The notes beneath the pieces are model-generated. The model ran no database searches and had not been told where the DNA came from. It was given only the letters and a program-made list of their open reading frames with translations. The position numbers and the translations under genes were made by a program. From assembly GCA_964016885.1 (NCBI GenBank), contig OZ024743.1, positions 322,524,001 to 322,588,000 of the forward strand: 64,000 nt of DNA, given 5' to 3'. The DNA is from Eledone cirrhosa (Eukaryota). Position 1 is the first letter of the stretch. Every line of letters starts with the position of its first letter. Below, in pieces: positions 1 to 64,000 of the stretch.

Positions 1-214
1 TGTTTACTCTGGACGGAAATGGATCAACTTTACGCACCATTGAGTGCTTTGTAACTGCCTCAAACAATTCGATTGGTATCTGCTATATTTATACCTATTA
101 TATGTAATTGCTGGCCTTGTGCCAATAGTAGAAACAATTATATGTATATATATATATACCTATACATACATATGTATACACACACACATATATATATATG
201 TATATATATATGTG

Positions 215-2537
<2,323 letters not shown>

Positions 2538-2552
2538 ATATATATATATATA

Positions 2553-3005
2553 TAGGGTGAGTTAAAAGTCGCGCTCCATAGAGATAATTTATTAAAAGTA
2601 ATAAAATGTTGTAGTTTGCTTGAAGCAGTGTATATAATATATAATGTGGAAAGACATATAAGGCTAAAAATGCAAAATGGACGGTAAGATGAAGGTAACG
2701 TAAAAGTAAGTTACCTGGTAATCTTTGTTTGTTGTTTTTTTTTGTTTTTTGTTGTTTTCTGTTGTTGTTTTTTGTGTTGTTGTTTTTTTTTTGTTTTTTG
2801 TTTTTTGCTGTTGTTTCTTTCGTCCTAATATTTCGGAACTTAAAATTCCCTTTTTCAGGATATAAGGAACTCTCAGAGAAAAAATGTTTCAGTTTCTTCT
2901 CTTTGGAATTAAATTTAAATTTTATTGAAAGTATAATTACACATGAAATTTTAAAACATGATTAATTAATTAACCCCTATGATACGCGACTTTTTACTCA
3001 CCCTG
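2553..3005. mobile_element. Tc1/mariner-type MITE with an unrelated insert
   Basis: TIRs agggtgagttaaaagtcgcg / cgcgactttttactcaccct, flanked by TA. Confidence 0.7.
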
Positions 3006-3026
3006 TATATATATATATATATATAA

Positions 3027-3088
<62 letters not shown>

Positions 3089-3461
3089 AGAGAGAGAGAG
3101 AAATGACTTCTACAGGACTAGAACTGTTTCAATATTGAGAGAGTTGCTCTTGAGGCCATAACAAATACATATAAACCAGTGTAAACAGGTTTACACACAC
3201 CATATGCACGCTCAAAGACGTTAGACAATAACGAGAAACGGTCACAAGCAACACAACTACTGTAAACTAAAAATATATTTTATACTCATCTATCACATCG
3301 CTGACATATTTCGCAACACCCTAACATCTCACTTGTAACCTACCTCTCCAATTGCTTCCCTCGACCGCACACGCTCACACACACACACACATACACATAC
3401 ATACATACATACATACATACATACATACATACATACATACATACATACATACATACATACA

Positions 3462-3489
<28 letters not shown>

Positions 3490-3492
<3 letters not shown>

Positions 3493-4142
3493 GTAAAACA
3501 AAGATCGAGGATGTAAGTCACATTGTTGCCAGCTGCGAAAGAATGTCATCTCGCTACTACCTCCTCATGAGACACGATGGGATAGCTAGAACCATCTGGA
3601 ACGCACTTCGGAAATCAAAATTAACAACAAGCGAGGAAGAATATATTGAGACAGATGGCACTAAGGAATACTGGTGGAACCTGAAAATAAAAACTGCCAC
3701 CAAATTAAAGCACAACCGGCCTGATATTATTGTTTGGGACCACACATTGAAAACGTGTTCTGTTGTGGAGATCAGCTGCCCACTTGATGTAAACGTTGTC
3801 AGAAAAATACAGGAGAAGGAGGACATCTACGGACCATTGATGAGGTGTTTGCAAATCCAGTATCCAAGATACACCTTTAGGTTCATACCCATCATTATTG
3901 GAGCTACGGGTTATATACCACCCGTTTGGACCAAAGTATGACTGAACTTGGATTTGCGGACAAAGAGCGCAGCTCCCTAATTTGTAGTCTACAAGTGGCT
4001 GCGATAGCTGGCACCTTCAAAATTTGCAAAACTTTCTTGCGTTCTTGCGATTCAAAGGATGACAATTTCTTTTCTTTTACAACCTTGCCACCAGGAAGGT
4101 GGCCGGTCAAAAAAATATACTCGAAATTAAGAGAAAGAGATA
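3490..4142 (+). mobile_element. 5'-truncated R4/Dong-like RLE LINE (endonuclease end)
   Basis: RHD, RPDII and VEISCP restriction-like endonuclease motifs; (CATA)n on both sides. Confidence 0.8.
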
Positions 4143-4169
4143 ACATACATACATACATACATACATACA

Positions 4170-7100
4170 TAGACAGTCAACGCGATCAGTCGCATATTTT
4201 GGCGTGGGAGACTATTTATTAAATTTAAGATGAATACTATCTCCGAAAGTAATGCCACAACTACAGTCAGGTGGAATAACTGGTTATTCTTCTAACTATC
4301 CCTTCTGAAGACACCTTTTATTCGAATTCGTAGAGATATCCGACTAAATACATAATTCATTTTACAAGGATGTGCTACAAACAGCATGGCTGAACACAAC
4401 ATCAACAAAAAAATTAAGGAAGTATCGAAGACAAATAACAAGGAAAGTAATCAAACTTTATTCAGTTGTAACTACAGAAGAAACCGAAATTATAAATCGC
4501 ATTTCTCTTGGAGTTGCGAACTTAATAATGATTTATTTAATTGTTATAAAATGGCAAAAAACAATCTCTCCATTGGCTATATGAATAGAATGAAGCTACA
4601 CTGGGACGAAATGCACCCAGAGCTAAATTATTTCACAGCGAAACAATTACGCCAACAAGCGACGTTTGTTGAACGTAAAAATAAGATAAATATTATTAAT
4701 TGTAAGTCCCCCACAACAAACATGGAATCAACAACACTTGCTACAAGTCGCCATGCTACTAGACTTCCTAGCTGCCAGGTCGAACAGCGCCTTGAAACAA
4801 CTATGCTTGTAAGAAACTTGACACCACCTGTACCATCTAAGTCTACATCGACTGTTGTGGAAAATACTACCGATAATTGTTTCTACTATTGGCACAAGGC
4901 CAGCAATTACTCAGTACATTACTGGTACTTTATTTTATCGACCCCGTAAGGATGAAAGGCAAAGTTAACCTTGGCGGGATTTGAACTCAGAATGGCAAGG
5001 GCCGTAACTTTATGTGTCAAAGCATGGCGGATAATCAAAAGTATAAACAATTGAAAATTTCCCCCAACGAAATCTTCCAGAAAGAAATTAACTCATGTAT
5101 AAATATCTCTCTTGCTGAACGTGTTAAAATGACAATGGTGAATAAAAAACCAAATAATGAAATACTACGTGTTATTGACGAAATAAGGGATGAATATTTA
5201 CGGCGGTTAAAAACCCCAACATTTTGGCAAATCAACGCCTGTTTATATGCCTTAGCAATGACAGTGAAGCATTATCTTGGTGATAGCAGAGATATTAACA
5301 AGAACAAAAAACACCACCAAAAATACTATCATATATAACTAAAATAGAAAAAAAGAGTGCTGACCTACGAAAAAACATAGGACATGTGACAATGCTCCTT
5401 ACATGCAAACAAACACAAAAAAAACCTCACTCCTCATCAACAAAGAGTGAAAAATAAAATAGAGACGATGTTTGGTAACAGTAGAACCAGAACTCTCCAA
5501 TATAAGCTGATCACCCTCAAACAAAACGCCGATACCTGAAGAAGGTAGATGAGAGAAAAGTGCTTAATAAAAGATTCAGACGAAACCAAACATCAGTCTA
5601 TAGAGATATGAAGGGCAAAATAATAAGTGTCACTGAGGCCCCATCCCAGAAAGACATAGATTCCTTTTGGAGAAAAATATGGGGTGAAAAGAAGAATTTC
5701 AACCAAGATGCAGTGTGGCTAAGAGAAATCCGAAATAACTATTGCTCCTACACTACAACAAAAACATACAAAATAAGTGAGGGTACCCTTGAAACTGTGA
5801 TAGGAAAACTCCAAGATAAGAAAACACCAGGAAGAGACATGATTGTCGGCTACTGGTACAAAAAACTAATATTCTATCGGAGGTATCTTACTGACCTCTA
5901 CCAACAAGTTCTTAAGGGAGATACACTTATACCAGAATGGTTGACATTAGCACAAACGTTACTGATCCCCAAGAACAAAGACACCCACTTGGCAAAAAAC
6001 TACCGACCCATTGCATGCCAGAACCTGATGTATAAGATGTATATAGCCTGCCTGAACCTATTCCTCCAAGATCACTGTGAAAATAATAACATCATCACAG
6101 ATGAACAAGCAGCTGGAAAGGGGGGGGGGGGGTGCTGAACAACTCCTAATCAACAAAACTGCGATGTCGGAGGTGCAACAACTTAGGAGGAATATGGCTA
6201 CAGTCTGGCTGGACTACAGGAAAGCTTTCGATTCTGTTCCCCACTCTTGGATGATAGAGGCCCTCCAACTTGCTAAAGTCCCAGACATTATTGTCAGAGC
6301 CATAGAGAGGCTGTCTTCTTCTTGGGCTACTATCCTAAGGTTAAAGACAGAGAGGGAGGACTCTATTTTCCCTGATAAAATAAAATATTGCAGGGATATA
6401 TTTCAGGGGGACAGTCTCTCTGTGATATTGTTCATCTTGTCATTAAACCCCTTGTCCTTTCTGCTCAAGAAATGTGAGGGATACATCATTGGCTCACAGG
6501 AGGACTGAAATACGAACCTAACCCATAATTTCTTTGTGGACGATCTGAAACTCTATGCCAACAACATGGATGGGATGAAGAAAAATCTTGACCTGGTTAC
6601 AACGTTCTAAAAGGATATAGGAATGGAGTTTGGCCAAGATAAATGCTCATACATGACTGTAAAGCGGGGAAAAACAACAACCCAATCTAGCAACATTGTC
6701 ATCAATTGTCTAACGGTTCCACAGATATCTGATGAGGACTGCTACAGATACCTGAGGATAGATGAGAACATATCCTATAATGGTATCTGTAATAAAGAAC
6801 GCGTAACCAGGGAATACTACACCCGATTAAGAAAGATCTGGTCATCGGAACTCTCTGCCCAAAACAGTGGCTCACAATGTGTTTGCTGTGTCTGTCCTAA
6901 CACCAACGTTTGGAATACTCAATTGGACGATAGACGAAATCCGAGCAGTTGATGTTGGAACTTGAAAAATACTGAACAACACCGGAAACTTCCACATCAA
7001 CAGTGACATAGACCGCCTTTACTTGAAACGTTAGCAGGGAGGCAGAGGCCTAAGATCAGTCCAGGCAACATTTGAATGTCGCATCATATCTCTCCGACAA

Positions 7101-8310
7101 CATCTACGAACCTCGAAGCGTAGGAGCCCGTCTCTCGAGCAAGTCTATCTGCATGAAACAGATCATGAGAGTTGGGAAGGAACTCCTTGAGAGATATTCC
7201 CTGTGTGATAATCAAAAACTCACACCCAGGGGAGTCGCTCAGCAGTATCGCAGTGAATCCATGATGAAAAACTGCATGCCTATCAGCAAAGAATCATGCA
7301 TGGATATGTTGCCAGGAAGCTCCAGAGTGAGAGTAATATAGATAAGCAAGGTAGTCTATCTTGGACCAACAGCCGCTATATTGGCTCCCACTTTGAAGGA
7401 TACGCTTTTGCAATCCAGGAACAGGAGATTAGCACGAAATACCTGATTCACAAAAGAGAAAGGGATGCAGGCAAAACACCTAGATGTGATAAAAGTGCAG
7501 ACTCTGCAGAACTAACATCGAGGATATCACCCATGTCATCAGCAGCTGTCCAAAGATGTCATCGCGGTACTATCTACCTATGAGGCATGATGTAGTGGCC
7601 AAAACACTGTACAATGCAGTTCGTAAAAAAGATAGCCCCGATAATAAACACATTAAAAGCTACAACAATGTGGAAGACATCCATGTACATAATATGAAAG
7701 AGTACTGGTGGAATGTTCCAGTAAAAACCCCAATAAAATGCAGGCATAACAGACCAGATATTATGATATGGGACAGGGAGAAGAAAGCATCCACAGTAGT
7801 GGAAATTAGCTGCCCAGCAGATGCCAGTATAATATCAAAGATTAGTGAAAGGAGAAAATTTATGCAGAACTGATGAGAAATCTGCAGATACTCCACCCTG
7901 ATTACACCTTCAGATTTATGCCTGTGATATTGGGGCACTGGGGTATGTTAGTAACTGCCTCAATACCAATCTTGAGAAGCTAGGCTTCACAGGAACAGAA
8001 AGAACACAACTAGTTATGAAATTACAAGTACAATCCATTAATGGAACAATCAAAATATGTAAAACATTCCAAAAATTGTGCATCTAATAACTGCATATAC
8101 ACATGTACAAAGCATATACACATGCACACATAGAACTCAAAACATCCACATCCACACATACAATAACATCCATATCTACACATGCATGCATACATACATA
8201 TCTACCTAGTTGATGTTGTGTAAATTCCAATGAGAGAGTCTTGTGTCTATGTTAGAAACCGACTCTCTCTCTATTGATAAAACTTTGTGAAATTATAAAA
8301 CCAGAAGAAC
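4170..8310 (+). mobile_element. Near full-length decayed R4/Dong-like non-LTR retrotransposon (RT + CCHC + RLE)
   Basis: YRPIAC, WLDYRKAFDSVPH, IFQGDSLS, FVDDLK, then HVISSC, RHD, RPDI, EISCP. Many frameshifts and stops; SINE insertion at ~4865-5008; bounded by (CATA)n. Confidence 0.85.
4865..5008 (-). mobile_element. tRNA-derived SINE fragment nested in the R4-like LINE
   Basis: Reverse complement carries B-box gagttcaaatccc and the tcgataaaataaagtaccagt body shared with other SINE copies. Confidence 0.7.
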
Positions 8311-8869
8311 ATACATACATGCTGGTTGCAAACTATGCTAAGAGTATTGTAATCGCTTGTCAGATTATAGAGTTTGGTACACTTTTAGGCTACGGCCAGC
8401 CACACGAACCTTTAACATTTCCTAAACAAGCAATGCCTGTGCTTTGAAGATTTTTTAAGTGGTGAAAGGCCTTGTACCCGACCAATCCCACTCTCTGAGC
8501 ATCGAAAACACTACCCGAAAAGGAGAACTCGTTAACATCATCGGATGATTCCGAAGTCGCAGGTTTATTTTTCAGAGTTTCCCTCTCCTAGAAAGGTGTT
8601 GTGACAACAACTGGGGCCTTTCACTCCCAGGCAAAAAAAAAAGAAAAACATACATACATATATGCATACATAGCACGTGTAGCACGGCTAGGACTGTTTC
8701 CTTCGTATGAAACAGTCCTAGTCCTGTAGAAGTCGTTTCTTTATAGAATAAAGATTCCTATGCACTATCAACGTATTGAGTGCCCTTTTTTAACTGTGGT
8801 TACCCCACGATACGACTAGTGAACCTACATATTACATATATATACATACACACGTATGTATGCATGTAT

Positions 8870-10330
8870 TTATGTTTTATCATTTTAGGAATTTTCACCA
8901 ATAGAGAGAGAATCGGTTACTAACATAGAAACAAGACCCTTTCATTGGAATTTAAACATCAACTAGGTAAATTACGTATGTGAGTCTATATGTGTTTGTG
9001 TGTGTGCAGGTATTGGTGTTACTGCATGTGTGAATCTCTGTTTTGAGTTATATGTGTACATGTGCATATGTTTCTGCGTCTATACGTATATATGCAGTTA
9101 TTACATGCAGAATTTCTGAAATGTTTTACATATATTTACAATTCCATTAATGAACTGTATTTGGAAGTTCCTAACCAACCGTGCTCTTTCCGGTTCTATG
9201 AAGATTTGAACTGAGGCGGTTAGTAACATATTCCAGAGCCCAAAATATCACATGTAAAAATCTAAATGTATATTCAGGGGGGAGTACTTGCAGATTCCTC
9301 ATTAATTCAGTATAAATGTTCTCTACTAATCTTTAGCATTATACTGACATCTGCTGAGCATGCCTTCTTTTCTTTGTTCCATATCACTATATCAGATATG
9401 GATATTCGACACAAAATCGAATACTTTTCTGTCGTCCAGCCAGAGTGTAACTAAGTTCCTCCTATGTTGCCGCATCTCTTCCATTGTGGTTAATTAGGAG
9501 TTGCTTAACACATGCCCAAACTTCTTTTTTCTCAGCTGCTTGCTCATCTCCGGGATGACTGTGACAATAATAAGTTCAGGCAGGCTGTATATATTTTATA
9601 CATTAGTTTCTGGCACGCAATGGATTTTTTTGTCAAGTGTGTTTCTTTGTTTGGAGGGTGGGGTGACCAACCTTGTTTCTGCTAATATCAACCACCCTGG
9701 TATATGTGCATCTCCCTTGAGAGTTTGCTGGGAGAGGTTGATAAGATACATCTAATACAAAGTCAGTTTTTTGTACCAGTAGCCGACAATCAAGTTTCTT
9801 CCTGGTGCTTTTTTATCTTGAAGTTTTCCTATCACAGTCTCAAGGGTATCATCATTGATGCTGTATGTTTTGGGTGTAATGCAGGGACAGGACAATAGTT
9901 AATTTGTATCTCTTTCAACCACACTGGATATTGGTTGAATTTCTTTTCCTCACTCCTTATGTTCTTCCTCTAGAAGGAATCTGTCTTTCTGGGATGGAGA
10001 CTTGGTGACATTTATTGCTTTGCCCCTCACATCTCTATAGACTGATGTTTGGTTTCGGCTGAATCATTTATTAATTATTTTTCTTTCGGCCATTCTCTTT
10101 TCATATCGGAATTTCTCACTGACAAGTCTGAATTCTTGATTGAGGATGATCAACTTGTATTGAAAAGTTCTGATTGTACTGTCTTCAAACAGCATTACTA
10201 ATCTACTTTCACTCTTCTTTGGAGGGCATTGTATTTTCTTTTCTTTTTCTTTTTACGTGTGATAAACATTGTCACATGGCCGATACTTTTTCGTATGTCA
10301 GCGATCTTTTTTGGAATATGGCATTTTTTT
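8870..10330 (-). mobile_element. Internally deleted, diverged R4-like LINE
   Basis: Reverse complement resembles 5350-6000 and 7750-8310, including the 3' UTR; ends in (TATG)n. Confidence 0.7.
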
Positions 10331-10741
10331 TTTTTTTGTGAGAGATCTCAAGTTCTTGTAAGGACATCATTCTAGGAGAAGGAAAACTCTGATATAAAAC
10401 CTACAACTCGATGGCAGTCATTGATATTGACCTGTGTTTTTTTTGTTTTTTTTTTTTATACCTGTCAGAGAGTGGTAATGGTGCAGTGCAAGGTCTTTCT
10501 TCATTTAAAAAGGTTTCGAGCACAGATATAACTTAATTTAAATGACTTTTACTTATGTTGCATGAACATGACCTTGTCATTTTTCTTTCGCTGCAGCATA
10601 TGCAGAAAAGAATCTAAGTCCTTGAAAGAGCTAAAAAGTCATGTTCGTGCTGCCCATGTATGAGAAAAAGATCGAGGGGTGGCAATTCTCGAAACCGAGA
10701 TGCAACCATTATGTGTGCATGTATGTATGTATGTATTTATG

Positions 10742-11350
10742 TCAGGTCACCAGTTGGTACTACTGGTAACATGTATCCCAGTATAACCTGTCTCACGGTC
10801 GGGTCGATGGCGACTAAACTGGCAACCCCACCAAGGTTTCTTGGTGAGGAGGGTGACTTTGGACATCCTGCAGGACTAAAAGCAAAACCTGTCAAAGGGC
10901 AAAGGAGCTCTTAAGAGTCAATGGCCATCCAAAATCACCGGGAGAGATGACCCCTTAGCCTTTGTCAAGGTAGAATTCTAGGAGAAGGAAAACTCTGATA
11001 TAACACCTGCAACCCTGATGGTATCCAATGATGTTGACTGGTTCTTCTTTTGGGTAAATATCATCTTGGTTAAGAGAATGGGACTGGCTTTGTGCAGTGC
11101 CTTTGCTCACTATAAAAGCTTCACGGCACAGGCATTGCTTTATATCTGGAGATCTCTCTGCACTTGTCATCACATGGTACCATGGGGCCAGCACTATGTG
11201 TCAGTAATTGTCACAAGTGTAGTCTTTGTACCAGAGTTTTCAAGTCGCTGGCTGGACTAAAAAGTCACACTTGTTCAGCGCATCGGTAGGGGTTCTCCTA
11301 CATGGATATAAAGTAGTGGCCGTACTCGAAAACGAGTTGGCAGCCACCAT
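10742..11350 (+). mobile_element. Non-coding retroposon with (ATGT)n tail, possibly a bipartite RTE derivative
   Basis: Near-identical to 12615-13032 and 26408-26795 (minus); constant 3' end ggcagccacc(atgt)n with variable 5' ends. Confidence 0.65.
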
Positions 11351-11377
11351 GTATGTATGTATGTATGTATGTATATA

Positions 11378-11533
11378 AGGCGGAAAATTGGCAGAGTCGT
11401 TAGAACGTCGGATAGAATGCTTTATGGTATTCGATCCGGATCTCTGCACTCTGCGTTCAAATCCAGCCGAGGTCAACTTTGCTTTTCATCCTTTCGAGGT
11501 CGATAAAAGTACCAGTGAAGTACTGGGTCGATT
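11378..11533 (+). mobile_element. tRNA-derived SINE
   Basis: A-box-like tggcagagtcgttag and B-box gttcaaatcc. Related copies at ~13950-14310, 37555-37820, 45245-45400 (minus) and 45590-45800. Confidence 0.7.
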
Positions 11534-11749
11534 CTTCTTCTCTCTGGAAGAAATCTGCTGTACTTAGGCTTGGAGAGGGACAGGCTCCGCCAGACTTAAA
11601 ATGCCCAAGCAACACCGTGTCAATACGGCGCCCCTACGACTCTATCAAGAGTTACGGAACCATACAATACCATATATGTATATATGTGCGTACGTATATA
11701 TATATATATATATATGTATGTACGTATGTATGCGTATGTATGTATGTAT

Positions 11750-12574
11750 GTGCTTCTGGTTTTATAATTTCACAAATTTTTGCCAATAGAGAGTCGGTTT
11801 CTAGCATTGATACAAGACTCTCTCATTGGAATTTACACATCAACTAGGTAGATATGTCTGCATGGTTTCATGGATGCATGTGTAGATATTGATGTTATTG
11901 TATGTGTGGATGTGGATGTTTTGGTTGTATGTGTTTTGGCCACTACATCATGCCTCATAGGTAGATAGTACCGCGATGACATCTTTGGACAGCTGCTTAT
12001 GACATGGGTGACATCTTCGATGTTAATTCTGCAGAGTCTGCACTTGTTATCACATCTAGGTGTTTTGTCTGCATCCCTATCTCTTTTGTGAATCAGGTAT
12101 TTCGTGTTGATTTCCTCTTCTTGGATTGCAAAAGCGTATCCTTCAAAGTGGGAGCCAATATAGCGGTTGTTGGTCCAAGATAGACTACTTTGTTTATCTA
12201 TATTACTCTCACTCTGGAACTTCCTGGCAACATATCCATGCATGATTTTTTGCTGATAAGCATGCAGTTTTTCATCCATGGATTCACTGCGATATTGCTG
12301 AGCGACTTCCCTGGGGGGTGAGTTTTTGATTATCACACAGAGAATATCTTTCGAGGAGTTCCTTCCCAACTCTCATGATCTTATCTGTTTCATGCAGATA
12401 GACTTGCTCGAGGTTCGTATATGTTGTCGGAGGGATATGATGCGACATTCAAATGCTGTCTGGACTGATCTTAGGCCTCTGCCTCCCTACTTACGTTTCA
12501 AGTAAACGTGGACTATGTCACTGTTGATGTGGAAGTTTCGGGTGTTGTTTAGTATTTTTCGAGTTCTAACATCA

Positions 12575-12575
<1 letters not shown>
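11750..12575 (-). mobile_element. R4-like LINE fragment, internally deleted
   Basis: Highly similar to 6950-7610 joined to 8140-8310; CRLC..HVISSC and RHD motifs; (TATG)n flanks. Confidence 0.85.
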
Positions 12576-12605
<30 letters not shown>

Positions 12606-12614
12606 TGTATGTAT

Positions 12615-13032
12615 CTCTCACCGGGAGAGATGACCCCTTAGCCTTTGTCAAGGCAGAATTCTAGGAGAAGGAAAACTCTGATATAACACCTGCAACCCTG
12701 ATGGTATCCAATGATGTTGACTTGTTCTTCTTTTTGGTAAATATCATCTTGGTTAAGAGAGTGGGACTGGCTTTGTGCAGTGCCTTTACTCACTATAAAA
12801 GCTTCACATCACAGGCATTGCTTTATATCTGGAGATCTCTCTGCACTTGTCATCACGTGGTACCATGGGCCCTGCACTATGTGTCAATAATGGTCACAAG
12901 TGTAGTCTTTGTACCAGAGTTTTCAAGTCGCTGGCTGGACTAAAAAGTCACACTCGTTCAGCGCATCGGTAGGGGTTCTCCTACATGGATATAAAGTAGT
13001 AGCCGTACTCGAAAACGAGTTGGCAGCCACCA
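12615..13032 (+). mobile_element. Second copy of the (ATGT)n-tailed retroposon
   Basis: High identity to 10935-11350; a diverged relative follows at ~13260-13550. Confidence 0.7.
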
Positions 13033-15094
13033 TGTATGTATGTATGGTGACGAGCGTTATTTTGGACATCCTGCAGGACAAAAAATAAAACTTGACAAAG
13101 CGCGGAAAAACTAATAAGAGTCAACAGCCATCCCAAAATGTGTAAATATGTATATACACATGTACATATGTATATATGTATATGCATGTATGCATGTGTA
13201 TATGTATGCGCGCGGACATAGAAATAGTCGGGCTGGATACCCGATCACGCGGTTAAACCACTGGGAGTGAATGACCCCTAGCCTTTGTCAGGGCATTCTT
13301 CTAGGAGAAGGCAACTCAAGAAACTGGGATAACTCCGATATAAAACCTGCGGCTCAGTAGTTACCGATGATGTTGATCTTTTCTTCTTTTCGGGTTATAG
13401 CTACTGGGATTGGCTCAGTGCACAGTATTTCCTCACTTAAAAAAAATCTTCACGCACAGACATTGCACGATAGAATTAATTAATAATTATTAATAATGGC
13501 ATATGATGCAATGGCCATACTCGATAACGAGGGGGCAGCCATCATCATGTATGTATGTAAGTATTTACGTATGTATAAGCTAGTTACTTGTCTATATATT
13601 TATATTTTATTCCTTATAAATTATAAGTTTATTTGTCTTTAAACATATATGCTATATACCTGCAAGAAATGATAAAAGTGTATTTGGTTGAGTTTTGTTG
13701 ATTTTTTCATTGATTTTTTTTTTTTTTAGGAAATGAAATATATGACACAAAAACACAAACAAAAAATTGATAAATAGTGGCTGTTGTTGTTGTTGTTGTT
13801 AGTGTATTTGTTGTTGTTGTTGTTAGTGTATTTGTTGTTGCTGTTGTTGTTAGTGTATTTGTTGTTTGAGTGTATTCGTTGTTGTTGTTGTTAGTGTTAG
13901 TGTTGTTTGTTGTTACCTCGTGTATAGATATTGTCGTTGTCGGCTGATTAGCAGGTTCGTTAGAACTTCCGACAAAATGCCTTGCGGTATTTGTTCCGTA
14001 CCTTTATGTTTTGAGTACAAAATCCTGCCACAGAATATTTCTATTTCTATCCTTCCTGGAGTCGATAAAATATAATACCAATCAAGTACTGGAATTAATC
14101 CAATCGACGTAACATCTCTCCCCTCCTCGCCTCCAATTTCTGGCTTAGTACCATATAGGTTAGGTGGTGAAGTAGCAGAGCTGTTAGAACATCCGATAGA
14201 GTGCTTTGCACTATTCCTTCTCCTTCTCTACGTCCTCAGTTCAAATCCCGTCAACTTTGCCTATCTTCATTTCGAGTTCGATAACTATAGTATCAGTCTA
14301 GTACTGCGGTCGATTCTCTCTCTCTCTCTCTGGAAGAAATTGGTTCTCTTCAAACCTAGAGAAGGGACAGGTTCCACCAGGTTTAATATGCCCAAGAAAC
14401 ACCATATGCCGCTGTGGCATCACTACAACTCCACCAGGAGTTACGGGTCCATACATACCATATATATAAGGATGATGAATTGGCAAAATGTTCAGAGTGG
14501 TGACGGAATAAATGGCATGTGATATTTCTTTGCTCTTCGTGTGTTAAAGTTCGCACCCATTCACTCTTAGTAAGATAAATATATCAAACATCAGAACATA
14601 TGAGGCATTGTATGAAACTGGAGAGAAAAGTCAGTTGAACGTCTCTTCTAACATAGTGTCAGGACAATGACCTAGAAGATGATCTGGTCATTGTCAGAGA
14701 ATCAGAGAAAGTCTATGTAACATTTTCCGGAAGGACTCTCAAGTTCAGAAGACTAAAGAAAATAATTTTGCAAACATTTTCGACTTGTCATTGCTACTAG
14801 AACAATATATATATATAAAAGTTTATCCCGGGTTCAATCGGGGGTAACCTCAGTAAGTAAGGTACTCAATACATAGCAGACTATAAATATTTAATATAGA
14901 AATGGATTCTACAGGACTAGAACTATTTCTTTATAACCAATCTATTTCATCGGAGCGAGTGAAATGAAGAAAACACATAAGGCATGGTTTTTATATAAGT
15001 GTGGTATTAAACCAGAACAATAATATCAATGATAAAATAAAATAATTAGATAGCAGACAATTAAAATACTGCCATAACGATACCCTGTTATCCC

Positions 15095-15144
<50 letters not shown>

Positions 15145-15282
15145 CAGAAATGGCTTCTACAGGACTAGAACTGTTTCATTCGGGAGAAATCATATATATA
15201 CACACATACACGAGCTCTAATTCTTAGCATGCATTGAGTACTACCCTGATTTGTGGTCTCTCCGGTCTTGGCACCACTGACG

Positions 15283-15352
<70 letters not shown>

Positions 15353-15499
15353 GTGTGTGCGTGTGTATATATATGTATATATACAGAGACATAGAGAGAG
15401 AAGAGACTGTGGTGCTGAGACCGAGGAGACCACAAATCAGGGGAATATTCTATGCATGGGAAGAAGCAGAGTAGGTATCGAAAACCTCTTTCGATCACG

Positions 15500-15818
15500 A
15501 ATGATCATGGTATTTGCACCTAGAAAGTTTCCCTCCGAGGCACAAGTCCGGCAAGGTTATTTGAGGAGGACCACCAGACGCCCATGCATACCAGCCTCCC
15601 CTCTCCACGCCAGCGATGAAGTACAAGAGAAAAGCTATGGCCGATACAGATTGACACCAGTGACGTCGCAACTCATTTCTACAGATGAGTAAACTGGAAC
15701 AACGTGAAATAAAGTGTCTTGCTCAAGGACACAACGCATCACCCGGTCCAAGAATCGAACTCATAACTTTTCAATTGCAAGCCCAATGCTGTAACCACTA
15801 AGCCATGCGCCTTCACAG
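15500..15818 (-). mobile_element. tRNA-derived SINE, second family
   Basis: Minus strand has A box tggcttagtgg, B box gttcgattc and core gtccttgagcaagacactt. Relatives at ~30275-30512 and 56870-57200. Confidence 0.75.
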
Positions 15819-15993
15819 AGTAGGTATAGAGAAAAGTAAAAAAACCCGATCGAAACGCCAAGAAGTTTTGGGTTGTGTTCAGCAAGCCTTTTCAACTGTG
15901 TTCTCTTGAAAAGAATTGCTGAACACAAGCCGAAACTTCTTAGCGTCACGGTCGGGGTTTTACACCCCCCCCTCTTCACCCCCTCTTTTATCT

Positions 15994-16029
<36 letters not shown>

Positions 16030-16937
16030 AAGGGAAAGTGACGAAGTTTTGTTTACATGTTTTTATTGATTATCAACCTGTTACGTACGTTTCACAAATG
16101 ATTGGCAAAGGGTAACATATGGATGTTATGGACCCGACTCCAGCATCGATCTATTCGTCAGCCTCGGTGATTTAACAAAAGTCTGTTATGATATACTCTA
16201 ATTATGAGCTTTAGTGTGCTGAGCGTAATAGATTAAACGATCTAGAAGAAATATCTATAAGAGTTACTCGACCTTATTTGTTGTGTTGATTCATCGGCAT
16301 TATGATTTTATTCAAAATATTCCTCTCTCAGATTCACTCACTTATTGCAGCAGTCCTTCAGTTTTTCTAAGCCCTTTAAAAAGAACTCGGAAGGTTTGGG
16401 CTCCAGCCAGGCCTCTTAAATACCTTTAAAGCCAGCAACTTTTCAACACCTCCTTGTAGAGCTCATTTGGGATTTTTTTCTTGATATGGATTATAGAGGA
16501 AATGTCTCCTCCTCAATAATAGTACCCATGTAATAGTCGAGCCCCATAAATTTAAGCTAAAAAGGAATCTAAAGAGAACGCTTTTAAATGAATTTATATA
16601 TGTATATATATATGTATATATATGTATATATATAAATGTATATATATGTATATATATATATGTATATATATGTATATATATGTATATATATGTATATATA
16701 TGTACATATATGTATATATGTATATATATGTAGGTATGTATTTATCATATATATATATATATATATCAGGTTAACAACACGTCGGACTAGTAGCATATCA
16801 ATGGAAAATTACATCTCGTTTGTCTGAAGAGAACGTGTAAGGTGGTTATTATATAACTACTTAACATATTCGAAATATGTATAACGAACTAGATAATAAA
16901 ATAAAGATGTACGAATAAAACCGTCTCTCTTATTTAT

Positions 16938-17027
<90 letters not shown>

Positions 17028-17028
<1 letters not shown>

Positions 17029-18314
17029 GAGGTGTGTCAGAAAAGTTCCAGGACTGATGTCACAAAAGATTTATTTCAAACCTAAACTTCACACTAAGAG
17101 TTTTCGCCTTCAAAGTAATCCCCATGGAGTCTAATGCACTTTTCCATCCTTTTCTGCCATGCTTGCATGCACTCCTGGAAGGATTCTTCCGGGATCCTCC
17201 GCAGTTCTGTCGTCACGGCCTTTTTGATGTCGTCCACGTATTCAAAACGGGTCCCCTTGATGACCCCTTGAGCCTGGGGAATAGGAAAAAATCACACGGA
17301 GCCAGGTCGGGGGAGTAGAGAGGTTGCTCCAGCCCGGCGATGTTCTTCTCGGCCAGGAACTGTCGGATGCTCAGGGATTGTGAGCAGGTGCGTTGTCATG
17401 GTGAAACCGACACGAGTTGTCCTGCCACAACTCTCGCCTCTTCTCACGCACTGAACGAAGCAAACGCTGCAGTATCCCTTTGTAGACATGTTGGTTGATC
17501 GTCTGGCCCTCTGGCAAGAACTCGCAGTGGACGATCCCCCTCACATCGAAGAATGTGATCAACATGACCTTGACTTTGGACTTCGACTGTCGGGCTTTCT
17601 TCGGCCTTGGCGACGACGGACTCCTCCACTGAAGGCTCTGGCGTTTGGTTTCCGGGTCGTACTCGAAAATCCATGACTCATCACCGGTGATGACTGTCCC
17701 CAGCAAGTCTGATTCGGTTTCAAGACGCTCGAAGATGTCCTGACACACTTGCATGCGTCGACCCTTCTGGTCATCGTTCAGCAGTTTTGGCACCATCTTC
17801 GCGCAGACTTCCCGCGTGTCCAAATCTTCAGTGAGAATCTTCCAGACGCTGTCCCAATTCATGCCCAGCTCATTTGCCATCAGTCGAACAGTCAGCCGAC
17901 GATCGCTACGTACCATCTGCCTGACGCGCTCAACGTTGACCTCAGTCCTGGTTGTTGAGGGCCTTCCACTCCTGGGGTCATCTTCCACGTCCTCGCGTCC
18001 TTCTTTAAACCTCTTGCACCACTCAAAAACACGTAAGCGTTACATCGTATCATCTCCATACACTTGCTGCAGCAATCCCAGTGCTTATGACGGAGTTTTC
18101 CCCAACCGTTCGTTGCTCTGTGCTCATTGCTTGACGACCTGAAACAGAGGACATGTATATAAAATTATGAAGAAAAACGTTTGATCGCTACTGAGAGCTA
18201 AGATTACAGTTACATACTCCAGGGGGATTACTTTGAAGGAGAAAACTCTTAGTGTGAAGTTTGGGTTTGAAATAAATCTTTTGTGACATCAGTCCTGGAA
18301 CTTTTCTGACACAC

Positions 18315-18318
<4 letters not shown>
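17028..18318 (-). mobile_element. Mariner (D,D34D) transposon, frameshifted
   Basis: TIRs cgaggtgtgtcagaaaagttcc in (TA)n; motifs RSGRP, MVPKLL, TGDESW, HHDNAP, YSPDLAPCDF. Confidence 0.92.
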
Positions 18319-18385
<67 letters not shown>

Positions 18386-18660
18386 GTATAGAGAGAGAGG
18401 GGGAGAGATATGTATGTGTGTCTATATATATGTATAGATATGTATTTGTATATATATATATATATTTTATATATATGTGTATATGTAGATATGTATATAT
18501 ATATATACATATATATGTATATAGATATGTATATATATATATATATACATATATATGTATATATAGCGGCGATGAATTAGTTTTGCGAGGTTTTTTATAT
18601 GAAATCGTATGAGTGTGTTGTTATTAATTCTGGCAATATTACACAAATATGACCCTCCCC

Positions 18661-18727
<67 letters not shown>

Positions 18728-18744
18728 ATAGATATGTATATATA

Positions 18745-18836
<92 letters not shown>

Positions 18837-18889
18837 CTATATACACATACATATATGTATATATGTTTGTGCGTGTGTGTGGATATGCA

Positions 18890-18957
<68 letters not shown>

Positions 18958-19278
18958 TTGATCTTTCCTCTTTTGGTTATTTAACATTCTCCCTTCTCAT
19001 TCCCGGTTAAAAAAGAATTTTTTTTTTCGTCTGCACCTTCCGCAATTGGTACATATTTGTCTGTCATTCCAAGCCCCTGTGTATAACTTCCGGTTGGTTA
19101 CGAAAGCAATTCTACGTTTTACATCCGTCAGCTTAACACGCCAACTGTCATTAATTTTGACTATTTCCTATAACTTTCCGTCCTAGCTTATGAGTAATAA
19201 TGGTACAGTCTCTCTCTTCATTTTATTCTATTTCATTCTGTTCTCCACACTTCTCTCTTGCTCTCTTTGAAAGAGAGA

Positions 19279-19352
<74 letters not shown>

Positions 19353-19536
19353 GACGTAAATAAGAAAGTTATGAAAATTGACTTAAATACACATATATAT
19401 ATATATATACACACATATATATACACACACATATATATATATATATATATACATATATATATACATATATATAAATATATACATTTATACATACATATAT
19501 ACATACATATATACATACATATATACATTCATACAA

Positions 19537-19683
<147 letters not shown>

Positions 19684-19873
19684 TTTACACACGTACATGC
19701 AAATATGCGATGTGTTTCTGTCGTTTTCGTTTACAAGATTTCACTCACAGTCAAGTAGAAGACAATTGCCCAAGGTCCCACGCATTGGGACTGAAGCCGA
19801 GATGACGTGGTTGCGGAATGAACTGCTTGACCACACTGCCATGGCTGCGACTATGTATATGTCTGTACGTGTG

Positions 19874-19923
<50 letters not shown>

Positions 19924-20598
19924 CTTGTCTCTCTTTCTCCGCCCAATTCTTTTTATCCCAATAACTTATTTTAGTTATTGTTGGCCTAGCCTGAGGTATC
20001 TGGTCTTTAATGCGAAGAAATACCTATGATGGCTAGTAGACCACTGATGATGGCTAGTAGACCACTGATGACGGATAGTCCTGGCTTCTATTTCTAATTC
20101 TTCATTTTAATTTATATATATATATATATATATATGCAAAATAAACTGAAAACAACGCAACAAAACAATACAGTACGGTGAATATATATATAATTCTTTG
20201 CTTCTAGATATAGTAGGAAAAGAGCCTTAATCTTTCGGATATTAGTCCTTCATCCGAATATACAATGGTAAGTAAAAGAATAGAACGATAGAGGAGAGTG
20301 AGAAGAGGAAGAAACGGAAAAACCATTGGGTTTGTTTATTTGTTGTTTTGTTTTTTTTTCGAAAAAACACATGTGTTCAGTCATACATATATTCTTTATT
20401 AAGGGCTCGTCTTCTTTTTCTGCATATATATATATATATATATATTGTTATACATTGGGAGGGTCATGTTGCCAATAAGAAACACACGCACCAGTTGCTT
20501 TCACTTCAATTTATTATAATAAATTTATAATAAATTTATAAATTTATAAATTTCTGGTTGGTTGGTTGGTTCCACAACCAGATAGTTGTTTATATATT

Positions 20599-20641
20599 GT
20601 CATAGTTCTTTCGTCACACACTCTGTGACCTCTTCAGTGAC
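20599..20641 (-). ncRNA. Minimal type I hammerhead motif, Naiad-like pLTR
   Basis: gtca-CUGAAGA-g-gucaca/ugugac-GAAA-gaac-UA-ugac. Confidence 0.75.
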
Positions 20642-20931
20642 TGGGGATTCCTTTCTTTGTTTTTGTGCCTCTCCTTTGTTCTGTCCTACGCCATTTTGTT
20701 TCTGTGTGTGTGTTGTGTGCTCAGTCTGCGCATGCGCCACATCCGGGTGTCTGTGTGTGTTTATGTTCATTTATTTATTTGTTTATTTACATGTTACTGG
20801 TTGGTTGTTTGTTCTATGTGTGTGTTTTCATTTTGTCCTGTGTGTGTTTTCATTTTGTCCTTAATTGTAAGTTGTTTGTTCTATGTGTGTGTGTGTTTTC
20901 ATTTTGTCCTGTGTGTGTTTTCATTTTGTCC

Positions 20932-22682
20932 TTAATTGTAAGTTGTGATGTTGCTGTTCCACTCATATTTTCTATTTAATTTTGGTTGTAATTCTTTTAT
21001 GCTTACTGCCTCTGTAATTTGCCTAAACATTGCATCTTTTCTGTGTGTGGATTCTATTTTTATTTCTATGTTCTCTAATCTACCCCTGTGTTCTATCTTA
21101 GCATGTTGGTAGAGCACAGATAATTCTTTATTATCTTAAAGGTCTCGCCAGTGTTCATTTATTCGTTCCCCTATACTACGAGCTGTCTCACCTATGTACA
21201 CTATATTTTTGTTTCTACATTGTCCTTCAGTACATCTTATGCTATACACTACATTTCTAGTTTTACAGTTAATATGGGGGCTTATTTTACAGGTTATACA
21301 TTTCTTATCTATACATGAGGGTCTTTGAAAAGGGTATGTCTTGCTAATAAGTGTTTTTACGGAGGTACCTGGTCTTTCTACTATCTTAATATTGAGTTTA
21401 TGTTTATCTAGGGCCCTTCTAAATTTGTAAGCTAATTCACCTCTAGGGGTTGTATCGATGAACATTACACTCTGGTATTTATTGCTATCATACCATGAGT
21501 TTATTCTATTAGCCTTGTTCCTAGTTCTTTCTATTCTATTCCAAAATTTGCTCCTATACAAGGGGCAGGTCCCATTTATGTCATTATTTACCATTTTTTC
21601 CCATTTGGTTCTGGCTCCTCTATACACTCTGATTTTATCTCTCTGATTGTAGCCAGAGAACTGCATACGGTGGATGAAGTGTTGTATGTGTCTCTCTAGT
21701 TCTTCGGGGTTGCACATGCGGGACACGTTTCTCATCACCCGTACCAAATCCGCAATCAGTATGTTGATTTTGGTATGGTCCGAAACGGCCGAGTTTCGGT
21801 GGATCAGATGTTTGGAAGTCATGGGTTTGGCATAATGGGAATGGAGGATTTGTTTTTTGTTATTAATGGTATCTAACCAGAGCTCTGTGTCTAGTACAGG
21901 TAATCGATGGTTGGGGTGTTTACTTGGGTAGTCTATAGTAACTCTAATGCTCTGGTGGATGGAGTTAGCTATTTGCTGGATACTTTCCATTGTGTTTTTC
22001 TCTAGTTCCTGACTGTTCTCTAGTGGGGGTGTCTTAACTACGATGTTTATATCATCAACGTAGCGGGAGTACATTATCAGGGTTAAGGGGTCTTCTACTA
22101 ATTGTTCTTTAAGTTTAAGTTTAAGTCTACTGTCCCACCATACCATGAATAAGTTAGCTATGTCGCCTGCAATGCTAACACCAATGACTGCTCCTTCCTC
22201 TTGGGCATATGTTTTTCCATTAAATTTGAACATATGTTCCTTAAGGGTTAGTTTTATGCTGGCCCCTACCGCATGTGCAATCATTTTCTTCAGTTCATCG
22301 TGGTTTTCGGGTGTCCGTATGGCTCTGGTCCACCCGTTCCATCTATCTGTGTGGGTTTTCTTGGCCATTGAGGTAATGGTGGGTGGTCTGCCTCTCGCTG
22401 GTCTTGTAGGGCACAGGTTGCTAAGGTCATATGTGTCTAGGTAATTATTACTATAGGTAAGTTTAAGTAGGAGTCCCAGCTCACTGGTATCAATCCCACG
22501 GAACTCAACATTGCTCTCAGTGATCATTTCTACGCATTTCTCCACAGCAAAATCCACGTCAATAGATGGATACAGGGACACAACATCCATACTACCTATT
22601 ATGCAGTTTGTTAGGTCCCTAGATCGGTTACTCTCGCCGATTCCGCTGAGGAGGTCCTCCGTGCTGTCACATACATCTGGGA
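20932..22682 (-). pseudogene. Naiad-like RT-GIY-YIG ORF with one in-frame TAA at 21136-21138
   Basis: After EHWRDL-TAA the same frame continues DNKELSVLYQHAKIEH...RQITEAVSI...LNRKYEW, completing the GIY-YIG domain. Confidence 0.85.
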
Positions 22683-22849
22683 ACAATGACGTGCTGGCGT
22701 TGTATGGGCTTCGAAAAGACCATAAAACGGGCAGTGACCCTGTCGCGGGACCACCAACACGGCCAGTCTGTGGAGCTAACATTGCTAGTAACTACAGACT
22801 GTCCTACTTCCTCTCCCTGATCATACGCCCCATCATTGAAATGTCCCCA

Positions 22850-22892
22850 GTCACTGAAGAGGTCACAGAGTGTGTGACGAAAGAACTATGAC
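22850..22892 (+). ncRNA. Minimal type I hammerhead motif, inverted pLTR copy
   Basis: Same sequence as 20599-20641 on the opposite strand. Confidence 0.75.
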
Positions 22893-23666
22893 AATATATA
22901 AACAACTATCTGGTTGTGGAACCAACCAACCAACCAGAAATTTATAAATTTATAAATTTATTATAAATTTATTATAATAAATTGAAGTGAAAGCAACTGG
23001 TGCGTGTGTTTCTTATTGGCAACATGACCCTCCCAAAGTATAACAATATCGGTTTCAACACACGATTTCAGATAAAGAATCTTGCTAAACAAATTCAGAA
23101 ACGAAATATATATATATATATATATATAAATCGAAAAAATGAAATTTCATTTACGACTGATACTTAAATATAAGTATGTATACGTACATACATATATGTA
23201 TACAGACGTACAGAAGTATGTATATACATACATACATGCACACATATATATATGTACGTATGGGTTTACCGAACATTATGTTCGGTTTGAACACTGTACG
23301 GCTTAATTCGGGCTGTTTGTTTACAAACAAACCGAATATTGTCCCAGCTATATGCATGTAGATGCAGTCACTGCGTGTGCAGAGCCTCTGGCATAATGAA
23401 TAACAGCATATTTTGTGGTTACGTGTTTGTGCTGTGGGATGCTCATGTAGCTTCATAGATTTTGATAGATTTTTCGTAGTAAGTTTATATGGATATGTAT
23501 ATATATATATATATATATATACAAAATTCATAGCGATAAATGTATATATTTAGACATATATATTTAGACATATTTATACATAGTCACAGATACATATATG
23601 AGTGTGGCTACCTTTCACAGTGTGAATCAATGAAAAATTTATTATGTAATAATTCTTCAAACTTAC

Positions 23667-23757
<91 letters not shown>

Positions 23758-24278
23758 TTCATATCCAAATATATATTTACCTAGACTGCGATTCTGTTTT
23801 TTTCTCTCTCTCTCTCTTACTGCTCCCTCATTCTCTCTGTTTCTCCTACTTTCTTTCGCCCCCTCTGTCATGTCAGTTAACTCTTCCTAACACTTCCACT
23901 CACTCACTCACTGTTTCTCCTCTCCTCACTTCATTCCGTTCGCGACGAAAGCAATTTCTCTCTTTCTCACATTGCATTCGTTCGCGAAAGGTCTTTTTTC
24001 TAAGCGCTCATATATTCACCTAGCTTATGCTAACAGAATAACTATGAAGCTTGTTTCCTTCCTTCTACGGTTAGCTCTACTCTTTGTTGTTATCTTGTCT
24101 CACTCCCTTTACGCGTTTTAATTGTCCTAATAACTTAATTTAGTTATTATTGCACCGACGTGAGGTATATGATTTTTAATGCAATGAAATATCTATGATC
24201 GTCGGCAAATCACTGATGAGGGACTTATTTTATTACATGTTATCCATGTGCTACCGGCAGTATTTTTCTCCCCATTTT

Positions 24279-24400
<122 letters not shown>

Positions 24401-24480
24401 ACCTAATACAACTGTGTACAATTGCCCCTGCGTTTAGTTTGTTCTTTTCAACTATGTATATATATATATGCATATATATT

Positions 24481-24610
24481 AATAAAAGGAATTCCAACTT
24501 TATCTGATTAACTCGTTTTATTTACAATCCTTTAAAATTATAATGATATTATAATGAAATAGAATGGTAGAATATTAAATGTTAATTGAACATGTACTTT
24601 CATGCTTTCA
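24481..24610 (-). mobile_element. Diverged solo 3' end of the Neptune-like pLTR
   Basis: Similar to 57508-57648; truncated inside HHR stem II; in (TA)n. Confidence 0.75.
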
Positions 24611-24721
24611 TATATATGTGGGTATATATATATATATATCGATATATATATATATATATCCATATATATATATCGATATATATATATGGATACATATATA
24701 TATATATTCATATATTTATAT

Positions 24722-25396
24722 AAAAAAGAAAATTTTCGCTCGACATGGCTGAATACAATAAATGTAATCTGAGTTTTTCGAATATTAATAATTGTTTCTA
24801 ATTTAGGCACAACATTCGATTCGTTTGCAATTATGCAAACAAGCCTCAATTTTATAGCCATGTCACAAGAGGAAGAATGAAGGGTTCATTCTATTGACAT
24901 TGAGGCTTGTTTGCATAATTGCAAACGAATCAAATGTTATTATTGATAATCGAAAAACTCAGATTACATTTATTGTATTCAGCCATGTAGAGCGAAAATT
25001 TTCTTTTTTATTTGAATTTGGCAAAGCCGGCCATTTATCGCTCGTATACAGGAAACTGACTGGCCAGTCGGCTGATTTGCAAATCTGGTTGATGAGTGGA
25101 TCTGCTAATATGCAGATCTGACTGATCAGCCAGTCTGCTAATATACAAATCAGGCCGATCAGTCACTGTGTATTTTTGAAAATAGCATATATTTTCACAG
25201 GCTTGACAGTTTGGCAGGTGAACAGTGAGCTGTACTGATGAAGGGTGATACCTAGAAACATTAGTGTCTGCAGTTCTGTTAACATGCCAACACAAGAGCA
25301 AGAATGAAGGGTTCATTCTACTGACATGGATATAAAATTGAGGCTTGTTTGCATAATTGCAAACGAATCGAATGTTATTATTAATAATCGAAAACC
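24722..25396 (+). mobile_element. Non-coding HHR-containing repeat with pLTR-like inverted plus partial-tandem structure
   Basis: 24867-24958 recurs at ~25293-25396, and an inverted copy lies at ~24722-24865; flanked by TA-rich microsatellite. Confidence 0.65.
25228..25275 (+). ncRNA. Type I hammerhead motif with GUC cleavage site
   Basis: agcugua-CUGAUGA-agg/ccu-a-GAAA-cau/gug-UC-ugcaguu. Confidence 0.8.
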
Positions 25397-25458
25397 ACAT
25401 ATATTTATACATATATATATATGTATACATATATATATATTCATATATATTTATATAT

Positions 25459-25513
<55 letters not shown>

Positions 25514-26235
25514 CATACATAGAAATATATACACACATACATATATACATATATATAAATATATATACACATATATATACATATATATACACATATATAT
25601 ATACATATATTTACACACATATATATATGTACATACTTATATACATATATATATATACATATATATACATACACATACGTATATATACACGTATACATAC
25701 ATATACAATCACACATATATATATATACACACATACATATATACACATACATACATATACATACATACAATACATACATTCATACATGCATACATGCATA
25801 CATGCATACATACATACATACATACATACATACATACATACATACATACATACATACATACATACATACATACATACATACAAACAAACAAATATTCAAA
25901 ATAAGATTTGAAACTCTAGAATTATGGGAAATTGGAACTAAAAAGAACATATAGTATTCATTACATTTTCCGTTTGGTTTCTCTAGAAATTGAGGGCATT
26001 GCAGATATGAATCAAAACGAGGCAATATGTTTCATTCAATTAAGAATTGGTACATAATAAGAATGGTTTTACATGAAGCGTGACGCCCTCATAATTATGG
26101 ATGAAATGATTCTAAGATGGCTAAATTGTTTTGAGTACGCATTGAAATATGAACGAGAATTTTTAAGTAGATCAGATTCTTGCCTCGATGTGCTACCGAT
26201 AAGGAATAGCTATGGCGTAAGCATATCATACATTC

Positions 26236-26795
<560 letters not shown>

Positions 26796-27058
26796 ATATC
26801 TACATACATGTATACAAACATCCTTACATACCTACATCTATACATACGTAAGTACGTACATAGATACATACAAACTCATACATACACTCATAACTACATA
26901 TATACATAACTGCATACATACATAACTGCATATATACATAACTACATATACACATAACTACATATGCGTGTGTTACTACGATACACACACATACACACAT
27001 ATATATATATATGTATGTGATTATATATATATATTTATATATATATATATACACACAA

Positions 27059-27105
<47 letters not shown>

Positions 27106-27141
27106 CAAATATATATATATATATATATATTTGTATATTTG

Positions 27142-27177
<36 letters not shown>

Positions 27178-27277
27178 TATATACAACTATATATATATAT
27201 CAATGGTATTAAAAAATGGAAACTATATTTATAAAACTATATTTATTCTATTAATACCGTATATATATATATATATA

Positions 27278-28163
27278 TGAGGTGTGTCAGAAAAGTTCCA
27301 GGACTGATGTCACAAAAGATTTATTTCAAACCCAAACTTCACACTTCTCTTACTCCTTCAAAGTAATCCCCCTGGAGTATGTAACTGTAATCTTAGCAGC
27401 GATCAAACTTTTTTCTTCAGAATTATATATACATGTCCTATGCTTCAGGTCGTCAAGCAATGAGCACAGAGCAACGAACAAACTTGAAAACTCCGTCATA
27501 AGCACTGGGATTGCTGCAGCAAGTGTATGGAGATAAGACGATGTCATGCTCACGTGTTATTGAATGGTGCAAGAGGTTTAAAAAAGGACGCGAGAACGTG
27601 GAAGATGCCCTTAGGAGCAGAAGGCTCTCAACAACCAGGACTGAAGTCAACGTTGAGCGCGTCAGGCAGATGGTGCGTAGCGATCGTCAGCTGACTGTTC
27701 GACTGATGGCAAATGAGTTGGGCATGAATCGGGACAGCGTCTGGAAGATTCTCACTGAAGATTTGGACATGCGGAAAGTCTGCGCGAAGATAGTGCCAAA
27801 ACTGCTGAACGATGACCAGAAGGGTCGACGCATGCAAGTGTGCCAGGACATCCTCGAGCGTCTTGAAACCGAACCAGACTTGCTAGGGACAGTCATCACC
27901 GGTGATGAGTCATGGATCTTCGAGTAAGACCCGGAGAGGACCCGTTTTGAAGACGTGGACGACATCAAAAAGGCCGTGACGACGGAACTGCGGAGGATCC
28001 CGGAAGAATCCTTCCAGGAGTGCATACAAGCGTTGTAAAAAATGATGGAAAAGTGCATTAGACTCCAAGGGGATTACTTTGAAGCAGAAAACTCTTAGTG
28101 TGAAGTTTGGGTTTGAAATAAATCTTTTGTGACATCAGTCCCGGAACTTTTCTGACCCACCTC

Positions 28164-28164
<1 letters not shown>
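27278..28164 (+). mobile_element. Internally deleted mariner, same family as 17028-18318
   Basis: Same TIRs; the transposase jumps from WIFE* to TRFEDVDDIKKAV. Confidence 0.9.
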
Positions 28165-28223
<59 letters not shown>

Positions 28224-28534
28224 AATTAGTATACCTCGATGTCACGTGATTGATTGTTTTGAATTTGCCACCGACGCAGTAGGCAGTGATTTTTTCAATG
28301 GCTTGGAACTTAGTCCACGCTTTGCTTTTTTCCATCCACTGAATTATTTTTGTATAAGTTCCCTGTGTCCACGTATTGCCTGGAAACTTAGCCGAGAATA
28401 GACTTCCCTGATGACGAAAGGCTTCTCCGTACGTTTCTTCGGAAACTACGTTTATTCCCTTTCAGAAACTAATTAGTTGGAGTGAAATTTTAGTAAGTAA
28501 GTTAATTTTTATAATTTTCTTATTTTACGTATCT

Positions 28535-28580
<46 letters not shown>

Positions 28581-28901
28581 AATATATATATATATATGGT
28601 AAATGTCTTTAAGTCGTTTGGAAGCCTCGACAATGCAGATGGGTAAATCTCTGGGTAACAAGATCCGGTAGGGGAGAGAGAGATGTAAGTGGTGTACGTT
28701 GAGATGCGTGGCGTGTATAAGACGTGTAGAGGAATGAAGGAAAGAGCGTAAAGGATAAAAATTAAAATAACAACACGAGAGAGAGAGTTACCTTGGGAGA
28801 GATTTAATTGTCCCTATATATTTCGGATTCACATCCATCAACTGGATATATATAATATGGAATACTGTTGGCTTCTTGCTACAATAATTTCTATACTTTT
28901 C

Positions 28902-28982
<81 letters not shown>

Positions 28983-29530
28983 AATATATATATATATATT
29001 ATATATATATATATTTGTATATATATATATATATTATTCAGAATATTAATAAATGAATACATTCACATAATCAAAATATATGTTTTATTATATATATTTC
29101 GAGAGGTACTGTGTTGTTTTTTCAGTACGTCCACGTCAGATAAAATACATAAATTGATGTATGACATACCTCAACAGTCTTGCTGGTTCAATTCCAATAT
29201 ATATATATAGTAATAATAAAAAGTGTGAAGGCTAAAATCCAAAGAGGGCTCGATAAGTATAAATAAATATTCATAATCATAATTATTTATATATATATAT
29301 ATATATATATATCACAGAAGAAACGGAGAATCAGTGGTGCGACGAATTAGAATTTATTAGACATATTACAATGATTTCTCTGGCGAACAGCTCGAAGCAC
29401 GATCGATGCGATGATCGGAGCTGACTCTGAAATTGCAAGTTCATATACGTCTCAATCCCTCAAAGTAGAGTTTCCATTTGGAAACTCTACTTTGAGGGAT
29501 TGAGACGTATATGAAGAACTTGTGATTATG

Positions 29531-30199
29531 CCGCTCATATCGAATTTTGTTTATCGTGAACTCGTGCGCCGATTTTTCGATACTCGATTATTCTACTATA
29601 TTTAGCTCTAGACCTAGCTATTGACCAGTTAATTTTATTGATCATTTTTTGTCGATTCTATTAAATGATGAATAGCTCCTGTTTATTTTAACATGTCTAT
29701 TGAGCACTCTTATTCGATATGTGTATTTCCACATTTTCCCGAATATTTTTCGCGGATGTAGAGGTTATCTCCCTTGCCGAATTCCATGTGCGTATTTAGC
29801 TTGGGTTATGCCTTTTCATTCGTTTGGACAAAGCTCGTTGAAGAAGTAAATTTCCTGTCCACTGGTACCTAGAAGTCTTAGATATTTTTATGTGAGCTGA
29901 TAGAGAACAGTTTAAGGATTTACAGAAACCCAAGAAGCTAGATTTAACATCTTCCTAGCGGGTCCGGGTATGCTTTTTACATTCATTTAATTTATTTATT
30001 GATTTTTTATCTGAGTGTCCCGAATCTTCCGGATCGCAAATTTTCGATCGTACGGTTGATTATAGACTTGTTCTATGTGTGACGGTATTTTAACGATAGT
30101 TATAGCTCTGATTTATCTAAATTATGGAGCCCTCTACCGCTCATATCGAATTTTGTTTATCGTGAACTCGTGCGCCGATTTTTTGATACTCGATTATTC

Positions 30200-30205
<6 letters not shown>
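29531..30205 (+). repeat. Non-coding unit bounded by ~70-bp direct repeats, ending in (TA)n
   Basis: ccgctcatatcgaattttg...ctactatat at ~29531-29600 and ~30137-30205. Confidence 0.7.
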
Positions 30206-30246
<41 letters not shown>

Positions 30247-30512
30247 CAATCACAATTATTTATATATATATATAACCTTGATCACCTTGACCGACCAGTC
30301 TTTCGGGCGCCAATCGGCGCCGCTGGTCATACGATGTCACCATCCCACTGACTGGGCGGGCAGGCCGGTACTCATTTCTACACCTGAGTAAACTGGAGCT
30401 ATGTGAAATAAAGTGTCTTGCTCAAGGAAACAACACATCACCCGGTCTGAGAATTGAACTCACAACCTTTCGATTGCAAGCCCGATGGTTTAACCACTAA
30501 GCCATGCGCCCT

Positions 30513-30578
<66 letters not shown>

Positions 30579-30608
30579 CATATATATACATATAGATATA
30601 TACATATA

Positions 30609-30701
<93 letters not shown>

Positions 30702-30894
30702 CGAAGGAAATGTGGTAAGGAACCAGGTGGACCATAACGCGCCAAAGTACTCAATACTTAGGGTAGTAGAGTGGGTAATAGGAACAAGTAAGACCCCGAC
30801 GGCTGAGCTCAAGCCGTTTCGACGGCTAATTCTGGACACAATTAGCCGTCGAAACAGCTTGAGCTCAGCCGTCGGGGTCTTACTTGTTCCTATA

Positions 30895-30990
<96 letters not shown>

Positions 30991-31154
30991 CATAGAATTA
31001 ATAAATCTGTACTCCAATGTTACTAGGTAGTCGCATTGGATGGAGTCAACCGACGTCGGAGATTGCTCAACGTATAATAAAATATGCTTTAAAATCCGGA
31101 GAAAATATGAAGAAGAAGTTTATGAAACGGAAATGCGGGTATAAAGAATTTATT

Positions 31155-31271
31155 AGGTAACAATTGTTTCTATAGTGTGTGGGTTACCTATACCTCGCTA
31201 TTTGTATAATATAAAAATATTATCATAAATCGTAGGTATACTGTAAGAGAACACACCATGTCGTCAGACCT
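31155..31271 (-). ncRNA. Hammerhead motif with expanded stem II
   Basis: Reverse complement of 32746-32862. Confidence 0.7.
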
Positions 31272-32745
31272 TTATTGTAGAATGATAGGAGAATATTTTA
31301 TACACTAGATATGTGAGAAAGTAGGAGGTAAGAAGGGAATAGGGAGAGGGAAGCGAGTAAAGGGGAGGTAGTCTTAGGATTCAAGACTGTCAGAGTAGTA
31401 GAGATTGTATAGAGGAAAATGTTTTTGCAGCAGTTAGCTAAATGAGGCGTGTTAAGGTTGGCGGGGGGAGTAAATTCTTCTAGTGGTGTTGTTTGGACAA
31501 AATTTAGTTAAAGGGGTCAATGTAGTACAGAATTATAGACAAGTTATTGGGGCTATTATAGTAGCAGGATATTTCTAAAGGGGTCTAAGAAACAGTTTTA
31601 GTGCTATTATTATAAAAAGCCATATCGTGTGTATAAACATATAAAAATATGAAATAAAAATAAAAATTTGCAAATGGTGGTGTAAAAAGATAACATTACA
31701 TGCATTTAAAAAATGAAAAAGTCGTTTTTAAACGATGGTTACAGTAAAGTGAACGTTCAATTTTGCTGTTCAAAAGTTTGTTTTCCGACGTTAAAATGCA
31801 GTATATCTCCATATTGCATAATTTACAAAATCGGTGATTTTGCTTATATGCTGGCGCACCTGCAATAATTTGCCAATCAAGGGAGAATGCTTGATTGTTC
31901 TTCCGAAGCTGCCAGGCTTTATCGGCGAGGGTTGTTACGGAGCGCATTTTCTCATGCTTGATCGAAGATCGATGTTGGTATAGGCGAGCTTTGAAAGATG
32001 TTGCGGTACATCCGACGTAATACCATTTGTTGGTTCCGGAATTTATTGTACATCGGTAAACAATATTGCGTGCTAGGCATTGGTTATTCAATGGGCACGA
32101 ATCTGGTTTAGTGCAGTTACAGTTATTTTTATGTTTTGCAGTAGTATTCTGGATAGTTTGGTGGGGTTGTAGCTGCGTGTTAGTGCGTTGTATGTCGCTA
32201 TGCTGGTGCGCTGTGTCATTAGGGATGTACATATTTAGTATTGTTGAGTTGAGTTTTTTAATTAGTTTTTCTTTGTTAGGTGCAGTAATGCACCTAACAT
32301 GTAATGTTAAATGCATGTAATGTTATCTTTTTACACCACCATTTGCAAATTTTTATTTTTATTTCATATTTTTATATGTTTATACACACGATATGGCTTT
32401 TTATAATAATAGCACTAAACACTGCTTCTTAGACCCCTTTAGAAATATCCTGCTACTATAATAGCCCCAATAACTTGTCTATAATTCTGTACTACATTGA
32501 CCCCTTTAACTAAATTTTGTCCAAACAACACCACTAGAAGAATTTACTCCCCCCGCCAACCTTAACACGCCTCATTTAGCTAACTGCTGCAAAAACATTT
32601 TCCTCTATACAATCTCTACTACTCTGACAGTCTTGAATCCTAAGACTACCTCCCCTTTACTCGCTTCCCTCTCCCTATTCCCTTCTTACCTCCTACTTTC
32701 TCACATATCTAGTGTATAAAATATTCTCCTATCATTCTACAATAA

Positions 32746-32862
32746 AGGTCTGACGACATGGTGTGTTCTCTTACAGTGTACCTACGATTTATGATAATAT
32801 TTTTATATTATACAAATAGCGAGGTATAGGTAACCCACACACTATAGAAACAATTGTTACCT
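32746..32862 (+). ncRNA. Hammerhead motif with expanded (90-nt) stem II
   Basis: aggu-CUGACGA-[90-nt hairpin]-GAAA-caauug-UU-accu. Confidence 0.7.
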
Positions 32863-32908
32863 AATAAATTCTTTATACCCGCATTTCCGTTTCATAAACT
32901 TCTTCTAC

Positions 32909-32967
<59 letters not shown>

Positions 32968-34105
32968 AAATTAAGATAAATCAAATGAATTTAATCTAAA
33001 TCAAAATTATGGGTGTCATATGCCAGAAAGACATGCGCCATATCACCCGCAAAATAAGCTCTAAGATTCTAACGAGTAGGTCCGAGCATTTTATAATAAC
33101 TAGAGATTGATTAACATATAAATAAACATGAATAATCACAGGAGATAATTTTTACAAGTGTGTAACCACACATAGCTAGGTAGGTAACTAAATAAAGTTG
33201 ACCAGAACTTCAACAATAGATACCTTATAATATGATTAATCTTCCATGTATTCGCTGATTTGAACTTGAAGTGTAAACACGGATTGCTGTAACTTCTTCC
33301 TTGTTGAAAATCCAAGTCTCCACTTGTGTGGTTTACCATCTGATTAATTGGTGAAATATATTTCTTTAATGGAATATATACAGGGAAGATTAATCATATT
33401 ATAAGGTATCTATTTTTAAAGTTCTGGTCAACTTTATTTAGTTACCTACCTAGCTATGTGTGGTTACACACTTGTAAAAATTATCTCCTGTGATTATTCA
33501 TGTTTATTTATATGTTAATCAATCTCTAGTTATTATAAAATGTTCGGACCTACTCGTTAGAATCTTAGAGCTTATTTTGCGGGTAATATGGCGCATGTCT
33601 TTCTGGCATGACACTCATAATTTTAATTTAGAATAAATTCATTTGATTTATCTTAATTTTGGATATAGATATATAAATACCGCTCCTTAATTGTAGAGCT
33701 AACTCTGTTGAAAGGACTCGACTTCTGTTTCTAGTTGTCAACAACCCTATTCACGCCACTAGGACGAAGCTAGTATGATGTGTGTATTTCTAGTAAATAC
33801 AACACGTGGTGCTGGCCAGTCGCTGATTTGAACTTGAAGTGTAAACACGGATTGCTGGAACTTCTTCCTTGTTGAAAATCCAAGTCTCCACTTATGTGGT
33901 TTACCATCTGATTAATTGGTAAAATATATTTCTTTAATGGAATATATACAGGGAAGATTAATCATATTATAAGGTATCTATTTTTGAACTTCTGGTCAAC
34001 TTCATTTAGTTACCTACCTAGCTATGTGTGGTTACACACTTGTAAAAATTATCTCATGTGATTATTCATGTTTATTTATATGTTAATCAATCTCTAGTTA
34101 TTATA
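32968..34105. mobile_element. Non-coding element with inverted and partial-tandem repeats (pLTR-like geometry)
   Basis: ~32968-33245 is inverted at ~33383-33660; 33252-33535 repeats directly at 33820-34105 (period ~568); (TA)n flanks. Confidence 0.65.
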
Positions 34106-34281
34106 TATATATATCTTGACCAGTTAACGAGTATGACCACTCTTCCCGCCCCTTCCCAATATAGGTGCTATACCTCCCCATATTTGACCCTCACGATGAT
34201 GAAGAAATACATCAATATTGCGGAACTAAGGCCCCACTTTCTAGACACCGATATTTCTTCAACGTAAGGTGGATTCTACGA

Positions 34282-37005
34282 ATTTAGTTACCGACTATCG
34301 TCTGCCAATTTAGTCACAGACTACACTCTGTCAATTTGGTCACAGACAAACCTTTGTCAATTTAGTCACAGACTGCCCTCTGTCAATTTAGGCACAGACA
34401 ACTCTCTGTCAATTTAGTCACAGTCTACCTTCTGTCAATTTAGTCACAGACTACATTCTGTCACTTTAGTCATAGACTACCCTCTATCAATTGAGTCACA
34501 GAATACACTCTGTCAATTTAGTCACAGACTACCATCTGTCAATTTAGTTACACACTAACCTCTGTCAATTTAGTCACAGACTACCGTCTGTCAATTTGGT
34601 CACAGACTGCCCTCTGTCACTTTAGTCATAGTCTTCCTTCTGTCAATTTAGTCACAGATTTCCCTCTGTCAATTTAGTCAAAGACTAGTCTCTGTCAATT
34701 TAGTGACAGACTACCCTCTGTCAATTTAGTCAGAGACTACCCTCAGTCAATTTTGTTATAGACTACCTTCTGTCAATTTAGTCACAGACTACCTTCTGTC
34801 TATTTAGTCACACACTACCGTCTGTCAATTTAGTCACAGACTACCCTCTGTCAATTTAGTCATACACGACCCTCTGTCACTTTAGTCACAGTCTACGCTC
34901 TGTCAATTTAGTCATATACTACCCTCTGTCAATTTAGTCATAGAATACCCTCTGTCAATTTAGTCACAGACTACCTTCTGTCAATTTAGTCACAGACTAC
35001 CCTCTGCTAATTTAGTCATAGTCTACAATCTGTCAATTTTGTCACATACTACACTCTGCCAATTTAGTCATAGACTACCCTCTGTCAATTTAGTCATAGA
35101 CTACCTTCTGTAAATTTAGTCACAGACTACCGTCAGTCAATTTAGTCGCAGACTACCCTCTGTCAATTTAGTCATCGAATACCTTCTTTCAATTTAGTCA
35201 CAGACTACCCTCTGACTATTTAGTCACAGACTACCCTCTATCAATTTTGTCATAGACTACTCTCTGTCAATTTAGTCACAGACTACTGTCTGTCAATTTA
35301 GTCACAGACTACCCTCTGTCACTTTAGTCATAGACTACTTTCTGTTAATTTAGTCACAGACTACCCTCTGTCAATTTAGTCACAGGCTACCCTCTGTTAA
35401 TTTAGACGCAGACTACCCTCTGTCAATTTAGTTACAGACTACCCTCTGTCAATTTAGTCACAGTCTAACCTCTGTCAATTTAGTCACAGACTACCCTCTG
35501 TCAATTTAGTCAGAGACTACCTTCTGTCAATTTAGTCACAGTCTACCATCTGTCAATTTAGTCACAGTCTACCCTATGTCAATTTAGTCACAGTCTACCC
35601 TCTGTCAACTTAGTCACAGACTAGCCTCTGGAAATTTAGTCATAGTCTACCTTCTATCAATTTAGTCACATACTACCTTCTGCTAATTTAGTCATAGTCT
35701 CAATCTGTCAATTTTGTCACATACTACCCTCTGTCAATTTAGTCACAGACTACCCTCTGTCAATTTAGTCATAGACTACCCTCTGTCACTTTAGGCACAG
35801 ACTACCCTCTTTCAATTTAGTCACAGACTACCCTCTGTCAATTTAGTCATAGACTACCCTCTGTCACTTAGGCACAGACTACCCTCTTTCAATTTAGTCA
35901 CAGACTACCCTCTGTCAATTTAGTCATAGACTACCTTCTGTCAATTTAGTTACAGACTACCCTGTCAATTTAGTCACAGACTACCCTCTGTCAATTTAGT
36001 CACAGACTACACTCTGCCAATTTAGTCATAAACTATCCTCTGCCAATTTCGTCACAGACTACCCTCTGCCAATTTAGTTATAGACTACCCTCTGTCAATT
36101 TAGTTACAGACTAACTTCTGCCAATTTAGTCTTAAACTCCCCTCTGTCAATTTAGTCACAGACTACCCTCTGTCAATTTAGTCATAGACTACCCTCTGTC
36201 ACTTTAGGCACAGACTACCCTCTTTCAATTTAGTCACAGACTACCCTCTGTCAATTTAGTCATAGACTACCCTCTGTCATTTTAGTCACAGACTACCTTC
36301 TGTCAATTTAGTTACAGACTACCCTGTCAATTTAGTCACAGACTACCCTCTGTCAATTTAGTCACAGACTACACTCTGCCAATTTAGTCATAAACTATCC
36401 TCTGCCAATTTCGTCACAGACTACCCTCTGCCAATTTAGTTATAGACTACCCTCTGTCAATTTAGTTACAGACTAACTTCTGCCAATTTAGTCTTAAACT
36501 CCCCTCTGTCAATTTAGTCACAGACTACCCTCTGTCAATTTAGTCACAGACTACCCTCTGTCAATTTAGTCATACACGACCCTCTGTCACTTTAGTCACA
36601 GACTACGCTCTGTCAATTTAGTCATATACTACCCTCTGTCAATTTAGTTACAGACTAACTTCTGTCAATTTAGTCACAGACTACGCTCTGTCAATTTAGT
36701 CATATACTACCCTCTGTCACTTTAGTCACAGACTACCCTCTGTCAATTTAGTCATAGACTACCCTCTGCCAATTTAGTCATAAACTATCCTCTGCCAATT
36801 TTGTCACAGACTACCCTCTGCCAATTTAGTCTTAAACTATCCTCTGTCAATTTAGTCACAGACTACCCTCTGTCAATTTAGTCATCGTTAATCGTCTGCC
36901 AATTTAGTCAGACTAACCTCTGCCAAATTAGTCATAAACTATCCTCTGCCAATTTAGTCATAGACCATCATCTGCCAATTTAGCCATCGACAATCGTCTG
37001 CCAGT
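34282..37005. repeat. 26-bp satellite, about 100 copies
   Basis: Unit aatttagtcacagactaccctctgtc, with degenerate edges. Confidence 0.95.
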
Positions 37006-38749
37006 TCAGACGCCGACCATCCGAACATGCAGCAGGTTGTACTGGATTACAAATTATTATTACATGAAGTCACAAAATTTCCAGTGGATCAGGAAATACT
37101 AATTAATTACATTTAGAGCTTTCTGATTTCTGATGAATTTTTCAAGAATGTGAAGGAATTAAAATGACTCCAACTGGGCTTCGCGGTGTGGATTAATAAT
37201 TTCACTGGCTTACTACCACTCTACAGTGCAAACAGAAGCACTAAGTATAACAACAAAAACAACAACAACAACAACAACAATAATTAAAATGATTTCTCTA
37301 TTATATAAATCTTTCTCAAATCAAAGAATTAAGTTATAAATTTTTAATTCAATTTTCACATTAAATTTTTTTTTCTTAATTAATAAATATTAATTTAATT
37401 AAAAGCAGAGTGGGGCTGGATGACTAAATGAATAAGACATTTATCAAGCTGCTCTTTAGTCATCGTTCAAATTTTATGCTGGTATTTCGTTGCACTTCTA
37501 GGTAGAATAAAAGCAAAAAGTCTAACAAAAAGAAAGAAAGAACTGCTGTCTAGGCGACGAATTGGTAGAGTCGTTAGAACGCCAGATAGAATACTTAGCA
37601 GTATTTGTTCCAGTTCTCTGCTCTCTGAGTTGAAATGCCACAGAGAAAACCTTTACATTTAATCCTGTCTTGGTCGATAAAAAAGCATCAGTCAAGTGCT
37701 GAGGTTCATTATTTCTATCCTGCCGAGGTTTGCTTTGCCTTTCATCCTTACGTGGTCGATAAAATAAAGTACCAGTAGTGCACTGGGATAATTGCTGGCT
37801 TTGTGTCAAAAGTAGAAACAATTATTTCTCTATATCTCTTTCACCCTCCCTTTCTCTCTCATTCTTCTTCTCTGGAAAAAATCGGCTATGTTCAGATCTG
37901 GATAGAAGATGGGCTCCGCCAGATATAAAGTGCACAAGGAACGCCGTTTGTCAGTACAGCGCTCCTACGACTCCACTAGGAGTTACATCTCCATACATAC
38001 CTATTCTATTTATCCTTAGATCATCTATCTAATGTGACCCAAGGTAAACTTTTTTCTCCTGAATTCTTTTTCATATACATAAATAATTTTACTTGCCGTC
38101 ACTTGTAATAACACCCGCTCTTATGCTGTTGATATAAAAAATCATTGCTCCGGTACCTTCTGCACTCTTGCATCATCAATATGTAACTTAGTCAATTAAA
38201 AGAAGAGAAAAGAACTAGAACAAGCAATAAAATACACCAAGGACTGCAGCGATTATACCCTAAAGTCTGTCTGGAGCCCGGAGGCTTGGCAGGTCGGTGC
38301 TTTTCCCGGTTTCCATGGTGTTAAGCGAGTGAGAGTACAAGGCTCTTCCATCGCAGGGTTAAATCCCAAAATGAAGTGTTTTGTTCAAGAACACAACACA
38401 CAACCCAGCATTTAGTTGATATTTCTCGTGGATCGAGTTACTGTGTAAGAACTCGCTTAATAGTTCGTTTCTGGCAGCTCGTGCATCAAGCAAGGTTTGT
38501 CGCTTCCGTAAGACAGGTGAAATAATTAGTAGCTAAGTTATTTAGTACGTTAATAGGTTACATTTAAATTATCTAGGTAACGTAGTTAGTTGGTTAAGTG
38601 GATTAAATAGTCAGGTATGTAATTGTACCGGCAATTATATAGACAGGTCAGGAAATAGATGTGTAATTAGACAATTGGCTAGTCATGTAGGTTGGTTGAT
38701 AGGTAAGTTGATAGACAGGTAATTAAGTAACTAGATAGATAGATATATA

Positions 38750-38807
38750 GGTAGGTAGGTAGGTAGATAGGTAGGTAGGTAGGTAGGTAGGTAGGTAGGT
38801 AGGTAGG

Positions 38808-38896
<89 letters not shown>
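38750..38896. repeat. (TAGG)n/(TAGA)n microsatellite
   Basis: Directly visible; one of dozens of SSR tracts in the window. Confidence 0.95.
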
Positions 38897-39608
38897 TTGC
38901 ATCAGATCTTTACAGAAGCCATATTGGTGGTCATTAAGGAGAGAGAGGGATAAAGAGAGAGGCTAGCTCTGGGGGGGGGGGGGGGGATGAACAATATACT
39001 GTCAGAGCCAGTGACCTTGTTAGTTGCACATGACCTGCAAGGTGGAGCATGTAGTGAGGCAGAAGAGGGGAGATTTAGAAGAGATTTACCTAGCGTGTGT
39101 TGTGGGCAGCTGGCTGCAAAGTGAGAAGCAAAGTGTCTTTCTTCGCAGGAGTGTCGAGTACAGAACTATCGTTATTGAGAAGTGGAGGTAAAGAGGTTTC
39201 TGCAAAGTCAGCGGAGATCCTTTTGTTGAGGGACGAGAAAGATAGATTTCAGTTTTATAGGCGGGAGAGCTTGAGAGTTTTATGGTACGGATAATACACT
39301 TGCAAGAGTTGCAATGATAGATAAATTTAGCTCAGTATTGGGAGAAAGGTGATTTTCTTCAGAGGTTGTAGGCCATGTATTTTGCCTGAAGTGCTGCAGT
39401 GCAACTGTAGTGTCGGTTAAGGTTTTGTAAAGAAGAATCATATATATATATATATATGAAATAAAATACAGGTATCCGCTTTTTGTGGGCAACCTCGCAA
39501 TTAATAAATGTATTATTGAGCATCAATGTACCTTGTTTTTCTAATAACCATTATGTAATATATATATATGCGTTATGGTCCATCTGCTTCCTTACCACAA
39601 TTCCTTTG

Positions 39609-39709
<101 letters not shown>

Positions 39710-39839
39710 GTACAATCCTAAATGAATCTAATATTGTGACTCCGTCCACCTCAACACGTGAGAGCAGCTTGAAATTCAAAGAGTTTGTTGTGATTTCGAA
39801 CGAGATGACTCCATCCACCTCAATATGTTAAGTGCACCA

Positions 39840-40200
39840 TTCATCTTATCTTTTGAGTCAGATATAGTAACTCGCTTTCTCGACTGTCTCCAATAATGCC
39901 CTCGAAAGGTGGTTCTTTTCCTTTGTCACCAGTCCAAACCCCCGAGGAGCGAGCTCAACAGGGACAGAGGACACATCCCATCCGCAGATTTCATAGAGTT
40001 CAACCAGCTCACTGTAATTCCTGGTCTTCCTGTTAAATACATCATACATATACGCCTCCTAATAGACAGAAAGCTCTAGTATCTTCACCACGTTCATTTC
40101 TTTACATCACAAGAGGTCGGCTATCTTAGTGGTAATAAGGGGAAAGTGGTATTTGCTGTCCAGGGTCAACTGAGACTCCCAAATCTCCCATTTTCAATCA
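39840..40200 (-). mobile_element. 3' fragment of an RLE non-LTR element (NeSL/Hero-like), partly duplicated around the CR1 insertion
   Basis: RK..NYSEL..CGW..VELAPRG endonuclease tail; second copy at 40353-40405 plus 42056-42220. Confidence 0.55.
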
Positions 40201-40405
40201 GTCAGCAGTCTGTATTACATGTAGCAGTCAAATGAAAATGGACAAAAGAAGTAAGAAAGAATACTCACAACATATCCGCTGATGTCACCATATCGGTAAG
40301 GACGTGGTGGTGGTGACCATCGCATTGACATATTGCTGTCTGACAGCCAATGAATAGAGTTCAACCAGCTCACTGTAATTCCTGGTCTTCCTGTTAAGTA
40401 CATCT

Positions 40406-42055
40406 ATTACAACCATGGAATTTACACCTGCGACGTCACCTAAAAAATAAACGCAACCATGCCTCTCCTGGTTTTGATAGTGTTACGTACCTGCTTCTTA
40501 AACGTGGTGGGTACTTCCTTCTGCACCAGTTATCACGCTTCTTCCAATTCTGTCTGAACAACGGTGCTACTCCAGAACAGTGGAAAACTGCCAGTGTCAT
40601 TCCTCTGTTCAAAAAGGGTGACCGCACATCACCTGTGAACTATCGTCCAGTCAGTCTTACTAGTTGCATTGCCAAACTGATGGAATCCTGTGTCAGAGAA
40701 ACACTTTGGAACTTCTGGAACTCTCACAGTCTTATCCGGCCCTCGCAATTTGGATTTATCCCCAACTCCAGCTGCTGTGATCAACTTATCGAGTTTCTTG
40801 AAGACATCACCCGGATCACTGATGGCGGCTCATGGGTGGATGTTGTTTACCTTGACTTTGCGAAAGCCTTCAATTCTGTGCCACACAAAAGGCTTATGGC
40901 AAAACTCTCTGCAATGGGTGTGAAGGATGATCTTTTTAACTGGTTGAAGTCCTTCATTCTCAGTCGAAGAGAGGTAGTCACGGTTCTGGGACAGCATTCC
41001 TCACCATATGAGATGTCATCTGGTGTACCACAGGGATCTGTTCTTGGCCCCCTTTTGTTTGTGGCATATATTAATGACACAGATGCCAACTTAAAGAATT
41101 CCACAGTACTAACGTACGCAGATGACATCAAGCTGTACCTTGAGATAAAAAGGACAGATCCTGAACACTATAGATCTTGCTTGCAGTCTGACCTGGACAA
41201 TGCAACAATGGATCTCAGACTGGCAACTCAAGCTAGCTCTGGACAAGTGCACCACCATGCATTTTGGGAGTAAAAACCCAGCGTCCACATACTCCCTCCA
41301 CAGCACTAATATCAAGAAGTCTTCTTGTGAACGTGACCTGGGCATTACGGTCAGCAGCGATTTGCGTTGGACGAAACACGTCTCTAAATTTGTCAAGAGG
41401 GCCGAGGATATCTTAGCATCACTCAGCAAGACCTTTGTCAGCCGCTCTCCACCTATCTATTTAAAGCTGTACATGGCTATGGTGCGGCCACACTTAGAAT
41501 TTGCATCACCAGTCTGGAACCCCTATCTTGCTCAGAACATTGACCGCCTGGAAACTGTTCAGAGACGTACAACCGAGCGAATACCCTCAATCAGGCATCT
41601 ACCATACTCTGAACGCCTTGCTTCCCTGGGCATGGATACATTGAAGCTCCAACGCCTGGCAACTGACTTGGTAAACACCCACAAAATTGTTAACCATCTT
41701 GCCAACAACCCTGAGTACCTTTTTGATTTCCATGTGTCTAACACGTGGGCATGCTCACAAAGTCAGAAAACAGTACAGTTCCCATGACTTTCGGAAACAT
41801 TTTTTCACGCTCAGAGTTGCTGAAGCATGGAACAAACTACCTGCATCGGTTGTTAGCAGTCGAGACACTCCATCCTTTAAGGCCTCCATGTTCCCCCTCC
41901 ATACACATACACACATGTATATCATGACTCATACACTATTCACTTCCCTGACATTTGTGTATTATTCTATGTACTATACATGCACCTTTGACGAGTTGTA
42001 GTGCACCTGAACACTTTACACAATAATTTCATTATTATTACTATTTATTATTACC
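40406..42055 (+). mobile_element. 5'-truncated CR1/Jockey-group LINE
   Basis: NYRPVSLTS, YLDFAKAF, GVPQGSVLGPLLF, YADD, VRPHLEFASPVW; frameshifts; (ATT)n tail. Confidence 0.88.
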
Positions 42056-42425
42056 ATAGATATTCGCCTGCTAATAGACAGAAACCTCTACTATCTTCAC
42101 CACGTTCATTTCTTTACATCACAAGAGGTCGGGTCTCTTAGTGGTAATAAGGGGAGAGTGGTATTTGCTGTCCAGGGTCAACTGAGACCTCCCAAATCTC
42201 CTCCCATTTTCAATCAGTCATTTTTCTTGCAGTGTTCTCCTTCTTTACAAAATTTCACCCCACTTTTCTTCACTTCTTGTGGTCTAACGCCTTTGTTCAT
42301 TCTCTTCACCCTCTCTTCCACTGCATCAGCCAGTACAATAAAGCACCTGGTTATACCGCAATGTTCTTCAGGTCCAGTTGGCAACTGGACAGTCTGTGTT
42401 TCGTATCGATCTAAATTACCCACCA

Positions 42426-42499
<74 letters not shown>

Positions 42500-42911
42500 C
42501 GCGCGGGCGTGCGTGTGTGTGTGTGTGTGTGTATGTATTACTCTTTTACTTGTTCCAGCCGACTGGTCGAAGCCATGATGGGACACCGCCACACACAAAC
42601 AAACAAACAAACACACACACACACACATAAATATATATATATCGATACATAGATAGATAAATAAATAGATAGATAGGTAGGTAGGTAGAGAGGCGGGGGG
42701 GGGGGGGAGATGTATAAATTGAAACATAGATAAACAACAGAGACAGATTGAAACAGAAAGGTTAGGTTAATGAGTTAATAGATTGGCAGGTAAGTAGGTA
42801 AGTAGGTTAGTATGTTGGTAGGTTGGTAGACAACTATACTTTTCGTCTCTCTCTCTCTCTCCCTCTCTCTCTCTATCTCTCTATCTCTATCTATCTCTCT
42901 CTCTCTCTCTC

Positions 42912-42976
<65 letters not shown>

Positions 42977-43229
42977 TTGGCAACAAATATTAAGACGGCG
43001 TCCATTTTTGAAATGACACTAAGTTGTGGAATATAACAGATAAAGAATAACACTAAAAGTCAGTTTCTTTATTCTGCTTCAGACACCTGTCACAGGTATG
43101 ATAATAATAGGCTTGGCTAAAGAGGAAAGTATGAGTCTTCAACTCTTTCAATCTCGTCCAATAATGGGGCAACAAGAGAGTCCCTGCTTGGTCGTTCTAC
43201 AAACCATCTTGAAAAAGGAAAGCTGACAT

Positions 43230-43424
43230 CAGACCTGCCAACCTCTAAAAACCCAAACGGGGAGTACCATGAAAAAAAGTACCCCAAAACGGAGAGAAAT
43301 GAGACAAAATGGGTAGATTTTACATAATAAAAGCTATACCCATTTTCACAAGAGAAGACATCACTCACCCACCCCAAAATGGGTGTGAGGTATCCCCGTC
43401 GGACGGAGAGAGTTGACATGTCTG
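43230..43424. mobile_element. hAT-type MITE
   Basis: TIRs cagacctgccaac / gttgacatgtctg; 8-bp TSD gctgacat / gctgatat. Confidence 0.7.
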
Positions 43425-45989
43425 GCTGATATGGAACAATGTAGTCGTACTCTCGGGTCTCATATAATGCCCCCCCCCCTCCCCTCATCACCCTGCTTAT
43501 TAAATTTTGGTAATTTTATTTTAAGTGGTAACATTCCTGCGACAATTAATTTTCTTTAGACATTAAAAAACATTATACATAACAAAAAAGTACATTACTC
43601 GAAACCCCATACGTTATGAAATAAATAGGATGGGTTGGGGTCTCAATATGTAAACTAAACGATCAATTCTTGTTTTATAAAATCAACGGAGATAACCTAG
43701 AAAAATTACCGATTTTGCAAATCCCCCCACTCTCGCTTATTCCCCCACCCCACTTATTCCAACCACTCCTACTATTTGGGACCCGAGAGTAGATTTCCCC
43801 CTTTTTTATTGAACAATGTACTTTTAAATACAACTTTTCTCTTTAAAAATGTATTCCTAGATACCTCTTCTTTTCTTAAACAATGTAGTCCTAGATACTC
43901 TCTTTCTTTTTTATCGTGTCTACAGAGTGGTGGTGAAAGATTTAGTGGGGGCAACAATGTGAATGTGGTTTTTTTTTTTGCCCCTTCATGTAGCCGATTT
44001 CAAGAGAGAATGTGGGGCAATTGACCCCAGTATATGATTGCTACTTTGTATATCAACAGTTAAGGGAAGAAAGATGGTGGTGGTAGTGGTGGTGGTGGTG
44101 TCGGCGGGTTGGTGTACCATTGAGTGAGACAAGATACAAGAAATGGAAAGAAACAAACAAAATATAAAGTGATGTGAAATAATTTGTATTCTGACAGAGG
44201 ATGGTGATAGCCTCCGAGGAACAATTAGAGACCCCACCAAATCAAGATTATCTTCTTTACTAAGGGCTAGCGTCTTTTTCCAGTTATTGTCTTTAATCCG
44301 CAGCTGTATTTTCATCACCCGGTTTAATATCACCATTTCATCCCTTTTATGCCTTTAGTGGAGTTTATGCTGCTGCAAACATTGCGAGCATTCGGGCCAA
44401 GGTTTCGTTGTTGCTCAGTCTATTAGACTTTAGACTCTGAGCAACAAGTCTGCCTGGAGCCCAGAGGCTCAGCAGGCCGGTTACCGTGGTGCGAGGTGAC
44501 TGACGGTACAAATCTCCCTCTGGACAGTACGCTAGTCCATCGCAAAGTTAAACCCCCAGCTATTGTTGGTACTCATTTTCAGCTGAGTATACTGGAGCAA
44601 CATGAAAGGAAGTGTTTTTCTTTCGGCCACACGCCTCTAGAGGCAACCTATTTAACGAGGCCATTGGTTATGTAACTTTTTGTAGTCCTTTCTAAACATG
44701 GGATTGCTTGGATACAATTCTGAGTTAATCCATATTCTCGTACCAATTAAAATTTCTGAGCTTCCTTTTCAGGCTCGAGCCAACGGGACTGGAGTGAGGC
44801 GACGGCAAAAGGCCAGACGGCATAATAATCTTTCTGTTCCGCGGGGGCAGGCCTCTCATCTGGAATGCTACATGTTGTAACACTTTTCCAGTGACAACCT
44901 GTTGCATTCGTTGACTACCTTAGGCTTCGCTGCTTGCCAGGCCAAAGAGGGTAAACTGTCAGTAATCGACCGCTCTCTGATAGGTTTGTGTTCAAGCCTG
45001 TGGCTGTGGAGAATTGCGGCGCTCTTGACTCCTGGACCACATACCTACTCCCTATCGGAGCGGAGTTCGCCACTCGCAGAGCGATCCCCGTGGGTTGAGC
45101 TAGCTATTCCAACGCATCTCCCTCGCCACCCACCGAGGCAACGTTTTCTCCATTCGGTCCGCTTGAACTACGAGGCGGCCTGCACATGGACTTCCAAACA
45201 CAAGAGAACGCTCTATCACTCCGCACGGACACAAGGCCAACAATTGGGGGAAAGGGAGTTCGATTAAATCGACCCCAGTGCGTTACTGGTACTATTTTTA
45301 TCAACCCCGTAAAGATGAAAGGCAAAGCTAACCTCGGCGGGATTTGAACCCAGAACGTAAACGGTCCGATGCTCTACCGATGCTGCTAGTCCACCGCCCT
45401 TACACCAAATACAATGATATACAATAGTGTGCATATTATTTGCTCCATCAATACTTCGGTAAGTAAGGCAAAGACTGTCTCGCTGAGGAACTTTAATATG
45501 ACTGAAACATATCTGCAGTTGTTTCCCGTACTTTCTGAAAATATTCAAATATGAGCCACTGAGATAACTAATTAATTTGTTATGAGATGGGTTAGCAGAA
45601 TCATTAGCAAGTCGGACAAAATACTTTGCTGTATTTGTTCTGGTTCTTTATGTTCTGAGTTCAAATTCCATCGAAGTTAGCTTTGTCTTTTCCCTTTCAC
45701 GGGGGTCAATAGAATAAAGTACCAGCAACGCACTAGGGTCGATTTAATCGACTTTTACTCCTTCTCTTCAAATTGGTGGTCTTGTGCCAAAAGTAGAAAA
45801 ATGTTAACTGATAATGTTCACTACTAGTATGTTAATATTGACTTAACTGTTGTTTAACATGCAGGATGGTGATGCAGATGGCGTTTGTTAAGAAACATTT
45901 TTTTTCATTTTGATTATAATTTCATTTAGATTATAATTTCATAAGTTGTAAAAGTACTTTTACAACTTATATTTTTGTACATATTAGTT

Positions 45990-46060
<71 letters not shown>

Positions 46061-46064
<4 letters not shown>

Positions 46065-46251
46065 TAAGAGGAATTCCAACTTTGTCTGATTTACTCGTTT
46101 TATTTACAATCCTTTAAAATATATATAATATGGTATTATAATGAAATAGTATGATAGAATATTAAATTCTAAGTGTTAATTGAACAAGTACTTTCATGCT
46201 TTCGCAATCTTCAGGTTCATGATATGTGGTGACAGTCGAGTTTGCAATTTT

Positions 46252-46254
<3 letters not shown>
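46061..46254 (-). mobile_element. Solo Neptune-like pLTR end with HHR (46181-46219)
   Basis: Nearly identical to 57506-57697; embedded in (TA)n. Confidence 0.88.
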
Positions 46255-46293
<39 letters not shown>

Positions 46294-46712
46294 GGTGTAT
46301 TTGTATATACTTTTTGTTTTATTTTTATGTTTATATATATTTTGTTGCAATTCTTAATTCAGAAACTCTTATATTAATTTTATTTTTAATTGAAAACTTA
46401 CCCTACTAATTTCCTCAAGTATCCACTTCTGTAGTCTATATTCACTATATAGACGTGTGTATATGTATGTGTGCATTACGTATTATACACACACGCACAC
46501 ACATACACACACGCACATGTCTGTCCTCCCCATTTGGTGGCTGGTGCGATCATTGGTTGGATTACACAATCGAGATTGTGGGTCGGGCGTTGGTTTAGCG
46601 GGGGCTATGAGTGGAGTTTTGCGATGTTTTCTGAGAGTTTTGTTTACTGGTTTGGGCAATCAACGGTCTTATTTACATTTGTACACGCGCGCGCGCGCGC
46701 GCGTGTGTGTGT

Positions 46713-46809
<97 letters not shown>

Positions 46810-47777
46810 TGTCTATATATGCGCACACGGGTGTATGCATGGATATGTGTTTGAGAAATTCACTTTCCGACCACGTAATTTGTCCCAACAACACGGCACT
46901 TTGAGCAAGTATCTTCAACCATAACCTTTACGATTGGTCAATGCCTCACTAACTCCATTAGTCTATCCATGAATATATTCTTTGTCCGTCTCCAGCCATT
47001 GAACTGCAGTCATGCGACCTCACTGCCTTTGAGGGTTATGGTTGATATATCGGCCAAAAATTATCCGTATCTATTTGTAATTGCACACTTTTCATTGTTG
47101 TTTTAGTTTTGCCCATGGCCCACATGTATATTATATCATACATTACATATATACATTGAAATGGTCTGAGACCCACAATGGCACACCTACTGTGGACTCT
47201 TGAATTAGAGAAGAGGCAAGTGGACTTTGACATAAGGTCATAAATCACACATATGCATACACACGTACACACACCACATACATAAACACAAATATACACA
47301 CACTCAAATACTCACATACACATATATGTCCACACACACGCCTGCACAAGTGCCCGCCCGCACAGACATACACACACACACACACACACGGACACACGCA
47401 CATACAAACAGTTGACTTCCACATAGTTTCTGTCTACCAAATACCACTCACTTGGTCAATCTGAGTATATGGCAGGAGACACATGCCCAGTGAAATAGGA
47501 TGACCCCAAATAGAATAGATTCAAACATATGTATGGTCGATCTGGGCGGACCTCAGACTAAATAAATTTATTAATAAATACTGGCTAATTGATAACACTA
47601 AATACCTTCCTTTAATTAATTGTAATTATTAAGAGGGCTGGCGAATTAACAATGTGGGTAGAGCATCAGGTTAGCTGTTTTGCGCTGTTTGTTTCGGTTC
47701 TCTACACTCTGAGTTCAAATCCGACCGGCAAGATAAATTATCAATTCAGAAACGGTAGATTGCCAGAGTTCTTAGAG

Positions 47778-47930
47778 TAGCCATGGCAGACTGCGACACG
47801 CGTGGCCCATTTAACTTTCTGAATGCACGCTTAATTTTAAAATTGCCTTGAATTTTTTAGTAGTGCAGCTCGCCTTATGATAAATCACATCCTATGCGGC
47901 CTACTGCTCGAAAAAGGTTGCCCATGCCTG
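47778..47930. mobile_element. hAT-type MITE
   Basis: Degenerate TIRs tagccatggca / tgcccatgcctg; 8-bp TSD tcttagag / tcttaaag. Confidence 0.6.
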
Positions 47931-48055
47931 TCTTAAAGCATCAAACGAAATAATTTGCGGTATCTGTTAAGGTTTTTTGTGACCTGATTTCAAAGTCTAC
48001 ACCCTCACCAAACCATCCTAGGCCAGTGCAGATAGGTACATCAAAGACCAGTATG

Positions 48056-48252
48056 CGAGGGTTGGCTAAAAAGATCATAGGCTGACCAAGATATTCTCAT
48101 GGGATGAGCAAATGAGGTTTGATTTTAAACATACTCCCTGGAAATAAACAATGTAGTTATTAATAAGAAGAGTTGAAATGAATGCATGCAACATTTCACT
48201 GGTATAGCATCACTCCTTCATAGTCAGCCGATGAACTGTTCAGTCTACCCCA
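48056..48252. mobile_element. Degenerate mariner-type MITE
   Basis: cgagggttggctaaaaagatcataggctgac versus gtcagccgatgaactgttcagtctacccc. Confidence 0.45.
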
Positions 48253-48748
48253 GTAGTTGCTAGGTTTTAGTTCTGCAGGGGATCGAAAACGGCTGATTGG
48301 AAAATTTAATTATTGTAACTAGTTCATTAAATACATCTTCACTAGGCCAGTATGAATAGGTTAATCTAAAACCTGCATATGTCCGACGGTGAAGAATCAA
48401 TATCATAAGCTCACTCGATGGTATATCACATAAGAAATTACATCACTAATATTTATACAGATAAGAAATGTTTTGAGGCATCGTATCGTATCTGATGACT
48501 TACAATTACATAACAGATACCATCGAAATACGTATAACACCGATTAGGTAAATGAACCCACTCCCATCTACTTCATTACTATATATATATATAGGAAAAA
48601 GTATGACCCTGACGGCAGAGCTCTAGCCGTTTCGACGGCTATTTCTGGACTGTGTGTGTATGTATGTATGTATGTATGTATGTATGTATGTATGTATTAC
48701 TCTTTTACTTGTTCCAGACGACTGGTCGAAGCCATGATGGGACACCGC

Positions 48749-48811
<63 letters not shown>

Positions 48812-48834
48812 ACATAGATAGATAATTAAATAGA

Positions 48835-51800
48835 TAACTTTCTTTTTATTTGCCACCAGGGCTTCAAAGAGTGGGACAAATACAATGGGGGGAGTTTACA
48901 TAAAAAGGCGTCCTCAATAAGGAGGAGGCAATAACAAGATATAAAAAATAATATATAAAATATAACAAAAATAAATTTAATAACAAAATCCTCAATAGGG
49001 AGGAGGCGCCTTGGGGGGTCGCACACAACCCCGAAAAAAGTGTGCAACCCTTCTCCTCAGGAGCACAGAGAGGGTGTCCTCCCTTGATCTTTCATCTTCT
49101 TCACCCATAGTCTGATGTAGAGTGAAGGCCCATTCACACGGGCCATTCTCGCAACTTTCACCCATCTTTCATAGAAACGGCTGAGGTGCAGCACCTCTCT
49201 CTCCATCCTGATCCTTCTTCCGAAATAATATCGGAAGAAACGGACCAGTTGTTGGCCAGAGAGAAAGGTGTCTGACCTCAGTCCTTTCAGACGCGTCCAC
49301 CATACAACCTCTTTCGCCGTGGCTATTACGCACAGAAACACCGCCTCTTCTTCGTTTTTGAAGAGGGGAGGCGGCTTGATCGTTACAATAGACTCGGTGG
49401 TCAACCGGATCGGTCCCACCCTTGACAGCAGTTGTTCGACATAGCCCCACAGATCGGCAATGCCCGAGCAGTGTACCAATGCGTGTGCAACGGTTTCCTC
49501 GTCGCACACGCATCTGGGACAGATCTTTTTCGAGGGGTCCTTACCCGGGCGCCCGTGTCTGTAGAGCCTTTCTCGAACGGGCAGAGCCCCTCGGTAGCAC
49601 TACCAGGCCAGGGACCTCTGGAAGTTATCCATGGGTCCCGGGCTGAATGTCCTACCGAACAGGTTGGCCAGTTCGTCTCCCTCCATGCCTAGGGCTTCTC
49701 CGAGGGCGTTGTCGCACCTGCTAACCTCCAGCCCTCTATAGAATGACGAGGTGGATTCTCCACTGACAGCCGGGTCCGCCTGCCAGAGAGCCGTGAGCGC
49801 CTGGGCACACTCGGTGTGCCAGGCGCCCAGTTTTCTCGGTCTTTGCTTGACCCACGATTGCAGCTCGGTGAGCGAGACGAGTCCGGGAAAGGCACGCCTC
49901 ACAAACGGAGCCCACACCGGTTGACTGGTGAGGAATACCTGGAGGTGCCGTAGCCTCAATGCGTGTTTACGTATCATTAGCCACGGCATCCCCAGCCCTC
50001 CTTTCGAAGGGTGTTGACAGCAGATGGATCTCCTCACCATAGGAGCCCGCTTCTTCCAAAGGAATTGGAAGAGTATGCGCTCCATTTTGGCGAGCGTTTC
50101 CCTTGGGCAAGGCACGACGGTCATGCGGTAGTAGATGACGGACGCTATATAAGTGTTCGCCACCTCCGCCCGACCTTTCAGGGACAGTTTGCACTCGGCC
50201 CACTTCTGGGACAGTGCAAACACTCTGTTCGTTACCTCACCCCAGTTCTTCTCCACCTGGAGGTCTGATCCGAACCAGACCCCGAGCAACTTCACCGGGC
50301 CCTCTGTCCAGAGCCTGACGACGCCATCGGAGGGCAGCGATCTGCCCCTCCACGTGCCGAGTTGCAGACCGATCGACTTGTCCCGGTTCAGCTTAGCCCC
50401 TGTAAACCTTTCGTACTCCTCCAGTAAGGTGCCGATCGCCCCGATTTACGAGGCCGTCGATACCATTACTGTTACGTCATCGGCGTAGGCCGACACCGCT
50501 TTCCGCAATCCCGGTTCCAACGGGATGCCCTGCAACAACTCCAACTTCCGCAGCAGTGGCTCTAGAGTCATTACATACAGAAGGGAGGAGAGAGGGCACC
50601 CTTGTCGGATGGACCGCGCGATTTCGAACGGCTCCGAGAGGTAGCCGTTCACCTTGACCCTAGAGCAGATGCGGCTGCTGTGCATGGCAGTGTTCCAGCC
50701 CCTGTAAACGGGTCCGAAGCCTGCCGCCGCTAGCACCGCATCCAGGTAACCATGGTCGACCCTATCGAACGCCTTAGATTGATCCAAGTTGATCAGGGCC
50801 CCACCAAAGCCGGGTTCGTTGCCAACCCTCTCTATGATGTATCGCATGAGGTGGAGGTTGTCGTGGATGGACCTGGACGGGATAGCAAATGTCTGCGCAT
50901 CTCCCACCAGGTTGCCCACGACAAGCGCCAACCTCTTTGCTAGCACCTTGGCCAAAATCTGTAACTGTATTTAGCAGAGTTATGGGCCTGAAATTATTTA
51001 TATCGTCCCCCTTGTTCTCGTCCTTCCTCACTAGCGTGACTACACCCTTGGTCACAGCACAGGGAATTCTCCTGTTCTGTTGCCAGTTGCAGTAGACCGC
51101 CTCGAGGAGATCGGGGAACAAGTCCGGCATAGCTAGATATAGTTCGTATGGAAGACCATCGAGACTCGGGGATTTGCGTTTGCCGCATTGGCTCAGCACG
51201 TCCTCTATCTCAGCGGCTGAAATCGGCTCCTCGCAGGACTTCGCCTCCCTGTCCGAGAGACGCGGCAGGCAATCGAGGTATGGACCGAAGTCCACTTCCC
51301 CAACCGGTTCCCCGCCCCTTCCGAACAATCTGGCAAAGTGCTTTTGAAAAGCCTCGCACATCTGCTTAGGCTCAAGGATCACCCGTCCATTCTGGTCTCG
51401 CAAAGACCGGATAATGGATCTACTCCCTCTTTGGCTTCTGTCACGCGGGCCCAGCTAACAGGTTTGGTCCCCTCGTTTCCCAAAGCACGTATTTTGCTTC
51501 GGACGATGCAGCCTTCGTGTTTCGCGTCGAAGAACTGGCCCAGGGCCGTTCTCGACGCTAGCACTCTGGCCACGTCGCCGCTTCTAATTGCCTCTTCTAC
51601 ACTATCTACCAACTCCCTTTCCTTCCTATTTCTATTTGAGGCTAACTCCTTACTAAATTCTATAGAGACTACTCTAATCTCTCTTTTGAGAGATCCCCAC
51701 CACCTGCTGTTGACGGTGGCGCCCGTCAACCGCTCCTTAACTAAAGTGTTAATCCGGTCCCTGTAAGCCTTACTTGCCGGTAAGGACAAGTTGAGCTTCC

Positions 51801-53975
51801 AGTAACCGGGTCCCTGTCTATGCGTTCTGTCAAGGTTGACCATGCAGGTCACTAACTTGTGGTCTGAATAGCCAACCATGAGCATTTTTGGACAAATTAA
51901 AAAGTCCTTATCCTTATTTCTAACTAAGAACCTATCTAGGTACGACCTAGAGGATCCGCTGCGGTTTTCCCAAGTCCAGGTTGGCGCAGTCGAAAAATCT
52001 AGTCGATATCTATCGGCCAGGTCAAATTGACCGATTAACTCTATGAGGCTGTTACACCCCTCTCTATCGGGACAGGCCCCTACGTAGTCCCAACGTGCAT
52101 CTAGGATACCATTCCAGTCCCCCACTAATAGCAAGGAGCGGGACGTCCCTAGAAAAGTCTCCAGACGATGGAAGAAGTCCGGCCGCGTTGACCCGAAAGA
52201 GCCGTAGACGGCTACCAGCCTAAACGCTCCGCCTTCACCACTGCCAAGGTCCAGAACCACTAGTCGGCCCTCCGGGTCCAAATGTACCGTCTGTGTTGCG
52301 AGACCCAGATGTTTTTGCAGCAGAACAAAAACCCACCCCCACCTCCGGGCTGACAGAGAGATGCGTGCATCTCAAAGTCATCAAAGGTGGGGGCCAGCTG
52401 TCGCACGTTGCTGATCCGGGCCTCGCAAATAACCATCACATCTATACGTTGTGACCTGAGGTCATTTAGATGCATTGCTTGCTTCCAAGTTGAGCCCAGG
52501 CCACGCGCATTTAGACAGTCTACTCTTAGAATAGCCATGTTGGTGGTGAAGAGAAAAGGCACTTACCTCTCTGCGTCCCGGGTATCGGACTGCACAATTT
52601 CCATGAGGGTGGAGGATGGGTTGTTGGGTGGGGTGGTGGTTTGTGGAAGTGTAGGGGCATCAGTGTGTTGAGTGGTTGGGGTGTTTGGAGTTGTGTGGGT
52701 GTTTGGGGAGGGGGTGGGGAAGTTTTTTTAAGAGGACACGGTTAATGGGCCCGACGCAGGGGCGGCCACGTCCTCTTTAAGGTTGTTTTTTAGTGTTTTT
52801 TATGTTTCCTCTGGGGCCTTAATTATTTTGAGGTTGGGGAAATCCCCTGCCTGGGTGAAGTAAGGCCCTTGGGTTTTTACTAAATTGTTGTTGTATACAA
52901 TGTTTAGCAGTTTTTTTATTTCTTGTGTTTATGTATGTGTATGCATGTTTTTGTTTTTGTGTGGTGTTTTTTGTTTGCTGTTGTTGTGTGCTCTTTTGTG
53001 TTGGTGTCTGTGTTATGTTTTGGGGAGGGGTTGTTTTCATTTGTGTGTCTGAGGCGTGTTTTCTTTTTTTTCTTTTGATTGTGTGGAAGTGCTCCCCCTC
53101 GTCTGACAACGAACGAGGGTCATCTTCCGCGTTGGAGAGGAGGGGTAGATTTTCGGGTTGTGTTTGCGGTGCGGGTATTTTGGAAATTGTTTTTTTTTTT
53201 AGTGGAGGGGGGGTGGGTTGGACAGTGTTTTGTTTTGGTTTGAGCTGTGGTTGTTGTTTTTGTAGTGGTGGTTGTGGTGATTGTGTTGGCTGTGCAGTTG
53301 TTGGTGGTGTAGGCATGATTGGGGTTTTATTTTTAAGTTGAGGACTGACAGCCCTCAGGTGACCTCTGGCTCCACAGAGGTAACACGAGTGCCGCCTACC
53401 CTCAACGGTAATGTTGATAAAAGTTTGATCATCCAGTATGACGCGTTCAGGGATCTGGACGATCCTTTCGGGCCTCGTTTGAACTACAAGTTCGAGGCTC
53501 GTTCCACTGAACGCGTCACCCGATGCCTTTCCAATGGATATTAGTGTGTCATCGTCTAGGTCCAGGAAACCTGTCAATACCCACCATATGTCCATAATCG
53601 GAAGGATGGTGTGAATTTTTATTTTTTGTGTCCTTCTACCCATGTACGTAGGATAGAAGGTATATGCGGTGGATGTGATTGGTTTTATTGACAGTTTCGC
53701 TGCTGTGTCCCTGTCCTTCATGAGAATGGATAGACTCTACGGGAGTCTATCCATTCTCATGAAGTACAGGGACTCCCGTAGAGTCTATCCTTCTGAATGA
53801 ATATGATGTCTTTCATGACATCTTTTAAAACCAGCTCTATCTCACTCTGTGATGGTTGAGTTGGTTCTTTGGTTTTGTTTGAGACTGTCCTAAACATGAC
53901 AGTGTTTAGGAGTCTCTGGCTTTTTAGTTCCGGAGGGGGGGGGGGGGGTCGAAAATGATCCATTTTCCCCGTACA
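48835..53975 (-). mobile_element. Near full-length decayed L1/Tx1-clade LINE
   Basis: ORF1 (52819-53963, broken) with a degenerate zinc knuckle CYLCGARGH. ORF2 has APE (LNARGL, VGDWN, SYLDRF, SDH), RT (FRPITLLN, LDQSKAFDRVDH, QGCPLS, YADD) and a C-terminal CCHC. Confidence 0.9.
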
Positions 53976-54442
53976 CTATGTATTTTCCCCTTGCGTATGG
54001 TTTGGACTTAGTGATGGCTTTCCATTGGATGGAGTAGTCTGTTCTTGAATTCTTGAGGGACCATACGTGGCTCGCGAGTTTCGTGGATGAACGTCTGTCC
54101 GGGTATCTGAAGGTAGACTGGTGGTTCAGGAAACGTTCCTTGAATCGGCCCTCCGCCATGCCCACATAGGATTTGACCTCCTGTGGTTCGTTTGGTCGGT
54201 TGGAAGTGACCACAGCTTCATAGATTACAGCTGGTGTGTTGCATTGTTGTTGAAGGGGGCAAGCTTCAGGCTTACGGCAAGAGCACCCTGGTGGGGTGTT
54301 GCTCCTAGGGCTGCTGGTGATGTGGGCCTTCATGTTCTTAGCGCAGGAGTATCCTAGTTTAACTTTGTGTCGGTTAAAGATGGGGCGGTATTTATGACCT
54401 ATGGGGAAGTGTCTATCTAAGAGGGCTAGAAATATATTTTTC
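53976..54442 (-). mobile_element. Nematis-like PLE GIY-YIG fragment
   Basis: RHFPIGHKYRPIFNRHKVKLGYSC, CSC..CPL..C..VIY..YVGMAEGRFKERFLNH..TKLASHVW. Confidence 0.8.
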
Positions 54443-54459
54443 CTACATTGGTTTTATAT

Positions 54460-54494
<35 letters not shown>

Positions 54495-55634
54495 AGGTAA
54501 ATACTGATACATAGTTGAATATATGAATAAATTATAAGTTCACATCCGTATGTACGTTTGATAAACATATATGTATTGTCAGTGAGAATAAATAAGACAT
54601 TGTGCTTAATACACAAAACTTTCTCTGCCTTATGTATATATATATGTGTTTGTGTGTGTGTGTGTATACATGTGTGCTCTGTGTGTATGTATGTACATGT
54701 GTGCTGTGTGTGTATGTATGTACACGTGTGCTGTGTGTGTACATATATGTACATGTGTGCTGTGTGTGTACATATATGTACATGTGTGCTGTGTGTGTGT
54801 GCATATATATGTACATGTGTGCTATGTTTGTGTGTGCGTCTGTATGTTTTGGGAATTCATGAATAAATAAATTGGTGTTTGATTAATTTTCCATTAGCAT
54901 ATTTTTGTTCTTTCATTTGCATGAGGTCGTTTTTCTTTTTTCATATTCCAATGAGCGACTATTTGATGTTGAAATTTCTTTGATGCGAACAAGAATTTTC
55001 ATTGGGTATCAGTTAAGTCCTAATTACATTCAATTAAATGTTATTTAAACATTAACTCAGGTTCGTGAGTTTCCCTATGATATGCAAGTCACCGCAAGCA
55101 GCTAAATAAAGAAGTGATTTTTAAAAGTATTTGTCTGGCTAGTTTAGGGTTGTATTCAGCATGATGTTGTTTAACTACAAAATATAGTTAAACACACGAA
55201 TACATAGTTATATATATATATGTATGTGTTTGTGTGTGTGCGAGAGTATATATATTTATATATATGGAAAAGAATGAAACGAATTTTCATTTCTCAATCT
55301 TAGTACGGCTGATACCTAAATATAAGTATGTATACGTACATACATATATGTGTTTCATTTTTCCATTTATCGTTTTCGGTTGCCCGGCCGACTAACTCAC
55401 TCGATATGCAAATTAGGCTGCTCAGCCGTTAATATGCATAAGGAAAGTATATATTTTCAAACGTTCAATCATCTGACAGAAAGGTATACGATGCTGACGA
55501 TAGCTAATAAGCTTGAAACTAGTACATCGTTCCTGTACGGCGTAATTCGGGGTGTTTGTTTACAAACAAACCGAACATTATAATAAATGTTCGGTAAACC
55601 CATACGTACATATATATATATATATGTGTGCATG

Positions 55635-55670
<36 letters not shown>

Positions 55671-55712
55671 CTACTGTACGCCTGTACACATATATGTATG
55701 TACGCATACATA

Positions 55713-55771
<59 letters not shown>

Positions 55772-55777
<6 letters not shown>

Positions 55778-56613
55778 ATACTTTGGGAGGGTCATGTTGC
55801 CAATAAGAAACACACGCACCAGTTGCTTTCACTTCAATTTATTATATATTTATAAATTTATAAATTTATAAATTTACAAATCTACAAACTTATAAATTTC
55901 TGGTTGGTTGGTTGGTTTCACAACCAGATAGTTGTTTATATATAGTCATAGTCCTTTCGTCACACACTCTGTGACCTCTTCAGATAGAACACAGGGTAAA
56001 TTAGAGAACATAGAAATAAAAATAGAATCCACACACAGAAAAGTGCAATATTTAGGCAAATTACAGAGGCAGTAAGCATAAAAGAATTACAACCAAAATT
56101 AAATAGAAAATATGAGTGGAACAGCAACATCACAACTTACAATTAAGGACAAAATGAAAACACACACACACATAGAACAAACAACCAACCAACAATAAAT
56201 AAATAAATAAATAAACAAATAGATAAATGAACACAAACACACACAGACACCCGGATGTGGGGCATGCGCAAACTGAGCACACAACACACACACAGAAATA
56301 AAATGGCGTAGGACAGAAGAAAGGAAAGGCACAGAAACAAAGAAAGGAATCCCCAGTCACTGAAGAGGTCACAGAGTGTGTGACGAAAGGACTATGACTA
56401 TATATAAACAACTATCTGGTTGTGGAACCAACCAACCAGAAATTTATAAGTTTGTAGATTTGTAAATTTATAAATTTATAAATATATAATAAATTGAAGT
56501 GAAAGCAACTGGTGCGTGTGTTTCTTATTGGCAACATGACCCTCCCAAAGTATAACAATATCGGTTTCAACACACGATTTCAGATAAAGAATCTTGCTAA
56601 ACAAATTCAGAAA

Positions 56614-56617
<4 letters not shown>
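55772..56617 (+). mobile_element. Short Naiad-like copy: inverted pLTR + GIY-YIG tail + pLTR
   Basis: 55984-56617 matches the 3' end of the 20445-23108 element; 55772-55983 is an inverted pLTR; HHR at 56355-56399. Confidence 0.85.
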
Positions 56618-56658
<41 letters not shown>

Positions 56659-56662
<4 letters not shown>

Positions 56663-56820
56663 TAAAATTCCGTTATAACAAATACCATTATCACGACTTT
56701 TTCAGTATAACGAAATTCTTTTCAACCCCCGGCCACATGCTCGATCTCGTTATAAAGGATTTTTCGTTACAACGAACATTTTTTATACTCAGTGAATTTC
56801 GTTATAACGGAATTTCACTG
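56659..56820. mobile_element. pogo/Tigger-like MITE
   Basis: TIRs aaattccgttataac / gttataacggaatttcactg; TA flanks. Confidence 0.65.
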
Positions 56821-56824
56821 TATC

Positions 56825-56868
<44 letters not shown>

Positions 56869-57386
56869 AAACTGAGACTCCCTTCAGTAATGAATAACCA
56901 TAGGATTTGCACCTAGAAAGTTCCGTTCTGAGGCACAAGTTCAGGCAAGCCGCTGTTGTTTAAGACCAGCAGTGCCCAAGCATACACGTCTCCTCTCTCC
57001 ACGCCACCAATGTTGTTCAAGGGAAAAGCAATGGCTGGTATAACTTGGCACCAATGACGTCGCAACTTATTCCTATAGGTGAGTAAACTGGAACAATGTA
57101 AAATAAACTGTCTTGCTCAAGAACACAACATATCATTCGGTCCGGGAATAGAACTTACACTGTCACGATTGTGAATCAGACGCTCTAAACACTAAGCTAT
57201 GTTTATATATATTATTCATTACATGTAGGTACTACAATTATGTTTAAAAACGTTTCGAATAGAAATTAATTTCCATTCAACTGTTGAAACGGTTTCAGCT
57301 TTATGTCAAGGTTTATATATGATGAATAATATCTACACCCTACTATCACTAAAGTATCGAGTAATAAGTACTACGTTGAATAATGG

Positions 57387-57509
<123 letters not shown>

Positions 57510-57623
57510 TAAGAGGAATTCCAACTTTGTCTGATTTACTCGTTTTATTTACAATCCTTTAAAATATATATAATGGTATTATAATGAAATAGTATGATAG
57601 AATATTAAATTCTAAGTGTTAAT

Positions 57624-57662
57624 TGAACAAGTACTTTCATGCTTTCGCAATCTTCAGGTTCA
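57624..57662 (-). ncRNA. Minimal type I hammerhead motif
   Basis: ugaac-CUGAAGA-u-ugc(gaaa)gca-u-GAAA-guac-UU-guuca, with a palindromic stem III. Confidence 0.8.
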
Positions 57663-58046
57663 TGATATGTGGTGACAGTCGAGTTTGCAATTTTCAACTG
57701 TAATGAGATGGGTAAATTTCCTACCTTTTATACATTTTATACATTTTATACAGAGAAAAGTGGCTCCAGAATGCAAAGCCCTGTAAACTGTATTTCGACC
57801 AATCAGTGTGTAGTTTCACTGAATTACTACAGCTGATTGGTTTAAGCGTCACGGCTGGTTGAACATGCTAACGACCAATAGTCATATCCAACGTATCAAT
57901 TGTTTTGCTTTTTTGAAATGATGAAAATAGCATTTTCTATTAATCATCACCATCAACATCACTTTTATTATTATTATTATTGTTGTTGTTGTTGTTGTTA
58001 GTGGTCGTGGTCATAGTGGTAGTAGAAGTAATACCCCTAGGCGTTA

Positions 58047-60374
58047 TTATTGTTCATTTAGCTTGGGTTTGAATTTATCAATAAAATTCTTTTCTTTGAT
58101 TTTTCTCTTGATTTCATTTGGGCTGTGTAATTTGTAGAATGGGAATATTATAAATATTCCCTGACCACATGTTGCCAGGTGGCCGCTTAGGGGTATCTGA
58201 CGGACATTTGGGTCTCTGATTTGTTGACGGTGTACCCGTGCACGTTCCGATAGTGCATTTCCAGTTTGACCGACATATAGTTCTTCACAATTCGGGCATT
58301 TAATGCAGTAAATTAGATTTCTGCTTTTGCAGTTCATATTTGCATTTGTGAATATTTTTCCAGTTTTTGTTTTCATATATTGACCGGCGTGTATGGATTG
58401 ACATGTGCCGCATCGATTATCATTGCATTTAGATACAGTGAATGATTGGTCTTTGTTGTTAAGGTCAAACTTTGCTTTTGTTAGCAATTGCTTCAAATTT
58501 TTTGGCTGTCTTTTACTAAGAGTCAAAGATCGATCTGTGATTAAGCCTTTTAATTCATTACTTTGAGCAATGATCGGTAGGTTTGCTTTGGCAGTGTTGA
58601 AGATATTCTGGTGACATGGGTTGTGTGTCATTATAAATGGTATGACCAGTTCTTGGTTTCTTCTTCTTTGGGTTGTTCTAAGTTGTTGTATAGGTATTTT
58701 TATAGCCCGCTGTATGCCATTTTCTATAAGTAGAGATGGGTATTTTTGTTTGAGCAAAAATTCTCTTAGTTCTGTTAGGCGTTTGTACCTGGTATTCGTA
58801 TCTTCTACAATGGTACAAATTCTTCTGGCTAGGCAGTATGGGATGTTGCGTTTTGTATGAGGTGGATGGCACGACTTAAAATTCAGATATTGATGGGTGT
58901 CTGTGTGTTTATAATATATATCCGTGGTAATGGTGGTGTCGTTTTTGATTATCATTATATCTAGGAATGGTAATTTGGTCCTACTCATCTCTTTTGTGAA
59001 TTGGAGAGATGGGTGTAGGTTATTCAGGAGGATATTGAACTCATCCAGAGTATCTAGAGATTCTGTCCAGATGATGAAACAGTCGTCAAGGTATCTCTTC
59101 CAAGAATTTTCAATGTACTTTCTAAAGTCAGTACTATATTTTTCCTCTATTTCTTGGTAGAGTTGTTGTTCTAAGTATCCCATTACAGAGTTCGCGTAAA
59201 CGGGAGCAAACTTCGTTCCCATCGCTGTGCCTCTAATTTGGATGTAATTCTTTCCATTGAAGAAGAAAGTGTTGTTTTCCAGAATAAGTTTAACTGCGTC
59301 TAATATAAATGGCGCTGTGAATCTAATGGGAATCACTTCTCTATGTTTTTCCACCCAGTATTTAACCGCCTTTATTCCTAAATCATGTGTAATGTTGGTG
59401 TAAAGGCTTACCACATCAAAACTGAGTAGAAGTGAATTCGTTTCCGTGGTTTTGGGAAGATGGGACAGGAAGTCGATATCATCCCGGATGAAACTGGGTA
59501 TGTGAATACATAGTGGTTTCAAAATAATGTCAACAAAATTGCTTAGACGGTGAGTGGGGCATGTTGGACCAGCTATAATAGGTCTAAGTTTTAAGTCTTT
59601 TGGGTGTAATAATTTAATGTACTCACTGTTTTGTTCTCTTACTGCCAGTTGTATTTCTTTTGACTTGTGAACTTTCGGTAGGCCATACAGGTTGCTGGGT
59701 TTCGGCTCAAAATTGGTGATGTAGTCTCTTTCCTTATCAGTAAATGAGTTGTGGTATTTTGAAGCCAGGTTGTTGATCTTCTTCATGATGTTGTGGTCTA
59801 TATTTGACGGTATTTCATGATAGAATGTTGTGTCTTTCAGTTGTTCCTCAACCAAATCCTTGTAGTATTCAGTATCCATTATAACAACTGCACCCCCTTT
59901 ATCTGCTTGTTTAATTATTATTGTTTTATCATTTTGTATACGTTTAAGTGCAGACATTTCTGATTTGTTAATGTTTGGCCTAACATTAGTATTATGTCTA
60001 AGAGGAAATTTAGACAGGATGTCAATGTATTGGTCGAGATAGATATTTCTTCCTTTTGGCGGAGTGAAATTTGATTTATTCTTTACTAGTGATTCATCAC
60101 TCTCATTATTTTTATCAGCGAAGAATTCTACAAGACGTAATTTTCGACAGAATTCTTGGGTATCCTCCTTCAGTTCTTGGTGGTTGACTGTTGGAGTCGG
60201 TGTGAATTTCAGTCCTTTTGACAGAATTTGCATTTCATCATTGTCAAGATCTCTTTTAGATAAATTAATTATTTTAGGATCTACGTGTACAGCTGTTTTG
60301 GGTATGTTTCCTCCTGGAGTTTTTCTTTTTCCGGTTTTTGTTGTCCTGACGTTAAAAAATGAATTTTTCTCTGT
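58047..60374 (-). CDS. PLE reverse transcriptase + GIY-YIG endonuclease (frame open from 60374; first ATG at 60233)
   Basis: IINLS..LSKGLKFTP, ADKGG, LYGLPKVHK, RPII, SFDVVSLYT, GTAMG, YLDD, PFLD, and LIYCIKCPNCEELYVGQT (CxxC inside GIY-YIG, Neptune-type). Confidence 0.93.
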   Translation of the reverse strand, partial: TEKNSFFNVRTTKTGKRKTPGGNIPKTAVHVDPKIINLSKRDLDNDEMQILSKGLKFTPTPTVNHQELKEDTQEFCRKLRLVEFFADKNNESDESLVKNKSNFTPPKGRNIYLDQYIDILSKFPLRHNTNVRPNINKSEMSALKRIQNDKTIIIKQADKGGAVVIMDTEYYKDLVEEQLKDTTFYHEIPSNIDHNIMKKINNLASKYHNSFTDKERDYITNFEPKPSNLYGLPKVHKSKEIQLAVREQNSEYIKLLHPKDLKLRPIIAGPTCPTHRLSNFVDIILKPLCIHIPSFIRDDIDFLSHLPKTTETNSLLLSFDVVSLYTNITHDLGIKAVKYWVEKHREVIPIRFTAPFILDAVKLILENNTFFFNGKNYIQIRGTAMGTKFAPVYANSVMGYLEQQLYQEIEEKYSTDFRKYIENSWKRYLDDCFIIWTESLDTLDEFNILLNNLHPSLQFTKEMSRTKLPFLDIMIIKNDTTITTDIYYKHTDTHQYLNFKSCHPPHTKRNIPYCLARRICTIVEDTNTRYKRLTELREFLLKQKYPSLLIENGIQRAIKIPIQQLRTTQRRRNQELVIPFIMTHNPCHQNIFNTAKANLPIIAQSNELKGLITDRSLTLSKRQPKNLKQLLTKAKFDLNNKDQSFTVSKCNDNRCGTCQSIHAGQYMKTKTGKIFTNANMNCKSRNLIYCIKCPNCEELYVGQTGNALSERARVHRQQIRDPNVRQIPLSGHLATCGQGIFIIFPFYKLHSPNEIKRKIKEKNFIDKFKPKLNEQ

Positions 60375-61630
60375 TCAGGATTTATATTCCTGTTGGTGTT
60401 CGCTTGATGAACTTTTGGTCGTGATATTATATTTGGTTTCGTTATGTATTTTGTCCTATTTTTGGTATTCTGTATATTATTTTTCTTCCTGTTAGCATTA
60501 TTTTTAACAATCTGGGAAAATGACCTAGGTTTGCTTTCAGGTTTAGATCGTTTTTTCGTCCAGTTTCTTGTGGGCAATCTCTGTTGAGATCTTGAGAGTG
60601 ATCTGGTTATTCTACGTTTTGTTTCCACATTCCTTGTTGGTAGTCTCTGTTGAGATCTTGAGAATGATCTCCTGGTTTTACTACTTCTCATGGTCTGGTC
60701 AAAGGAATACCTATCGTGTTTGTGCTTTTTGTTCATGTTGTGTGCGATAGGGTGTTTTTGTAGAAAAAGCGAAGAGTTATTACCGTAGTTCTTCTTTGAT
60801 TCAAGGTAAGGTGAGTGTTTGTGTTGGCACGTGTTCTGGCGTATGTTGTGTTGATGAGATTGTCCACTTTTAATGCTTTTTCTCAGGGTTCCAGAGTCTT
60901 TACCGTAATTTGCAGCATATTCATCGAGAAATAATTGTTTCTGCTGCCATACCTTTCTTGATTTGTTTTCTTCTTTTGAGATATCTCCGATCCATAGTTC
61001 TCGTAGTTTTTCAGCTATAATACCAGTCGTTAGCTTTGAAATTTCAACTTCAATTTGGTCATCAATAGCTTCATATTTGGCTTTGTAGCGGGATTGTTTA
61101 CATTCAGAAATGGAGATGTCGGTCCTGAATTTTGTCAATGTAAGTTCCCATCGGAGTTTTGTTTCTTCTTCTGGTTCTCCTGCAATTTCTGTAATTAGGT
61201 ATTTACGAGGGAGTATGGGTGCCGTTAGAGAGAGCCATTTCGAATGTGTTTCGACATATTTTTCGCATCTGTATGCTTTCCAGAAATTTTGTTTTCTTAT
61301 GTTAAGAAATTTTTTCCATGTCTTCCACATTTCTTTTCTTATTCGATGTGTTTTGTTTTCCAAATTTCTTTCGTTTATTTCTGACATCCAAGGGGGTTGT
61401 GGTAGGCTTTCTCTTGTATCTTTGATAACTGTTGGTATAATTTCAGCTAAATTCTTAATTTCAGAGTTTATATGTTCAGTTATAAGTTTTCCGTCTGTAG
61501 ATTGTTTTTCTATTTCCTTTAAAATAGAGGATTGTGTGTCCATCATCGTGATAAGTGTTGATAATTTCGATGATATCTCCTTTAGAATTCTTTCTGATTC
61601 TGTTGGTTTCATTTGTTGCTTTCCAGACAT
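60281..61630 (-). CDS. PLE ORF1, 449 aa, helical/coiled-coil-like N half and basic low-complexity C half
   Basis: Uninterrupted ORF inside the repeat unit; good start context gccaacATG; no family recognised. Confidence 0.75.
   Translation of the reverse strand: MSGKQQMKPTESERILKEISSKLSTLITMMDTQSSILKEIEKQSTDGKLITEHINSEIKNLAEIIPTVIKDTRESLPQPPWMSEINERNLENKTHRIRKEMWKTWKKFLNIRKQNFWKAYRCEKYVETHSKWLSLTAPILPRKYLITEIAGEPEEETKLRWELTLTKFRTDISISECKQSRYKAKYEAIDDQIEVEISKLTTGIIAEKLRELWIGDISKEENKSRKVWQQKQLFLDEYAANYGKDSGTLRKSIKSGQSHQHNIRQNTCQHKHSPYLESKKNYGNNSSLFLQKHPIAHNMNKKHKHDRYSFDQTMRSSKTRRSFSRSQQRLPTRNVETKRRITRSLSRSQQRLPTRNWTKKRSKPESKPRSFSQIVKNNANRKKNNIQNTKNRTKYITKPNIISRPKVHQANTNRNINPEQRKIHFLTSGQQKPEKEKLQEETYPKQLYT
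60353..60359 (-). promoter_or_regulatory. Candidate -1 ribosomal frameshift slippery site T_TTT_TTA
   Basis: ORF1 codons CAT TTT TTA lie near the start of the ORF1/ORF2 overlap; ORF2 is in the -1 frame. Confidence 0.7.
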
Positions 61631-61712
61631 GTTGGCATATACACAATAGGAATATATATATAGATATAGATAGGTAAATATACACGGGTGTGTATGATTG
61701 TGTATAGAAGAT

Positions 61713-64000
61713 TATATTAATAAGAGGAATTCCAACTTTGTCTGATTTACTCGTTTTATTTACAATCCTTTAAAATATATATAATGGTATTATAATGAAA
61801 TAGTATGATAGAATATTAAATTCTAAGTGTTAATTGAACAAGTACTTTCATGCTTTCGCAATCTTCAGGTTCATGATATGTGGTGACAGTCGAGTTTGCA
61901 ATTTTCAACTGTAATGAGATGGGTAAATTTCCTACCTTTTATACATTTTATACATTTTATACAGAGAAAAGTGGCTCCAGAATGCAAAGCCCTGTAAACT
62001 GTATTTCGACCAATCAGTGTGTAGTTTCACTGAATTACTACAGCTGATTGGTTTAAGCGTCACGGCTGGTTGAACATGCTAACGACCAATAGTCATATCC
62101 AACGTATCAATTGTTTTGCTTTTTTGAAATGATGAAAATAGCATTTTCTATTAATCATCACCATCAACATCACTTTTATTATTATTATTATTGTTGTTGT
62201 TGTTGTTGTTAGTGGTCGTGGTCATAGTGGTAGTAGAAGTAATACCCCTAGGCGTTATTATTGTTCATTTAGCTTGGGTTTGAATTTATCAATAAAATTC
62301 TTTTCTTTGATTTTTCTCTTGATTTCATTTGGGCTGTGTAATTTGTAGAATGGGAATATTATAAATATTCCCTGACCACATGTTGCCAGGTGGCCGCTTA
62401 GGGGTATCTGACGGACATTTGGGTCTCTGATTTGTTGACGGTGTACCCGTGCACGTTCCGATAGTGCATTTCCAGTTTGACCGACATATAGTTCTTCACA
62501 ATTCGGGCATTTAATGCAGTAAATTAGATTTCTGCTTTTGCAGTTCATATTTGCATTTGTGAATATTTTTCCAGTTTTTGTTTTCATATATTGACCGGCG
62601 TGTATGGATTGACATGTGCCGCATCGATTATCATTGCATTTAGATACAGTGAATGATTGGTCTTTGTTGTTAAGGTCAAACTTTGCTTTTGTTAGCAATT
62701 GCTTCAAATTTTTTGGCTGTCTTTTACTAAGAGTCAAAGATCGATCTGTGATTAAGCCTTTTAATTCATTACTTTGAGCAATGATCGGTAGGTTTGCTTT
62801 GGCAGTGTTGAAGATATTCTGGTGACATGGGTTGTGTGTCATTATAAATGGTATGACCAGTTCTTGGTTTCTTCTTCTTTGGGTTGTTCTAAGTTGTTGT
62901 ATAGGTATTTTTATAGCCCGCTGTATGCCATTTTCTATAAGTAGAGATGGGTATTTTTGTTTGAGCAAAAATTCTCTTAGTTCTGTTAGGCGTTTGTACC
63001 TGGTATTCGTATCTTCTACAATGGTACAAATTCTTCTGGCTAGGCAGTATGGGATGTTGCGTTTTGTATGAGGTGGATGGCACGACTTAAAATTCAGATA
63101 TTGATGGGTGTCTGTGTGTTTATAATATATATCCGTGGTAATGGTGGTGTCGTTTTTGATTATCATTATATCTAGGAATGGTAATTTGGTCCTACTCATC
63201 TCTTTTGTGAATTGGAGAGATGGGTGTAGGTTATTCAGGAGGATATTGAACTCATCCAGAGTATCTAGAGATTCTGTCCAGATGATGAAACAGTCGTCAA
63301 GGTATCTCTTCCAAGAATTTTCAATGTACTTTCTAAAGTCAGTACTATATTTTTCCTCTATTTCTTGGTAGAGTTGTTGTTCTAAGTATCCCATTACAGA
63401 GTTCGCGTAAACGGGAGCAAACTTCGTTCCCATCGCTGTGCCTCTAATTTGGATGTAATTCTTTCCATTGAAGAAGAAAGTGTTGTTTTCCAGAATAAGT
63501 TTAACTGCGTCTAATATAAATGGCGCTGTGAATCTAATGGGAATCACTTCTCTATGTTTTTCCACCCAGTATTTAACCGCCTTTATTCCTAAATCATGTG
63601 TAATGTTGGTGTAAAGGCTTACCACATCAAAACTGAGTAGAAGTGAATTCGTTTCCGTGGTTTTGGGAAGATGGGACAGGAAGTCGATATCATCCCGGAT
63701 GAAACTGGGTATGTGAATACATAGTGGTTTCAAAATAATGTCAACAAAATTGCTTAGACGGTGAGTGGGGCATGTTGGACCAGCTATAATAGGTCTAAGT
63801 TTTAAGTCTTTTGGGTGTAATAATTTAATGTACTCACTGTTTTGTTCTCTTACTGCCAGTTGTATTTCTTTTGACTTGTGAACTTTCGGTAGGCCATACA
63901 GGTTGCTGGGTTTCGGCTCAAAATTGGTGATGTAGTCTCTTTCCTTATCAGTAAATGAGTTGTGGTATTTTGAAGCCAGGTTGTTGATCTTCTTCATGAT
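61713..64000 (-). mobile_element. Second tandem Neptune-like unit, cut by the window edge
   Basis: Appears identical to 57502-59789; ORF 62258-63997 translates identically; HHR at 61835-61873. Confidence 0.92.

Follow-up and report, generated by a model that had tools for sequence, protein, structure and literature searches.

Hammerhead ribozymes of permuted block order are known from environmental sequences (Eckert et al. 2023, PMC10085705). Natural hammerheads of types SGC and CSG cleave in vitro, and in these a helix of similar length joins stems I and II. Type SGC (HRIMA-1 and variants) is known only from metatranscriptomes and cleaves at rates of 0.007–0.19 per min; type CSG consists of two metagenomic sequences. 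In known organisms there was no permuted hammerhead but one GCS candidate, and at most 1–2 nt were assumed between A9 and stem II (PMC10085705).

Canonical Penelope-like elements (PLEs) carry type I minimal hammerheads in their pseudo-LTRs, and a role in processing and circularisation has been proposed for PLE hammerheads (PMC4209133). Naiads, PLEs that reach copy numbers in the tens of thousands in genomes of invertebrates, have been reported without canonical hammerheads, and some of their families are tagged “HHR_core” or “HHR_half_core”. From the apparent absence in Naiads it was inferred that hammerheads are dispensable PLE passengers (PMC8557442).

Searches of open-access PMC and bioRxiv gave no paper that connects permuted hammerheads with Naiads or with any other retroelement, or that places a kink-turn (K-turn) in a natural retroelement hammerhead. 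The retrozyme preprint 10.64898/2026.07.22.740005, in the part covered, has type I models only.

Two diverged element ends in the window

The window (the whole stretch of 64,000 nt that was analysed) is AT-rich, microsatellite-rich eukaryotic repeat DNA with many retroelement fragments, including Penelope-like RT/GIY-YIG open reading frames. Copy A is a 5′-truncated element end on the plus strand at positions 19920–20112, between TA runs at 19890–19919 and 20113–20134. Copy B, also 5′ truncated and on the plus strand, occupies positions 23752–24282 between repeats at 23672–23751 and 24283–24364, where its 5′ limit is inferred from the repeats only; it has (TA)n(GA)n on one side and (TA)n on the other. 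An earlier sequence-only reading had placed the hairpin described below in a TA-inserted repeat, and the flanks of both copies bear this out. The plus strand is T-rich in both (39% T in A, 41% in B), and the last CUGAUGA stands 41 nt (A) and 63 nt (B) before (TA)n.

Homology between the copies extends over 130 nt, farther than the sequence-only reading had it, from 19924–20053 in A to 24094–24222 in B, with 72% identity (nhmmer within the window, E-value = 1.5e-18 to 4.5e-18). Within it is a gapless 101-nt alignment (19950–20050 with 24119–24219) in which 25 of the 101 positions differ. The tails of A and B show no detectable likeness to each other. No third copy was found in the 64,000 nt, either with nhmmer or with a covariance model with filters off (next match at E-value = 1).

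A segment at 18957–19280 (plus strand) probably derives from the upstream part of an element of B's family, possibly of copy A itself. It shares a collinear 12-mer and 11-mer with the region upstream in B, a combination reached in 3 of 5000 shuffles; its local alignment score was reached in 5 of 1000. In a whole-region test the segment does not rise above z 3.5, and 640 nt of TA repeats and other fragments lie between it and copy A.

Both copies keep a 51-nt hairpin, at 19986–20036 in A and 24155–24205 in B, with the sequence and coordinates that the sequence-only reading gave. The outer helix is paired at six of six positions in each copy; four of its pairs have changed on both sides and all four are compensated. 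The inner helix is paired at five of five positions in each copy, with one G-C changed to G-U. Between the helices the U-U, G-A and A-G oppositions and a 3-nt bulge are invariant. The covariation and the invariant internal strands, both noted in that reading, are thus present as described.

In a neutral simulation with 25 random substitutions, six or more compensated changes with no broken pair among 23 pairs occurred in 0 of 400,000 trials from either starting copy, the 23 pairs having been chosen after inspection of both copies. Two compensated changes in stem I alone (see below) occurred in 1340 and 1311 of 400,000 trials. Controls with slid pairing gave 0–1 double changes, against six observed. 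A column-shuffle control, which has only two sequences to work with, reached the observed values in 7 of 500 shuffles. Folding energy by itself is unremarkable (z = −1.84 for A and −1.09 for B, the two windows being shifted by one base), and z = −3.48 was obtained for A's minus strand.

Core strands, block order and kink-turn

Most likely the hairpin belongs, as an arm bent by a K-turn, to a hammerhead ribozyme whose parts follow an unusual order. All three hammerhead core strands are present in exact register in A and B, in the order cleavage site, GAAA, CUGAUGA (S-G-C). Each copy has CUGANGA, GAAA and UH with the A15.1–U16.1 pair, a 6-bp stem I running directly up to C3, a 5-bp stem III directly after GAA, and a nucleotide other than G at H17. 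The inner helix of the hairpin is hammerhead stem III, and its loop holds the cleavage site, one strand each of stems I and II, and GAAA. These loop strands pair outside the hairpin and so form pseudoknots. The core nucleotides are invariant between A and B, and the helices are variable.

In copy A, block S is at 19995–20006 and contains the stem III strand (19995–19999, U16.1 at 19999), H17 (C20000) and the stem I strand (20001–20006); the predicted cut is 20000/20001. Block G is at 20017–20024, with G12-A13-A14-A15.1 at 20017–20020 and the stem III partner extending to 20024. Block C (20038–20050) consists of the stem I partner (20038–20043) and CUGAUGA (20044–20050). Not noted in the sequence-only reading, CUGAUGA occurs twice in A because 21 nt at 20026–20046 are duplicated in tandem at 20047–20067; the region 20047–20071 thereby holds a second stem I partner and a second CUGAUGA at 20065–20071. 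In copy B, stem III is formed by 24164–24168 and 24189–24193, H17 is A24169 with the predicted cut at 24169/24170, the stem I strand is at 24170–24175 and GAAA at 24186–24189. Block C of B is at 24207–24219, with the stem I partner at 24207–24212 and CUGAUGA at 24213–24219.

Stem I is a pseudoknot in both copies: the hexamer just before CUGAUGA pairs with a hexamer in the hairpin loop, with two compensated changes between the copies that the sequence-only reading had not predicted. The duplexes of B are weak (stem I −3.5, stem III −0.7 kcal/mol). The partner of the stem II strand is upstream, just 5′ of the outer helix. In B this strand (24149–24154) makes six of six Watson-Crick pairs with 24180–24185, directly 5′ of GAAA. 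In A the strand (10.x, 19980–19985) is damaged, making three of six pairs with 20011–20016; shifted by one position it makes four consecutive-position pairs of five. The first pair of stem II in B is A-U, not G-C. Copy B appears to be intact, and copy A is probably impaired.

Two further helices, termed P0 and P1, stand between A9 and stem II because the stem II partner is upstream. In P0 the strand following CUGAUGA pairs upstream. In A it has 6 bp with one G-U (19953–19958 with 20073–20078, past the second CUGAUGA; −5.8 kcal/mol), and in B 5 bp with one G-U (24124–24128 with 24220–24224, directly past CUGAUGA; −6.6 kcal/mol); an A-U pair in A corresponds to G-C in B, one compensated change. 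P1 is a 6-bp hairpin between P0 and the stem II strand, at 19960–19979 in A (8-nt loop) and at 24129–24148 in B.

The outer helix (19986–19991 with 20031–20036 in A, 24155–24160 with 24200–24205 in B) may correspond to the helix that joins stems I and II in permuted hammerheads (PMC10085705) and is termed the closing helix here. It meets stem III at a K-turn. In A the non-bulged strand is at 19992–19994 (3n U, 2n G, 1n A) and the bulged strand at 20025–20030 (L1–L3, 1b G, 2b A, 3b U); in B the strands are at 24161–24163 and 24194–24199. The sequence features of a standard box C/D-type K-turn are all present: a 3-nt bulge ending in purine-U, tandem G-A/A-G pairs, flanking helices and U:U at 3b:3n. 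The sequence-only reading had named this motif, and the sequence matches the definition in PMC5689011. The −1b:−1n pair is C:G in both copies, and 4b:4n is G:C in A and C:G in B. By the rules of that study, folding in ions should be very impaired for the K-turn of A and moderate for that of B, so that aid from 15.5K/Snu13 is plausible. Unlike the box C/D K-turn, that of A and B has no guide sequence or outer C/D pair with it and is set in a ribozyme arm. K-turns bend to about 50 degrees (PMC5689011), and in a crude two-arm geometry the arm ends are ~28 Å apart, axis to axis, with the K-turn, against 62 Å for a straight arm.

All block orders were scanned in the window, and S-G-C was found only at A (in two registers) and B. 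Dinucleotide shuffles gave 0.043 S-G-C arrangements per window at looser, preset cut-offs, and none in 300 shuffles at stricter cut-offs that were picked after seeing the results. Hammerhead types I–III (CGS, GSC, SCG) are excluded by the S-G-C order, and there is no Rfam hammerhead match. A canonical type I arrangement, in which a stem II hairpin and then GAAA stand 3′ of CUGAUGA, does not apply, as neither copy has a downstream GAAA. A contiguous stem II of the SGC kind after CUGAUGA would have just 0–1 bp, and no stem II strand stands within 0–2 nt of CUGANGA. The Rfam library gave 0 matches at gathering threshold over the whole window. An E-value scan of 18000–30000 gave microsatellite-driven miRNA matches; of its 190 matches 150 were listed, and these include none at A or B. 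Narrow scans gave four weak matches at A and two at B, none of them a family for the motif.

Type SGC resembles A and B in the S-G-C order, in all core nucleotides, in the short link between stem I and stem II (typically 3 nt in type SGC, 4 nt in A and B), and in a helix that connects stems I and II at their far ends and is itself linked to the far end of stem III (PMC10085705). It differs in that A and B have the 10.x strand of stem II at the 5′ end with P0 and P1 between A9 and stem II, have a K-turn through which both strands run from stem III to the joining helix, and stand in animal genomic repeat DNA. In that study the SGC descriptor calls for G10.1 immediately 3′ of CUGAUGA(U) and for a C preceding GAAA, and A and B fail it. 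The contiguity that defines block C (at most 1–2 nt in PMC10085705) is absent because the helices split A9 from stem II. Type CSG has the same cyclic block order as A and B, in which, however, the opening lies within block C, where helix P0 is inserted. The type I hammerheads of canonical PLEs likewise place the core at a Penelope-like element end, but those are circular CGS with a short palindromic stem III (PMC4209133), whereas A and B have a full stem III and a pseudoknotted order. No tested hammerhead with helices between A9 and stem II was found in the literature covered; PMC13725137 mentions variants with additional helices, citing Weinberg 2015 (PMC4509812), which may offer a precedent for the inserted helices, and the part of PMC10162972 covered has nothing on extra helices. 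As judged from the sequence, A and B are probably a hammerhead variant outside types I–III, SGC by order and not by block C contiguity.

The sequence-only reading had placed a possible decayed hammerhead next to the hairpin. Here it was mistaken: the CUGAUGA belongs to the hammerhead of which the hairpin is a part, and the core is complete in A and B. Its K-turn, its doubts about a SECIS element, its (TA)n repeat and its pointer to Naiads have stood; the separate decayed hammerhead has not, and the pseudoknots had been missed.

Naiad 3′ ends, proposed folding and alternatives

The 3′ ends of 50 of the 54 Naiad consensus sequences in File S5 of PMC8557442 (all but Mley, Naiad-1_Chem, Lpol and Cmel) were compared by eye, rather than by computed alignment or R-scape, using the last 260–400 nt or the part flanking the core; the counts are lower bounds. 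The five-helix layout of A and B, with other helix sequences, is seen in at least 10 of these 3′ regions, in the order P0, P1, stem II strand, closing helix, stem III, UH, stem I, GAAA, CUGANGA. It is present in cnidarians (Naiad-3_Chem, Amil, Aacu, Anas and Naiad-2_Movir), an acanthocephalan (Plae), a crustacean (EuTe) and cephalopods (Obim, Ovul and Esco), and probably in Bfor. About seven of the 10 are independent, because Amil/Aacu/Anas and Obim/Ovul are near-identical sets. Aacu and Esco have two mismatches each. The first stem II pair is G-C in 9 of the 10 and the first pair of P0 varies, which argues that the upstream helix is the true stem II.

Among the 10 matches only Obim and Ovul have the K-turn; the others have a bulge of 1–7 nt or an extra hairpin at this place. 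The arm of EuTe is almost straight (10 bp, a 1-nt bulge and 5 bp, with ends 64 Å apart), and a monomer of EuTe therefore could not fold back. By eye, Obim and Ovul are like A and B in the K-turn, in helix lengths (5 bp for stem III, 6 bp for stems I and II) and in the loop of P1; Naiad_Obim and Naiad_Ovul both have the 8-nt loop of copy A. They also share (TA)n insertion (Ovul is tagged “HHR_half_core”), 5′ truncation, a T-rich sense strand and a similar distance of about 40–90 nt from CUGAUGA to the 3′ end (PMC8557442). Their helices all differ in sequence from those of A and B, which are therefore of other families than Obim and Ovul.

(TA)n insertion and 5′ truncation, seen in A and B as in Naiads, are not diagnostic because they are common to other PLE clades. 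A six-frame scan of the window for Naiad motifs (N-terminal GIY-YIG, CxC linker, DKA, C-terminal RT) gave one isolated DKA match, at 13094; A and B are truncated to non-coding ends and hence have no open reading frame for clade assignment. Exact 8–11-nt words of A and B gave no cephalopod match in the part of the Naiad supplement covered (PMC8557442), and the likeness is seen in the 3′ ends. By eye, the structure and loop of the Obim and Ovul ends match those of A and B, in line with the earlier pointer to Naiads, and A and B are quite probably Naiad members.

Other arrangements occur at Naiad ends. A CSG permutation with an ordinary stem II is found by eye in at least seven nematode ends (Nbra-1, -2, -3, Hcon, Hpol, Asuum and one Pristionchus), and Ptep and Smim have the S-G-C order in other layouts. 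For the other 30 ends no such reading was made: in several from Darwinula the cores are arranged differently, and for some the text covered does not include the relevant region. The ends from bivalves and hemichordates have in common a conserved motif without CUGANGA just past the open reading frame, possibly another self-cleaving RNA. At the 3′ end of Naiad-1_Movir (cnidarian; PMC8557442, File S5) there appear to be conserved twister-like strings, permuted in order, that agree with rows of the twister alignment in PMC10085705; such a motif in place of a hammerhead suggests that the 3′ position needs self-cleavage.

A and B are probably the 5′-truncated 3′ ends of two diverged Naiad-type families, each with a K-turn hammerhead of non-circular order. 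The parts would be arranged as P0 strand, P1 and stem II strand, then closing helix, K-turn, and stem III strand/cleavage site/stem I strand, followed by stem II strand/GAAA/stem III strand, K-turn, closing helix, and stem I strand/CUGAUGA/P0 strand. Core nucleotides, register, helices, compensated changes and TA flanks are seen in the sequence, and from here we infer folding, bending and processing. The core would fold as a hammerhead at a five-helix junction (I, P0, P1, II, III), in which P0 and P1 are branches inserted between A9 and N10.1. The K-turn would turn the stem III arm back, so that the closing helix meets the outer ends of stems I and II within one molecule, and an L7Ae-family protein (15.5K/Snu13) probably aids the bending. 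Cleavage after H17 would release unit RNAs from tandem or read-through transcripts. The ends of a cut unit RNA may stay clamped by four helices (P0, stems II and III and the closing helix), which would favour ligation to a circle or to a template for reverse transcription.

The same ribozyme might instead work as a head-to-tail dimer, in which, within a tandem transcript, the loop of one copy (blocks S and G) docks on the base of the other (stem II strand and block C), and the K-turn is mainly a protein-binding site or spacer; the arm-bending and RNA-processing steps alone would differ. This is the main rival, though an unlikely one, because the EuTe arm is nearly straight and metazoan PLE hammerheads act as dimers (PMC4209133, PMC6765202). 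The bend element also varies by family (K-turn, bulge of 3, 5 or 7 nt, extra hairpin), yet some bend is kept there in most families, the K-turn sequence is kept in four copies in which all helices differ, and SGC-1, with a 0-nt link, cleaved as a single construct (PMC10085705). Alternatively, the motif could be a non-catalytic RNP handle with a vestigial core, its K-turn hairpin recruiting either 15.5K/Snu13 or the RT of the element to serve stability, export or priming. The box C/D-type K-turn with U-U at 3b:3n, the lost contiguity of stem II and the description of cephalopod Naiads as long inactive remnants (PMC8557442) are in line with this. But the core is invariant between A and B as the helices vary and is kept across phyla in families without a K-turn, which makes the handle rather improbable.

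That the apparent covariation arose by chance, or by DNA-level repair of inverted repeats, is very improbable. There are just two copies, the folding z-scores are weak and the 7 of 500 column shuffles were noted above; the slid controls and the same layout in other phyla nevertheless speak against it, and a single DNA hairpin cannot explain the pattern because the crossing helices (stem I, P0) are also compensated. A box C/D snoRNA or U3-like gene or pseudogene (D′/C′ or B/C motif) would account for a box D-like strand followed by a box C-like strand and then CUGA. It is hardly to be expected here, however: neither copy has an upstream box C, both have TA flanks, retroelement consensus ends match, and the snoRNA scan that the sequence-only reading proposed gave best Rfam scores of 8.7–18.8 bits against cut-offs of 41–85. 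A SECIS element has a RUGA core, an open loop on its 5′ side, an uninterrupted upper helix and an apical AA 11–13 nt from the core. In A and B the 3-nt bulge falls on the 3′ strand, the wrong side as the sequence-only reading had objected, and within the core; the lower stem abuts the core, and no Rfam SECIS match appears at E-values up to 10. Four Naiad families do have SECIS elements, and tandem G-A pairs are in common, but those families are from spiders and clams, and for the Octopus families with the present motif the part of PMC8557442 covered lists neither an in-frame UGA nor a SECIS; the SECIS element of a selenoprotein-encoding Naiad is scarcely credible here.

Beyond the two families with the proposed K-turn hammerhead, it is suggested tentatively, and with considerable doubt, that Naiads carry a family of non-circularly permuted hammerheads that includes the five-helix topology, and that the cephalopod-type K-turn makes cleavage subject to gating by host 15.5K/Snu13, a control on retroelement RNA processing. 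If the hammerhead reading of these ends is right, it would overturn the inference in PMC8557442 that hammerheads are dispensable PLE passengers. Non-circular RNA permutations, so far only environmental, would then be present in high copy number in the genomes of animals, and CUGANGA would no longer have to be contiguous with stem II. A K-turn in a natural hammerhead would be a concrete answer to how the far ends of stem III and the stem I–II helix are joined (left open in PMC10085705) and a possible route to protein control.

Other elements of the window

A truncated Penelope-like RT/GIY-YIG open reading frame at 21136–22791 (minus strand) stands between inverted pseudo-LTRs at 20446–20647 and 22844–23045, each with a type I hammerhead with a 2-bp stem III (C3 at 20637 on the minus and 22854 on the plus strand). 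It was rejected as the parent of A and B, having its own type I hammerheads and the opposite strand. Related ends are found at 55774–56616. A second Penelope-like element at 57507–61711 (minus strand) has a 775-aa RT and GIY-YIG frame (Pfam), preceded by an overlapping 476-aa frame without a Pfam match, and a hammerhead-like motif at 57657. Its segment 57507–59789 is 100% identical to 61718–64000, a recent tandem or assembly duplicate.

A complete type I hammerhead is present in a short repeat fragment at 25227–25276 on the plus strand (C3 25235, G12 25255, H17 25268). The TA-flanked segment 28221–28536 (plus strand) has a CUGAUGA core, a long stem II and GAAAC, without a clear stem I; its last 44 nt match the minus strand of 19349–19390 (z = 7.5). 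Neither this segment nor those at 25880–26230, 19685–19870 and 20137–20400, considered as relatives of A and B, shows a detectable relation to them. A decayed hammerhead-like motif with one core change is seen by eye at 20230–20262 (minus strand).

Broken pieces of several kinds of non-LTR retrotransposon (RT and endonuclease matches) occupy 641–2525, 3339–7873, 40398–41787 and 49057–53736. Two Tc1/mariner copies, at 17028–18317 and 27279–28164, are 92% alike, the second being internally deleted. Long near-perfect, MITE-like hairpins are present at 29423–29535 and 30778–30893, and a minisatellite array with a 26-bp unit and a strong GC skew extends from 34177 to about 36700.
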